Part shown: positions 1-64,000 of the stretch, piece after piece
Numbering within the stretch: position 1 is the stretch's first letter
Layout of the letters: every line of letters starts with the position of its first letter
Position numbers and translations under genes: made by a program
Assembly (NCBI GenBank): GCA_053919585.1
Contig: CM132795.1
Direction: 5' to 3' (one strand)
Source of the DNA: Euprymna scolopes
Taxonomy: Eukaryota
Length of the DNA: 64,000 bases
Notes under the pieces: generated by a model
Told to the model about the DNA's origin: nothing
The model's database searches: none
What the model saw: the letters and a program-made list of their open reading frames with translations, nothing else

Positions 1-1046
1 GAGTAAGAAGGAGAGAGAGAGAAAGAGAGATGCAGAAAGAGAGAAAGAAAAGCAGAAAGAGAGGAGGAGGAAGAGAAAAAGGTAGGGAGAGGGTGACAGA
101 GAGACAGAGGGGAGAGAAAGAAAGAGAGAGAAAGGTAAGGAGAGAGAGAAAGAGAGAGAAGGAAGAGAGAAAGACTCGGTAGCTTATACGCATACATGCA
201 CACTTGTCTTGCTGACAATCGCTCGACGTATACGTTCCCCTAGTTCATCGGAAGGACTTCTGTCTCTGCATAAATAAATAAACAATTCGCTGAATCGCCC
301 GCCGGTGAATAATGTTGGACGTTGAATCCTGCTGTATAATTCGTCCGGTTTGAAGGAAATCTCTAGACAGGAAACGAATTTTACAGGAAGATATTTGCAA
401 AATATCATTGTGCCCGCCCGCCGATTCCCAGCAAACAAACACGGACAGCGGCGATCCGATATCGCGAGCGGGCGGACATTCTTTCTTACAGATGGACGCC
501 TGTTGATCAAACATGGCCTAATGCGCATGCGCTTTCGTCCGCGCTGCCCTACACGTTGACTTTTGTTTATTCCAACCGCAGCGGTCGCGTCTCTGTGGAC
601 AGAAAGCAATCTTTGCTTTCTCTTTGATTTTCTACCGTTTATAATCGAAGAGTGTCTTGTGTGAAAATAAAGTTTGTAAACGGCGCGGCCAATAATCAGG
701 AATTGTCGACCCGCTTACAGGAACTTTGCACAGCGACTGGCAAAAACGGGAAAACGATTCACAGTTGCAGAATAAGCGTAAGGAAGACTAAAAGAAACAA
801 CAATGAGACTAATACAAACGGGCAAAGATTTCCTCTTTACGTCGGAGAGATACAACAGAGGTTTATGCGGTGGATAAACACGGTTTGTAAATTAGTCTCA
901 ATCGATTTAACTTTCTATATAAATTAGAGTATAGCATGGAGCAAATTGTTGGCTGGTGTCCTCCCTCTTCTCTTACTAAAATCAGTAGATATCAAGTGAT
1001 GTAAAATTTATAGGGAAGCAAGTTGCATAATTACCATCAGACGATC

Positions 1047-1420
1047 CTTTTTTTTACATAGTCATCACCACTTATAAAGGCCCTGAGGCCACTCGATGAT
1101 AAGGGTTAAAGAGTGTACAGTAGAAATTGGACAATATAGTAATCGTTAATAATGGAAATTCGGTAAATTTGTTAACTTATATGGAACGGTTCATCAAAAA
1201 CTTGTTTATGTTAGACTTGAAGACAACCATATTGTAGTCGGCTGGAAAGCAGTAAAACGGAAGATAATTCCACATGCGTGCAGTTCTAAGAAAGAAGATT
1301 TGTTCATGGAATCTACGTTTAGGTTTAGGTACAGATAAAGAGTGAGGGAAATTAGTGATAGTGTTTTCTGCTAGACGGGTGTTTCTTGTGAAAGTCTGGC
1401 GAGGGGCGGACCATCGATTG
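1047..1420 (-). mobile_element. 3' fragment of CR1-group LINE (same subfamily as 42904-45819)
   Basis: ORF 1177-1506 encodes PRQTFTRNTRLAENTITNFPHSLSVPKPKRRFHEQ...FKSNINKFLMNRSI, nearly identical to the C-terminus of the 971-aa ORF; matching 3' UTR, and poly(A) seen as a T-run at ~1047. Confidence 0.9.
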
Positions 1421-3030
1421 TAGCTCAGCCGAGCACTCACCATGAAAATAACGATAAAGCAGAGACAAACTCGCAACACCTCTTTTATCTTGGTTTGATA
1501 TTTCATGAATTCAGTTGTAAAGAGAAAGAATTGTGTTATTTTGTACTAATATTAATTTATATATTAGCCTTGATATCCTTGTAAGCATACTAGTATATAA
1601 ATTGGTTAATTGAGAAAAAAAAACAGGAAGTGACAGTTCAGTTGACGCCTATTTCCTAGAACTCTAGATTATAATTATTAGACTTTTGTAATTGATAGAC
1701 ACGGATATGACATAACATGGCTCAAAGAGGCAGTTAGAGAGAAAAGTCTTTAGTTTCTTAGATATAATGTTCTATGGTTCAAGAAGAGAAAGAGGTGTGG
1801 ATTTGAAGGTTCGTTGAAAACACTACACGCGTGAACATATTAATTTAAAATGCGCTAATAATATATTATTAGACAGTGATTGTCGATCTCTCTACCCCAC
1901 CCGCAGCCAATGGTCAGTGATTTGGATCGAAGATCAAGTTGAATAAACCTTATTTGTGCTCCAACAGTTTTGTTTTGTGTCTATCCTTTTTTGTAAATAT
2001 ATATGCGGAACTTTGATTTAAGGCAGCAAATCTACTGTCAAACGGAATCACTGCAGAAGTATATGCAAAATGAGTGGCACTCGAGGTATGAATACAATCT
2101 GTGAACTACTTTAGTGTTTGATGGAACGATTGCGACAGCTTGGTTTTCGTCATGTATGGCACAACGTTAAACTACATCCTCAGTCCACCCTACTATTTTG
2201 CACATACATTTTAGGATATTAAATTAACTGATTTTGAAGCCACTCCCACTTTCAAACTTGCATGATTTGGTTTTACCCAAACCGACGCATCCAAATACTG
2301 ATTAAGCTTAAAATTGCTTACCATCAATGTTCTAGCCATAATTGCTTTATCAGCGCCATATGGCAGCAATAAACAGATGAATATCGTGTACCGAATTCGA
2401 TAAAATATTCATAAAATCCGTAGAGAAAAGTTAATAACCATACAGATACTAATAAAACTAAGTAAAACTTATATATGACGCAATTGTTTCCGTCTATATT
2501 TATCGGAAAACGTCATCAGAATTGTGTTCTTTTATTTATTTTTTGTTTTTTTACAAAATTTAAAAAGCATAAGCAAGAAATGAGAAGATAGAGCAAGGGT
2601 GAGACAGGGGAAGCAACCGAGACTGAGAAAGATCAGATAAATATTTATTGCTGCAGCTAATGTGTATGCGAAAACGATCGCCGAATAAATAAGGAGTATC
2701 TAAAAGCGATTTCTGCGCATGTCTCTAGAATGCAATCAGTGGAATACACGCATCTAAATAGAGATAGTAAATCGCAGATGTCGATCGTGTCAACATACAA
2801 TTGGATTTAGGAATATGCATGGACTTATTGAATAAATTAAGTGTCGTTTACTCTATAGAATCTAAAAGATAACAAGAAAAAAAAACTGGCGGATTAATAG
2901 AAATCGAAAGGAATACATGGTGAATGTATGTGAAGAGAGAGAGAGAAAGATGAGAGAGATATGTATGTATGTATACATACACACATACACACACACACAC
3001 ACACATATATATATATTATATATATATATA

Positions 3031-4790
3031 TTTAGTCTCGCAAGTAACTGCGAGACAAAACAAAATGTTACTTCGAGACTACTATTGAGTAATCCAACGT
3101 AGGGTACCGGTGGAAAAAATAATAAATTAATTTACTTGAGACATACTTATTGAACATTTTCTGAAATAGTACAATAATTACCTTGACATTCTTCTGTTTA
3201 GTTTAAGATATCATTTTCAGATATTTTGATACTAATACCGTTATTAAAAAAATAAAAATTGCCGGATTTTAGTTTCATAAGAGTTTTCCACTATAATATA
3301 AACAAACCACTATTCGTACTACCATAATAACAGCGACAGAGAGAGAGAGAGGGAGAGAGACAGAGAGACAGACAGACAGACAGAGAGGGGGGGGGGGCTA
3401 CTGTTCAGTATTTGTGTAAAATATTACATAACTGATTTTTCCCCTATTTTTGATTATCCGTTACATTAATACCATTGCTAAATTAATTTAGTTTAAATCC
3501 CGCATTTCCATCCATGCTCACCACCGCCCACCGAAAATTACCGACTATTACCGAATGAGCAGACGTTAAATTGTAACAAACACACATCCGTAAAGTTGTT
3601 TATTTATGTCTGCGTTGCACTTTGCAGTTCCTTACATGAAACATTTTCTTGCATTATTTAAAACAGGTAAGCGTACTATTTTTTTTTTTTGTTTGTTTAC
3701 AAATGCTGTGTCAATAAAATTCTTACTTTCTTTTATATTTATGCGTTATTGGTAAAACTTTGTTTATACAAATTCCTGGGACTTATGTAGGACCCCACCC
3801 TGGAGTAAATGTGGTATTGCGCCTGCGGTGATTTTGCGGCCTGTCAAGAATATTATGAATATATTATTATAATTTTTAATTTTTTAACTGGCTGTAACAT
3901 TTTCTTGCATTATTTACAACTTTTTTGTTGTTTGTTTACAAATGCTGTGTCAATAAAATTCTTACTTTCTTTTATAGTTATGCGTAATTGGTTAAACTTT
4001 GTTTATACAAATTCCTGGGACTAACGTAGGACCCTCCCCCCTCCCCGGAGTAAATGTGGTATTGCGGTGATTTTGTGGCCTGTCAAGAATATATTATGAA
4101 TATATTATCATTTTTAATTTTGTAACTGGCTGTAACATTTTCTTGCATTATTTACAACTTTTTGTAAATAATGCAAGAATATGTTACAGCCAGTTTTTGT
4201 CTTTCGATATTTCTTATCGTTTCTTCGCAAGTTTGCCGGCGACGACGTAATGTCCTAACCTCATTATTAAGAAAATAATAGTGTGTTACAATTAGTGCAT
4301 CTGTTCTTCAGATGCTGCATTGCTGCACTTCCATTTCATGTTCTCTTTCGGTGGAGGAGAAATCTGTCACGACTGAGACAATTTTTATTTTTGTACCTTT
4401 TCTCCGCGTTAAAAAACGACCCTGGTGTCTAACTCTGTCCCGTGGGGAGGCATAGTAAATAGGTACAATAAGTGCATGATCACCAACATTTTTACTATAA
4501 GGGTGTAACAAATACTCGTGTAACAACGGTAACATAAATGCAGAAGCACATTTTTACCTAAGTACAAAATTAACAAGAAGTAATATTACGACAATAATCA
4601 TTATATAGATTTACATAGTAAAAAAAAATGTTTTCTAAACTTCCCATTTCGCCCCCAAGGGCACAGAAGTTGTCAAAAATGCCCCAACAGTTTAAATCTC
4701 ATATTTTTATTCTTGCTCAACAACGCCCACCAAAAAGTCACCGATTAATAACGCATTAGCAGACGATAAATGTTACTTGCGAGACTAAAA
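3031..4790 (+). mobile_element. Non-autonomous Helentron (HINE/DINE-1-like) unit
   Basis: Begins TTTAGTCTCGCAAGTAAC and ends GTTACTTGCGAGACTAAAAA (inverted subterminal repeats); local inverted copy at 3067-3082, (GA/GACA)n tract and internal tandem repeats; follows a (TA)n tract. Confidence 0.65.
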
Positions 4791-5136
4791 AATTACTTCG
4801 AGACTACTATTGAGTAATCCAACGTAGGGTACCGGTGGAAAAAATAATAAATTAATTTACTTGAGACATACTTATTGAACATTTTCTGAAATAGTACAAT
4901 AATTACCTTGACATTCTTCTGTTTAGTTTAAGATATCATTTTCAGATATTTTGATACTAATACCGTTATTAAAAAAATAAAAATTGCCGGATTTTAGTTT
5001 CATAAGAGTTTTCCACTATAATATAAACAAACCACTATTCGTACTACCATAATAACAGCGACAGAGAGAGAGAGGGAGAGAGACAGAGAGACAGACAGAC
5101 AGACAGAGAGGGGGGGGGCTACTGTTCAGTATTTGT
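3067..5136 (+). repeat. ~345-bp direct repeat (3067-3415 and 4792-5136)
   Basis: Near-identical TTACTTCGAGACTACTATTGAG...CTACTGTTCAGTATTTGT in both places; the second copy joins directly to the RepHel coding remnant. Confidence 0.9.
3640..4194. repeat. ~250-bp tandem duplication ending in a ~70-bp fold-back palindrome (4123-4194)
   Basis: ACATTTTCTTGCATTATTTA recurs at ~3641, 3897 and 4135; AACTGGCTGTAACAT...ATGTTACAGCCAGTT is inverted. Confidence 0.8.
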
Positions 5137-7714
5137 ATAATTTGAATAGAAGCTCACAAGAGCAGTACATTAATACATTAATGCTTACAACCCAGCTATT
5201 TTGATGATGTGGGAGTCTAATATTGACTTGCAGTACATTTCTGACAATTCAATGATTCTGAACCATTACATCACCAGCTATCAGACTAAATATGAAACAT
5301 CTGAGACTGAAGGTGTGTGGTCATTGGACCAATCAAAATCATTTTATGGTAAATGCAAAAGCGCTGGTCTTTATACATTGTCCAAAAGAGATTCAGGAGC
5401 TTATGAAGTTGCTGATAAGCTGTTGGGACATCACTTGTTTGGAGCTTCTGCAACTGTAATGTGGGTCGGTGCTGATATACCTGAATATAGAACCCGCAGA
5501 TTTTTGCCACAAGAAGAATTGGATCAAATGCAGCCTGATTCTACAGATTTGTATTATGGCAATATGGTTGAAACATGGTACCCGAATAGACCTGATTCTA
5601 TGGAAAATAAAAGTTTGTACTATGTTGCGAGAAACTATGAAAGAACAATGAATGCTTCCACAAATGATGATGAGAAAGTTTCATTGAAGCTGCGAAATAA
5701 TCATGGCTTTTTAAAAAAAGTGAAAGAAAAAGCTATAAAGACGCCAAATGTGAGATTGACTTCTGAAACAAAAGAACGATATTATCACAATTTGTTGATG
5801 CTGTTCAAACCTTGGCGCCAAGAAGAAATTGATTTACTTGATGGCTGTAAATCATATGAGCAATCATTTTATCAAAATGCTCCATATTTGTCTGAAATGA
5901 CAAATTATGAAAGTATTAAGAAAAAAATTAAAGATGCTATTGAAATAAGCAAAAAAATAGAGCAAAAATCTAAAAATTATGAAAATGAAAATAACGCTGA
6001 TGATGATCAAATTGATTGCGATCCTAATATGGCTAAAGAGGCAGATAAAAATGAAGCTGATTTAAATATGCCTCAAATCAGACATGTCACTGAAGCTCAA
6101 GTTTTAGAAAATGAGCAAAAATTGAATTTCATTCAAAAAGAAATTTATAATGAAATTATTTCCAAACTTGAGCAACAAAATCTTCATTGGAATGAGGAAA
6201 ACCCTATTCACAGGTGCAATTGTGACGATTGTCCACAAATTCTCAAATTTATTAGTGGTTTTGGGGGTGTGGGCAAATCTTTTCTGATCAATGCACTGGC
6301 AGATAAAATTACTCTCACATATCCTGCCATCAATGGACCCAGTGTAGTTATTTGTGCTCCTACTGGTGTCAGTGCTTACATTTTGAAAGGATCTACATGC
6401 CATAGAGTCTTTCAACTAAATGTGCAGCATGGTTCTACACCTAAATATGAACCATTATCAAAGGATAAAATAAAAAGTTTGAGAACCATGCTTGGATATG
6501 TGAGATTATTCATTATTGATGAAATAAGCATGGTTAGTCACTTGCAATTAGCATTTATTCACCAACGTTTGCAAGATGTTTTTGGTGATATTAGGAAACA
6601 AGTGTATCCATTTGCAAACATGTCAATTGTTGCATTTGGTGATTTATTCCAGCTTCCACCTGTTAATGAAAAACCTGTATTTTCCAAAATATCTATTCAA
6701 GATGCTAGAACATCAAATTTGGGAATTGCTGGTATAAATTTGTGGTCATATTTCGATTATGATGAATTGACCATAAATATGCGACAAAAAGATGACAATG
6801 AAAACTTTGTTAATATTCTTAACAGAATTAGACTTGGGTCACCAACTGATTAGGATATTGAGATCTTGAAAAGGCATCGAATCAATCCTAAACAAAAAGC
6901 AAATATTGATCAAGTTACTGATCTTTTGCAAAATTTGCAAAAGAAAATGCATATTATTTGCATTGTACCCACAAATGAATCTGCTGAGGAAGTGAATTAT
7001 AAAATGTTGAAAAAAAATAATATTCATATCATTGAAATTTCAGCAACTGATTCCAACTTAAGACAAAAAACCGTAACAAAAAAAAAATCAAAACAGACAC
7101 CAAAAACTTCTAAACTTAAAAAGATTTCTGACACAGCTGGACTTGAAACTGTGCTTAAAATTGGAATTGGTGCTAGATGCATGTTGCGTCGGAATATTGA
7201 TATCGAAAAAGGACTTTGCAATGGTACAATGGGTACAGTCACTGAAATACAAATGAAAGATGGCAAAGTTGTTGCTGTGACTGTAAAATTTGATCATATG
7301 GATCATGCAGTCAATGTTGAATTTGTGCAAGCTGACTATGAACTTTCTCGTGGCCTCTTTGTGACTAGATCTCAAATACCTTTGTCACTCAGCTATGCTT
7401 TAACTGTCCACAAAACCCAAGGTATTTCAGTCGATGGTATCATTGTTGACTTGGGATCTGATGTCTTTTCAGATGGAATGGCCTATGTAGCTTTGTCACG
7501 TGCTAGAAAGCTGTGCAATGTCTATTTGATCGACCTTGACCCTCATAAATTGACCATGTGTAACAAAAGTGCATGGACTGAATATAATAGATTGAGGGCC
7601 AAAAGAGACAGGGTTGATTTGCCACCGCTTCCTCCTTGTTCTGTTAAGCCTCAAAGTTTGTCATTGTACAAACAGACTTATAAACGAAAAAAAAACAATC
7701 GTTATAGATCATGA
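5137..7714 (+). pseudogene. Helitron/Helentron Rep-helicase (C-terminal Rep region + PIF1-family SF1B helicase), 5'-truncated and disrupted
   Basis: INAYNPAILMMWESNIDLQYI motif typical of Helentron Rep C-terminal region; Walker A GFGGVGKS, APTGVSA, IIDEISMV, FGDLFQLPPV, LTINMRQ, GLCNG, ALTVHKTQG, YVALSR. ORFs 5201-6853 and 6866-7714 share a frame and are separated by one TAG; an 8-bp duplication (TACATTAA) at ~5166-5181 shifts the frame; the HUH nuclease motifs are absent. Confidence 0.9.
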
Positions 7715-8642
7715 TTTGAAGCAAAAACATAATAGTCCAAATAGAAAATGGCTGAAAATAGACAATTCAATTTCTCAAAATAATTTGGACCTCAAATTGA
7801 TCAATGAAAGAAATGCTTGTTTTGCTAACAGTATTGTTCAGAAAATTTACCACCTTCCTTTGTTGTCTAACATCATTAAAAGCATTCCAAACATTGATTT
7901 GCCAATTCAGCAATTAAAAAGATTGCTTGTCCCTGGCACTCACAGTGTTGCTGATCTTAGAGAATCAATCGGAGGCGTTTTTAATAGTGGCCAACAAGAA
8001 TGTGCTATTGCATTTTGGGAATCTTTGATAAACAAGTGCCCTGACAGTGCCAAACAATTATTCACTTTTGAAGAAAGTAAAGTGATGAAATGTCTTAGAA
8101 TACACAAACAAAACTGCCAAAGACTACAAGATAGTGAATGTAATTGCACCTTTAAAGTTGGCTGTGGGTTCCAAACCTTGCAGATTGCTGGAATACCACA
8201 GAGATTAGTTATTCAACTTCATCCTACTGATGGTCGACAGCAATTTAAAAGTTTGCTCAAAACTGATGCTTCAGTGCTCAAACATTGTATCAAATGTCAG
8301 CAAAATACTGAGCACTTGGAAAATGTCACTAGAACGTTTCCTACTGCAATGAAATATTTGTGTGTTCAAATAAATAGATTTATGTTTGAAAATTATAATC
8401 CTCGGCGAATTAATGCTGAAATTATGAATTTCAGTACAAAAAAACAAAATATTTTTGGAACAAATTTCAAAGTAAAAACAGCTATTCTGCACACTTTGAA
8501 TAGAGTCGATTTTAGGCATTATACTTGCATTGTTAGAAATAATAATAAGTGGAATATTGTCAGTGACACTAACTTTTCTAGTAATGTCAATTTTCCTTCC
8601 AAAATGTCCAATATTGTTGGCATTTTTTTTGAAAAAATATAA
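7614..8642 (+). CDS. USP / peptidase C19 (ubiquitin-specific protease-like) domain carried by the Helitron, probably the C-terminus of the RepHel polyprotein
   Basis: Cys box LINERNACFANSIVQ, QQECAIAF (QQD box-like), CxxC, LCVQINRF, His box ILHTLNRVDFRHYTCIVR...KWNIVSD; overlaps the helicase ORF at an A9 run (7687-7695). Confidence 0.75.
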   Translation: MICHRFLLVLLSLKVCHCTNRLINEKKTIVIDHDLKQKHNSPNRKWLKIDNSISQNNLDLKLINERNACFANSIVQKIYHLPLLSNIIKSIPNIDLPIQQLKRLLVPGTHSVADLRESIGGVFNSGQQECAIAFWESLINKCPDSAKQLFTFEESKVMKCLRIHKQNCQRLQDSECNCTFKVGCGFQTLQIAGIPQRLVIQLHPTDGRQQFKSLLKTDASVLKHCIKCQQNTEHLENVTRTFPTAMKYLCVQINRFMFENYNPRRINAEIMNFSTKKQNIFGTNFKVKTAILHTLNRVDFRHYTCIVRNNNKWNIVSDTNFSSNVNFPSKMSNIVGIFFEKI

Positions 8643-8984
8643 AGGAAGCAAACATTTGATAAAAACAAGGTCATACATTCAATAGAAATAAATAGTGGTG
8701 GTTTTCGCTTTTAAAATTCAACCATCACCTAGGCATGGCATGGGGCTGTAACTGTAACTCTGCAGGCGAACAATAGCACTGTTATGAATCATAACTAAAC
8801 TGGAGACAAGATTTCTGCTTCAAGAGATAAATGTACTATAAAATTTTAACAGGAAAATTATTTTACTGAAAACTATTGATCAATATTACACTCTAAAAAG
8901 GAAGATACTAGAGTTAAAAAAACAACAATTTTATTTACACTCAAGCAATTCAAAATTTATCTCAAAACTGACTCTTCAATTCGC

Positions 8985-9472
8985 AAATATTGTCAACAAA
9001 ATACTGAGCATTTTGAAAAAGCCACTAGAATGTTTTCTACTGCAATGGAATATGTGTGTGTTCAAACAAATAGATTTTTATTTTAAAATTACGATCCTCA
9101 ATGAATTAATTCCGAAATTATATATTTCAATAAATTTTTTTTTGCAGAAATTTCATTGTAAAACCAGATATTCTTCACTTTTATGAAAGTCGATTTGGGC
9201 ATTTTACTTGCATTATTTAGAATAATAACAAGTGAAATATTATCAGTGACACCAATATTTCATATATTTCATATAATTTTAATTTTCATTCCAAAATGTC
9301 GTCCATCAATATTGGCATTTCTTTGGAAAAATATAAAAGAAACAAATAATTGAGAAAAATCAGACCATATATCCAATCGAAATAGCAAAAACTTGAGTGC
9401 TAACCTCCCAATCAGCGTGGTATGGGGCTATAACTGTATCCCTGCAGGCGAACGATAGCACTTTTATGAATC
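8985..9472 (+). pseudogene. Degenerate duplicate of the USP-domain 3' end and 3' flank (copy of ~8293-8790)
   Basis: TGTCAACAAAATACTGAGCA...CTGCAGGCGAACGATAGCAC...ATGAATCA aligns by eye with 8293-8790, with stops and indels. Confidence 0.8.
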
Positions 9473-9630
9473 ACTTAAATTCAGAATTTTAAAAAAATTT
9501 CTGTAAATTTTTTTTATGTAATACTTTTCCTGTGATCATTAGCATGTTCTATTAATTAATAAATATAATTCTATTATTTTTATTGTTGCTTATGTTGTTG
9601 ATGAATAGAATTTTAAAAAGTTAGGTATTT

Positions 9631-10739
9631 TCTTGAAAAAGGATTTCGGCCTCAACAGAAAGATGTTCAACAAAATGTTTAACCATAAAATTTACCAAAA
9701 ACTATTAATATTAAACTATAAAAAGAAAGATACTAGAATTTAAGCAAAAAATATTTTATTTCAACTCAATCAGATGTGCCTTATACACTAATAAAAATGC
9801 AATTGGCATTTTGTTGAACTTTTTAAGATTTTAAATATTTATAAATTTTCTCATTATAAAAAACGATTATTATATTGATTATAATTTTTTGACAGAAGAA
9901 ATAAAATGAATTGCATAAAAAACATTAGAAGACAAATTTTTAAATCATAAGAAAAATCTAAAGTCACTAAATTATCAATAAAGTTTGTCATAATAATACA
10001 TTTATTAGATTAATTTTAATTTGGAAAGATAGAAGTACAGTTAAAACATCCAGAATCAGCGAATTCATTACATTTTATCATAATAAAAACGATTGTTTTA
10101 TTTCAATGCTATTGATAAGAAAACATTTGTTTTACTTGATTAAAATTAATTAAACATAGATTATATCTGTAGTATATAAATATTTTTTTATAATGAAACA
10201 ATTTATTAATTTTTGCTGATTTACGATTTTTTCATTGCCGGTTTTTATTTTGCAAATTAAAAATAATCCAATAATCTTTTTTGATAATGAAAAAATGTGC
10301 TGACAATTAAGTGATTTTAAATATTTGAATATTTTTTTAAATGAACAATAAATTAAAATCAATTTACTAAATAATCATTTTTTTCAAGATTTATTTACAC
10401 AATTTACTAATATTTATTGATATAATTGGATAATTTTGCATTGTTCTTCTAATGTTTTATATTCATTTTATTTCTTCTGTCAAAAAATTATAATCAATAT
10501 AATAATCGTTTTTTATAATGAGAAAATTTATAAATATTTAAAATCTTAAAAAGTTCAACAAAATGCCAATTGCATTTTTATTAGTGCATAAGGCACATCT
10601 GATTGAGTTGAAATAAAATATTTTTTGCTTAAATTCTAGTATCTTTCTTTTTATAGTTTAATATTAATAGTTTTTGGTAAATTTTATGGTTAAACATTTT
10701 GTTGAACATCTTTCTGTTGAGGCCGAAATCCTTTTTCAA

Positions 10740-10742
<3 letters not shown>
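9631..10742. repeat. Long inverted repeat, ~305-bp near-perfect arms (9631-9935 / 10441-10742)
   Basis: TCTTGAAAAAGGATTTCGGCCTCAACAG... is the reverse complement of ...CTGTTGAGGCCGAAATCCTTTTTCAAGA; the right arm abuts (TA)n. Confidence 0.9.
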
Positions 10743-10796
<54 letters not shown>

Positions 10797-10800
<4 letters not shown>

Positions 10801-12481
10801 TGGTGTCCCAACAGAAGTTGAAATTTGAATTCAACCGAAAGTACCACTCTACGATAAATATCGGCTCCTTACCTGTTTACGGTACAAAACTTTAAAATTA
10901 CCTTAAAAGTTTAAAAATAAAAAACATTCTGAGAGATTCTTTTCACCAACAAATTCATCAGAAGTAAATCGTTGGTACAAATCAAATACCAAAATAAATA
11001 AATACAACAATATTCCATAAAAGAGAAAAAGACTAAGATTGATATCCGTGTAAATTCTATCGAGGGCAAAAATGGGAATATAAATCGAGTAAATAATTAT
11101 GTGCAATCGAATAAAATATATTTACAAAGGGTGAAGGGTTTGGGGAAAAGTTAAAATGTATTACAGAATACGTCTAACGACTTCATAAATTCTTTCTGTT
11201 TACGGAGAGAAGGATTTCGTGAAATAAACGAAACTGACTCTAAAATTCTTAAATAATTTCGAGAGTAGGGCAGGTGTATCATTTTAAAGCACTTCATGTC
11301 TATTAGAAAACGCTGGGTTTTCAAGAAAGTGTTGACTGATGGTTGATTCCAAAGTGGAAACAGGCAAAAGCGATATGGCTAGTTTCTGATGGGATATACC
11401 GGCAAATTTCTGTTTACAAATGTAAGAAGGTTAGCCCTACATAGTCAGCAGCACACTAGCAATTAAACTTATAAATTAAATCACTTTGTGTTATGTAAGG
11501 TAAACTATACTTTGCGACCAAGGAAAATGCAGATTTAACATCAAAATAAAACAAAAGAACGCAAGGACAAGAAACAATTTGACACAGACCCGTCTACCTA
11601 AACACCTACCAGCATCTTCAATTAAATACTTTTTTAATAAATGGGACACTTGGAGGGAACAAAGGTTACAAAGGAATTATGTTTTTTAATTTTTTTTTTT
11701 ATTAATATAATTAATCAAATTTCCGGATAACCATTACGAATAAAATTTTCTTTAATATTTAATTCGTGTTCAAGTTTATTTGAGGAGCAAGTACTGATGG
11801 CTCTATACACTAGCGACATGATAAACTTAACCTTTCTGGAAGTAGGTGCAAATGTACGCCAATTTATGTATAAACTGGTAAAGGCCGGTTTACATTAATT
11901 GTCGTCAGAAAAGAACTCTAACTGTGTTCAATTAAAACGTTTAAGAAAGGCAAGCATCCGTCGTTCTCACTCTCCATAGTAAATAGTAACACTTTATGGA
12001 GAGAATTAAAGTTGTTGAAAAAGATTTTTGTTTCACTTTCATAGGCAAAAACTGCTAATGTGTCGCCGACGTATCTAAGATAAATGGAGGACTTCGATAC
12101 GTTATTAAACAATACCCACTCGTAAAACCCCACAGAAATATCAGCTAACGCATGACCTAAGAGACTTCCCATCTGAAACCCGTAGATCTGGCTGCGCATA
12201 ACATTACTGAAGCTAACTAACTGATTTAGTGCAAATCAATATAAGTTCAACAAATATTTTCCTGTGGAAATTACCATTATTAAGTGAATCGGCACGAATA
12301 GCAATGGTTTTTTGTGACACGACATTAGTAAATAAACTATCATAGAAACGTCGAATGAACACATAAAGTTATTCTCAACGTTGGGTTGCAAATTGTGTAG
12401 ATATTCTACAAAACCACTGAATCAGTGATGCAATATTTTGTGTATAGAGCATGAACTGGTTCTATAATGGCCAATGACTAC
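10797..12481 (-). mobile_element. Penelope-like element remnant (RT fragment)
   Basis: ORF 11918-12199 QIYGFQMGSLLG..LADISVGFYE..YLRYVGDT..LPFLNVLI resembles PLE RT (G..MGSPL, YVDD); runs into an assembly gap. Confidence 0.75.
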
Positions 12482-12803
12482 NNNNNNNNNNNNNNNNNNN
12501 NNNNNNNNNNNNNNNNNNNNNNNNNNNNNNNNNNNNNNNNNNNNNNNNNNNNNNNNNNNNNNNNNNNNNNNNNNNNNNNNNNNNNNNNNNNNNNNNNNNN
12601 NNNNNNNNNNNNNNNNNNNNNNNNNNNNNNNNNNNNNNNNNNNNNNNNNNNNNNNNNNNNNNNNNNNNNNNNNNNNNNNNNNNNNNNNNNNNNNNNNNNN
12701 NNNNNNNNNNNNNNNNNNNNNNNNNNNNNNNNNNNNNNNNNNNNNNNNNNNNNNNNNNNNNNNNNNNNNNNNNNNNNNNNNNNNNNNNNNNNNNNNNNNN
12801 NNN
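12482..12803. other. Assembly gap (N run)
   Basis: Run of N. Confidence 1.
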
Positions 12804-13718
12804 TTAAGACATGTATTTATGTGCTGTTACGTGTCTTCTTCGATCAACAATTTTTTCTGTGGTTTTCTTCTCTTAAATCTTTTCTGGCCATGTAGTTGTC
12901 TCACATTGGCGGGAGAGTGAGCACAGTGACTCACAAGTATAAAATGCAGAATGCTATAGAAACAAATGAAAACACAAACTTCCATAGATATTAATTGAGC
13001 TTTGAGTGCTTGTGCGAAACCATCGCGGAAAATAACCCTCTAGCCGATAATGTTTACATGTTAGTTTTCTGTTGAAGTCATGTCCGTCAGTAAATTGGCG
13101 AATTCATTTCCCCATATAATCTGAGCCACAACCTGCCTTTAACTATCTCAGACTGAATTCTGTCCTTAACTGTCGCAAATTGAAAACTGTCCGTACAGTC
13201 TTTAACTGTCGTAAACTGCCAAAAACTGACTGACATTAAAAAAACCGTTCGAAAACTAACTTTAAATATGTTGATCTCTGTGCTCGATCTTTTTTTTCAC
13301 TTATTGTCACACCTTGATCTACAATCCTATTTCAGCTGCGTTTGTGTGTCTTAGTGAACAAATTCCTCTCTATTGTCTTTTACTAACCTTACGTCCTATT
13401 AAATTTATGCCACTGATCAACTTATTTCATGTTTTTGTTAAAAGTTTTCAACTTTTATTATTTCCTAACATGTAGAGAGGGGACGACGATAGTATTCACA
13501 TGTATTCCATAAGATAACATATACTGGTTTTAGCTTGGAGAGAAGTCATAAATACATTATGTGTTTTAATGTTGCTAAAATCTATATATAAAATAAATAG
13601 AATTCATCTGTTGTTCTGTATGTATGTTGTCTAAATAACTAGAAGTAAAATATTTGAACTAATAAACATTGAAAATAAATACATTATTTTACAAGTTGCT
13701 TGGGATGTCGCATACTGC

Positions 13719-14746
13719 TGTTATTTTTGAAGTACCAAATATGAGAGTATATTTCGCTGTTCTTATTTAGATGACGACTTATATATGTGTGGTTGTTTAT
13801 GTTAGTAAGAGTCTTAGTGTGTTCATGTGTGTGATCATGTTGTGAAATGCTAGATATTATATATATTCATTGTGAGTGTTCAGGGTATATATAAAGAGGG
13901 ATACAGTTCTTATATATAACGAGACAGACAGGTTCATACTACTACAAGAGAGCCAAGCCTGTAATTCAATGAGAGGAGATTTATGAATATATTGATAGAT
14001 AGACTGAGAGTGCGTTTGACATTTACGCTTGCACTGTTGTACATTTTTATAAACATAAAGTACATATTAATACAATTTCACTTTACCTTTGTTTTTGGTA
14101 GATTGCACAACACAAGACGGCAGTTATAAAAACATATGATGATACGTTTATTTCTTCTTCGACCGGTCTGACATGATTTTATATTTCATGGATTCAAAGT
14201 TGTTACATGGTTATCTCTAAACCCTCTCGCTTCCAGAGGGAGCCTTGACTCTAACGGAGAATCGGTCTGACTGATCTGATTCCCTTCTCTCTTCTCTAAC
14301 TAACTTCGAACCCTCCTATATTGAGACATCATTTCTGCCCTCGTCACACGTATGTCTAGTCAACGTGACCATAACTCACGTGTTTCCAACATGCGCGATT
14401 TGCACGTTTTTGAAACCATTTCTGACGACCAGGAAATTTCCCATTCTCTTTGTTGTTTTACAAAGGAATTTAACCTACTTGTCTAATTCTGTAACCCATA
14501 TTTTTATTATGCATTCTTCCTAAGAATGTGAATAGTTTCCAGCCAAATTTGTATTTATTAAATATTTTAAAATAATCAACAATTTACTGGGCATTCCATT
14601 TATAATAACATTCTGCATTTATTTTAACTTATGAGTGGAATTCTCAATTCCAAGACTAGCTTCGTAAGTTCGAATCCTTGACTATCCTATTTCATATTTA
14701 CATTTAACTAATTCCCTATCTTTTTACTTACATGAAAAGGGGAGAC
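13719..14746. repeat. Diverged copy of the solo-LTR-like repeat at 34050-35146
   Basis: Shared blocks ACCAAATATGAGAGTAT..., CTTCCAGAGGG..CCTTGACTCTAACGGAGAATCGGTCTGA and AGTTCGAATCCTTGACTATCC...AAAAGGGGAGA. Confidence 0.8.
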
Positions 14747-15034
14747 CTAGATACGAATGGACTCTGTCATCCATCCTTTATAATATTGCTATCAACACGA
14801 AGCGAGAGAGTGTGCACACAGAGTGAGTGGCTGAGTGGGTCAAAGCGAATGTGAGAGAAAGTAAGCTCACCTACCCGGTTATCCATGTATTACGTTTTAC
14901 TCCGAGTGAGCTTACTTACTGGGAAACCGAGTCACAAAAGAAGCAAGCAGATTAAATTGAAAGAAAAAAAAGAAAGGGAAGAGTTTCATTGCGCTTTAAA
15001 CTGCAAGTCTTTATTCTTGTGACAAGGAAGGAAA

Positions 15035-15340
15035 ATGAACAATTCCAGGCTGGAAGCTATTGTGGAGTCTCCGGAAACGGCCCTCGCGTTCGGCCAAGAA
15101 AACCGGTTGCTGGCAACGGAGATAAAATGCACAAAATGCCATCGGAAATATATCCTAACACAACGGTATGTAACCGACGGTTTGGGCTGGAGGTGGAGTA
15201 ATGGCAAGTGTAGACACTGGACCTCCTTGCACTATGACCCTATCCCCGGCTCCGGGCACCAATTATTTTAAGATTCATATACGAACCGGCAACGTACAGC
15301 AACCTACGGCGAGAGTGCGGTATTTGATCGGATCATAAAA
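15035..15340 (+). pseudogene. Merlin/IS1595-like transposase N-terminal fragment
   Basis: LAFGQENRLLATEIKCTKC..ILTQ..DGLGWRWSNGKCRHWTSL matches the CxxC...DGxxWRC...C...S pattern of eukaryotic Merlin/ISXO2-like transposases. Confidence 0.5.
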
Positions 15341-16304
15341 GTTTTACGAAAAATATATACATCCCTCCAAAAAAATCGTTCTTTGTTCCTTTAAACACAA
15401 AAAATACTTTTTCATTAATTAAAGAAAAATAACAAAAGTTGACAATAAATAAAGAGTAACTAAAACAGTAAATTTTATGAATTTATAGCGGCATAATCCG
15501 ACGGAATTTCGTCATCCACCGTGCGTTGCCGCGAGACTCACGCAAAAACGAGAATTAACTGCAGAAGTACCAAAATATTCTATTCTGTTAACGGAACTTT
15601 GATAATTACACATTGATTTATAATTTAGTTATTTACTACTAATCGAATATTTATGGAAATCAAAAATGCAATGGAATAGAATACAAGGGTACTTTTTAAA
15701 AATAATTTGATTACGAAATTTAATCCATCGGATTTTCAGCTCCTTTATAAACAAATAATCAGTTTACGTATTTTTGATAAGCATAAAAATGAATAAACGA
15801 ATTACTCCGTGAACCTTCAGCATTTGAAAAAAAAGTTTAGAAGTCTTTTAACAGTCGAATTAAAAGTCATTTGCGACTTTAAAGTTTTTAGCAAATAATC
15901 ATGTATGAAAAGATTTAAGGTTCTCGAAAAATATTGACATTCAATAGTTTTTATAAATAAACATTAAAAGTTATTTAACACCAATTTGCTACAGTTTTAT
16001 AAAAATTATTTCAATTCATGGTTTAATTAACAAACGCTACCGTATAAATTAAATTTAAATCTCAAAATCTTAGTGAAACAAAAAACAGCATTCTTTACAC
16101 GAAGGAAAAAAATGAATGCAAAACGACTCTCAGCAACGCCAAGCAGGAAGAGTTAATGAATCTATGATAGGTTGATTAAAAAGTAATAGTTCAAAATTAA
16201 TACTTAAAAGTTAATAGTTCAATATGATTCGTTTAAAGTTAATAGGTTTAGATTAAAAGTTCATAGCTGAAACTTAATAGTTCATAGTTAAAGTTAAAAA
16301 TTAA

Positions 16305-16500
16305 TATGATGGTTGTATATTTTTGAGATGAATATTAGTAATCATTTTTTGTATTATTTGAATTGTTTGGACTATTGTTTTCATCTTGGTTGAATAGAAT
16401 TGAGTGCGAAAACAACCAAGATGAAAATAATATTCCAAACAACCCAAATAATACAAAATAATTACTAATCCTTATCCCAAAAATATACAGACGTCATATA
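16305..16500. repeat. Inverted repeat of Penelope-like terminal sequence
   Basis: ...GACTATTGTTTTCATCTTGGTTG / CAACCAAGATGAAAATAATATTCCAAAC...; same family as the sequence following the hammerhead-like motif at ~18125. Confidence 0.7.
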
Positions 16501-16917
16501 AAAAACACGGAATGGACCCGAATTTATTTTTTTTTTAAATATATATAGACTCAGCGCTATTTGAATTGTGAAAGCAAAAAGAAACAAATATTTTTCACCA
16601 TTCACCAATAACATTTAGTCTAGAGTTGTAAGCCATGTTTAATTTCAGAACAGTTTCCGATTAGTTAGTTGTTCTACACAAGTCCTGGAGGTGAGTGGTT
16701 CTCAGTAGACAGTTCTTGAGTTGGAAGCCACAAAGCAAAAGATTCTTCATTCCGTGTTGACACGAAGAAAACATATGCGAAGTTGCTAAAGAAAAGGTTT
16801 AATCTTTATGTAGCAATTCTGGTTTCTTATTGGTTGGTAGCAGAACATGAATTAATTTGATTCATCAGTTCCTAGCAGCATCATTTATGAATAGAATCTC
16901 CCGATTATGCGGGATCA

Positions 16918-18052
16918 TACCCCATTCTACTTCTTGTATGATGGGATGTGTCTCCTAGCGGCTTCGGCTGCATGGAGACAGGGTAGTACCAGTCAAGGAT
17001 TCGTCACTTGACACTCAGCCCAACAGGTGAGGGGCCGGGAACCGGCCCAGCACCTGTTGGACTGAGGTACACCGCCTGAGTAACACCTAGGAGGTCCACC
17101 CTCCCAGGCCATGCCACCGGGCTTTCCGGTGGGGCAAGTTTATTGCTTGCTGCCTGAGGCGCCCCGACCGGGGAATGCCGACGGGGTTACTCAGGCAATT
17201 TTTAAAATTGCAGGAGTGCCCCTTCTTTAGGGGAGCCTGCGGGTATCCCACTTTCCGGCCTTGTGCCACATTTTTCTGATGTGGGCAGCAAATAAATATC
17301 TACCCCATTATAGTTCCTTTATGATGGGATGTGTCTCCTAGCGGCCTCGGCTGCAGGGAGACAGGGTAGTACATGTCAAGGATTCGTCACTTGACACTCA
17401 GCCCAACAGGTGAGGGGCCGGGAACCGGCCAAGCACCTGTTGGACTGAGGTACACCGCCTGGGTAATACCTAGGAGATCCACCCTCCCAGGCCATGCCAC
17501 CGGGCTTTCCGGTGGGGCAAGTTTATTGCTTGCTGCCTGAGGCGCCCCGACCGGGGAATGCCGACGGGGTTACTCAGGCAATTTTTTAAATTGCAGGAGT
17601 GCCCCTCCTTTAGGGGAGCCTGCGGGTATCCCACTTTCCGGCCTTGTGCCAAATATTGCCGATGTGGGCGGCAATTAAATATATACCCCATTATAGTTCC
17701 TTACTCGTGATGGGGGATGATCTCCTAGCGGCTTCACCTGCAGGGAGAAAGGGTAGAGTACTCGTCAAGGATTCGTTCTTGACACTCAGCCCGACAGGTG
17801 AGGGGGCCGGGAACCGGCCCAGCACTCGTCGAACTGAGGTACAACGCTTGGGTATCACCTAGGAGGTCCACCCTCCCAGGCTATGCCACCCGGCTTTCGG
17901 GTGGAGCAAGTTTATTGCTTTCGCCTGAGGAATGCTGATGGGGTGACCAGGAAATTTTTGTTGCGGCAAGAGTGCCCCTCCTACTCTCCACCTTCCGGCC
18001 TTGTGCCACATTTTGCTGCGGTGGACAGCAAATATATACCCGGTTATAGTTC
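16918..18052 (+). repeat. Tandem array of a 383-bp highly structured GC-rich unit (starts 16918, 17301, 17684, plus ~16 bp of a 4th); candidate non-autonomous retroelement RNA
   Basis: 383-bp period for the first two units, ~353 bp for the third; about 10 hairpins per unit including UUCG loops; compensatory changes between copies. Confidence 0.85.
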
Positions 18053-18079
18053 AAAGATGTTGCAACATCCAGTGTGAAT

Positions 18080-18125
18080 GCACCTGAAGACGGTCGGAGG
18101 TTGCATCGGTCGAAACGTTATGTAA
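18080..18125 (+). ncRNA. Penelope-type minimal type I hammerhead ribozyme motif (partly degenerate)
   Basis: gcac CTGAAGA c ggtcgg..tcggtc GAAA CGTT: core boxes and palindromic minimal helix III (AACGTT); helix I has a mismatch. Confidence 0.55.
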
Positions 18126-19429
18126 AAAACAACCAGGATGAAAATAATAGTCCAAACAACTAAAATAATACCAAAAAATAAATTAATAATTCAAAAAATG
18201 TCATAAATTTCTTTCTTTGTAAAACTTGGATCCAGACAGACTATGAATGAGGGATAGAAAACAAATGAGGCAACACGTCTAAATAGGAACTATCGAGAAG
18301 ATTGAGGATTGGGACGAATAAGATGTTATTAATAACAGAAAAATATGTACATCTCTCAGTAATAAATATAGAGAGGTAGGAAAAATTGTGACTCGGTTGA
18401 ATAACTCACTGGAGTCGGCTATTATTGTTTAAATCAGGATAAAATGAGTTTGCAAAGCCAGTGCGATTAAAAAGCAAGAATAAATCACAAGTTATTATTT
18501 TTTGTTCGCTATATATATATGACTCTTCTCCCTCTGCCTCTCTATATATCCCTTCTTCTTCTTCTTCTTCTTCTTCTCCTCCTCCTCTTCTACTTCTCTC
18601 TCTCTCTCTATCTCTGTCTCTCTCTCGTGCTTTATCTTTTCCTCCGGTGAAACAGTATTAATATTTTTTATCATATTCTCTATTGTTTAAAATTTTTTAT
18701 TCCTACCTTTTTATGGAGAGTTTTATTACCTGTGTTTATTAATAAACAGAGAATGCCATAAGTGAGAGTGATCAGCAATGAAGAAGATAACGGTCAAACA
18801 ACATGAGAGACAGTGTGAGAAACTTGATGCGTAAATTGCAACTTACGCTTAATTAGGACAATTTAAATGGATTTATTTCAAACGTCAGACAATTTCAACT
18901 CCAATGAATATTTTCGCATGTATTTTTCTAATAAATATATAAAATAAAACTGCCCCATAGAAACAGCTTGAACAGCTTTAGTATAATAATATATAGATGT
19001 CACGAGAGGATAGGGGTTAAAATGGAATCAAATACATTTTGAAAATTAAAATAGAAATAGACGATACTTGATAGAAGGTTGTACTTTATAGCATGGAGTG
19101 CATAACTTGGACAATTTTATTGCTGGTGAAATAAAAACATATTGAAATAATATGAGGTTCATGATTGACAGGAGAACAACAGATCAAATCCAAATTAAAA
19201 GAATTTCATCAAACTGTAACTCTAACTCCAGTCACTCTAGTAATCAAGAGTAAAGTACTTACTCTGTGAGCATATTTGATATTATACACATCAATTTTGA
19301 CCAACATATTTAATCCCTTAACTGAAACTATCAAATAAAATGAAATCCAAAACAAAAAATATGACCAAACTAGACACATACTCAAACAAAACCAAGTCGC
19401 CTCCTCCTTTATAGCTAGCATTCCAAACT

Positions 19430-22400
19430 ATCCGTTGTGTAACAAATGTCGATAGCTCACTAGGGAACGCTGATTACCTTCTGATATTAGTACAGATTGC
19501 CCTAAATCGAGGAGCCTTTACTCAAAATGACAAGATATTTCGAGAAGGCTGGCTGGGAAGCCATTAGGGATCAAATCAGAGATCCCTCATGAAGTAGTAT
19601 TTTTCTCTACCTGTGGAACAGTGTGCAAATGAGGTTATTGAATGGTTCAAAGCAACAATTGAAGCACATGTTCCCAGAAGGAAGTTCTATAGCTAAGTCT
19701 ACTCTCCCCAATGGTCCACTTTTACCTGCGCAGCTGTCATTGCTCAAAGGCAGCATGCAATCCGCAGATTTAACTGCCATGAGTCAAGTTCAAAATGTAA
19801 TGGAGTTAAAAAGAGTTGTCATAGTGAAATTGCCGCAGTCAAGGGAAAGCATACCGAAGTCACCAGCATTGAATTACAGAAAAGCGAAACTCGCGATTTT
19901 TGGAACATTTACTACAACGTGGTAAATAATAAGCAATCAACAATTCCCCAGCCATCCAACAACGATAGCTCGATAGAGAGAGGCCACCTTCCTCGCAGCA
20001 GCTGCGGCAATGCCCTCTGTGAACGTTAAGCTGAGGAATTTTAACGAAGTACTTTCAGGTAATGTATCTTTAGCCATAGCTATTAATGGTTGAGAAGGTT
20101 TCTTGTAATTATTTAAGGAAACAAGCTTTGTCTTGGCAGTACTGAACGTTACCATCCATTTTTGTCGCCATTACACTACAGACTGGAGGCCTTTCTCTAG
20201 GGTTTCCGCTATTTCCTTATATATGTGTTCTTTCGTTTTCCCCTAGTGCCTGCTATAAGGCGTGGTGTCGTCAGCAAATATACCAATCTTAGAGACTAAG
20301 TTATCAAGGAGGTAATTTATGAAAATTGGGAATAATAAAAGCCAAAGCATCGACCCCTGAGGTGCATCCACATTTATATCATATTGTTTGGACTTCGAGG
20401 ACACCCTGGATTTAATTATGCTACGTATTTGTCCAGTAATATCATATAATCTGATTTTCCTTAGAAAACCCTCACGACATACTCTGTCAAAAGCCTTAGA
20501 TATACCTATGGCTACTGCACTATTTTCCCCTGCTTTATCCAGTGCATAGTAAATCCGTTCCGAGATCACAGTCAGGATATCTGCAGTAGACCGGGTTTGA
20601 AGTTTAGCAACTGTAAGGTGATTGACAAGAGCTCGATTACTTATGGGCAAATATTTTGGCGAAAAGAGGGAGGAAGCTAATGGGGTGATAATTTAATGGG
20701 TCAGTTCTTTCGCCAGAATTCTTGTAAACTGATACCACAGAAGCAGTTTCCCAGCAGTCAGGAAAGAAAGATTCGTTAAGGCATTTGTTGAAGAGTTTGG
20801 AAAGAGTTAGAGCAATCTCAGTGGAGCATTTTTTGTAATAGTATAGCCGGATACGAGCAGGTCCACATGCTTTTGAGGTGCTAAGTTTTTTTATGATATG
20901 CAATTGAGAAGGGCTGATTTTCAAATCATCTAATGTGGTTTCTGTCCGCAAAGGAAAATCAGGGAGGGGATGATTTGCTAGGTCCAATGTGGAGTTTGAG
21001 TCAAACCGACTGGCAAGCATGCTAGCCTTCTCGGTTGCTATGTAAGCAACCTCATGGTTGTTGGATGGGGTTGAGGGAATTGTTTATTGCCCTTTATTTA
21101 CTACACTGTTGTAAATTTTCCAGAAATCACGAGTTCCTAATTTCTGTGCTTCGATGCGTTTTCTGGTTGTTTCGGTGTATTCTCTCTTAGCTGTTGCTAT
21201 TTCTTTCTTGTAATTACTTCTAGATTCTATAAACTTTGTCTGTTTATACTGGACTTAGTCGGTAAAATCTGCGGTCTGCATGCTGCGTTTAATCAATGGT
21301 GGCTGCGCAGGTAGAAGTAAACCATTGGGGAGAGTAGGGCTTGATCTCATCCTTGCTATACTATTAAAAAATGCTCTGCTGGGGTTGCTCCAGTTATCCC
21401 CAAACTCTACAAGAAATGCCTTAGCGATTCTTGCTTTCCTGGTTGCTGGAAAATTTCTTCTGTGGTGACAGTATTGAAAAATTCTGGTGACAGAACTGGC
21501 CGACTCGGTTATCTTCACATTAGCCGCCTTCCTCTCCTCGCTAAGATGTTTAAGTCATTAATCCAGCAAGCACTAGTCTACCGCTACATAAATACTAAAC
21601 TTTTTTCCGACCGACAGTATGGAATTAGGCAATCACGTTCTACAGCAGCTATCCTAACTGTAATCTCTGAACGAATATATCACGCACTGGACAAGGTAGG
21701 GAACGTTAGGGCAGCAGCCTGTGATATATCTAAGGTATTTGACAGGGTTTGGCATAAAGGTCTTATCATTAAAATTAAATCATATTGAATTACTGGACAA
21801 ATACTTAATATAATCATATCCTTCTTAGAAAAGAGAAACAATCATGTCAAAATAACATGATATAAATGCCATATGCGTCGATGGACCTTTATTATTCCTG
21901 GAATTTATAAACTACCTCTCTGATATAATTATCTCCGATATGGGTATGGTTGCTGATGACACCACGCTCTATAACAGACATGAGGGGAAAACCGAATGAA
22001 CACATATCTAAGGCAATGGCTAAAACCCGAGAGGAATACCACTAATCTGTTATAAAATGGAGACGTAAATGGATATTAATATTCAATGCTGCCATTATTA
22101 AGTTTCTTCTATTGAATAATTACAAGAAATCTTCTCACCTACTGATTGCCATAACGAATAACGCGCTGCCTGAAAGCTCTTCGTTCAAAATCCTCGGCTT
22201 AACATTCAGAGGCAACATGAATTGGAACAAATACATTGAAGACATTGCCAAGGTGGCTGTAAAAAAGGTGGGCTCTCTCTACCGTGCTAGAAAATTACTC
22301 ACACCTGAGAGTGTCCTATATTTCTTCAAACTCACCATTCTCCTATGCATCGAGTATTGCACTGTCAACCCAACTTCATTTGCCTTAATGCTCCATTCCT

Positions 22401-22630
22401 GTGTTTATTTTACAAGTATGTGATCTGACGAACGCAGAGCACTTATACCTCCTCGACGTAAACATTCCTGACTAACATGGCAAGCAGCATAATCCCACCC
22501 CTACATAGTAGAAATTCCTAGATGCCGAAAAGCTTCTACTCTAGTAGTTTCTTCTCTTGAACTGCTAGACTTTGAGATTCCCTTCCGGTTCCCTGCTTCC
22601 TTGGCTGTAATGACGTGCAGAGTTCTGAGA
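19430..22630. mobile_element. Decayed CR1-group LINE with an inverted internal segment (+ 19430-19960, - 19960-21340, + 21340-22630)
   Basis: RT motifs on both strands: ISKAFDRV / PQGSML / IFADDTT (minus) and DISKVFDRVWHKGL / KKVGSLYRA (plus). Confidence 0.8.
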
Positions 22631-22729
22631 CAGTGACAAATGAATTCAGAGTTTTAGTGTAATACAAGATTCAAACAAAGACGCCCGGAAAGTTCTATAG
22701 AGTTTTAAAATTATTAAAATAGATTTCGT

Positions 22730-22990
22730 TTAATCTGTTACACTTAAGATTGAAACAACATTTTTGTCGGTCTGTTATACTTTAGTTTGAAAATGAATTT
22801 TCACTAGTCTGTTACGCTTAGTTTTAAATGAAATTTATGTTAATCATTTACGCTTAAGTTTAAAATAATATTTCGTTGGTCTGTTGCGCTTTAATTTTCA
22901 ATAGCATTTTTTCGTTCCGTTATATTTCAACCTGCAATAGCAATTTCGTCTGTTATGCTAAACTTTAAAATTGCATTGTTATCGTTAAAT
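22730..22990. repeat. Degenerate ~38-bp minisatellite
   Basis: Recurrent TTTCG..TCTGTTAC.CTTAAG/AGTTT units. Confidence 0.55.
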
Positions 22991-23561
22991 ACGCAAATTA
23001 AATTAGCACAACATTTTTAAATATCCGTTCGTATTTCTTCCCAGTTCAATTTCATGTCTGTTATTTATTGAAGTTCTTTAAACGAAGTACTTAAATATTT
23101 AATGGCTTTCTTTTTCTTGTTTCGACAATGGTTTCATATATCTTGTATCTTGTCGCCCATTTTCTTCCTTCATCTCATCTGCAAAAGAAAAATGTCCATA
23201 AAAAATAGTAGATTACACTTTTTGAGCAATAAAATATATCTAATGGCTATTCACATATATTGATTATCGCTAAATGTTGTTATATCTAACAACCTCGACA
23301 AATATTCTCTCGATGTAGACGGGTGCCAAAAGACCGTATCAATATTACTGATCGATTTTGTGAGGACAACCTTATAATCGATTTCGCAAAACAAACAAAA
23401 ACTTTTCGAAATTTTTTTTAATCATTCTATCTCAGTTATTGATGACATTAACATGAACTAATCTTTAATCAAAGTTCGAATTTCAAACACCCATCACTCA
23501 TCAGAACTTCCTTAATTGTTTTACTTAAAAAGCTTAGATTTCTATATAATATTGCTCTGTG

Positions 23562-23606
<45 letters not shown>

Positions 23607-23607
23607 C

Positions 23608-23920
23608 ATGATGATGATTGCAACGTCTTGTCAGACGAGTGCCACTCCCTCAGACATTTAAAATCCATGAGCCCAAATGCCTGAGGGAGTATCTATACAA
23701 ATATGATGTTACAGAGTCTTAGCTTTGTACGACAGCTAAGTCTCTCTCTCGGTTCAAAATGTTGAGATCCAGCAACAAGCAAGAGCAAGATAGCCAGCAA
23801 CAAATTAAACTGCAGACCAGCTTAATGCGGGTAATGGTCTTCCGCTTTATGGTTTTTTAAATCAGAGATTTGCTTCTCCTAGTTAGGTTGCCTTCACCAC
23901 GGCTTTAGGGAGCCCTCTCC
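23608..23920 (-). mobile_element. Non-autonomous RTE-derived (bipartite) SINE-like element, copy 1
   Basis: Minus strand carries GGCAACCTAACTAGGAGAAGCAAATCTCTGATTTAAAA (RTE 5'-UTR-type motif) and ends in an (ATC)n tail resembling the 3' end of the adjacent RTE; abuts (TA)n. Confidence 0.65.
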
Positions 23921-24049
23921 ACCCCAATACACATATACATACACACAAATATACATACATACATACATAGAGTTCAAGGATGGGTTTGGGTGTGTGTTAA
24001 AAGCAAACAAATACTTTAGCGTCATATATAGCTTCTCCCAATCATATCA

Positions 24050-27000
24050 TCCCCACGTGCACGTCGTGAATTCTGCCATGCTAACGGGACTCTGGTGAAT
24101 GGTGAGTGTTCAGCGCCAGAAAACTGAATCTCCACTGCCTTGTGAGATAAGGTTTTTGAACCAAATGTTAAGGGTGAGGTAACCCTGACAGAAACCTTGC
24201 AGAGGAGCTTATTACCTGTTGACTGCGGCATTCTTGACCCACCAGCATGTGGACCATGCTCTGATGCCCGGCTATCTAAGGCCCAGTCATGGGTAAATGA
24301 CATTAGCGGGGTAGAAGGAGCTCCTGTAAGCCGTGATGGAGGCAATCCTTCCACTTACGAGAATCTGCGGTAAATGCAATTACAAATCATCTTGCAATGG
24401 CTTGTCATTGGGTTATTGTTGCTGAGATTTAGAGAGTGGCACTCATGTCGTACAAGCGCTTGTCACTTTAATACAACGATGTACAGATGTTACTTGAGAT
24501 CTATCCTTTATCTTTTATCTTTTTCTATCTTATCTTTATCTGTTGTTTATTTCTATTGCAATTATGTCGATGGAGGAGTGGCAGTGTGTGCAGACTTGAC
24601 CTGTCGGAGGTACACACTCACAAATATGCACAGAGGCGATAGAATCCCTATCTTAACATCGTTGTTGTGTCTTCACATGACAGAGGTCAACTCTGGTGGG
24701 GGTTCCTGTGACTGAGCAGCCTTATTCAGGGAGAGCACTGCTCACTCAGTGTCTTGGGAAAGTGCCAGAAAAGGTGCACTAAAAATTATCTGTCATACTA
24801 TTACTGGTTTGTTTCCTGCGGCTAACGGTGGTTCGTGAGGAAGAAAACAAAAATGCATCTCCAAAAAGGAGTAAAATTCAATTTATGCCGTTAAAATGTA
24901 CGCACTCTTCTTGATAAAGGGTCATCCAACCCTCCAGAGCGCAGGACAGCGCTTGTCACTACAGAGCTACGGAGACTTGATATAGATATTGCTGCTCTAT
25001 CAGAAACCCGTCTCTCAGGAAAAGATACTTGGATGCATCCACGTTCAAAGCATGGTCACCTAATTGACTTCATCATAACTCGTAAACACGACCTTTGAGA
25101 TGCTGTTGGTGTCATGCGCAGTGCTGAATGTGACACCGATCATAAGTTGTTGAGAGGAAATTTTAATCTACGAACCCTTAAGAAAGTTCGTCATAGTGGC
25201 GTTAAGGTGCCTAGCCGCATTGATGTCACCAAGTTAAAGTTGCCTGAAGTTCAAAAGAGTATGGCAGAAAAGCTTGATAATCTTGCATTTGATGGTACAT
25301 GGGTAAATTTCCGGACTCAGGTTTATTCTGCTGGTGCTCAAGTTCTTAGATTCAAGATGGATAAGAACAAGGCCTGGTTTCACGACAACAATCTTGAAAT
25401 TAATCAGTTGCTGATGAATAAAAAGACAATTTATGAATCTTTCCTTCGTGGAGATCATTCTGATCAGACAACTAATTTGCGACAATACAAAGAGGTCAAA
25501 GCCACATTGGAAGGTTAGCTAGGAAAGATGAAAAATCAATGGTGGATGAATATAACGAAGCAGATCAAAAATGCGTTTGACACAATGAATTTGAAGGAAT
25601 TTTATGGACTCCTGCGCCAAGTATTTGGTCCCTCTACCTCTTCAATATCACCCTTGATGTCGAAAGATGGTTCTGTTGTCATTAAGGATTCATAAAATAT
25701 CTTGAAAAGGTGGCAAGAGTACTTTACTGATGTGTTTCACAATCCCTCAGCAGTAGATGCTGATACAATTGATAGACTACCACAATGTGATATCATATTC
25801 AGAATGGATCGTTTGCCTAGTCTGGTTGAAGTGCGGTTGGCTATTGCACAAGTCAGCTGTGGCAAGGCACCTGGTTTGGATGGTGTTCCGGTGGAACTTC
25901 TTAAGATTGGAGGTGTGAATATTGCTAATGCTATCCTTGGTTTTGTTGAGGAAATCTGGGAATGTGCTCCTGTTCCACAAGATTGGATTGATGGTGTCTT
26001 GGTGACCCTGTTAAAAGGGATGGGACAGAAGAATGTTTGTGACCACTACCGTGGGATTATGCTTTTGGAAGCTGCTGGGAAAATTCTCGCCCCACTTTTA
26101 TTAAACAGGTTACTGGAGGATGTTTTTCTAATGCTATTCAAGAGTCACAAAGTGGCGTTATGTCTTGCAGAGAAACTATGGATATGATTATTTCCGCCCG
26201 GCAAGTCCAGGAGAAATGCATTGAACAACAGATACCGCTGTATCTAGTGTTTGTGGAGCTAACCAAAACATTTGACACCGTTTACAGGGATGATCTCTGG
26301 TTAATCTTAGAGAAAGTAGGGTGTCCTCTAACCTTTGTTAGAATATTCAAGGAACTGCATAGGGGCTTGAATCTCGTTTAATGGAAAATTGTCTGGTGAA
26401 ATCCCAGTTGACAATGATGTCAAACAAGATGATATTCCTGCCCCTACTCTTTTCTCTATATATTTTGCTGCTCTACTTACTCATGCGTTTCGAGATTGCG
26501 ATAAGGGTATCATGTTAAAGTTTCGAACCACAGGTCGCATTGTATATCTTAGAAAGTTTAATGCGAGATCCACTTCCATCATTTCTTGGTCAAGGAGTTA
26601 CTTTATGCAGACGATGCTGTTTTTTGTCGCACACTGAGACTGATATGCAGCATATAATGGATAGCTTTGCTGACTCCTGCACTGTCTTTGGTCTGACGAT
26701 CAGTCTGTCTAAAACAAAGGTGATATTCACTCCTGTACCGGGCCAGTCATACGTTGAGCCGAAAATCATAGTCTATAGTGCTAGACTGGGAGTAGTTGAT
26801 TCATTTGTGTACCTTGGTAGTTTTCTATCGAGGGATAGCTGTCTCGACACTGAAATCTGCAGACGAATTCAGAAGGCATCTGTAGATTTTGGAAGGTTGG
26901 AGAAGAGAGTGCGGTCTGATCCTGGCATCACAGACAGGACTAAGATCTGCGTTTACAAGATCTGTGTGTTAACCACACGGTTGTATTCATCGGAGACATG

Positions 27001-27817
27001 GACATTGCATCAAAGGCACATTAAATGGCTTGAACGATTTCACCAAAAATGCTTGAGACGTATCTTAAACATTAAGTGACACGCACATGTACCTGATACT
27101 GAAGTCATTATGAGAGTATGTTGCTTTAGTGTTGAGGCATTTGTAATCAGATCTCACATGCGTTGGGTGGGCCACCTGATTCGAATAAAAGATTGTAGGC
27201 TGCCGAAACAATTTTTTTACGGGTAGCTGGAAAATGGCAAGCTCCCTCAACACAAGCCTAGGAAGAGGTTCAGAAAGAATAATTAATAATAATAATAACA
27301 TGGGAAGAACTTACTCTGCAAAGGCCGAAGTGGCGAAAGCTTGTACATGAAAGTTGTGATGCTCTAGAGAAAAGAAAGAAGGCCCACAGATATCTGAAGC
27401 GAGAGCTTCGCAAAGGTTTTATTGATGGTCTCAACCATGACACACAGAGCTAGAAATGCGACACTTGTGAACGAGTGCTTTTGTCAAAAGCTGGCTACGT
27501 CAACCACCTTAAGTCGCACAAAACTCCTGTTCAGGTCAACTTTCACCTATTAGTCCGAACCAAACGATCTGTTTAGCATGCAGCAAAGTTTGCAAGTCTA
27601 CTGTTGGTTTGAGAAGACATGTGATTGTTCAAGGAATACACTTCAACCTCCAGAGGAAGTCAACTCAGTGGAAATTGCTCAATTTGTATGTCACATCTGC
27701 TTCAAGATGTGCAAATCTGCGACGGGAGTGCAGAGTCATCTGAGATGGGATGGACGACAAGATTGGAAGAACTCAATGTGACGGCGATCATCTGGAAAGA
27801 TGCAGCAATCATCATAT
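24050..27817 (+). mobile_element. RTE-clade LINE, decayed
   Basis: APE remnants (NVRTLLD, DIAALSETR, AECDTDHKL), KAPGLDGVPVELLK, DMIISARQVQEK, APTLFSIYF, TISLSKTKV, FVYLGS, LERFHQKCLRRIL, C-terminal C2H2-like Cys/His motifs and (ATC)n tail; many stops and frameshifts. Confidence 0.9.
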
Positions 27818-27823
27818 ATATAC

Positions 27824-28261
27824 ATGATGATTGCAAAGTCTTGTCAGATGAGTGCCACTCCCTCAGTCCATGAGCCCAAAAATGACTTTTTTTTTCAGTC
27901 TTACCGGTGAATTCACACGCTTAAGCAGGCATGCCACTGAAGACGGTCATTGAGATTAATTATTACATGCGTCCAGCATATAAAGTCTCCACGCGTCACA
28001 ACTTTTCCTTCGCCACATGACCATTTTTATAGACAAATGCCTGAGGGAGTATCTATACACAGATGATCTTACAGAGTCTTAGCTTTGTACGACAGCTAAG
28101 TCTCTCTCTCGGTTCAAAATGTTGAGATCTATCAACAAGCAAGAGCAAGATAGCCAACAACAAATTAAACTGCAGACCAGCTTAATGCGGGTACTGGCCT
28201 CTTGCTTTATGGTTTTTTAAATCAGAGATTTGCTTCTCCTAGAAAGGTTGCTTTCATCACC

Positions 28262-28262
<1 letters not shown>
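27824..28262 (-). mobile_element. Non-autonomous RTE-derived SINE-like element, copy 2 (with ~150-bp extra segment)
   Basis: Near-identical to 23608-23900; tail-to-tail with the RTE at 27805-27835. Confidence 0.7.
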
Positions 28263-28324
<62 letters not shown>

Positions 28325-28794
28325 TATAGTTAGATTCCAAGATCTAAATATTATTTTTCATGGAAAACGGCTCATCCAGCATGTTAAAATTTCGGTACAT
28401 TTTTTACAGATCCGTTTTGTTATGCAGAAACAAACAGTTATCATTATATCAATAGTCTTTTTTCATGCATATACTCTTCAGAAAAAATAGAAATTATTTG
28501 CTTTGGTAAAAAAATGCATGATAATATAATGCTGCAAGAAGAAAAAATCTCAAGGAAAACTCAACATCGTGTGTGTGTTTCGGCAGTCGTCTTTGTTTAT
28601 GTTGTAAAACTAGCTTTTTTGCGCATCTTTAGAGCTGTTTTGCATGAAAACAAATATTTGAGTCGGAATATAACTGTACTGTTATTCTTTTATATAGATT
28701 CTGTTGTTATATTTAACATATATTGAGTTTCTAAACAAAAAGAATTGGTATACACAAAGAGTTAAATATGATTGAAAAACATATTTTACCAAAG

Positions 28795-28842
<48 letters not shown>

Positions 28843-28927
28843 GGAGGTTGCTATTTTTCAAAAGTAGGGTAACCAATGAAATATAACGAGGTTAATACAA
28901 GAGTGCTTAATACGGAAGTAGTGCAAG

Positions 28928-29695
28928 TTATATTTTCAATTTGTTTTTACATAAGCAGTAAATTACGCGATGACAGTAGGGGCCTAGCTGCCGGCCATGG
29001 CATAGGCGGCCGCAACTGTCCGTGCTATCAATAAGTATCCTTTTAGCCGTTTTAACGACCAATTCTGCTCTCCCGTTGCTTTGAGGGTAATATGCCGATG
29101 ATGTTCGTATCCTTATGCCCGAATTATCTAGGAACCGATTATATTTACTGGAGTCAAACGGTGGTCCACTATCGGTTGACAGTTCCTCCAGGACGCTGTA
29201 CGTGCAGAACCAGTTTCGTTGGACGTCACATGTGGCCTTGGCATTCTCAGACGACATCAGAGTGACTTCTACCCATCCGATTTATCTATCTGTATATACT
29301 AGGTTGTTTTTCTCTCGTAAGTCGAAAAAGTCCGTCACCGTCTTCTGAAATGGGAACTCTAGGTTCGAGGGCGACATTAGGGGTTCCCTAGGTTGTGATG
29401 GAGCCATTACGTTGCATACTTTGCACTGGGCCCGAGCCTGGCGAGTGCTCCCGTCCAGTACTGACCAGAACAACCGTTGTCTAGCGTTTGACAACATTCC
29501 ATTGACGCTCTGATGCGCCAAATGGAGCGATTCCAGTACATCCGCACATAGTTTTCTGGGTATAAGGATTTTATTTTCCATTATCGTCACCCCTTCCAAT
29601 TGTCTCCGGCAGTTCGTGTCGAGCTTTAGGGAAACCATTTTGTATGAAATTGGCGAGGGTATGGCATTCCTCGTCAGTAGCAGCTGCAGCCACAA
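28928..29695 (-). pseudogene. Gypsy integrase remnant
   Basis: HHCC zinc finger and D..D..E-region motifs split over two ORFs. Confidence 0.85.
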
Positions 29696-30121
29696 TCCTG
29701 TCCCATGTTATTGCCCTTAATTTGGGATCCTGCTCATAGGTGGAGTTAAATGACGCTCTTATGGCACTATCCTTGGTTTGTGCGATATCCTTTTCGTTTG
29801 CTACCTCCTGGCTTAATGTTACTGGGCATCTTGATGTACAGTCTGGTGCCGCATTGAGTTTGCCAGGGAGATGCTTTATTCAAAATCTGTACATCAAGGA
29901 CCGTTCTTTGAAATTGAACAGTCTTGGGTCCTTTATGTCCTCCAGAGCTTTTTCCGAGAAGATCTTCACCAAGGGCTTATGGTCTACGGTGACTAACAGC
30001 TCTGCGCATCCCAAAACGAATATGCGGCATGCTTCCAGTCTGTAGACTAATGCTAATGCATCTCCTTCAACTGGTGCGTATCGGGACACTGCGTCATCAG
30101 TAAATCAGAAGCCGGCTAGGA

Positions 30122-31205
30122 TTAATCTCCAGTGGTCCTCACCACACTTCGATCTGGCTTCGGTGGCACAGTTGCAATGCTTCTGGAAAAGAAAATATCC
30201 CAAGCCACTCCCTCAGACAAAGAGAAGTCCCTCAACAAACAAGTTGGTCTGTTCATTTCGAAGGATCTTACACCGTTCTCGATCTTTTGTGTGATCCTTC
30301 TTTTCGAGTCTTCGAAAATTCGATCGAGTGTGCTGTCCCAGTAGAACTTTCGACTTTTTGTCTTCAGCAGCTCTCGAAACGGGGCCATTACTTCGGCCTG
30401 AGAAAAAGTGTAGGCTACCTGATTTACCATTCCAAACCAGGATCTTATGTCAGTTACATTTTTTGGTGTCGGAAAATTCCGTATTGCTTCAGTCATTTTT
30501 GGGTGGGTTTTATTTCGTCTTCCGTTATCAAGAACCCGGCAAATTCTACCTCTTTTTTATGAAGTGAAATTTCTGAGGGTTGAATATGATACCATTTTTG
30601 CTGCAGTTATTTATGTACTCCATAGTATGCCAAAATGATGTTTCAATAGAGTCGTTCCATAGTATCGTATCGTCTATACATCTTGTTTTCCTGGGCATAT
30701 CTACTGTGATATTGTCGAATCTGCGTGTATATGTGTCTCTTGACGCTTGGAATCCTTGTAGTGCCCGAAGATAACGGTATCTACCCCATTCCGTGATGAA
30801 AGTAGTTGCATCTCTTGCCGATGGGGAGAGTGTTAGGCTATGATAGCCATTCCATGCATCCAAGACAGGTTTTCTAGTTTTCGCAGGCACCAGCGATGCC
30901 TGGTTGAAAGGAGACGGTGTATAATGGGTTTCTCATAGGATAGCGGCGTTGAGCTTTTGTAGGTCTACCGTACATCTCGGTGACCCGTCCTTTTTCGGTG
31001 CAACCACCATTCTGGAGCACCATGTTGTAGGTGTACCCACTGGTACAGGTTCTATGATGCCCAATGCTACGTCTCGATCGAGGTCCTCCTTAAGTCTTTT
31101 CTTCCAATGGTGCGGGACAGGGATTGGGGTGTGGACAGCTTCGGGGTTTTCCTTTTTTCGCCTGCGGCCGTTTATGTGGGCATACATTGAATGCACTGGA
31201 CTCAA
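30122..31205 (-). pseudogene. Gypsy reverse transcriptase remnant
   Basis: ORFs 30933-31205, 30546-30890 and 30122-30496 are consecutive, frameshifted RT/connection segments. Confidence 0.85.
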
Positions 31206-32544
31206 AATGCTCCTTTATCCATCGTTCCAATCGAGGTCTGTTTTCTTTTGTAGGGGCAAAATGGGTAGGTGGGAGAGTAATTCTTTGTGGGCACCTACAT
31301 GGTGCGTTTCCGCCGTCGCTAGTTGCCACGTTCTGCTGGAAAGTCGGGTCTCAAAGTTCTCTGGTAACAAGGTTTTTTAGGGCGGACTCGGACAGGCAGA
31401 AATCTGATGTATTTTTTATACATACATAATCTGACGTGGTTCCCGCGATCCTACTCTGATTTTAGCAAATATCACGCCTTTTATGTTTAATAGGTTTTCT
31501 ATGATTACCTAAATATGGTGACCGGTCGGTACTAGATATTTGTCTGGAAACTTCAGAATTGTTCTGGATTCTGCTCCGACCACTCCCGCTGTAGATCTGT
31601 TGCTGGACCCCTGCTTCGGTTTTCGGCAGACTTTTTAAATGTCCAGTCAATCCGCAATTGTGACAAGTCGGCTTTGCTGTTGGGCAGCCCCTCGTCCTTT
31701 GAGCCGTCGGGGTTTAAGCTCGTTCCACACCATTTACAGGGTTCAGTGTTTCTCGGAGTTGTATACAGCCTGGTTCTCCCGAGGCCGCTGTCTGCGGTCC
31801 GACCTCTGTATGCTCGTTGTAGTAAGGTATACACTACTGTGGAGATGGGGGATAGATTTGTCCGCGGTCTCTAGGCTGACAAGCCTGTTGAATTTTTCTT
31901 CCAGTGTCATAAGCGTCGCAGCCTCCGACAGCACCTTGCTTTGATGCTCCAAGTTTGCCAGCGCTGCCACCATTTGTCCTGTTACTATATCATTGGAGTA
32001 GCTGACTTCCCGACCGCATCCTATCTCGTTCGGACAAGTCTCTGAAAAGTCGCAGAATTTTGCGACTGATCGAAGTCGTGCCACGAAGTCCATAACAACC
32101 CCCCTCTTCTGCCTTACGGAGTGGAATTCTTGCCGGTACACTTCTTTGTGTAGGCTTCTGACGGTTACGTGCTTTATGTGTCGTGACAACTGTTCTTCTG
32201 TGACGGAGTTCAGTATTTTAGCTCCTACCATGTCAAACAACAGCCTGTTTACTTCTGGGGAATGGGCCGTTATCAGCTCGTTTCTTAATGCTGTTGGCTC
32301 TGTCAACTCACACATCTCCTTGTATCTATTCAAAGAGTCAATGAATATGGGCAAGTCACCATCACTTGAGTTCTGTTCTATGGCTGGTCTGTCAGGTCTC
32401 CTTCAAAGTGGCTTGCTGGACTGTCCTCCGTCTCTCTGCAGGGCGGTGTTCTCTTGCTGTCGCTCGAGGATATGCTGAAGTTATGTCTTTGTTCGTCCAT
32501 ATTCCAACGTTTTTAGCAGCAGGTTTTCTATATTGGCGACGCCA

Positions 32545-32722
32545 TGTAAAGTCTCGGCAAGACGACGTATATTTGAAAGCAAACCCGTTGCCGTGAATGT
32601 CTTGTTTATATAGCCCACTGTCGCCTCTCATGCAAGCGGGTGAGTCTACTTTTATGGAGGTGTGACGCCAAGACCACCTCGGTCTTGTAATTGGGCGTCT
32701 TGGGTTCGATTCCACCTCTACA
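32545..32722 (-). repeat. 5' LTR of the Gypsy element, with PBS at 32535-32544
   Basis: Minus strand reads TGTAGAG...CTTTACA followed directly by TGGCGTCGCC; gag starts ~40 nt downstream. Confidence 0.65.
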
Positions 32723-33199
32723 ATTATATTTTTCTGCTGGGACGAACAAAGTATTTTTTAAATAAAATTTAGCAAAGTAGGTTTCATGGCTAATAAAATG
32801 GTACGATTATATATTAAATTTGGCTAGTGGAAAGAAAGTTAAATTTTTCAGCTTAAATACTACGTAGGTATGACTTTGAAAGTCCAACAAGATATATTCA
32901 TGTGTTAAATTACCGGCAATAATGAATACAGTGCGGCTCGTTTACATGCTCGTAACTTATGAACAAGACAAGGAAGATAATAACATCTAAAATCTGAAAC
33001 AATAACTATTAAAACGTGTATACGTTCAGTATCTCTTGTTATAACATTATTATTTTAAAAGGCATGCAGTAAATGTACGCATCGCCGCACATTGCATGCG
33101 TCGAGCGTTATTGATTACCTTAAATTGTTATGCGACTGATGTGCCGAGTGATGGCTAACTTGAGTCCTGCAATTATTTTCGTGGTGTTCTGGCACTATA

Positions 33200-33460
33200 C
33201 CTTACAGAAACACTAAATCATAGAATTGCGGTGGGTTTAAATCCGCTGAACGTGGTAACCATTCTGGAATGCGATGTTTGCTAATCAGTTGGTGTGTAAC
33301 GTTATGATCCAGTCACTCCGTAGTGATGTTAGGTATATGTGCGGTTTCTTCATGTTGTTGAAACTATTATTCCTCGTGGCGCATGGCACAACAGGTACGA
33401 AGTATCCTCCGAAAGTTATTAAATATCACAAGGTAACCCTTTTAGTTGAACATCACCGTC
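33200..33460 (-). pseudogene. Tc1/mariner-family transposase remnant
   Basis: Minus translation FQQHEETAH...HQLISKHRIPEWLPRSADLNP resembles FQQDGATAH...WPPRSPDLNP. Confidence 0.55.
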
Positions 33461-34049
33461 TACTCAGCAGCGTTTTCCGAATATGCTGTTTTGAGATGGT
33501 TACCCACGTGGTATACCTCTCAGAGTTGAATACATCATCTGACGTTTGCGAAGTATGCTCAGTAACGTTGAACTTCACCAATTTGGAGCTTAAGAATTCC
33601 TTTGATATTAATGTGATTTCCTTGTGTAATTTTGAAACGTATTTTCTGTTTTCAATCACCTCTCAAAAATACAAACTAATCTATATAATATTCTGATTGT
33701 TTCTTCCTTAGTTAGTCTGTATGTTACGCTTTGAAAAAGACCAAATATAATTTTTAAAGACCAAACTGCTTTAAAAAGAGACCTACGAATTCGCGAAATT
33801 TGATTTTTAAAAATGCCAATCTAGCAACTCTGGAGAAGAATATGAGAGTGGCCTCCCTTTAATGTAGCAGAATCATTTCGAATATCATTAGAATAATATA
33901 TGATCATTAGTGGAATGGCGTGAGAAAGCAATTTGTAGTAATGTCGATGTTGGGTATTTCACAAAAGAAAGAAGTAAGCTAAACATTACATAAAAAGAAA
34001 ACTTTCGAAAGAAACTGGGGAAACTAGGACATTGTTTGCCAAGAGGTGC

Positions 34050-35146
34050 TGTTACGTATCGGTTTTATTTTAGAAGATACCAAATATGAGAGTATGTTTC
34101 GTTGCTCTTATTTAGATGACGACTTATATATTATATTTGTTGTTGTTATTGTTGTTATGTTCGTCTTAGGAGGAGTCTTAGTGTGTTCATGTATGTGATC
34201 ATGTTGTGAGCTTTGTGAGATGTTATATATATTCATTGTGAGTGTTCATATTGTCTTAGGATGTTCATGTTTGTAAGAGATAGCATATTGGAGACATAAA
34301 CAGGGTATATATAAAGAGAGAGACAGTTCTTATATATATAATAGACAGTGTACATGTTACTACAAAAGCACCAAGCCTGTAATTCAACTAGATGAGATTT
34401 TTGAATATCTTGATAGATAGACCGAGAGTGCGTTTGACATTTACGTTTTGACAGTTGTATATATAATATAAACACGTTACCTTTCTCGTTGTAACGATGA
34501 ACACAGAAGACGGCAGTTATGAAAAACGTGATGATCATTTATTCGTCGACAGGAATTCAAAGTCATTACATAGTTATTTCTAAAATCCTCTCACTTCCAG
34601 AGGGTGCCTTGACTCTAACGGAGAATCGGTCTGAACCTCTCTGCTTCTCTCCATTGACTGATTCTGATCCTGACTTCTCTAATTAACTTCATAACTCATG
34701 ACGTCACCGCATGACGAAGCACGTGTCTCTCAGAACACATGGCATGACATGCCTCCGTGTTTAAGCATGCATTGTTATTCACATGTTTCTTACAAAGCCG
34801 ACCCTCTAACCTAATTTTCGTAACCCACTTTACAAATAACATTTCCTTTGTCCGTTTTTAAATTCCTTATTTTAATTTTCATTTTTATAACAAGAACAAA
34901 TTTTAAAATTACATTCCTTTTTCAATAAACAGATATCTAACTATTTTGTGTGAACTAAACAATGGCAATTCTACATTCCTTATTTTCAATAACATTCTGT
35001 ATTTATTTTAACATGATTGGAATTCCCAATTCCAAGTCTAGCTTCGCAAGTTCGAATCCTTGACTATCCTATTACATATTTACATTTAACTAATTCCCTA
35101 TTTTTTTTTACTTGCATGAAAAGGGGAGAGTCCTTATCATGTAACA
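34050..35146. mobile_element. Solo LTR (TGTTAC...GTAACA) with 4-bp TSD GTGC
   Basis: TG..CA inverted termini; GTGC at 34046-34049 and 35147-35150; second copy at 13719-14746. Confidence 0.85.
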
Positions 35147-35879
35147 GTGCTGGATTGAAGGAGTAAATTAAAGATTGCATGTTACAATGTAATTTTATTT
35201 TTTGTATTGAACTATGTAGCACAATATTATTTTCTGGGTGTTTAATAATATTATTAATTTATCTCATTTGGGTCAGTTTTATATTTAAAAATCAATGGAT
35301 TCTATTTTGATAGAAATGTTTTTTTAAAAAAATAATATTTGCTGCATTTTTGTCCAAAAACTCATTTTTGCGCTTTCCAGAAAACTATCAGCTTTATCAA
35401 AATATAGTGCGTTGATTAAACATATTTTTGATTCCGTAGAAGTTTCACGACACCTGCTAATATCGCTGAACGGATAATCAAGTTTATACTGAGGCATAAG
35501 TATCGGTCCAAGTATTTTGATACCATTGCGCTGACATGTATATTTTTACAGACTTACATGTTTTTGTACTTTAAAAAATATATCAAACTAAACTTTTAAC
35601 CTGGTAAAATTGGATAAAATTTATAGCCTGGACTTAAAATGAGCGTGCTATGGCAAATTGATCGCTAAATGTACTTCAATTTCTGCTCATTTTTGCATTA
35701 AATACTAATCCCTATTAATCTCTAGCTGTGAATTAAACGCTTATCATAATATTTAGTTTGCTGCACGTTATCACAATAAAGATCTATACAAAATTCCAGT
35801 CAGATCGGCCCAGGAGTTTTCGATAAAAAAAGTGGAACAGACAGATAGACAAAGAGAAATATAATATAGTTTATTCCGA

Positions 35880-36106
35880 AGGCCTGTATGCTTGTATTTC
35901 GTATGAATCAAATGATTGTTTTATTAGCATTGATTTCCCTGACATCTTTCTAGTCAGAATTATTTCAAGAAAGGCAGCGCGTACGTCTGCGTGGGACGAC
36001 GTGATTGTTCCCAGCATCTCTAAGTGAAACTATTTCTGTGGAACGAACTGGATTCGAACTTGACACACCCAGGTTGTCAGTCCGTGTCGTTAACCACAAC
36101 CATTGT
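35880..36106 (-). mobile_element. tRNA-derived SINE
   Basis: Minus strand GTGGTTAACGACACGGACTGACAACCTGG..AAGTTCGAATCCAG (B box); related to the copy at ~54310. Confidence 0.55.
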
Positions 36107-36108
36107 AA

Positions 36109-37543
36109 CATCTCCCTCTCAGTACAGACCAATAAGTCTCCTGTGTGTTATGAGTAAGTTGCTGGAATCCATATTAAATAGAGAAATAGTCAACCACCTC
36201 AGCAGGAATAACCTTCTTAGTGACACACAATATGGTTTCCGCTCTGCAAGATCTACCACAGATGTGCTGACGGTTATATCCCACAGGATTAGTGAATCTC
36301 TTGACAAAGGCTTCCTTTCTAGGGCAATTGCTCTTGACATATCAAAGGCCTTCGACAAGGTATGGCATAAGGGTCTACTTCACAAGATTTCCAGCTACGG
36401 TATAACTGGAAATGTTTTCTCAATCATTAAATCATTTCTCTCCGATAGGTTCATAAGAGTAGTGGTAGAGGGACAAAAATCGGAGGCTTGCAATATAAAT
36501 GCTGGAGTCCCTCAGGGGTCAATCCTGGGCCCAACTCTCTTCCTGATCTACATCAATGACCTCCCTAAACACATACTTAAATCATTCGTTGACATCTATG
36601 CTGATGACACGACCATCTACGGCAACACATCAAAGGCTGTAAAATGACAGTTCTCTCTGATTCTCTCTCCTCTGATCTCGAGCGCGTGGTTCAGTGGGGG
36701 AAGATGTGGCTGGTTACCTTTAATGCATCCAAAACCAAACTCCTATTCTTACATCATCAACGCTCTGATCCCCATCTGACATCAATTGTGATGGATGGCT
36801 CTCGTCTGGGTGAGGCCCCGTGTTTTGACAAGCTTCTGGGTTTGACCTTTACTCCTGATCTGAAATGGAACACGTACATCAAGTCTGTTGCCAAGGTCGC
36901 TGGAAAGATGGTATGATCCTTCTACCGCTCCAGAAGATATCTCACTACTGATCCAATTCTCTATCTATATAAAAGCCAAGTACGTCCAAGGATGGAATAC
37001 TGTTGCCATATCTGGGCAGGAGCTGCTAAAAACAGCCTATCCTGCCTTGACAGAGTACAAAATAGACTTCGTGGCTTAGTGGGGGATGCCCTTTTCTCTA
37101 CTCTGCAACCTCTCTCCCACAGAAGAGACGTTGCGAGCCTATCCTTGTTTTATCGTTATTTCCATGGCAGGTGCTCGTCTGAACTCCAATCTCTGGTCCC
37201 CCCTCGCCAATCTTTCACGAAAAAAACCCGTCTAGCTGAATACACTGTGAAAAATTTCCCCCACTCTATATCTGTGCCTAGATCAAAACGCGGATTCCAT
37301 GAACAAAGCTTCTTTCTTAGAACTGTACGCCTGTGGAACTCTGTTCCGTCTGCCTGCTTCCCACCGGACTACAGCTTGGATGTGTTCAAGTCCAACGTTA
37401 ACAAATTCCTAATGAACCGCCCCCTTAAGTAAACATTTCATCAAATCTCCACACTAACGTAATGTACTTGCAATAACCCTTATCCCTGAGTGGCTTCCGG
37501 GCCTTGATAAGTGGTGATCACTGTGTAAAAAAAAAAAAAAAAA
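36109..37543 (+). mobile_element. 5'-truncated CR1-group LINE
   Basis: YRPISLL, DISKAFDKVWH, GVPQGS, YADDT motifs; 3' UTR and poly(A); frameshift/stop at ~36645 and 36914. Confidence 0.92.
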
Positions 37544-38621
37544 TTCCGACATCCTAACATTCCGAGTACGGAATATGTATTGTTATTGCTCCTTCAAATC
37601 CGGGGATCGCAAAAGCGTAAAGCGGAAAGTCCCAACGTTTAATAAAATCCATACGTCTAATGTTATTATTTTACTATCGACTGTTTGGTTGCCTTACTTT
37701 CTATATCTCTATCTCTAAGGCTGGCTCTTTCATTTAGCAGCTAAAAATAGACGTTAATCATAAAATCGTTAGTCTCATCCGACAATTAGGCTTTATTTAA
37801 TTATTTAATTAATTATCTTCCTTTACCCTCAGGTGGCGTATCAAGTATATCAAGGAATATTTGATAACACTTCAATCCGATAGCAAATATTGCCCTCTGG
37901 TGGCCAACATAGTAACCACACGGTTAACAAGGCCAATTTCTTTTCATGTTGAAAATGAAAGCATACGACCAGTTCGGTTCTAATTTCACAGATTTTCCTA
38001 TTATCCTTCCTGTTTTTCTTCTCCGCCATTTTCTTTAGCCGATCTCAGCCACGCCAAATTTCAAAGGAGCTAGCATATGAACATGATATTGGTTTCTTCT
38101 GTTTATTCAGACATGCTGTAGGCTGTCATGTTACCGCTTTTGAACCGTAAATAAATATTAAATATCCACACTGAAAAGATGTGATACAGCAAAATAGCCA
38201 TTTAATTGGGTTAAGCACTGGGAAGTGAAATTGCAAGCTCTTATTAACGATAATGCGAAAATTTTCTTCAAAGACTTAGAGTGCTGTTTTGCTGCTTTAA
38301 ACTATGTGTGAACTCAACGACATTTGTTTTTACTACTAGATAGTCCTATATATATTAATAAGGCAAAATACACGCTAAAATATGCATTAGCTCCCTTTGA
38401 AATAAAATAGGTTTAAATTGTTCTAATAAGTCGTATTATATAATTAATAAAACAATCGCTTTAACTGTGTACGTATTTCTCTCACCTCTCAATATTAGAC
38501 CTTTTAAGCATTTGCAGAAAGCATCGCTTTTTCTCAACTTAATGGACATAATTGGGTCTTTCGTATATTAATTTTTTGTGAGTAGATGAAGTAGTTATAT
38601 ATGTGTGTGTGTATATATATT

Positions 38622-38652
<31 letters not shown>

Positions 38653-38710
38653 GGGGGGAGAAAGAGAGAGAAGGAGAGAGAGAGGGGGAGAGAATTCATT
38701 AACCTATCCA

Positions 38711-38835
38711 GACGTTAATGCGGAAGTGCGCATGGTCCATAAACACGGGAATGCAGAAATGTACGTGGTCCATCAAGACGTGAATGCAGAAATACAAGTG
38801 GTCCACCAACACGTGCATGCGGAAATGTGCGTATT
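38711..38835. repeat. 33-bp minisatellite, ~4 units
   Basis: GACGTGAATGCAGAAAT...GTGGTCCA.CAA repeated. Confidence 0.75.
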
Positions 38836-39934
38836 ATACGTGAATATTTGGAGTTCAATCCGCGGTTATTGGAATAATTATAACATGATACAAGATGTCT
38901 AATTATTGAAAGCGGAATGGGAAATGTGTAAATTATATAATGAAAAGGGTCCAGTATAAAATTCCCAAAACACTATTACTAGAACAAAAAACATTCACAG
39001 CCGACTGAAGAGTGTAACAGCTAAAATTAAAAAAAAAATAATGTCTAAAAAATGACAGCTAATATATCGATATTTGGTTCTAACTAGCCAATCTTTGTTG
39101 AGTTTTTGTGGTACTATGTTATTCGACTTAAAAAAGTGTAATTTTGTATCGATTTCTTAACAAAGCCAAGAAAATAATTTCTAATAGGCAAAACATTCCA
39201 AGAACTATTTAAATCATATACATGAAACTCTATAATGCTAAGAAGACATAGCTGTGTCTTACTTCAAATTTTGGCTATAATGAACCATGCCATACATCAA
39301 GTCCGAATAGGTGTAAGACCTGTAAGAATGCTAGTAGCAATGTATCATTCTTTCAACTCAACTCGTATGAAACCCATAAAATAAACGTGGTTTCTTCACT
39401 TGTGTTTTTTTTTTTGTGTGGTAAGTGAAACCAATTCCGTCACATGCGTTCGGTAAAAATATAAAATAGAAAGATAAACGTCTCCGTTTTATCGGTTCGT
39501 TTCGACATTTTCTTTTTCCTTTTTTTTTATTTTTTGGCATAACGAATTACATTTTGGCATTGGAAAGGAATAACACCTATTCAAGATGTTCCCCTCTTAA
39601 AAGGAGTCAGAGAACTCTTATTTAGGGATGTCACTTCTGATAACACTTTTAACGGAAATGTTTTCAAACCCATGCCTTTTATAAGTTTTCTCTTGACAGA
39701 CGCCATTGTATTCAGATGTCAGCCTCGATGTTTACTGGATGTATCAATGAAACAAGAATAAATATTCGTAAGATACGTCCAATTTAATCTCTGTGTTTAG
39801 TGATGAACATTCTCATTAATATTCTTTGACGTGACAGACCAAAACTAAAACGGGGTTTAAACTCAAGTGTGATGTCATTTTTCTGAATGTTTTTTAGATG
39901 ATGATTGATAATTTGTATTATTTAAATTATTCAG

Positions 39935-40330
39935 GATACTATTCTCATATTAATCTTATTTTTCTCAGCGTTTCGGCCGATGTAACCTCCGATCTTTTTC
40001 AGTGCAAGAAATTCTTTAAATACAATTGCGAATTACTTAGGACTTCTACTCGGTCGTGGTCGACGGAACGAGAGCATGATACCACCAAAGATTTAATAAA
40101 GGGTTCCGTTCCAAATTTCGTGCAGATTCCCGAGTCTTACATAAAGATTCCCGAGTTCGGCAAGAAACATCTAAAAACCTTCGGAGGTTACATCGGTGGA
40201 AACGTTGTGAAAATAACATTCAAGATGAGAACAGTAGTCTAAACGAATAATTGTGACATTTGGAATATTTGCAAAACTGTTCGCATCTTGGTTGTTATTC
40301 TCACAACGTTTCAGCCTTCTTTAGGTGTAG
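39935..40330. repeat. Inverted Penelope-like termini with three degenerate hammerhead motifs
   Basis: CGGAGGTTACATCGG..GAAACGTTGTG..AAGATGAG on both strands; the CUGANGA box is mutated. Confidence 0.6.
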
Positions 40331-41013
40331 CTTGTCGAACTCGGAAATTATCATGTCGAACTTAAATCGATACAGAATTTCATATTGAACACCGTATTTA
40401 ATCAAAGGTGCATGTTTTTGTTCTGTTAACCATGACCGGATAAAAGTTTACAGTGTTTTTTATTCTTATTTACTATAATGATGATTGACCTTCAACCTCC
40501 CAAATTATCATTTAGAACTGATTATACGTAACACTTTTATCCGTTGCATCATGTTCCCATGTGACTACGATGTAGGAAAACCATCCAAATTGTGAACAGT
40601 AGTTCCAATAATCCAAATCATACGAATTACTAATCCGTATCTAAAAAAAATAATCAAGATGAGAACAGCAGTTTGAATAATCCAAATAATACGAATGACA
40701 TATAAATTTTTTTCATATCGATACGTAAAAACGTGTACAAATATGTGAAACAGACTTTTTCCCTTGCCCCACGTTAATGACATTATGTCTCTAATAAAAC
40801 GCTTTTTATAAAATGCTTATGAATATTATTAAAGAAAAAAAAACCGTGAAATAATACGATTGAGGAATGATATATCCTGCATATAAATGTACAGGAAAGA
40901 GAAAAAAAAGGGAGTAACAAATTAATACACATACATGTATAAATATACATATATACATATCTAGCTATATTAGCATTCTGGATTATCCAATAAATGTTGG
41001 CCAATCGCAGAAT

Positions 41014-42130
41014 CTAAATTATGGTGGGTAGGATTGAGAAGAGTTCTATTTTATTACGAAAACCCGAAGATACATGTTGCCCAATTCTTGTTTCAAAGTG
41101 GACGCTTGTTCGCCCGACATAGACAGCATCACACTGACGTTGGAATTTATATATAATATCATTAAGTTTAGTTAGAGGCAAATCGTCCTTTTCGAAAAAA
41201 GACAATGCAGGTTTCGTATTGAAAATCATGTAGAACAGACGGAAAACAATTGTTGATAGTCTGCTTAAGTTGGTTTATGAGAGGGACATATTTTTCTCTA
41301 ACCCATGGCAACTTAAGATATACAATACTCTTTGAAGGGGCAAAGGTAATACCTTTGTTAAATTGACTATTTTTAAATCTAATACATTTATCAATAAAGA
41401 ATTCGGGATAGTCGTTATTGACTAGAATTTCTTTAATTTTAGTAAATTCAGTATCTAGTCGACAATGGGAAAAAATTACTAAGGTCCTATGTACTAACGT
41501 ATAAATCAACGTCAACTTGGTGGTTTTAGGTGTGAATGAACATCATTCAGAATATAAATCTGTAAAGGTTGGTTTTCTATATATAGAGGTAAGAAAACCG
41601 CCTCTGGACCTTTCGACCTGCACGTTGAGGAACGGGTTGTCTTTTTCCATCTCCATAGTGAAAGACAAAGCGTGATGTAAGGAACTAAGACGTTCGAAGA
41701 ATTCTAACACCATGTCCTGAGAAGGAAAAGCCGCAAACGTATCATCCGCATAACGAAAACAAAAAGCATGAGTGTTATGTGGTGATTTTAGAAGTTTTAA
41801 TTCATAAAACCCAACGAAAATGTTGGCAAGGATAGAACCTAAGGGGCTACCTATGGAAACTCCATCAATTTGTTGGTACAACACGTTGTTGAAACTAAAC
41901 TCGACGGACTTTGTGCAAAGAGAAAGAACTCCAGTAAAATATTTCTCCGGTAAAGTGGGAGGAATATGTTCACTACAATAAGGTGCATCGCAGTAAATAG
42001 TAAGGGTCTCATGAATAGGCACATAAGTAAATAAACTGGGAATATCAAACGAGCAAAAGAAGGAATTTTTTAAGTACAAGAATCAGAGACACAATAAGTA
42101 AAATAGAATGTAAAATATTAACAACTCCAT
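41014..42130 (-). mobile_element. Penelope-like element, RT core + GIY-YIG endonuclease (3' part), decayed
   Basis: SFDIPSLFT, QIDGVSIGSPLG, RYADDTF, IYRKPT; IIYKF..CDAVYVGRTS (GIY-YIG). Confidence 0.88.
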
Positions 42131-42345
42131 TTTATTTCAGTATTTAATTTGTGTATTTCTGTTTTATTAAATGCTAGCTTTTTTTTTTCCACGTACATAT
42201 GTTTATTTATCTACCGAGTTGATAGCAAAAATTACGAATTATACTCATTTTTAGTTCGTGTGAGGGGAATCTATCACCATACTTTCCCTTAAACACGTCT
42301 GTTGGACTTTTATTAAGTACAATACTTAATAGTTTTTTTTTTTTA

Positions 42346-45300
42346 ATGGAGAGTAGAAAACGCATTGTGGATGCGTTATCGGCAGCTCCTGTTACTCTCG
42401 CTTCTTCTTATTTGTCCCTCAGTCCTCATTTTTTTAAATGAGTGATTTTTCGGACAAAGGGAGAAGAAAAAGCTGTTTTCTAGGTTGGCAGTATTTTTGC
42501 GAACAGTTGGCTGAGATGGCGGAAATTTTCTGTTTCTATGTCTATCCTTGTAGCCATGTCACTAGTAAGGGTGCTGGAGGTAAACGTTTTGTCTGGGCTG
42601 ACGTTATCCGCCTGATAGTCAGGGACCCGAACCTTGGATTAACCACTAAGGAGGCTGTCCTATCAGCAGGTGCAAAGTACTGGGGCTGCTGTATTGCCAT
42701 TTGGTGAATGGATTCTGGACCATGCAGTAGCTTCTGGTGGGGCCTCTCGATGCCATACTAGTGGGTAATTGTTACGGCTTTACCTTATCATTAGCTACAA
42801 ATAAAATAAAAAATTCTTCGTTTCTTTTTCTCTCTTAATTTCCCCTCTCTGTCCTGCTCTAAGTAAATCTGTCGACCTAGTCCACAAATTCCAAAATTTC
42901 ATCATGACAAGTTTCAAGAAAAAATACACGATTAAACCCGGTTCTCCAACTTCCAACGTAGACCCCTACTACCATGTCTCCTTCTCCAACATCAGGGGTC
43001 TTCGTTCTAACCTTCCAGAGGTTGAAACCCAATTACAGGAGACTAAACCAGACCTTTTATTTTTAAGTGAAATTGGCATTGGACAGGCTATTTCCCTAGA
43101 TGAGTTTGCAATTTCAGGATACTCTAACTTAACTTCTAAATCTGACCCCCAAGATCGCCATGGGCATGGAATATGTGCCTATATTAAAGATAGCTTTCCA
43201 TGTGGGAGGGACATCTCCAGGGAAGATCCTAACTTACCCTATATGTGCTTCCGGGTTGCTTTAGCTCACACTACTGCATTTATATTTACTCTCTATCGCC
43301 CCCACAACAGCGGAGTTACTATCTTTCAAAGCATATCTGAGAAAATTGACCAAGTCCTTTCTACTTATCCTTCAGCTAACATTCACGTATGTGGAGACTT
43401 CAATGTTCACAACGTCGAATGGTTGACCCACTCAAACAAGACCGATGATGAGGGGAGGTTCTGTCATGATTTCTCCATTGCCTATGACCTCACTCAGATT
43501 GTTCAGGAACCTACCCGTGTGCCCGATAATGACGGCCAGTATGCGAGCCTACTAGACCTTTTTCTCACAACTTGCCCTGAACTATGTTCAGTTTCTGTTC
43601 TGTCGCCTCTTGGATCTTCCGACCACTCTGTTGTATCAATTAAGATAAAAATGAAATGTAATAAGTCCCCAGACGTACCTCTTCATCGTACAGTATATCG
43701 ATACACTAAGGCTGACTGGGATAGCTTCCGTACATTTATATCTGATCTACCTCTGCATTCCATGTTTAAAAAGGATGTGTCCTCTATAGTATTAGACCTA
43801 ACTGAATGGTTAACTGTAGGTATTGACCATTTCATACCTTCTAAAAAGTTTCAGCAAAAACCTAACAGCCAGCCATGGTTCTCTCCAGAATGTGCTGCTG
43901 CCATTGCGCACAGAAATCACTTTTTCCACTGCTTCAAACGTAATAGATGTATGGAAACTAAAGCCGTTTTCAGGACTGCCAGCAACCATTGTAAGAAAGT
44001 AATAAGGAACGCAAGAGTGTTATATGCTCAATCTGTTAAGTCCAAAGTAGCTGAGCAGAGGCTTGGTTCCCACCAGTTTTGGCAAATAGCAAACAGAATC
44101 CTGAATAGAAGCGTGTGCTCCATCCCAACTATTATCAATGGACCTGAGGTAATCTCGTCAGCATCAGACAAAGCCAAACTCTTTGTCAAGAACTTTGCAG
44201 CTAATTCTACCCTTTGCGACCAAGACCGCCAACCTCCAATATTTCCTCCTGTATCAGAAAACACGCTATGTGATATACGTATATCTGTACGTGATGTTGC
44301 GAAGCTAATCAAAAACCTTGATTCGAGTAAAGCAACTGGCCCTGATGGTATTCCAATTATAGTACTCAAAAAACTTCAACCTGAATTAGCGCCCATACTT
44401 ACAAAACTGTTTAAACGTTGTCTTAAGGAGAATAGTTTCCCATCTCCCTGGAAAATCTCATCAGTATGCCCTGTATTTAAGAATTCAGGTGATCGCTCAT
44501 CCCCCTCTCAGTACAGGCCAATAAGTCTCCTGTGCGTCATGAGTAAGTTGCTAGAATCTGTGTTAAATACAGAAGTAATCAAACATCTCAACAAAAATAA
44601 CCTTCTTAGTGACACTCAATATGGTTTCCGTTCTGCTAGATCTACAGCAGATGTCCTTACAGTTATATCGCATAGGATTAGCAAATCTCTCGACGGTGGC
44701 AATCTTTCTAGGGCAATTGCTCTTGACATATCTAAAGCCTTTGATAGGGTATGGCATAAAGGTTTACTTCATAAGATCGCTAGCTATGGTATAGCTGGAA
44801 AAGTCTTCTCAATTATTAAATCATTTCTTTCTGATAGGTTCATAAGAGTAGTAGTTGAGGGGCAAAAATCAGAAGCTCACAGTATTAATGCCGGTGTCCC
44901 TCAGGGATCCATCCTGGGCCCAACTCTTTTCCTGATCTACATTAATGATCTTCCAAATCATATCCTTACATCATTTGTAGACATTTATGCTGACGACACT
45001 ACCATCTATGGTACCACATCTAAGACAGTAAACGACCAAGTTCTCTCCAATTCTCTCTCCTCTGATCTTGAGCACGTAGTACAATGGGGAAAGGAGTGGC
45101 TGGTTACTTTTAATGCATCTAAAACCAAGCTTCTCTCTTTACATCATCAACATTCTAATTCACATTTGTCATCAATTGAAATGAATGGCTCTCGTCTTCA
45201 GGAGGCCTCAAGTTTTGACAAGCTTCTGGGCTTGACCATTACTCCTGATCTTAAATGGAACACGTATATCAAATCTGTTGCCAAGGCCGCTGGAAAAATG

Positions 45301-45964
45301 GTGGGATCTTTCTATCGATCCAGTAGATATCTCACTGCTGATGCTATTCTCTACCTATATAAGAGCCAGGTACGTCCAAGGATGGAATACTGTTGCCACA
45401 TCTGGGCAGGAGCTGCTAGTAAGGACTTGTCCTGCCTTGATAGAGTTCAAAATAGACTTCGTAGCCTCGTAGGAGATGTCCTTTTCTCCTCCTTGCAACC
45501 TCTATCTCACAGAAGAGATGTTGCGAGTTTGTCTCTGATGTATCGTTATTTTCATGGAAAGTGTTCAACTGAGCTTCAATCTATGGTCCCCCCTCGCCAA
45601 ACTTTCACAAGAAACACTCGTCTAGCTGTAAACACTATCAATAATTTCCCCCACTCTTTATCTGTGCCTAAACCTAAACGTAGATTCCATGAACAAAGCT
45701 TCTTTCTTAGAACTGCACGCCTGTGGAATTGTCTTTCGTTTTCCTGCTTTCCGGCTGACTACAATATGGTTGTGTTCAAGTCTAACGTAAATAAGTTCTT
45801 GATGAGCCGTTCCATATAAGTTATTAAATTTACCAAATTTTCATTACTAATGATTACTATATTGACCAATTTCTACTGTACACTCTTTAACCCTTATCCT
45901 TGAGTGGCCTCTGGGCCTTGATAATGTGGTGATGCCTTTGTAAAAAAAAATAAAAAAAAAAAAA
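42346..45964 (+). mobile_element. Full-length-looking single-ORF CR1-group LINE
   Basis: ~560-nt putative 5' UTR after a T run, 971-aa ORF, 3' UTR and poly(A) tail at 45942-45964. Confidence 0.9.
42904..45819 (+). CDS. LINE ORF2: apurinic-like endonuclease + reverse transcriptase, intact
   Basis: APE motifs NIRG, LSE, GDFN, LDL, SDH; RT motifs KATGPDGIP, YRPISLL, QYGFR, LDISKAFD, GVPQGS, YADD, LGL; no stops. Confidence 0.95.
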   Translation: MTSFKKKYTIKPGSPTSNVDPYYHVSFSNIRGLRSNLPEVETQLQETKPDLLFLSEIGIGQAISLDEFAISGYSNLTSKSDPQDRHGHGICAYIKDSFPCGRDISREDPNLPYMCFRVALAHTTAFIFTLYRPHNSGVTIFQSISEKIDQVLSTYPSANIHVCGDFNVHNVEWLTHSNKTDDEGRFCHDFSIAYDLTQIVQEPTRVPDNDGQYASLLDLFLTTCPELCSVSVLSPLGSSDHSVVSIKIKMKCNKSPDVPLHRTVYRYTKADWDSFRTFISDLPLHSMFKKDVSSIVLDLTEWLTVGIDHFIPSKKFQQKPNSQPWFSPECAAAIAHRNHFFHCFKRNRCMETKAVFRTASNHCKKVIRNARVLYAQSVKSKVAEQRLGSHQFWQIANRILNRSVCSIPTIINGPEVISSASDKAKLFVKNFAANSTLCDQDRQPPIFPPVSENTLCDIRISVRDVAKLIKNLDSSKATGPDGIPIIVLKKLQPELAPILTKLFKRCLKENSFPSPWKISSVCPVFKNSGDRSSPSQYRPISLLCVMSKLLESVLNTEVIKHLNKNNLLSDTQYGFRSARSTADVLTVISHRISKSLDGGNLSRAIALDISKAFDRVWHKGLLHKIASYGIAGKVFSIIKSFLSDRFIRVVVEGQKSEAHSINAGVPQGSILGPTLFLIYINDLPNHILTSFVDIYADDTTIYGTTSKTVNDQVLSNSLSSDLEHVVQWGKEWLVTFNASKTKLLSLHHQHSNSHLSSIEMNGSRLQEASSFDKLLGLTITPDLKWNTYIKSVAKAAGKMVGSFYRSSRYLTADAILYLYKSQVRPRMEYCCHIWAGAASKDLSCLDRVQNRLRSLVGDVLFSSLQPLSHRRDVASLSLMYRYFHGKCSTELQSMVPPRQTFTRNTRLAVNTINNFPHSLSVPKPKRRFHEQSFFLRTARLWNCLSFSCFPADYNMVVFKSNVNKFLMSRSI

Positions 45965-46870
45965 GTTAAAAGTAACTCAGTGAGCCATTGGTCGAGGGCA
46001 TGTTGAGCGGAACCAACCATAGATAAAATAGGTCTACAAGGCACATTATCTTTATGAATTTTACAAGACGATAAAGTCGATGTCTTAAGGATATAGTGGA
46101 TCGTATTTTCTGATAAATCTCTTTTTTAAATAAGAAGTGCAAGCGTTTTTGCGATTTGTTTTCAATACTCAAAGTATTATCACACGAGTCGACTGAGCTG
46201 AGTTTGAGAAATTTAGTAGTGTCATCTTAAATATTTGGCATCTTATTAAAATAATCAGTTCGGTTAGGACGACTACACTGGCACCTTTATCAGGTCTGGA
46301 AAGATAAATATTTTTACTTCTCTTTAAATTAAGAACAGTAGAAAAATAGGATTTTTCCCAGACAAAATTCCTCGAGTCAATCGACGAATTGCTATAAGAA
46401 TGTGCAGTACTAGACGAATTAGCTTTCATAGCTGAAAGAGTATCCGAGGAAAGGGGTGTGATGAGAAAACAAGATTTCAAATTCAGTAAGAACCTCAATA
46501 TCACTGATGCATTCAGGAGGAACACAAAAATTTAAACCTTTAGAAAGAACAATTTTCTCAGAGTAAGACAGGATATATATATATATCACATTTAAAAACA
46601 AACAAAACGACTTTATTTGGGAATATCAAGTAGGGCGATCCCCTGCTATAAATGTGGTATTATGGTGACTGAGAGCTCTATCTAAAATTGGCATAGTAAA
46701 CAAAGATTCAGTGACAAGAATGGCAATAGACCAGCCAAGTTTTTTGATCGACCTTGTGCATAATTTTGTTTTGCCGATATTTTGTTCTCATAATAAAATA
46801 TTTAAATCCAAATTCTCATGTGAAATCTGTTTTAAAGGTTACAAATTTCATTCCGATTTTGAAGATTTGC
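45965..46870 (-). mobile_element. Penelope-like element, 5' part, split from 41014-42130 by the LINE
   Basis: LSKGLNFCVPP, RPDKGASVVVL, RPILSMVGSAQH..WLTELL: PLE motifs that precede the RT core. Confidence 0.8.
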
Positions 46871-47318
46871 GATGAAATGAAAGAAATGTAATTATATATG
46901 GTCAATTGGGAGAATCAAGAAGAGGGACAGGTGTTCCTGTATATTATTGTTTGTTTAGTCTTTTGGGGATATTTTCCCTGGAATATTCTCCGTCCGACAT
47001 ACCTTTGTCGTTTATGATTGCTGATTAAAGCAACCATACACATTTGTATTTCACATAAAATATAGCTTTTATTTTTATTTTTATGCAAAAAGATATTTCC
47101 TATGATAAATTGGAATACTATGCCCTTCTGCCATAATTCCATTACACAATTTTATTTTTACTTTTACTTTTCTTTGGATTGTTGTTGGATTTTCTCTGGA
47201 TTGTTGTTTCAGTGGCGATTTTTTCTTAAACTGTCTATCTCCACTTGATATGCATTGCTGTTACTACGTATTGCTTAAGCTTGGTGTTGTAAGAAACCGT
47301 ACGATTCCTTTTACACAA

Positions 47319-47383
<65 letters not shown>

Positions 47384-47485
47384 CATTAATAAATAGTAAT
47401 AATAACTAGTAATAAATAGTGATAGTTATAACTAGAAATAAAATATGTTTAAGGTTTAAAAAATTCATACTAGAATTGTCCGCGT

Positions 47486-47720
47486 GGACCCGTGGCCTAG
47501 TGGTTAAAGTACTTGGAAGAAATCAATTCTAAAAGTGATATTCCCCTGAAGATTGAAGGTTCAATTCTCAGTGTGGGTGTCCTTATACAATCGTCACTGT
47601 AGGAAGTATTATTTACTGCAGATCTAAAGGTTCAAACCCAGTCATAAGGTCACATTTGACTCTGCAGTCTGGTATTAAGTCATTTCGGTTAGAAAAATTA
47701 TCACGCCCAAAAGGAAAGAG
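47486..47720 (+). mobile_element. tRNA-derived SINE
   Basis: A box TGGCCTAGTGG and B box GGTTCAATTCT; 3' boundary uncertain. Confidence 0.5.
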
Positions 47721-48000
47721 AATTAAGTTCTATATATAATGTCGAAGCAAGCGTACAAATTCAGAAAGCTAGTCAGATAGTGTTCAACTGCAGACGTCAG
47801 AGCATTGTATTACTCTGAAATTAATAGCTTATTATAAACTCTCGTAAAGAGACCCAATACTAGTTGAGGGGCTTATAATATTTTTATGAATATATAATTT
47901 TTATTTGCCTGCAGAAACTAGTGGTTGATGCTTATGCAAGCATCAATATAGGAAGTGATATATAAGTTCATCCACAGATAGACTGTTTTGCTGTATCACA

Positions 48001-48152
48001 NNNNNNNNNNNNNNNNNNNNNNNNNNNNNNNNNNNNNNNNNNNNNNNNNNNNNNNNNNNNNNNNNNNNNNNNNNNNNNNNNNNNNNNNNNNNNNNNNNNN
48101 NNNNNNNNNNNNNNNNNNNNNNNNNNNNNNNNNNNNNNNNNNNNNNNNNNNN
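48001..48152. other. Assembly gap (N run)
   Basis: Run of N. Confidence 1.
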
Positions 48153-48714
48153 TAAAGCTTCTTATATTTCTTTTAACTCGACGTGTGACAGGAGTTATAT
48201 CATTAAAATGAGTAACCTTTTCTGCTCCAGGATTTATTTTCTATATAGTCATCATCATTCTCAATGCACTTTTCCCAGCTATTAACGATGGCTGCACATG
48301 AGCGTCCGGAGCACGCTTTATCATTCGAGGGTGTTCTAATGTAAATCTTCATATTTTTAACACGAAAAGTTGAAAAGCTACGAAGAAGGGAGTCCTACCA
48401 TTAAAACAAGCGATCATTTTGTGCTCACAAAACAGGAATATCGTACTTCCTATTTCAAAAACACGACAGATGTGAGGATGAATTGAGTATGAGTTTTGCT
48501 ATCAATGTCAATTTGCTTGGATCCCGTTTTAAAAATGACGCAGAATCGCGATATGAACAGTGAAAGGCAGAAGATTTAGCCACAGTCAACGGACTGGAAT
48601 CCTGTCGGATGTTCATACTCGGATGCCCGGATTTACTGATAACAGTGGATCAACTGCCACTAATAAAATATTTTCAAATCAGGCCCTGAACAATATTGAA
48701 CAATATTAACAATA

Positions 48715-49110
48715 AAAGCTCCAATCTCTGGTCCCCCCTCGCCAATCTCTCACGATAAAAACCCGTCTATCTGAAACCACTGTCAATAATTTTCCCCACT
48801 CTTTATCTGCGCCTAAATCAAAACGTAGATTCCATGAACAAAGCTTCTTTCTTAGAAGAGCACGCCTGTGGAACTCTCTTCCGTTTGCCTGTTTCCCACC
48901 TGACTACAACTTGGATGTCTTCAAGTCCAACATAAACAAATACCTGATGAATCGCCCCCTTAAGTAAGACACTTTATCAAATCTCCAATACTAACGATTA
49001 CTACGATACTATCACATTGATTAATGTACAGGCAATAACCCTTACTCCCGAGTGGCTTCCGGGCCTTGATAAGTGGTGACCACCATGTAAAAAATAAAAA
49101 TAAATAAAAA
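48715..49110 (+). mobile_element. 3' fragment of CR1-group LINE (subfamily of 36109-37543)
   Basis: Encodes ..RFHEQSFFLR..LMNRPLK*, with matching 3' UTR and A-rich tail. Confidence 0.88.
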
Positions 49111-49434
49111 GGTGTTAACTTTCAAACAAAAGACACTGATATACAAATTTTAAATAATATATCATACTGAAAAACTTAATTTAGTCTCTTATTGTGCATC
49201 CTGCTATTCAGCCGGCACTCCACTAAAAAAACGATGGTCAATGACACTGCAATTAAAACTACCTTGACGAAAGTGATCCTAAATCGAAAGTTATTACATG
49301 AGAAAGAGTCGTACCTGCGGCAGCCACGGATGAAGAATGCAGAACCTTAAGAGATCTTATTCAAAAATAATTCAGCAACTTCCCACACATGATTCGAGTT
49401 TTCTCGGTCATACGTGAAGAATTATATTGCCTGG

Positions 49435-50300
49435 AAAGGGTTATTATCAAAGGCAACAAAATCCTGATATTCGAAGACTTCCCGCAGGAGTATTGTAATC
49501 CAGACATGAAGGCGTAAATAGTATGCTGGTGAATGCAAGACAACGATTGTTATCGCCGGGTTTTGCTGCTAATATCAGGCAAACCAAATTCCAATGCTAC
49601 ACTCACAACACAATTGCACCATCTCAGCCCTTGGTGTTAGCAGCAGACCCGGAATTTCCATTTTAACAAGTAGTGGTTGACTTTATCAATATACAAGGTG
49701 AGAACGTTATGGTGTACGCTGATACTAGATGGGTGGAAATGAACCTAATTACGTTTGGGAGAGCCAAAATATATGCAATACCTTAAGAACTTGGTTCTGT
49801 ACTTACGGTGCATCTGAAGAAATTTCTTCCGGTGCAGGACAACCGTTTGGGTCCCAGAAGTACGACTACTAGTTGAGGAACTGGAGTATACGGAAAAGTG
49901 CATCATCAGCCTATTACGTTCAAAACAACGGTTACGCAGAGATAGCTGTTAAGATCGCAAAATGTACGATACAAGCCGACAACATGGACAGCTATGGATA
50001 TCTATACCACGACCGGCATGGCATGTCTCTAGCCGTAATGCTATATGGTCGAGTCATTAAAGACCACCTTTCTACCCTATTGGATAAATACCCAACGCGG
50101 AAACAATGGAAAGAAATAGATGGAGAGAGGTTTTAATTGTCAAGAGGCATATTCGGAACAAAAAGTTCTACAACAAGCATTGTCGTCTAATCCGGGAACT
50201 CCAAGTCGGAGACTTTGTCCGGAGCAAGAACCAGGATGGTAACTGCTCACGTCGATGGACGAAGACGAGAAGGATTGTAGAGACGCATGGTCGATATACA
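49435..50300 (+). pseudogene. Degenerate Gypsy integrase fragment
   Basis: IIKGNKILI, APSQP..DPEFPF, SSAYYVQNNGYAE, ELQVGDFVR; homologous to 28928-29695. Confidence 0.7.
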
Positions 50301-52191
50301 GTAAAAATAAAACAGCGATCACTAAATAAAATGTATAATGCTTAAATGCTGCTAGAGAGAAAGAGGAATTAAGAGGTTAAGGGATACATTTAAGACGGGA
50401 ACAGAGCAAGAGGGATAAATATTTGATGTATTTTAAAGAGGGAAAGAGGCGGGGAGAGATAGAGATAGAGAGAGAGGGGCGGTGAAGGTGCATTTAAAAG
50501 ACAGTGCGATATACTGCGAAAAGGGGGATTAACTTTTTAAAAAGGAGGCAATATTTTCGAGCCTTTGAAGAGAGAGAGAGAAAGAGAGGGTATAAGAGAA
50601 GAAGAGGTTTTACGATAATCAGCAAGTGAAAGTAAAAACGGCGACAATGAGAGACACTTTGTGAGGCTTAAAAGTGGTTGCAGGGAGAGTGAACGCGAGA
50701 CCAAGTGCCACGGTTAAATGGGAAAAAGAGGAGGAGTAACTTTACAAAATGAGAGATAATATTTGCGAGAAAGAAGAAAGGATTACAAGATAACAAGAGA
50801 GCAAGAAATTTCGCAAATGACGGGTTCGTCCTTCGTTGCCATTTTTTACCTTTTGTTTTCTTGACTTATCGACATTCGCTTTCAATTGTTATTTATTACT
50901 CAATTATTAATTCCATGTCTCTTCGAATCAAGAAAACCTCCGATGTTTATCGCAATTCTTTGCGATCTTTGTTTTTCCTTTCCAATAATTTTCTCACACG
51001 GTCGAAGATAATAATTTCACATTGCGTAGAGGTCAAGGACTGAACGTCACGAAGGAGATGATGCCTCCCTCTTAACAAACGGAAGATTCCCTTCTTCACT
51101 TCTTAAAGGTTTTATATTCTTTCTGACAGCCCTTTCATTGCTGACTTTCCGCTCACAAAAGACGAGAATAACGATAATAAAAGTGTCCTATGAAAACGAT
51201 ATAATGAAATAATTATAGGAAACCTGGAAAACCGTAAGACAATTCCGTCTTGTTGAGACGATAACTATTGCGGTTGCTGGTTATAGAGAAGAATAAAAAA
51301 AAAAGATTAAAATGTATTAAAATTAAAAGAAAACAAAATTTATAAATAAAAACTTCCGGTTTTATGGGAAGCTTTAAATCTATTACTGTAGTGCATGCGT
51401 TGGATATGAATCCATTTTTTATGGAAACCGCCCGTAACAAGGTATGAAGCAACTTAATGTAAAGAGTTAAAAAGAACGAATGACGACTTATGCAAAGACA
51501 GGAGATTCCTATCAGCTTAGTCTTTAAAAGACCAAGGTGGGAGTAAAAACAGTCGGCAGGAAGACAGTTCAACATACCTGCAATTTTAGAGAAAAAATTA
51601 CTAAAAAGGAAAATTTATTATAACGAGATACCTAAACAGTGAATTTATAAAGACCACTAGATCAATGAATAAAATTGACTGAAACTAAAAAAAAAAAGCA
51701 GAGAATAAATCAAACAAATCTGACTTGCTTTGAAAAGGCGGTTTTACCTTAAAATATGTTTAAAAAAAACACTCCATATAACTTACGATTGATTGAAGAT
51801 GAAAGAATTTTTTAAATTACATATTGTCGCTTTATGCCCATTATTATGACATTTCAGACCCAAACAATCTTTCAATTCATCCGGGTCAATTAGTAACTGG
51901 CCGATTCCAATATTTCCCGATTCCGATATAATAGCAGATTCTGTTTTTAAATCTTGATTCCGATACAATTACCGATTCCGATTTCGAATCTTTGGAAACG
52001 TATAAATATTATTCTATAGAGATGTAATGTTTTTTTCTGTTACCATAAGAATGTTTGTAATATATACCTATATTTTCATGAATGAAAAAAAAAACACCTA
52101 CGGATGTGTGTGCTGTATAGGTTTTAATTTTACTGGTAGTTTGAAAAAATATTTATTATTATATCATTAGTATGAGCAGTGGAAAAATGAA

Positions 52192-52660
52192 TCGATAATA
52201 TAAATCTCACCCGTTTGTTTAAATGTATGTATGTATGTATGTATGTATGCATGCATGTATGTATGCCTACAACTTTCAATAGAGGCGACAGATTTTCACG
52301 AGATTGGTATCGTTTTGGAGCTCGACCGCTTCGGGCGACAAATATCGAAAAATTGGCAAACGACATTAATTCCTTCATCCTCAACTGAGCACTTTTCTAC
52401 AAGGAAAGGTCGCTTTTTTACGCCGATATTTTCGAAAGTCATCCCCTCTTTTCGATTCACTAGCCTTAATTTAAACCTTCGCCACTTCCGGTTTGACGAT
52501 GGACGAACCAGCAAAAATGTCACGTCTTATTTTCGCGTTTGTTTCCTCGTTCGCGGTACGGGTTCGAGCCTGCCTGCCTACTACCACTTTTTTCTTTTTT
52601 TTTTTTTTTTGCTCAACACACACCTCCAAACATCATGGCAACAGCCGGTACCCAGGCTAG
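52192..52660 (+). mobile_element. Non-autonomous Helitron, nested in a CCGATTCC-rich repeat (~51890-52810)
   Basis: A|TC start, (TATG)n tract, 3' GCAACAGCCGGTACCCAGG-CTAG|T end. Confidence 0.65.
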
Positions 52661-53054
52661 TTCTAAATAAAAATAAAAAATAAACAAAAAATATAATTAA
52701 AAGAATCGTTTTCAGCATCGAAAAGCGATCCAAATCTTTACGATTCAGATACCGATTCCGATACCCCAAAATGTTCCGATTGTTCCGATTCCCGATTCCG
52801 GTCTAAACATTATGAATGAAAATATACGCACATAAACTTACTTTATATTGTCACAGACTTCTAAACCTTCAAACCTAAATTATACTTCTTAATGCGATTC
52901 ATTGAAATGAGTTTTATTGTTTTTTTGGTATTTGCATTGATGTATCTATCCCTTAAGAGTTAATCAAATCAATTGTAAAACTGGCAACAGTGGCTAACAT
53001 TCTTTTGAATGCAATTCTGAATTTTGGAGATGAGATGTGAATGTTCGTGTTAAG

Positions 53055-53245
53055 TTAATTAATCTTACTATTATTCTCATTTTGGATGTTATTAGCACAA
53101 CGTTTCGGTGGCTGCAACCTGCAACCTTCTTCAAGTTGAAAAAGAAGCATGTTTTCAACACCCGAAGAAGGTCGCAGATTGCAGCGACCAAAACGTTGTG
53201 CTAATAACACCCAAGATGACAATAATAGTCCGATTAATCAACATA
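53055..53245. repeat. Inverted pair of degenerate Penelope-type hammerhead motifs
   Basis: TTGAAGA..GAAACGTTGTGC (minus) and CCGAAGA..AAAACGTTGTGC (plus), each with different core mutations. Confidence 0.65.
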
Positions 53246-54307
53246 ACACAAGCATTATTTTGTCTGTTTAGCATAAATATGTCTGATTAACAAAGTCAAT
53301 ATTTACTTGCCACCCCACAAGTGTAGATTACGACACAAGATCGTTCTTATGCAGAGAAAATGCAGCTCTCCAAAAAGGGGCACTGGATTAGGATAAAAAT
53401 TATAATTAACTCAGTCTAGAAAGATTTATTTTTCAGTGAACGAAGAAAGAAAAGATTAAATGTCGTATCAGATTATACACTAAACTTTGCCATTAGTCAA
53501 AAACACTAACGAACCGCAAAGGTTGAAATAAACATGTTCCTCTTTTATGAGTGAATCATGAAAATATATTTAAAAAAACAATGAACACTTGAGTTGCATA
53601 TAAACTGAGATCATATGTTCCGAGAAAAAAGCAATTGAACATTCAGTAAAACAAATGTCTATTAAATGCCAACCGTTTCAGCGATCAACGCGTAGATACA
53701 AAAAAAAGTTAATCGTTTAATATATGTAAAGAAGCTATTGGATAACGGTGAAAGTTTTGGTAATAGAATTGCAAGCATTTCAAAGGGGGGCCCAGGGACT
53801 TCAAAGGTTGGCATGAAAATGTTCTTAAAGAGAAACAAATGCGAGGGTAAACCTAAGAATTGCGTGTCTTGTATTGATAAAAACAAATGTTTAAAGAATA
53901 AGCAAGTTTAAAAGAGGTTCTATTACTAATGGCACAGTTTGAAGGCATTACGGTTTATTGTCATTGCCTTTAGAATTTTAAGTCTTCTCAAGGGGAGACA
54001 ACTGAGTGTGGAGTGTACTGAATATTTCCGTAATGGACTGTAGATTAGCGTAATGGTAACCAGCGTGGCCTATTAAGTCAAGAATGACGAGAGGAAATGT
54101 TATAGGATCTGTTGTTTTAACTAAGACACCACTACTATTGAACCCGTGCAGTTTTCCAATTTATGTATAGAATGACGCCTGCAGATCCAAGGGTTATTAT
54201 CATGAAGTTGACATAAATATATGTTTCAGCAACCAATAACGAAGAAAGTGTTCATATGACTAACACTACAAAAATGTAATTATATTCCAACCCTGTCATT
54301 AGGATAC

Positions 54308-54480
54308 CATGTTAAAGTGGATAACGACGTGGACTGGCGATTTGAATATTCTAGGTTCGAATCAAGTCGGTTCCATAGTATAACTTTAACTTATGGATTT
54401 GGCAAACGTCAGGTGGTCCCTCGTGTATGTCCATGATTCTAGGAATAATTTGGTAAAGAAAAGAATCTTTAATTTGATTG
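54308..54480 (+). mobile_element. tRNA-derived SINE (degenerate)
   Basis: GTGGATAACGACGTGGACTGGCG..AGGTTCGAATCAAG; related to 35880-36106. Confidence 0.45.
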
Positions 54481-55034
54481 GCCACACATTTATTCTTCTC
54501 TGTAATCTCTGTTTAACAGACGTGATGTTGCTAGTATCAATCTTTTTTTATATAAATACCATATTGGCATGTATCTTCTCGAATTGTCTGATATATTCAC
54601 TGCTACATTTTCCAACTTGTTTGACTCCTTAGTCTGTTGGTTTCCATGAATTCGCTGTTTTGGTATCAAATTGTTGTACAGATTTCTATTCAAATAGCAT
54701 ATTTCACACAAACTACAACCTCTCTGTAGACTTATTTCTTGTTAATACGAATGGTAACAGGTATCTGCTGTATTTGCTATAATAATATTTCATTCTTGTT
54801 GACATCTTACGTCAAGTGGGTTCACACTTTGTCTAGCGCGCTTTCCAGAAAAAAATCAAACCGATCAACACGTCGTGTCGTGTCGTATTTATTGATACGG
54901 ACTTATTTTATCCTGGCCTACATAGGGATATCCATAGGAAACAAGAATCAAATTACTCAGTTCCGGAAGGCCGATTCATAATTGGACTCACCTCTCCCCA
55001 TCGTAACAGTTACTCTTTGATATTTGCGATATGG

Positions 55035-55660
55035 TACGAGATGGAAGGATGAAATTGTCTCCCTAAAGAAAACAACACAACAGCTATGTTTTAAAACATT
55101 TATTGAAAAAATAAATTCAGGTAACTTATGTAGTAAAGCTGATGTCTATTCAATGTAGCCGCATTCAGCCTCAATTACTGTCTCGATACGGGTCCGGAAC
55201 TAGGAGCATGCCTTTTCCACAAGTGCCGGCGGGAGCTCGGCGAATACTCTGCGGATAGCGGCGATCAGGCAGCTTTGATGTCGTGGGAGGTCATGTTGGT
55301 GATGTTCTCGACGTATGACCAAACGAAGTAGTCCAGCGGGTTCAGGTCGGGAGAGGAGGGAGCCAGTGAGAGAAGGGTACAAAGTCGTAGCACTCCTTCT
55401 GAAGCCAAGCTTGGGTCTCTTTGAGTTTTGGGGTCAACGCAGAGTCTTTCTGCCACAGCCAGGATCTGCCAGCGACAATCTGATTGCACCAGGGGATAAA
55501 CACACTCTTTAGCCCATCCAGATACACTTTGGTATTGAATTTCAAGCCGACTTCAGAGAAGTGAGGTAACATGATGCGACCCTCACTTGAAACCACAGCA
55601 AAGACCATAACCGTGGTCTGAAACTTTGCTTTTATTATCCTGGGAACTCCCTGTAATTCG
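55035..55660 (-). mobile_element. Tc1/mariner (maT/DD37D-like) transposon 3' fragment
   Basis: MVFAVVSSEG..PHF..VYLD.LKSV..WQKDSA..TQAWL..PSSPDLNPLDYFVW across a frameshift; possible terminal sequence TACGAGATGG at ~55035. Confidence 0.8.
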
Positions 55661-56849
55661 TGGCAATCCAGCGATGCATTTTAAGGGTGCAGGAAATGGT
55701 TCTATTGTCATAACTGATCTCGCTCGTTGAACATTGTGTCACTTTCAGACACGATAGAAGGGGTCTATCTTTCTTGGGATTTGTACACAAACGGTCAACT
55801 AGTAGTTGGTCTGCAACAAAAAAAGAAACCGGAAATGGAATTATGTCATTTTTTCAAGAGCGACATTTTTATTGTTCCATCCTGTAGAATAGAGGAATGG
55901 CGAGGTAGCTAGAGTCATTGTATTTTTATATATGGTCTGGTTATTATTATAAGTCTCTTTAAAGTTAACTTATATCAAACGTATCTTTGTGTCTTCAAAT
56001 ATTCCGAATGTTTTATCTTTTCGAAACGACGAATACGCCTTTTACCTTTTTTATTCTCTAGTTTCAAATAACTTTGTTTGTGACGTCAGTCAAGATGGGG
56101 CAATTTAAGCGAGTGGTGTTAATTTTATCATATTGATGTCGAATTATTAAAATCAAGTTGGCCATAAATGCATATCGAATTGAGACCTAACTCAAAGAAC
56201 GAGAAGAAGAGGCGAAGAAGATGGAGGAAAGGACGTAACGAAGAAATTAAATTATCCTTATTTTTTAAGGTAATACCTAGGAGAAAAATAGAGAAAATAG
56301 GAGATTTAGAGAGTAAAAGAAATCCAAATAAATCCTCTGTTACTTGATAATTTTTCTTTAAAATTAATAAATAAAAGAAAGAGTTGTGAAAATAATGTGA
56401 ACGAATGGTATAGAGGAGGAAGAAATTCAATTTTCCTTTTTCTATCTTTTTGGACTGAAAAGAAAAATGCAGAGCACTTGTGTGTCTTTGCGTGTGTGAA
56501 ATAAAAAAGTAAACTAAAGAAAAATGTTAATTCAATTAACAAAATCTAATAATTGAGGAGCAAAAATTTAGTTAAACAAGTTAAGAAAATACAAAAAAAA
56601 AATTGTGCTAACATTTGGAATTTTTTCAGAAGGATGTTTCCCTTCTTTTTTTTTTTCTTTTTTTTTAATAAACGAGCGAAATCTAGAGCCTAGAATTGAA
56701 TTTGTGAAAAAAAAAAGAGAAAAAGCAAAGTTATTGCAAAGCAACAGATTTTTAAAAAAATGGCTTTTTTCCAGGATATTTTTTCTTCCGGGATAATTTT
56801 ATAGTTTTAAATGACACAAAACCTCATACCAGCTTTAGATCCTTGACAC

Positions 56850-57100
56850 ACTTTTAAATACTCAGTGTGACTAAACGCAGATTCATAAGTTGGAATCTGT
56901 ATTACTATATGGAATAGCCATCTAATTACATAAAAGTTAGCATATGTATCAGGACACTTCTCAACCTATATACTCAACGTTCCTGATGTTTTTTCTTGAA
57001 TTCTTGTAAGGTTTGGGGTTTGTTTAATATAGACTCTTTCTTTAAGATATCCCCACAAGAAAAAGTCGGGGCTAGTTAAGTCTAGGGATTTGGGGATCTA
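56850..57100 (-). pseudogene. Tc1/mariner transposase remnant
   Basis: Minus translation PKSLDLTSPDFFLWGYLK resembles PRSPDLTPxDFFLWGYLK. Confidence 0.55.
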
Positions 57101-57506
57101 CATACTTTAAATTTGGTTTATATTGGATTCAGACATGTGAAAAACTTTTTAATCGGTTTTTCATCTGGAAAAAAACGGACTAATAAGGAGTTACAATTCA
57201 AAAATTGGTACGTTGGAGTCATCGAATTTTTATGTTTACTAACTGTTTCACGGAATCGCAGCCGTGAATAGTTCACATTACAGATTACTTATGTTAAGAG
57301 TAAGTAATTTGTAAACTCCATTTAAGGATCGTGTCAAGCTGTTCTCATGGTTATCGTACTTGACTCACTATCATTAGGTTTTGGTTTCGATTTCAGCTCG
57401 AGTATTTTTTTCATTTTTTTTACTTACAAGAAGTGAACGGTTTAGAAGAAAACATAATACTCTCATGCACGTGTCTCTGTTTCTGTGTGAATGCGTATTT
57501 CACGAC

Positions 57507-57531
57507 CGAGCAACGCCGGACGGCCTACTAG
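57507..57531 (+). mobile_element. Helitron-like 3' terminus
   Basis: GAGCAACGCCGGACGGCCTA-CTAG|T. Confidence 0.45.
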
Positions 57532-57581
57532 TTAATCATAAAGTTACTCACAAACAACAGAAACTTTGAAACCACATATTA

Positions 57582-58143
57582 CGAGGGTCGTTCTAAAATC
57601 AATGCATCCTTTTTAAACTCAATAACTAAAACGTTGAAGGCCTACAAAGAGAGAAGTAGTACCATTAAAACGAGTGAATTTTTGTGCTCCAGTATTTATT
57701 TATAGTCATCGTCTTTTGTGCTCCAGTATTTATTTATAGTCATCGTCTTTCTCAATGAACTTTTGCCAGCGATGAACGATGTCTCGTAAAAATCCGAAAC
57801 ACGCTTTGTCACTCACATCTCTGTTGCCACTCTGAACTCAAAGAACTTATCTCCTACCTGTGCTGACATCAATTGCATGTAACAGGCGCCGGTGAATGTT
57901 GATCGATTCAATTATTTCTCTGTTGAAGAATTCATTGACGCATCTCTTATTCTGGTGCACCTCCTTACAGGGGTTGTTTTTTTAGAGTCTCACACCGCCA
58001 ATATCTTCACCAGAGAGATGAAACTCTAAGCAGGTCATGAATGCATTGGTTTATTCATGATTACAATATAATTTGCCATCCTATCTGATCCATTCGGGCG
58101 GAATTTCAAAAAATAGAAAGTATTACTTTTGGAACGTCCCTCA
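57582..58143. mobile_element. Mariner-derived MITE
   Basis: TA|CGAGGGTCGTTCTAAAA ... TTTTGGAACGTCCCTCA|TA inverted termini with TA duplication; related piece at ~48225-48430. Confidence 0.75.
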
Positions 58144-58982
58144 TATAAAAACCAATGCTTTTTGTTAAAAAGTTCATGAAAATTTCATGACAGTGCATTT
58201 TATTTGGGTTTTCTAAACAAACAGCGTGTATCTGCAAAATTCCTAGCAGAAAATATGCACGGCTAAAAACATGAAAAAAATGTGCAATGAATCTGTTAGC
58301 AGTGTAGATAAATAGAATTACGCGCAGAGAACCCGTGAAACGGAGACGCTTACACAGAGGAAGGAATAGATTTGTGTAAACAGCGAAGTTTTTTTATGCC
58401 ATGTGCAAACACGTATGCGCATACGCACAAATAGTCCCTAGCGTTTTTCATAGCTATTGGAGTTCAGTCTGACTACTAGAGCAACAATGAACTGAGGAAT
58501 GGATTTTCTTATCGCATCAAGATCATTAATAAAGAGAGTAACACTTTTAAAACTAACAAGGTCGATAACCATTAGTCGCGTGCTCTCGTGTAATGAATCA
58601 ATGCGTGAATGTAGGATTGACATGAAATTATTAAAGATAAACTAAAATAACCGAAAAATGGGCTGAAATGACTTAAATAAATAAAAAGTAAATGACTTAG
58701 AAGGACTTAAATGAACTAAAGGATGAATTAAATGACCTTAAGAATGACTTGAGTGCTTAAAAAATAACTGAAATCCTTCAAAAACAACTTGAATGATCTG
58801 GAGAATGACTTGAATGGCTTTGAGACTGATTGGTTGTAAAGTGGGTTATCATTTTACATTAAATTGATACAGAAAAGTGATCCCCCACTTTATATAACAA
58901 AAATTATTTGATTTAGGGAATTTGAAACGTTATATGTGACCAAGGAACAGTTACAGACATAAGTACAGCATGTAGTAAGAAA

Positions 58983-59023
58983 GATACTACACTTTGATCT
59001 TGGCCAAAAGGCCAAGAAAAGCG
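58983..59023 (-). pseudogene. U2: U2 snRNA 5' fragment (~first 40 nt)
   Basis: Minus strand CGCTTTTCTTGGCCTTTTGGCCAAGATCAAAGTGTAGTATC matches the U2 5' end (stem I and branch-point recognition sequence GUAGUA). Confidence 0.85.
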
Positions 59024-59357
59024 GTATTTATTTGCTCCCCCACCGAGCAAATTAGGCACAAGGCCGATTTTTAATGTGAGGAGCGAAGGGGAAATGGGGG
59101 CCAGCTCCCCGGGGAGTAGGGGAGCTGGATAGTGACAATTGGTATGAAGGGTTGCCCCTACATTGACCAAGGTCTTATATGTGGGGGCGATCCCACATAT
59201 GGTCTTTGCTTGCAGTATCTGCCGGAACAGATACTACACTTTGATCTTGATATATAATTTATTTCGTTAAAATGAAAATTACAATCAAAATAATTCAATG
59301 TAAAATTAAAATAAATTAAAAATACACTTTGATCTTGACCAAAAGGCTAAGAAAAGC
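59024..59357 (-). mobile_element. U2-headed SINE-like element (U2 head 59225-59357 interrupted, structured body, CUUGU tail module)
   Basis: U2 5' sequence ..AAGATCAAAGTGTAGTATCTGTTC, then ~200 nt of non-U2 hairpins, then a second U2 head. Confidence 0.65.
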
Positions 59358-60481
59358 TTAAAACACTAAGAACAGCATCTATTAATAACAGACCTTTGAT
59401 CTTAATCAAAAAGGCCAAGCACAAAAGTGTTATGGACAGACCGACCGACAGACCGATCGACGGATCGACGGAGTGACTTATAGAGCCGCTTGCACGCGAC
59501 TAAAAAGAGAATAACGTGTTTTATTTGATGTTTTGCTAATGAAGATTAGTAGCCAGAATAAAGAGCAATAACAAAAAAAAAGCCATAAACAACTTCAAAG
59601 ATGTCAAAACCCCGTAAAGAAGGGTTAAGTTAAACCTCTTCTTCTCTTATCTCCACCGTACAGATGGACTAGTAAAGAATATCGATTGATCTAAAGTATG
59701 CCAAATCTACTTCTTCAACGCAAAAGACTAAGGCAATTTTTTTCTTGTAATCCCCAAAAATTAACCGTTATAATTTCTCTTTACTAACGTCGTATTTCGC
59801 ACTAACAAATCCCCGTAATCCCTAAATGAAAACTGGCAGGACTCTTTCTCATTTAAACCGTAATTTACACTAGCAACTATCAAATTCGATATTTTCATTC
59901 AACTGTCAAAAAATAACATCTGCCTATCCTCCCCAAATTGTCCTCCTTAAAATAGCTATTCCTCACATATGAAAATTAACGTCACATGTAAAAAGAACCC
60001 ATCTATAAGCCCACAGTATCTGCTTCTCTTTTTTTCCTCGGTTCCCGTACCTGATAGGCAAAATAGATGTGCCGCCACTTGTGTGAGTAGTTTCCTTTAT
60101 TACATTTCTTAATCAAGAGGGTCCATTTTGGGGAGCTGTATCTAATTTTGCCTTTGAGAGGATGGAAGTAAATAGGGACTTCATTTAAACTTCTAGGATA
60201 TAAAAGTAAAAACGTGCTAATATATGGTTGACTATAATAATCGATTAGATCAGGTAATTTAACGCTTGCTCACGACCACCTTGCACCTTTCTTTTTTCTA
60301 TAATCATTAATGTGTCATTGTCTTCATACTTAACATAATCCACCATTGTAGGAGGTACATGCCGATTCTAAATAAGAAACAGTACACAACATGTATAATC
60401 TCTCTCTCTTTCATTCTCTCTCTCACTCTCTCTCTCTCTCTCACTCTCTCATTCTCTGTTCTCGCTTAGATATTATCTCTA

Positions 60482-61327
60482 TCTCTATTATTATATAACA
60501 GGAACTTTTTTCTGTGTGTCTGTGTGTCTGTGTTTTTGTGAGTTCGTTCCCTATCGATTCGAAAACGGCTGGGCCTATTTTATGAAATTTCACACGAAGG
60601 TACTTTATGTGCATTGCAGTGTTCTTAGATAGGTTTCGTATGGCAATGTCTTCGATAAGTATCGATAATCAATAATTGAAATAATCCGATGAAAGAAGGT
60701 ACAGGCGATTTTGATCAAATTTAACACCATACACAACCTAATATAACAAGTGCATTTGAGAAGCCTTTTTACAAAACAAGCCGAAGGGCCCAACATATAA
60801 AATCAACAGTAGGTTCTTGATATGACAGCCGCGCGTTCGAAATAAATATTTTTATTAAAACCACGAATTCACAATCGTACTTTACCTTTTCATTTTAAAC
60901 TTAAATGCATGCTATTATCACTGCACAAGCCGTAAGGCCAGACATATAAAATCAACAGTAGGTTCTTTGATATAGCAAATGTGCGTTCGAAACAAATATT
61001 CTGTTTAGAGCACAAGTGAAGTACGATACTTTACTTTTGCATTTTAAACTTTAATTCAAGCCAGTGTATATAAAAATAATTTTATAAAATCAACAGTAGG
61101 TTCTCTGCAGTGCAATAAAGACTACAATGTATTGTGAATTTAGTCACTGTGAGAAGCATGTGAAATATCCCCACGTGCATCATGATATGTCCTCAAATAG
61201 TAGACAATCAATCGATTTGATTGAAAAATGGATGATTTCGTCGATTTCACTGACAATAAAAATATGGGAGTGTGAAATATTTGTTGATCATCATTGATTT
61301 CCGGGAAACGTCGGTTCACCCTGCTAG
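60482..61327 (+). mobile_element. Non-autonomous Helitron
   Basis: A|TC start, (TGTGTC)n, internal repeats ATAAAATCAACAGTAGGTTCT x3, 3' hairpin CCGGGAAACGTCGG and CTAG|T. Confidence 0.75.
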
Positions 61328-62567
61328 TTGGTAATAAAACCTTACGCTAAGATCAAACACGCCTTTTACTAATCAAAATTTACGAGAAATCTAATGATCG
61401 TATTAATGTCATATTATGAAGCTGGTGGATATATATAAACAACAAATACAACGTTGTACTTTTCTATTATTTTTAACTTAAAATTTGGAACTATAAAAAT
61501 TTTATAAAAAGAGTAAAACATGTTAATATGGAGTTAAGAACTCAGACCAGGAATTGACAGAATCACGAAAAACGTCGGAGCGTTTGCTGATTCAATATAT
61601 TTTCGTAATTATAATAATGTCCGTGTTCGAACAGATTAAACTCGAGTTGTGAAATAGGTTATGTTTTTTTTTTTTTTATTACAAATTGAACGCGATTTTA
61701 TAAGTTAGTACTAAAAAGTGTAGCAAGATTTTATATTGATATTATATAAATAATATTAAAGACTAAAAATTCTAAGTAAGTTTAGTTAAATAAGGAAATG
61801 GATGCAAAGTTAGCAATTAAACTGACATGTAAAGGAGGTTTAATTGTGGGAAGTAATACGTGACAAAAAAAACTTTGTGAAGTTAAACGTTAAATGTGAG
61901 CGAGAATTGTTTTCAAGTCTTCTACAAACTAACGGGAGAAGATGCAGTTCATGTAAATGTAAATAGCTGTAAAGATTACTGTATAAAATAAAATAAAACC
62001 CTGGAGCAAGTAATGGAGTTATTTGGTGTTCTTATACAAGAAATGGACAAGAATAGAACTGAATCTCTATAAAAACTCTGAAGCGTCTTCCCAGCGCCGG
62101 CTCTTTGTTCACTTAGGGCTTGAATAACATGTTACAAAGTCACTTATTTTCATATTAATACGATGTCTCTTTGTCATAAACTTGATTAAGCAGGATTTTT
62201 ATTCTATTTATTTATGTTACATATATGAATGGCTATGATCGTCTTGGTTGCATAAACGGAAAGTTATTTCATCTTAAAATGAATACGAGACACTTTTATG
62301 TTTTTAATAGAGATTGTTTATTTACACTTTTCCACTTCAAAATAACAGTAATAACTATCATCATCATCATCGTGGTGGAGGTGTCTTTCGCCTCTGTTTT
62401 CTCTCTGCTCTTTTGTTTATATAAATTTTACCTGTTGACCTTTTTCTTGCCAGCTTGTTTTATTGTTTTGCAACTCTCTGGGTCATAGTCCCTGTCGATT
62501 GACCTGTTTACCATATTTTAGCTAGCTTTTATTTATTGCACTTTTTGTTGGTTTTGGTCTGACCCAT

Positions 62568-62756
62568 TTAATATCGGTTATCTTTTCCTGGCTGATTAAC
62601 GTCATGGATATAAGTCGTTTTAATCCCAGGATTTCCCGTTGTGTTCTTTTGATCGCCCGGACAGTTATAATTGGGTGAACACTTATCATGTCCAAATAAT
62701 AAGACAAAATGAAGGATGAAGACCACTATGAGATTATTAACCTTGATTAATAGCAT
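62568..62756 (-). CDS. Candidate small secreted peptide (62 aa)
   Basis: Hydrophobic N-terminus LIVVFILHFVLLFG, two Cys; upstream splice-acceptor-like TTAACATTTCAG and downstream AATAAA. Confidence 0.3.
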   Translation of the reverse strand: MLLIKVNNLIVVFILHFVLLFGHDKCSPNYNCPGDQKNTTGNPGIKTTYIHDVNQPGKDNRY

Positions 62757-63023
62757 AAACTACGGTTGATTACTTATAGGCTGAAATGTTAACATTGGAT
62801 TTGAAGACAGGCAAGTTATAACCATCTGGAAAGCAGTCTCGCGGAAATGTCTTCAACGAGTGGGAAGTTTTTGTAAATAATTTACGTTAATAGAAATTTC
62901 GCCTAACGGAAGAGGGAAAGAAAATATTTTTCTCGTTTTTGTAGGAAGACAATTTCTTGCGCAGGATGACTTAAATGAAGTACCAAAGATTGAAGCTCAG
63001 CCTAACACATTCAATAGACATAA

Positions 63024-63070
<47 letters not shown>

Positions 63071-63147
63071 GGTAATTAGTAAAAACCTGAAGAAAGTGTT
63101 CAATACTATTGCAGAGCAAATATGCGTTTTATTTTTTTACCATTTTA

Positions 63148-63218
63148 TCTGTTTAGTTACACATGTTTCGGTTACCGAATCGTATTAGCGATCCAGTAAC
63201 CTCGTCAGACTTTACAGA
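63148..63218 (-). ncRNA. Type I hammerhead ribozyme (intact); mutated inverted copy at 63226-63296
   Basis: UCUGU-AA-AGU CUGACGA GGUUACUGGAUCG-cuaaua-CGAUUCGGUAACC GAAA C-augu-G UA^ ACU-AA-ACAGA: all core nucleotides and helices I-III present. Confidence 0.85.
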
Positions 63219-63439
63219 AAGGTTTTCTGTAACGTCTGACGAGATTACTGGATCGCTAATACGATTCGGTAGCCGAAACATGTTTAACTAAACAGATAAA
63301 ACGGTAAATATAAAATAAAACGTATATATTAGACATTAACATGAGATTATAGGTTTGTATAAATACCTGTTCACATACACCTTTTTACGATAAAGCTAGA
63401 ACCGAGAATTAGACAGAATCGAGCAATTGCATCGACAAC

Positions 63440-63498
63440 GGACAACGTCAGACCCAAAGTGGGTTTCGATGTATTGCATCTCATCAGCGACGTGCTCC
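63440..63498 (-). ncRNA. Type I hammerhead ribozyme (intact)
   Basis: ACGUCG CUGAUGA GAUG-caaua-CAUC GAAA CCCA-cuu-UGGG UC^ UGACGU. Confidence 0.9.
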
Positions 63499-63778
63499 GA
63501 CATAGGCGCGAACCCAGGTAGTCGCACTCATGAAATGTGCAATACTGACGACCTAACGATATGGGCCACGGCGCAATCTATTGGCCATGCCTCGATTTTT
63601 AAATTCTTATATTTTTATCCAGTTCTACATTCTACGATGTGACAAGCAACGCGTCATATACAACCAAGATAGTTACTGCTGGTATGCAGGCGGCAGATAT
63701 CCATCTACATATTAACTGACTTAGGTCGTCAGTATTGCACATTTCATGAGTGCGATGACCTGGGTTCGCGCCTATGTC

Positions 63779-63837
63779 GGAGCACGTCACTGATGAGATG
63801 CAGTACATCGAAACCCACTTTGGGTCTGGCGTTGTCC
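63779..63837 (+). ncRNA. Type I hammerhead ribozyme (intact)
   Basis: ACGUCA CUGAUGA GAUG-cagua-CAUC GAAA CCCA-cuu-UGGG UC^ UGGCGU. Confidence 0.9.
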
Positions 63838-63911
63838 GTTGTCGATGCAATTGCTCGATTCTGTCTAATTCTGGGTTCTAGCTTTATCGTAAAAAGGTGT
63901 ACGTGGACGGG

Positions 63912-63975
<64 letters not shown>

Positions 63976-64000
63976 AGATTTATAACAGAATAGACATTTC

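Follow-up and report, generated by a model that had tools for sequence, protein, structure and literature searches.

A folded 383-nt repeat of Euprymna scolopes is probably a SINE-like retroposon that inserts site-specifically into Copia LTRs

A stretch of 64,000 nucleotides from Euprymna scolopes (GenBank assembly GCA_053919585.1, contig CM132795.1), referred to below as the window, contains a short tandem array of a strongly folding 383-nt unit. The unit is very probably a SINE-like retroposon that is copied in trans by a site-specific LINE of the L1/Tx1 type, here called LINE-A, with the array built up from three separate insertions. The feature picked out by a first-pass annotation is real, but its mechanism is other than the one proposed there; the unit appears to work like SINEU-3, a retroposon of crocodilians. 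The hairpins of the unit have likely been kept for RNA stability and RNP assembly rather than for catalysis.

The array and its host LTR

TRF places a head-to-tail array with a period of 383 nt at 16917-17930 (score 1643), which confirms the three units seen at first pass, and the contrast between a GC-rich array and an AT-rich background also holds (57% GC in bin 17001-18000, about 33% in the surroundings; 56% for the unit). Unit 1 (16918..17300) and unit 2 (17301..17683), both 383 nt long and on the + strand, are 95% alike and belong to a young subfamily; unit 3 (17684..18036, + strand) is 77% alike, with two deletions of 15-16 nt, and is a decayed member of an older subfamily. Each has its best match at another locus: 97.7% for unit 1 (94.6% to unit 2), 98.4% for unit 2 (94.6% to its neighbour) and 86.4% for unit 3 (versus 81.0% to its neighbour). 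What had been taken for some 16 nt of a fourth unit (18037..18052, + strand) is the right target-site duplication, 16 nt in length, which matches empty sites and runs directly into the end of a Copia LTR.

Unit 2 opens with a 5' hairpin (17301..17328, + strand), whose left arm is derived from the target (TACCCCATTATA) and whose right arm is encoded by the element; at other loci, the equivalent of this hairpin is the insertion site of a second LINE, LINE-B. At its other end lies a 3' tail shared with LINE-A (17640..17683, + strand; further copies at 17257-17300 and 17997-18036), consisting of GGCCTTGTGCCA, a covarying hairpin and a hexamer of the AATAAA/ATTAAA type.

The host is a solo Ty1/Copia LTR on the minus strand that spans 16619-18067 and is interrupted by the array. 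Its main part (16619..16917) is the flank of about 300 nt shared across loci, and its 5' end (18053..18067) starts with TGTTGCAAC... on the minus strand. The same LTR bounds elements of 5.4-5.7 kb that encode gag, protease, integrase and RVT_2 domains on the minus strand (10-kb stretches), and the full Copia has a primer-binding site by one LTR and a purine tract (PPT) by the other. Since the LTR belongs to a minus-strand Copia, the unit lies antisense in it, about 30 nt from the LTR 5' end. A 5-bp duplication with at most one mismatch was found for 12 of 15 solo LTRs tested, all at loci other than that of the window.

Both host LTR types contain a reverse CCAAT box (ATTGG; 16829..16833, + strand) of putative function. 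The TATA-box position (16884..16894, + strand), 31 nt before the insertion point, is degenerate in the window (TTTATGAATAG, as against TTTATAAATAG elsewhere). Of 39 type-A LTRs, 37 have TATAAA 31 nt ahead of the junction, and the spacing is 31-32 nt in 10 of 11 type-B LTRs; this TATA box may act as an antisense promoter. The junction sequence TCATACC fits the initiator consensus. The TATA element, mutated at the window locus, is in part a palindrome, and Copia might instead use it as a sense promoter of its own. Two observations on reads concern the LTR itself: in run X21 a pile of 340-490-fold on one strand covers 16642-16723, near the far LTR end, and reads show an LTR variant with an internal repeat of 49-51 nt.

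A dispersed family at one LTR site

Copies collected genome-wide and aligned form a dispersed family. Unit 2 has 2,987 first-look candidates in the 5.9-Gb genome (925 contigs), of which 40 were scored, and unit 3 has 4,712; neither figure is a copy number. The 59 loci examined comprise the 30 best hits of unit 2 and 29 of unit 3, and truncated copies are under-sampled because these loci are best BLAST hits. They yielded 103 units, 80 of which were used for the structure alignment. A 24-nt pattern had no match among metagenome contigs.

Arrays hold 1-5 units, joined always by TACCCCATTA plus a variable 3-7 nt, and the flanks common to loci extend about 300 nt upstream and 31 nt downstream. By script, the immediate upstream context of the 59 loci is a type-A flank (39), a type-B flank (11), a LINE 3' end (4) or 'other' (5), and by eye the last group resolves into three LTR variants and two off-target insertions (L006, L027). 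The unit thereby sits at one Copia LTR site, antisense, or directly behind a LINE inserted there, at 57 of 59 loci. Short, non-coding and dispersed, it is flanked by target-site duplications: the junctions to the left and right of the last unit have 10-18 nt in common at 31 of 35 loci, and unrelated sequence is duplicated around the off-target or atypical single units at L006 (15 bp), L024 (16 bp) and L027 (11 bp), as read by eye. Two of these three also show AATAT slippage at the 3' end, again by eye, and both features would be expected from target-primed reverse transcription. Off-target copies begin inside the target motif and carry no further LTR sequence.

LTRs retrieved by LTR sequence alone (n=29) include 10 with units and 19 that are empty. 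Four full-length Copia elements were found, two with one filled and one empty LTR and two with different arrays in their LTRs; units are present in the 3' LTR only in L031 and L032, and sister LTRs carry different arrays in L034 and L035. These last patterns, together with off-target copies that have duplications of 11-16 bp and the use of the same site by an endonuclease-bearing LINE with a shared tail, make it very unlikely that the unit was inserted during Copia reverse transcription, by an RT that switched template near the PPT to a co-packaged antisense RNA, with subsequent LTR hitchhiking, even if the site does lie 15-30 nt from the start of plus-strand synthesis, host sequence by the PPT has the same inverted repeat as the unit's head and L016 duplicates LTR end, PPT and unit in its 5' LTR. 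Occasional hitchhiking of units in Copia LTRs may nevertheless occur alongside retroposition into the site.

Several details of the host deserve mention in their own right. The Copia inverted repeat CCCCATTATA / TATAATGGGG surrounds the purine tract (L031:820-850, L004, L008, L018). Some unit heads read TGATGGGGAAGGTC, and since this is close to the host's TAATGGGGAAGTC the unit head may derive from the host antisense hairpin. In the 5' LTR of L016 (1441-1500; = L039), the LTR end, purine tract and inverted repeat are followed by a unit and then by the LTR end again, which could reflect either a template switch or antisense RNA that read through from a 3' LTR. LTRs that are otherwise 90-98% identical (L077-L105) are hypervariable in the 4-5 nt that follow TACCCCATTA, at 12-17 nt from the LTR start, and even the sister LTRs of L031 differ there; these differences are possibly scars of cutting and repair, or an escape from targeting.

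Serial insertion

For 72 of the 75 arrayed units, the closest relative lies at another locus and not among the neighbours. The arrays are therefore best read as serial insertions, made after Copia integration, and both concatemer copying and local amplification are disfavoured because they predict neighbours as closest relatives. Newer units tend to lie upstream (16 versus 7, with 7 ties; p 0.09), which is a trend only, and the proposal that the oldest unit is always last was rejected on this count. Satellite DNA was likewise rejected, as it needs long, locally homogenised arrays, rather than 1-5 units that mostly resemble units elsewhere.

The first-pass annotation had suggested a structured RNA that is propagated as multimers and possibly carries a self-processing motif. 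Its first element stands: the unit behaves as a structured RNA under selection and is retrotransposed. Multimers of a self-processing or circular RNA find no support, given neighbours that differ in subfamily, junctions that copy a genomic target empty in 19 of 29 LTRs, an autonomous LINE with the same 3' motif that stacks at the site, and searches that found no known ribozyme. An unclassified ribozyme is conceivable, but no part of the anatomy calls for one.

RNA fold and covariation

When folded against shuffled sequences, the + strand reaches z -10.2 (unit 1) and -7.6 (unit 2), with 0/100 shuffles as good. The reverse strand of unit 2 also folds (z -8.7), so that folding alone leaves the strand unfixed. 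C(UUCG)G loops and G-U pairs are marks of RNA-strand folding, and those in the unit point to a + strand RNA.

A fold of 126 pairs is kept in 93% of cells across 80 units, compared with 36-48% pairing in slid controls and 0/500 shuffles that reach any of five measures; this fold was taken from one member, and five of its pairs were fixed after covariation had been seen, which biases the figures in its favour. As described at first pass, the unit is folded over almost all of its length, but the long GCCTGAGTAAC/GTTACTCAGGC helix needs a variant of the unit 1 type (GCCTGGGTAA in most copies). A typical copy folds with CCTGGG/CCCAGG and GCCTGAG/CTCAGGC. RNAalifold gives a poor consensus for the 80 copies (-17.9 kcal/mol, 38 pairs), because decayed copies break pairs, and a single-copy fold was therefore counted instead.

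The compensatory substitutions noted at first pass are borne out, all three named swaps recurring across the 80 dispersed copies. Pair swaps between subfamilies include A-U 41/G-C 27, G-C 54/C-G 12, U-A 56/C-G 20, G-C 40/A-U 32 and U-A 47/A-U 30. In a tree-aware G-test one pair passes with E near 0 (E<0.1) and one has about 0.6, both in the 3' hairpin; the other pairs are confounded with subfamily splits. Pairing is kept by 51 of 80 variants present in at least 4 copies and by 53 of 239 singletons (Fisher p 2e-11), and since shared variants keep pairing more than singletons do, source elements are apparently selected for the fold as genomic copies decay. In the 5' hairpin, the element arm tracks the target-derived arm: a unit's own arms pair at a mean of -11.1 kcal/mol versus -9.8 kcal/mol for shuffled pairs, a value matched in 0/300 shuffles. 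A further pairing suggested earlier, of GGGTAT with ATACCC across the unit junction, finds no support, since GGGTAT is not conserved (GGGTAT in 38 of 103 units, GGGGT in 15, neither in 50) and is missing from unit 3.

In principle, hairpins could act in single-stranded DNA, the unit being a tyrosine-recombinase or rolling-circle DNA element at an att-like site. Junction arms that flank a variable 3-7 nt spacer and the folding of both strands would suit such an element, but its probability is close to negligible: the arms covary as base pairs instead of being fixed like protein sites, G-U pairs and UUCG loops favour a + strand RNA, off-target copies show tail slippage, and the long elements that occupy the site, in L040, L041, L043 and L044, are LINEs that encode an RT.

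Searches for ribozymes and Pol III heads

The remark that the unit lacks a CUGANGA/GAAA core agrees with a descriptor search, in which no hammerhead core was found on either strand of the 59 loci. In Rfam scans, the unit matched no family: no ribozyme was reported at E<=10 in the window or at E<=1 in 8 loci, only chance miRNA and lncRNA matches, and no tRNA, 5S, 7SL or snRNA (U1/U2) match to the unit in the window and the 8 loci. ARAGORN found no tRNA genes in the 8 loci, a search that a very decayed head could escape. Descriptors for hammerhead, HDV-like, twister, hairpin, pistol and twister-sister ribozymes, which are weak in being home-made from consensus motifs and used without positive controls, gave nothing above shuffled controls save a loose twister; the HDV descriptor matched 4 of 59 loci versus 2 of 59 shuffled, a background level. 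The loose twister pattern on the minus strand (35/59 loci versus 12/59 shuffled) was rejected, as 0/51 matches close P1 and P2. The unit 3' end was also read as HDV-like, and this too was dropped, because GGGTAT lacks conservation and the strand proposed for P1 has a local partner with which it covaries (helix 15). T5 runs occur inside 95 of 103 units.

The view taken at first pass was that of a retrozyme-like, self-cleaving and possibly circular RNA with an unclassified ribozyme, whose multimers are reverse-transcribed. We consider this extremely unlikely, given the neighbours that are not closest relatives, the junctions that copy a genomic target found empty elsewhere, the results for hammerhead, HDV and twister motifs and for Rfam ribozymes above, and a partner that is an APE LINE, not a Penelope element. 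On the other side stand the strong fold and the circumstance that poly(A) libraries would miss circles, which may thus exist unseen in the read data. The 383-bp tandem unit and its short arrays match the 150-450 bp of non-LTR retrozymes, but it lacks a type I hammerhead and has 56% GC, versus less than 50% for retrozymes in the accessible part of PMC7229834. As for the class, the unit shares its 3' tail with LINE-A and has none of the tRNA, 7SL or 5S heads with a Pol III promoter of a canonical SINE.

Outside the array, the window contains a hammerhead-like core at 18084-18119 (CTGAAGA...GAAACGTT), which adjoins AT-rich repeats that recur inverted at 16359-16480. Its Stem II did not close in the descriptor and Rfam gave no report for it; we take the region to resemble a decayed Penelope-type remnant.

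LINE-A, the likely partner

Two loci run on at the unit junction into long elements, a 6.0-kb LINE in L044, flanked by a 16-bp duplication of the target, and a 6.7-kb LINE in L043. The family of the former, LINE-A, ends at TACCCC in 28 of 29 copies by script and in the 29th by eye; the sequence that follows is the LTR end in 16 and a unit in 7. In its last 55 nt, an AT-rich stretch separates GGCCTTGTGCCACATTTT from AAATAAATAT, and the unit shows the same order, the shared 3' motif being short (about 18-22 nt plus the AT-rich end; BLAST E 0.03 within 30 kb). Ten LINE-A loci were fetched whole: four lie directly behind a type-B LTR with duplications of 11-17 nt, and two are tandem LINE stacks. 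At G000:C14:36461468-36473968, three LINE-A 3' ends 6,113 bp apart form a tandem stack of the autonomous element.

The frames of L043 and L044 match zinc-knuckle, APE endonuclease, RT and C-terminal zinc domains, weakly in L044 and with broken frames, and LINE-A ORF1 is zinc-knuckle-like by eye. LINE-A is 42-50% identical to an intact homologue over its length (L043 and L044 together 42-63%), and the best solved match of that homologue is human L1 ORF2p (E 9e-73; R2, 2e-23). The partner LINEs accordingly have Tx1 traits, namely an APE, an RT and a C-terminal zinc domain closest to L1 among solved structures, and a target preference; searches for relatives returned no named Tx1 reference, and protein-cluster look-ups no name. 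With its end at the same site and its share in the unit's 3' motif, LINE-A is likely to be the L1/Tx1-type partner of the unit. Target specificity and U2 links would fit the Tx1 clade as described in PMC4494074.

A further LINE family (L041:422-4991; upstream flanks of L054 and L065) is about 73% identical to LINE-A and has the same end site and GGCCTTGTGCCA. TTCGTC or CTCGTC follows the target motif directly in LINE-A 5' ends (L176, L181, L184) and in older unit heads (L058, L062, L089), a short hint that the unit head and the LINE-A 5' end may share an origin.

LINE-B and the head of the unit

LINE-B, the 6.7-kb family of L043 (L136-L175, e.g. L172:1198-7887), has its junction 7 nt deeper (TACCCCA|TTA). 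In 23 of 29 copies it is followed by the remainder of a unit, and all 23 belong to the 25 copies at >=90% identity; of the other two close copies, one is followed by an empty LTR end and one by other sequence, and the 4 distant copies have no unit. Compared with the LTR occupancy of 10/29, this linkage has p 4e-10 (an occupancy taken from one LTR subfamily). Seven of the ten LINE-B loci fetched are near full length, and four of the seven have duplications of 14-24 nt of the local hairpin variant, so that the insertions are independent. The 5' hairpin of L043 is a duplication of the unit's head and not the LINE's own. LINE-B appears to target the head of the unit itself, and a LINE that prefers a SINE head was not found in the papers searched.

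The LINE-B 5' end resembles that of U2 snRNA. One distant LINE-B relative (L165:1865-1900) stops exactly where a U2 5' fragment begins, at the first base of U2 (Rfam E 7e-4, under the gathering score); the fragment is followed by other sequence, and the relatives in L162-L164 end at other targets.

Within the same SINE-like class, LINE-B or another related LINE might be the main mobiliser. The LINE-B tail (CCCACTT..GGCCCTGGTGCC..TAAATATC) is related to that of LINE-A, as a weaker version of the motif, and LINE-B is tightly linked to units, but it inserts 7 nt further in with longer duplications, and units and LINE-A both join at |TACCCC; we regard it as an unlikely main mobiliser and retain LINE-A.

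Transcription and proposed mechanism

Transcription of the family is observed. In four oligo-dT/poly(A) raw-read runs, coverage of the unit bins is low, reaching some 45-fold in each direction; the reads come from both strands, and neither their starts nor their ends pile up within the unit. No discrete monomer is seen in these libraries, which would miss circles. AATAAA or ATTAAA ends 83 of 103 units, and the junctions seen have no poly(A).

In the mechanism that we propose for retroposition by LINE-A, RNA polymerase II would start at the target, 31 nt behind the antisense-strand TATA box of the LTR, and the RNA would begin with target sequence, folded into the 5' hairpin. Owing to the AATAAA/ATTAAA that closely precedes the junction, the RNA would terminate within the duplication downstream. 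Its 3' tail, shared with LINE-A, would be bound by LINE-A ORF2p, which would nick CA|TACCCC and use the target-matching RNA end to prime reverse transcription; this would account for the lack of poly(A) at junctions. Annealing of the target-derived 5' end to the upstream flap would then yield uniform full-length copies, and each insertion would regenerate the target as a target-site duplication. Overall, the TATA spacing, the off-target copies that begin within the target motif, the hexamers and the poly(A)-free junctions would all be explained by a Pol II RNA with its start in the target and its end in the duplication downstream.

More tentatively, and with slightly less than an even chance, the whole system could be a four-tier nest on a borrowed antisense promoter, in which a Copia LTR hosts LINE-A and its folded, head-less passenger exactly at the start site of that promoter, and LINE-B, of U2-associated Tx1 descent, has switched its target to the passenger's 5' hairpin and become a LINE specialised on a SINE. 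LINE-A and passenger RNAs would both begin and end with target in this nest, and guide both junctions by base pairing.

Significance and comparison with known systems

A false lead for a new ribozyme is removed by these results, which point to a way of forming short tandem arrays of structured RNA units that needs no concatemers. For the mechanism of target-primed reverse transcription, and for targeted insertion, interest attaches to site-specific APE LINEs that mobilise a short RNA in trans, and the four-tier nest, if true, would be a compact natural system for site-specific APE integration with a ready-made cargo RNA. Because about a third of the sampled LTRs are occupied, the family may affect Copia activity. 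The fixed TATA spacing and the LINE that prefers the unit head are the parts most worth pursuing.

No account of the 383-nt family was found in the literature searched; Repbase, Dfam, most subscription papers and supplements lay outside its scope, and an automatic name there is possible. Ceph-SINEs have a tRNA head, and none was found in the unit (8 loci). PMC8967140 lists L1-Tx1 elements as expanded in coleoids and SINEs as scarce in decapodiforms, and the text examined does not mention the unit family; the accessible portion of PMC4758252 adds no information on it.

Like metazoan non-LTR retrozymes, as far as the available text of PMC7229834 and bioRxiv 10.64898/2026.07.22.740005 describes them, the unit forms short arrays of 150-450 bp repeats and is structured and non-autonomous. 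Unlike them, it has no type I hammerhead, a higher GC content, a specific site, heterogeneous neighbours and an L1/Tx1-type rather than a Penelope partner.

R2 has a restriction-like endonuclease, an rDNA target and an HDV-like ribozyme, none of which applies to the unit. Both are promoterless, would use the target for transcription and carry target sequence in their RNA, the co-transcribed target sequences of R2 being cited in the part of PMC4494074 available to us. From the same source, Tx1L, which inserts in Tx1D of Xenopus, and Keno, which inserts in U2 snRNA, are APE-type LINEs with a fixed target in another repeat, as here. The present case differs in having two LINE families, of putative Tx1 affinity, whose sites are 7 nt apart, the first within the Copia LTR and the second within the inserted unit.

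The closest precedent in the accessible text of PMC4494074 (Kojima 2015) is SINEU-3 with its LINE, Tx1-Mar. In crocodilians, 313 of 347 SINEU-3 copies lie in Mariner-N4, with a 16-nt duplication and tandem copies by sequential insertion; SINEU-3 has no Pol III promoter and is mobilised by Tx1-Mar. In the same account Tx1-8_Crp and Tx1-4_AMi prefer LTR retrotransposons, and some Tx1 families have U1/U2 heads. The unit and SINEU-3 are both shorter than 500 bp, associated with a Tx1-type LINE, almost always inserted antisense in another transposon, with a 16-nt duplication, and arranged in tandem by sequential insertion, and both contain internal oligo-T, have no Pol III promoter and are proposed to be transcribed from the flanking target. 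The unit has a different target, a point in the Copia LTR whose distance from a preceding TATA box is fixed at 31-32 nt in both LTR types; it has no detected snRNA-derived head, the U2-like head lying on LINE-B, and it shares a 3' motif with its LINE. It is also folded nearly end to end with compensatory changes, appears to be targeted by a second LINE and resides in an invertebrate. The unit is not a SINEU, because it has no snRNA head, nor a canonical SINE, because it has no Pol III head. In two divergent LTR types its insertion point follows a TATA box by 31-32 nt, a spacing that would answer the question raised by SINEU of how a short retroposon without a Pol III head is transcribed.

Follow-up and report, generated by a model that had tools for sequence, protein, structure and literature searches.

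What is the U2-like repeat on the minus strand at 58983-59357 of the window, i.e. of the whole 64,000-nucleotide stretch of DNA analysed here, and why does it fold back over the branch-point recognition sequence (GUAGUA) of its own U2 part? The original prediction was of an independent U2-headed SINE-like element, separate from U2-targeting LINEs, whose body may mask GUAGUA, and the motifs that it named are all present. We suggest that the repeat very probably belongs to a retroposon that codes for no protein, has a head derived from U2 and a tail of the LINE type, stands in mixed head-to-tail arrays and is likely copied by target-primed reverse transcription with the proteins of K2, a family of U2-associated LINEs of the L1 group (Tx1/Keno-like).

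The full unit consists of a head corresponding to U2 nt 1-46 (numbered after the own U2 gene of the same genome), a 12-bp fold-back over GUAGUA, a body of about 160 nt and a LINE-like tail; unit lengths range over 158-247 bp. The heads resemble nt 1-46 of the genome's own U2 gene with stem I altered. Instead of the two tandem heads predicted, four of them (at 59420, 59357, 59249 and 59022) are found between 59420 and 58977. The prediction was right about the hairpins of the body and about the perfect stem at 59016-58999; stem I is perfect in the downstream head only, and that of the 59357 head is imperfect. Nor is the claimed span one element throughout, as it includes the 3' end of a LINE of a second family, K1, inserted at nt 22 of the upstream head (Table).

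Table. Features of the locus (window positions; -, minus strand)
Feature	Position	Strand	Basis
Host: Helentron-type non-autonomous DNA element (HINE/DINE-1-like), about 950 bp	58555..59505	-	features compared with the available part of PMC4067079
Host 11-bp subterminal inverted repeats	59493-59503, 58572-58582		
Host GTCG/GTCT microsatellite	59434-59469		
Host degenerate U2-like head	59394-59420	-	
Upstream U2-like head, 5' part, severed by the K1-type insertion	59323..59357	-	
5'-truncated 3' end of a K1-type LINE, with about 14 head bases duplicated around it	59250..59322	-	aligns to a longer LINE 3' end in L002, which aligns to K1
Retroposon unit, subfamily A: U2 nt 22-46, fold-back, body, tail	59024..59249	-	94-97% matches
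U2 nt 22-46: head remainder downstream of the K1-type insertion, with GUAGUA and the nt-39 site	59225..59249	-	identical to the K1 3' junction in a real U2 gene
12-bp fold-back helix over the U2 branch-point recognition sequence	59211..59238	-	predicted fold
Subfamily-A body, with hairpins 59200-59177 and 59128-59101	59067..59224	-	not significantly similar to the 5' UTRs of K1/K2
LINE-related tail: GGCCTTGTGCCTAA motif, small hairpin, TAAATAC end	59024..59066	-	alignment to K1/K2 3' ends
Downstream U2-like head, carried by the host; insertion target	58977..59022	-	same head and downstream sequence in SINE-free hosts L181, L185, L186 and L190

Rfam matches U2 at 58839-59025 (E 5.5e-7) and 59146-59358 (E 0.002), both under the gathering score, since U2 makes up no more than the first ~46 nt of each head, and reveals no ribozyme or other known RNA besides U2; no tRNA is detected in the element by a tRNA search. 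The RNA of 59024-59249 has a predicted fold of -84.2 kcal/mol (z -5.2), and none of 200 shuffles is equally stable. The hairpin over GUAGUA is present in this fold, with 59238-59227 paired to 59222-59211; it is, however, 12 bp long with two G-U pairs and not 10 bp with one, as had been proposed.

The units lack the tRNA-, 5S- or 7SL-derived head with an internal promoter of classical Pol III SINEs, and runs of 4-5 T occur inside heads or bodies. They end in a structured tail with TAAATAC(C), not in poly(A). Poly(A) RNA runs hold many unit copies, in assembled contigs that lack strand, start and level; those RNA runs holding the unit that have a label are marked as mollusc or invertebrate metagenome. 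Transcription probably relies on outside, putatively Pol II, promoters.

The window is part of contig C13 in an assembly of 5.9 Gb; the large contigs listed are numbered up to C46, which would fit a decapodiform cephalopod. All 40 scored candidates (one being the window itself) match the unit over most of its length at 94-97%, and 33,300 sites in the genome match a 33-base part of the tail exactly, against none for the reversed control. The arrays were sampled from the first 100 listed of these matches, lying in 37 stretches of contig C1; the sample is blind to context and biased towards young copies. Five subfamilies, A to E, have the same head and fold-back and different bodies. One tail is shared by A (the window type), B, C and E, and that of D is a variant. 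Measured against the column majority, the median divergence is 2.2% in A (24 units), 1.5% in B (64), 1.6% in C (39), 3.2% in D (17) and 5.1% in E (6). The family is a young and very abundant non-autonomous retroposon of a likely mollusc. The units are multi-copy and U2-headed, target-site duplications occur, and most copies carry the fold-back, which bears out the central claim of a U2-headed SINE-like element.

Units are arranged head-to-tail with the subfamilies mixed in no fixed order, and subfamily D forms the last unit of its arrays. Of the 166 tails detected in the 37 stretches of C1, 131 are joined, across two intervening bases, to U2 nt 39 of the next unit. Over all loci fetched, the 333 distinct SINE or K2 junctions include 190 at nt 39, 54 at the start of the host head, 7 at nt 27 and 7 at U2 +1. 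None of the 333 is antisense at the hairpin; hence the first nick is directional, and a fully symmetric palindromic target was rejected. Direct repeats of 13-20 bp, in one case a TA run, flank 8 of the 34 arrays that have a detected head, compared with 10 of 1122 mismatched pairs. A clear flanking duplication is absent from 26 of the 34 arrays, which counts against the proposed retrotransposition. The 63-unit array L116/L117, which looks amplified by duplication and is a further point against it, is kept in the tail-junction and flanking-duplication counts and left out of the shared-loop, divergence and age-gradient analyses and of the pairing counts for heads and inner units.

Adjacent units of different subfamilies have a rare variant of the hairpin loop in common in 8 of 32 pairs, compared with 7 of 73 in front of the common loop, as would follow from occasional copying of the loop out of the target; the narrower test with the D-type loop alone is not significant (p 0.075). 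No significant age gradient is found within arrays for A-C units (Spearman p 0.19), which again counts against the proposed mechanism, and the higher divergence of last array units (3.2% versus 1.5-1.9%) is confounded with subfamily. As side observations, hairpin loops inverted between the arms occur in copies at L004, L084/L119 and L196. A very short element, composed of U2 nt 1-62 and a tail with duplicated flanks, lies on the minus strand at L032:1470-1620, directly after a unit of a 383-bp type. Three tandem copies of this GC-rich 383-bp unit, with the same type of tail (GGCCTTGTGCC ... AAATAAATA) and no Rfam match, stand on the plus strand of the window at 16917-18052; relatives adjoin U2-headed units at L032 and L111. 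The 383-bp unit is likely another retroposon, moved by the same LINE group to a different target.

What, then, was the target at this locus? Besides the features given in the Table, the host element has a 3' hairpin and T-rich flanks. When its SINE-free right end is used as the query, 12 of 29 other host copies show no SINE tail within 1.5 kb upstream, and 17 hold one to five tails each, with three junction types and some units truncated at the 5' end. Empty hosts carry the same U2-like head and the same sequence after 58977; thus the downstream head is the target, brought by the host, and not the second member of a tandem pair. The host head was hit by the unit first and the K1-type LINE arrived later. 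Elsewhere in the window, at 9626-10746, 16301-16502, 53040-53256 and 63120-63327, we note long inverted repeats of the fold-back/MITE-like DNA type.

The same host copies bear on whether the unit could be a satellite-like passenger of the Helentron-type element, spread by rolling-circle copying and unequal exchange and not by retrotransposition. Parts of the host are found in nearly all of the 30 copies closest to that of the window, one long array has repeated higher-order blocks, and internal tandem repeats are described for hosts of the HINE type in the available part of PMC4067079. However, about 5 of the 37 tail-sampled stretches are host-associated, as judged by eye. Some hosts are empty, the junctions are of three types, units can be truncated, and duplications of 13-20 bp are seen outside the host; all of this speaks against such copying. 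We consider this reading very improbable. The passenger route is largely refuted as the sole route and is likely as a secondary one for subfamily A.

For retrotransposition the proteins have to come from elsewhere, and the real U2 genes point to their likely source. These genes form a 764-bp tandem array on contig C9, with 1,175 exact matches genome-wide. Among the first 100 listed, all four large gaps in the array are elements of 7.1-7.6 kb with two long ORFs, one of them K1 and three K2. ORF2 of K1 and K2 has an N-terminal Exo_endo_phos, an RVT_1 and a zf-RVT domain, and its nearest solved relative is L1 ORF2p (E 1e-63, versus 5e-19 for R2). Both LINEs start after U2 nt 46; the 3' end lies at U2 nt 22 in K1 and at U2 +1 in K2. 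Two of three K2 copies have a 5' U2 piece that differs from that of the array, and variants of the piece recur where K2 stands in tandem on K2; the piece thus belongs to K2 itself. Several observations on these families stand apart. U2 gene variants with other stem-I loops and other upstream sequence occur at L033 and L034 (C4) and at L127 and L212 (C713), and K2 is also found at +1 of the C713 variant. In one case only, a full-length relative of K2 with an 18-bp duplication is inserted between a TATA box, about 25 bp upstream of it, and an intact histone H4 ORF, about 30 bp downstream, and thus close to where transcription is expected to start (L173:1550-1890, L218; G000:C7:166.535-166.544 Mb). 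Headless K2 relatives form head-to-tail arrays of ~7-kb units, in which each tail is followed by the 5' end of the next copy (G000:C19:152.70-152.79 Mb, C38:61.45-61.50 Mb, C41, C4 and C10; L153-L159).

The tails of K1, K2 and the short units have in common a GGCCTT..GTGCCTAA motif, a hairpin and a TAAATA end. Seventeen bases of the SINE tail are identical to the K1 3' end, which none of 200 shuffles equals; for the K2 3' end 0-2 of 200 do. This motif is nearer to K1 than to K2 and so counts against K2 as the partner. The last eight tail bases, in turn, are the same in K2 and the short units. The 3' ends of the best 30 K2 copies lie at nt 39 of SINE heads (10), at +1 of real U2 (9, three of them at loci already in the gene-array set), at +1 of K2's own head (3) and elsewhere (8). 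In real U2 genes the 3' junction is at +1 for K2 (9/9) and at nt 22 for K1 (1/1), and nt 39 is used only in SINE or LINE heads. A headless K2-like LINE at an inner nt-39 site is flanked by a 16-18-bp duplication that spans the hairpin. Since K2 shares both the tail ending and the nt-39 insertion site with the short units, it is, judged from sequence, their likely partner. The nt-27 junctions (7/333) and the tail motif nearer to K1 mean that other LINE families probably contribute, and the nt-22 and nt-27 junctions are likely due to them.

The supposed separation from U2-targeting LINEs is therefore not supported. A Utopia terminus is ruled out, as the LINEs in the U2 genes carry an apurinic endonuclease, but the tail and the insertion site are common to the units and the Keno-like LINEs. 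Only the tail is common to the units and K1/K2, since the alignments of the bodies to the K1/K2 5' UTRs are no better than those of shuffles (19-175 of 200 shuffles as good for A-D; for E one pyrimidine-run match, 4/200). An origin of the body by internal deletion of K1 or K2, to which a GCAAGGACCAG-like motif seemingly common by eye had pointed, was rejected on the same alignments.

We base the proposed mechanism on the head, the tail, the copy number, the target duplications, the 5'-truncated copies, and the tail ending and nt-39 junction common to K2 and the units, all of which are observed. At first, proteins of the K2 type would bind the tail of the unit RNA. The LINE endonuclease would then nick an ATC-NN-TTC-like site, which is present at both U2 +1 and nt 39; the nick would fall at U2 +1, or at nt 39 once the head has lost +1. 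The tail would prime synthesis, and a second nick 13-20 bp further on would yield the duplication. Finally, a full-length cDNA would anneal via its own U2 head, giving a seamless 5' junction and a rebuilt target. With the target rebuilt by each insertion, the arrays would keep growing. In the window the target was the U2-like head in the Helentron-type element, later struck by the K1-type LINE.

An alternative is that the arrays are made in one step, either from multimeric read-through transcripts or by a reverse transcriptase that jumps from one nt-39-processed RNA template to another, and that U2-like DNA is no real target. The tails do precede apparent RNA 5' ends (U2 +1, K2's own start and near the histone H4 start), and Kojima 2015, in the available part of PMC4494074, invokes template switching for the heads of SINEU. 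However, the genomic U2 array units that hold K2 keep an intact spacer on either side of it, the target is duplicated at the inner nt-39 site, hosts occur both empty and filled, and loops appear to derive from the target. This makes one-step array formation highly unlikely.

The proposed K2-driven mechanism has a further weak point. On contig C1 no exact SINE tail stands before U2 +1 and one stands before real U2 downstream sequence, and a master copy inside a real U2 gene, sought in this way, was not found on C1. SINE tails are thus missing at U2 +1 although K2 often inserts there, which counts against the mechanism and needs an extra assumption, either that homology decides the site of completion or that the gene array is purged. 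We conjecture that SINE heads, with their rewritten stem I, would not anneal at U2 +1, which would account for the missing tails; the K2 head is true U2.

All five subfamilies have the fold-back. In 49 of 54 heads and in 112 of 117 inner units at least 10 of 11 pairs are formed, versus 52 of about 5,000 random windows. Among 137 distinct SINE heads, classed by the start of the arm and thus a set that leans towards pairing, all 11 pairs are kept in 105 and a two-sided change of the helix occurs in one. The sole common variant of the arm is A or G opposite U (101 and 27 of 137), which keeps the pair while the loops vary. Hence the fold-back is conserved without covariation. The predicted pairing within GUAGUA covers five of six bases in the K2 head and three in the K1 head, and the head of the host also folds back over the motif. 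In further U2-headed repeats, at several loci, the start of the body is a nearly perfect reverse complement of U2 nt 31-42, which suggests either more families or a repeated origin of the fold-back.

In one reading, the fold-back is kept because hiding GUAGUA in the predicted helix spares splicing from an abundant RNA. The helix in every subfamily, the pair-preserving arm variant beside variable loops, the folded K2 and host heads and the near reverse complement in other U2-headed bodies agree with such masking. Two-sided changes in only one head of 137 do not, nor do the three of six GUAGUA bases predicted to stay free in the K1 head. Masking is also disfavoured because a U2 fragment ending at nt 46, which has neither stem IIa nor an Sm site, is not expected to assemble into a U2 snRNP. 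Moreover, in DNA the fold-back forms an inverted repeat, the inner part of which corresponds in span to the 16-18-bp target duplication at another locus (L209/L150), and a snap-back at the 5' junction would give the same repeat without selection. We therefore hold masking to be rather unlikely. A role at the DNA level is at least as plausible, and an origin as a by-product of snap-back fits as well.

One such DNA-level role, which we regard as improbable, is that of a self-built landing pad. The inverted repeat after U2 nt 46 would make the head the preferred site of an endonuclease otherwise aimed at Pol II start sites (U2 +1, and in one relative about 25 bp after the histone H4 TATA box); SINEs and LINEs would insert into one another's heads, make use of borrowed promoters and leave the real U2 genes alone. 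If true, this would be a self-targeting retroposon ecosystem with a LINE that targets transcription starts.

The family is young, far larger than those described and has an intact, sequence-matched likely partner in the U2 gene array, which makes mobilisation, target choice and promoter use directly testable. The precise insertion of K2, at U2 +1 or nt 39, also marks a site-specific endonuclease target that is new and may be of use in targeted insertion. If the host is a decapodiform cephalopod, a large SINE-like fraction is added where SINEs are reported to be scarce (PMC8967140, available part). Tables of the Octopus vulgaris annotation list SINE classes 'U' and 'U-L1', undescribed in the available part of PMC13282606, so that a U-type SINE label in a cephalopod exists. 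Our literature search, which covered few subscription papers and left Repbase Reports and Dfam outside its scope, found no description of a U2-headed SINE in a mollusc.

Among known systems, the host resembles HINE/DINE-1 non-autonomous Helentrons, as given in the available part of PMC4067079, in its subterminal inverted repeats, microsatellite, 3' hairpin and T-rich flanks; it differs in that its interior holds U2-like heads acting as a landing site for retroelements. Utopia and the Ciona U2_sat (PMC4640811, in part) are alike in the U2 target, occasional tandem insertion and insertion into U2-derived repeats. However, Utopia has a restriction-like endonuclease after the RT, and K1/K2 the apurinic type at the N-terminus; unlike U2_sat, the present units are dispersed retroposons with duplications and not a satellite. 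K1 and K2 resemble Keno, compared here by its description (PMC4494074 and PMC4640811, both in part), as they have two ORFs, an apurinic-type endonuclease and an RT of the L1 group and sit in U2 genes; homologues at 47-75% identity are unnamed. The nt-39 junction in SINE heads equals within one base the 3' junction of Keno and Utopia (nt 39; Kojima and Jurka 2015, PMC4640811, in part). Unlike in Keno, this junction is not used by K1/K2 in real U2 genes, where K2 joins at +1 and K1 at nt 22, and K2 has a U2 head of its own.

The units are of the same kind as SINEU with Tx1. In the available part of PMC4494074, SINEU is described only from old copies in crocodilians; these have poly(A) tails, can be inserted in tandem and target a Mariner element, Tx1-Mar is inferred to be the partner, and Kojima 2015 leaves SINEU transcription as an open question. 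Like SINEU-1, -2 and -3, they are short (<500 bp), non-coding, dispersed, high-copy retroposons with a U2-derived head, target-site duplications, tandem insertions and no evident Pol III promoter. In both cases sites within a DNA transposon are preferred, a target preference is common with a Tx1-type LINE, and mobilisation is ascribed to Tx1-clade LINEs, some of them U2-headed (PMC4494074, in part). Unlike SINEU, the present units have a structured tail shared with LINEs instead of poly(A), an intact likely partner that is nearly identical among its many copies and has the same tail and junction as they do, and a preference mainly for their own U2 head, which leads to mixed arrays. A fold-back over GUAGUA is not mentioned for SINEU in the available text of PMC4494074, and SINEU copies are 1-17% diverged there, versus 1.5-5% in the present units. 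These descriptions set the units apart from the crocodilian families, of which they are probably not members, and their origin is likely independent. They extend the kind to a likely mollusc, and what is new is the host group, the identification of a likely partner and the self-targeting.

Follow-up and report, generated by a model that had tools for sequence, protein, structure and literature searches.

The window, a stretch of 64,000 nucleotides (G000:C13:101680001-101744000) in a genome of 5.9 Gb and 925 contigs, has a GC content of ∼36% and is rich in repeats. At the locus described here, two 5'-truncated arms of a 485-nt non-coding unit lie back-to-back on opposite strands (Table 1; unit positions, u1-485, were defined on locus L003). 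The stretches 63358-63556 and 63721-63919 are inverted copies of each other and are 95.5% alike over 199 nt. The preliminary description placed an inverted hammerhead pair at 63358-63919. The pair stands but its bounds do not, as the 164-nt 'spacer' and the 32-nt tail at 63326-63357 are element sequence, and it follows that the tRNA-like head is internal to the unit. The left arm carries mixed subfamily letters (u252-256 from one subfamily, the remainder from another), possibly a trace of template switching. The studied locus abuts the untailed TA end of a neighbouring insertion (63068-63325), which is a second inverted pair with minimal hammerheads (helix III of the minus arm is palindromic) and has its own tail, ∼50 nt in length, on one side only.

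Table 1. Features of the inverted pair and its immediate surroundings, in window coordinates
Feature	Position	Strand	Remarks
Left (long) arm	63326-63719	-	u92-u485; 5'-truncated, tail-terminated; BLAST 95% to L003 unit
PLE-type tail, 32 nt	63326-63357	-	u454-485; left arm only
tRNA-Thr-derived head	63493-63575	-	u236-318; A-box-like 63568-63557; degenerate B box 63514-63504
Predicted antisense lock	63519-63589	-	u222-292; long-rod pairing with hammerhead; duplex -53.5 kcal/mol
Type I hammerhead, left arm	63439-63499	-	predicted cut after C63451
Right (short) inverted arm	63721-63919	+	about u255-u453; without A box, without tail
Type I hammerhead, right arm	63778-63838	+	predicted cut after C63826
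(AT)n target tract, untailed end	63915-63972		read from sequence
Neighbour: inverted terminal-repeat remnant of Poseidon-type PLE	63068-63325		up to 90% to end of L250

Each arm contains a complete type I hammerhead, as first described. The core CUGANGA/GAAA/NUH (here CUGAUGA, GAAA and GUC) is accompanied by a 6-bp helix I, a 4-bp helix II and a helix III of the form ACCCA-cuu-UGGGU. Rfam model HH9 matches both arms, with E values of 1.4e-4 and 1.5e-3 that correspond to scores below the gathering score. When isolated 61-nt pieces were folded, the minimum-energy structure was the hammerhead in both cases, with a stability not above that of shuffles (z 0.3 and -0.3). Helix I runs on through an internal loop to a CGGA/UCCG pairing, and CGGAGC therefore belongs at once to the 3' strand of the tRNA and to distal helix I, in agreement with the overlap noted earlier. 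Helix I does differ between the arms while staying paired, as had also been pointed out, but each difference amounts to one change on one side of the helix, in the left arm, and such variants are rare among family pieces (5/177 and 8/177). No compensatory double change was seen in helix I among the pair types listed for the 177 pieces, and the hammerhead helices of these pieces showed no compensatory changes. For these reasons we do not take the differences in helix I as a sign of selection, and helix I covariation was discarded. Core and helices are fully intact in 63/177 pieces. A candidate minus-polarity hammerhead opposite the plus one was rejected, since the CTGACGA and GAAA present on the other strand have neither the order nor the spacing of a hammerhead.

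In copies elsewhere in the genome, the 485-nt unit reads head-to-tail. The 27-nt hammerhead core has at least 1,428 exact genome-wide matches, compared to 0 with reversed-pattern controls, which puts the copy number above a thousand, and the tandem junction has 443 exact matches, again with 0 for the controls. A pattern search for related hammerhead families with this helix III gave 1,373 matches, the first 100 listed all belonging to the 485-nt-unit family. Copies are dispersed across many chromosomes. Members of the four main subfamilies differ by 2.3-5.0% from their own majority letters, and the closest copies by 0.6%. The unit contains no frame of more than 80 codons and no ORF encoding RT plus GIY-YIG. 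Arrays are mostly 1-1.5 units in length; long ones are rare, with 2.1 units the longest seen (L300). Two complete hammerheads one unit apart, an arrangement that could release a monomer, occur in 10/89 junction-selected loci, and the two consecutive complete-hammerhead units expected of a retrozyme are thus present at the family level. As to tandem status, then, the family includes partial tandems, but at the window locus none of the hammerheads is in tandem and no monomer can be released. Because tandem hammerheads are missing there and the arms differ by 4.5%, the window locus is probably a dead-end copy. The earlier suggestion of an element 'possibly still active' may fit the family, given copies down to 0.6% from the subfamily majority, but probably not this locus.

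We then asked how copies are inserted. After removal of 44 duplicates from 229 fetched element loci, 185 unique loci remained. Both orientations are held in 132 of these 185, and in 21/29 loci selected by the hammerhead alone. On the 3' side, copies end at either u453 or u485. When 34 pairs having an interrupted end were set aside, 81/87 classifiable inverted pairs showed one tailed and one untailed end (p 3e-18). Beyond the tailed outer ends, (AT)3 was found in 112/132 cases, compared to 10% of random places. Subfamily letters are common to both arms in 34/47 pairs, versus 30% at random, a pattern of letters that fits a single event for the two arms. Craig et al. (PMC8557442) describe partial tandems, an inverted 5'-truncated arm, a 30-40-nt tail at one end and an AT-rich target as hallmarks of Penelope-like elements (PLEs). 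In our family we find a partial tandem with variable 5' end, an inverted 5'-truncated arm with a one-end tail, and an AT-rich or (TA)n target. The Penelope link, named only in passing in the preliminary description, is hence its best-supported part, resting on the one-sided tail in 81/87 pairs and on the (AT)n targets. As copies land in AT repeats with a Penelope footprint, the element likely borrows a Penelope enzyme. For an anole PLE, Frangieh et al. (PMC11167929) showed the tail to be the stretch separating two internal start sites, with both target strands extended. By analogy, we infer that the 32-nt tail here marks the distal one of two reverse-transcription start sites.

Intact 863-aa Poseidon-type ORFs are numerous in the genome and form tandem and inverted arrays (the labels Poseidon-type and Neptune-type are ones we take to apply from recognised motifs, not from a tree). 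This 863-aa family inserts into a (TA)n target and has a one-sided tail in 7/7 pairs seen; the same target and the one-sided tail make it a live driver candidate. Its tail resembles that of the unit, but the likeness falls short of significance (P 0.2). Among 42 Poseidon-type and 49 Neptune-type loci, we found no autonomous PLE with a terminus homologous to the unit. Alternatively, the unit could be no more than a terminal repeat (pLTR) detached from an as yet unfound autonomous PLE, with the copies as truncated products of that PLE. Most PLE insertions consist of 5'-truncated pLTRs, and a derivation of retrozymes from pLTRs has been reported, according to the available text of bioRxiv 10.64898/2026.07.22.740005, and the neighbour at 63068-63325 is such a remnant. 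However, the sequence upstream of u1 is u485 of the 485-nt unit again, not an ORF, no coding sequence is common to the 77 free 5' flanks examined, and a tRNA-derived segment is not among the pLTR features described in the portions of the literature at hand. We therefore regard this explanation as improbable. Young intact Poseidon-type PLEs with 863-aa ORFs, a tandem period of ∼2.74 kb and inverted arms were seen at L273-L284 (e.g. G000:C22:39863500-39883499). Decayed Poseidon-type PLE coding fragments lie in the window at 11166-12468, 40973-42082 and 45985-46574, all on the minus strand, and further self-inverted repeats, possibly fold-back insertions of PLE type, at 9626-10746, 16301-16502, 40199-40312 and 53040-53256.

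Neither ARAGORN nor Rfam called a tRNA in the head, and relaxed ARAGORN (ps85) did so in 27/141 heads versus 24/109 controls. The idea that the head is not tRNA-like was nevertheless overturned by direct alignment to the genome's own tRNAs, for which we used a panel of six sequences (Thr, two Arg, two Ser and one tRNA-like). The alignment to tRNA-Thr(UGU) reached a z of 7.6 with the majority subfamily and of 6.0 with the window's left arm, and 0/1000 shuffles reached the head's best-of-panel score. Head and tRNA-Thr share 30/45 ungapped identities through the anticodon arm (p 3e-8), and GGGTTCG and GGAGC match on the 3' side. These alignments, taken together, show that the head is tRNA in origin. 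Because the panel held six sequences, tRNA-Thr is the closest one tested and not the proven source. A tRNA-like head had been assigned to both arms; the likeness is real (z 6.0), but the half with GCGCCG and the A box occurs in the left arm only. The right arm begins at about 63721 without it, so that the head is half-missing there. At G000:C11:1.68-2.16 Mb (L153-L182), tRNA-Thr(UGU)-like genes form a very large tandem array, and many of them carry GGGTCCGAATCC in the T arm; this array is the closest tested relative of the head. A genome-wide search with a tRNA box pattern returned 1,349 matches, the first 100 listed being mostly dispersed tRNA-Arg(ACG)-like copies.

Does the head act as a promoter? 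The element could be a true SM-alpha-type one, in which a working internal Pol III promoter in the upstream unit's head initiates transcription near u230-237. Such a scenario is compatible with PLE mobilisation and differs in the promoter step only; we give it a substantial chance, though one short of even. The homology to tRNA-Thr speaks for it, as does an A-box-like TGGCCCATATGG in the majority subfamily. On the other hand, an A+B box pair equal to the window's arises in 35% of shuffles. The A- and B-box consensus includes an invariant B-box A. Here the B box reads GGTTCGCGCC, and the invariant A is present in 0/147 pieces. The D-loop GG is found in 62/147 and has been lost in younger subfamilies, so the expected conservation of the A and B boxes across copies does not hold. 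None of the four main subfamilies contains a T4 run, as would suit Pol III, but we discarded this sign, since its probability rises from 0.04 by base shuffle to 0.34 by dinucleotide shuffle.

The 5' ends of copies bear on the same point. Second-lap 5' ends crowd at u221-266 (18/20, versus 13/45 for first-lap ends; Fisher p 6e-6, for a range picked post hoc). In the SM-alpha model, as outlined in PMC6765202, an upstream unit transcribes the next one, and the crowding is suggestive in that it is what this model would predict. However, first-lap 5' ends show no wall at the head, and neither sample shows a peak at the tRNA start, u230-240 (1/77 where 3.2 were expected, and 2/119, below expectation). 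A hard transcription-start wall at the head, proposed when 0/21 copies extended past u221, was refuted by genome-wide pair patterns. The tandem pair is carried by 11 loci at u264 and by 6 at u177 (67 matches were obtained in the wall test, and 61 unrelated minisatellite ones were dropped). Given these counts, the wall is much softer than in the sample: only a soft one is left at u221-266, and seven loci extend past u221. Against a working Pol III promoter, as originally envisaged, stand the missing B-box A, the lack of the D-loop GG in many pieces and the lack of a sharp 5' boundary at the head. With the head internal, half-missing in the right arm and devoid of the B-box A, Pol III activity is putative.

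The same lack of a fixed 5' end at the head, where ends at u230-240 fall below expectation, argues against a classical SINE, the other label under which the family had been placed. In that case the copies would depend on a LINE or, alternatively, would be a satellite or palindrome arising at the DNA level, with the hammerhead incidental. The head is tRNA-derived, and an intact 1004-aa endonuclease-RT LINE ORF resides in the same window, but copies have no poly(A) and are dispersed over many chromosomes. In view of the one-sided tail and a pile-up of ends at the ribozyme cut (below), RNA-level events of PLE type are needed, and we consider explanations of the LINE or satellite kind highly improbable.

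To look for traces of ribozyme activity, we scored 5' ends at u360-364, the cut being predicted after u360. First-lap arms, chosen by their partner, had 8/79 5' ends in this interval (1.0 expected, p 1e-5). Among second-lap ends chosen by the junction the count was 10/77 (1.2 expected, p 6e-7), and further second-lap ends gave 5/34 (0.56 expected, p 3e-4). This is most simply explained if many of the templates started at the ribozyme cut. The recurrence of the pile-up in three separate samples suggests a fossil record of RNA self-cutting in the cell, and we infer from it that the hammerhead cleaves itself in vivo. Second-lap ends pass the upstream cut in 23/77 cases and one locus spans 2.1 units; hence some of the RNA was uncut, rejoined or jumped across.

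Secondary structure may explain why. When the unit or the window's left arm is folded in silico, u222-292 is predicted to base-pair with the hammerhead in a single long rod. The duplex energy given in Table 1 compares to -34.1 ± 4.6 kcal/mol for shuffles, with 0/500 shuffles reaching it, for rod boundaries picked after the fold was seen. Imposing the hammerhead structure carries a penalty of 1.3-1.5 kcal/mol when the head is absent, of 3.9 for the right arm and 7.8 for the left arm, and of 9-13 for the L003 unit, whose head is complete. Relative to tRNA-Thr, the head carries 15 changes: a rod pair is gained through 7 of them, 3 are at positions that pair in either state, and 5 lie outside any pair; when tRNAs were randomly mutated, 15/2000 paired as strongly with the hammerhead. 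In the L003 fold, rod pairing survives the head's subfamily changes at u227 and u242 but not those at u252 and u276. If Thr is near the true source, these predictions suggest that a tRNA was remodelled into an antisense lock on the hammerhead. Templates with an uncut downstream hammerhead would then be expected, since the head is predicted to lock the ribozyme. According to Cervera and de la Peña (PMC7229834), blocking by complementary sequence occurs in plant retrozymes, viroids and some mussel RNAs; in the available text of that study it is not described for most animal retrozymes.

Our preferred reading is that the locus is, with high probability, a back-to-back double copy of a tRNA-headed non-LTR retrozyme unit, likely copied in trans by the RT-endonuclease of a PLE. 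RNA would be transcribed from partial-tandem loci, beginning within the upstream unit's head or close to it. Only some of this RNA would be cut by the hammerhead, since pairing with the head can lock the ribozyme. The PLE enzyme would nick both strands of an (AT)n tract, and cDNA would start inside the RNA at u453 and u485, 32 nt apart, one per strand. The two cDNAs would stop at random or at a ribozyme-made 5' end and would be joined 5'-to-5', which would yield two inverted arms, only one of them ending in a tail. Copies of more than one unit would need a tandem, circular or end-jumped template. The anatomy, the copy statistics and the tRNA homology are observed, the lock is predicted from folding, and the PLE driver and the promoter are deduced indirectly. 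A bolder and rather unlikely extension is a Penelope-driven, SINE-like class in which a captured tRNA-Thr gene still serves as Pol III promoter and has also been turned into an antisense lock setting the cut frequency. If so, template length would depend on how much RNA is cut, left uncut or rejoined, and this balance would be recorded in the 5' ends of genomic copies.

The family is thus likely an SM-alpha-like, PLE-mobilised retrozyme. The comparison with SM-alpha made at the outset is apt as a description (tRNA origin, order of parts, more than 1,000 copies), but intact A and B boxes are not found. The likeness concerns architecture as described in PMC6765202, PMC2770079 and PMC8490949. In SM-alpha and Sj-alpha, too, a type I hammerhead is immediately preceded by a tRNA-derived segment (PMC6765202). 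In both cases the tRNA segment ends at the 3' end of the cut monomer, units occur in tandem and copy number is high, with a unit of 335 bp there compared to 485 here. By the same accounts the SM-alpha head derives from tRNA-Gln, whereas the present one is tRNA-Thr-like, is uncalled by ARAGORN and Rfam, and has a degenerate B box. Our family further differs from SM-alpha, so far as the latter is described, in its full 5-bp helix III, its non-trematode host and a head predicted to lock the ribozyme. The clear PLE insertion signature seen here is unreported for SM-alpha in these sources as available.

Non-LTR retrozymes have been proposed to be non-autonomous PLE derivatives (Li et al., bioRxiv 10.64898/2026.07.22.740005). 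From this preprint and PMC7229834, in the parts available, those of metazoans resemble our family in being non-coding, with a type I hammerhead, head-to-tail units, GC <50% and proposed PLE mobilisation. They form arrays, whereas copies here mostly span 1-1.5 units and add the tRNA-derived segment, and the 485-nt unit exceeds the 170-400 nt RNAs of PMC7229834. Retrozymes are described as giving abundant linear and circular monomer RNA; the RNA data on our family are poly(A)/oligo-dT reads and contigs. The predicted hammerhead block is a further difference. Endonuclease-bearing PLEs, as characterized in PMC8557442, share with the family the hallmarks listed above. According to PMC11167929 they also have a hammerhead upstream of two internal start sites, but it is minimal there and full here, and the ORF is absent here.

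The role of hammerheads in PLE-type elements is called unclear in PMC8557442. In the anole study (PMC11167929), as far as its available text goes, no reads ended at the cut and uncut RNA was the main substrate in vitro. The genomic copies here, by contrast, mark the cut in their 5' ends and so record it as a template end, which bears on that role. With two mapped start sites in a minimal 485-nt non-coding substrate, the role becomes testable with an intact PLE protein encoded in this genome. The family also brings together two things described separately, namely the SM-alpha-type combination of tRNA and hammerhead and PLE-mobilised retrozymes, and suggests that a tRNA may be recruited as a ribozyme lock. 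We found no paper on this combination in a literature search whose scope excluded subscription journals, Repbase and preprint supplements.

In four raw runs, made from poly(A) or oligo-dT libraries, 70, 94, 23 and 119 reads lay on locus L024, in both orientations; runs with small word shares were left out. No pile of read starts or ends on L024 was seen in these four runs, and transcript contigs held nothing informative on the family. This is weak RNA evidence, and libraries of this kind would miss non-polyadenylated monomers and circles. At L024:2264-2282 in run X24, an A>G cluster occurs in 9/10 reads of one orientation, making it a candidate for A-to-I editing of fold-back transcripts.

Several other repeats are present in the window. 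The 1004-aa endonuclease-RT LINE frame is open at 42805-45819 (+) and has decayed relatives at 1048-1484, 36024-37543 and 48717-49113. Broken gag/pol frames resembling an LTR retrotransposon lie at 29282-32757. At 5174-8642 (+), PIF1-like helicase frames are followed by a further open frame, in a Helitron-like arrangement.
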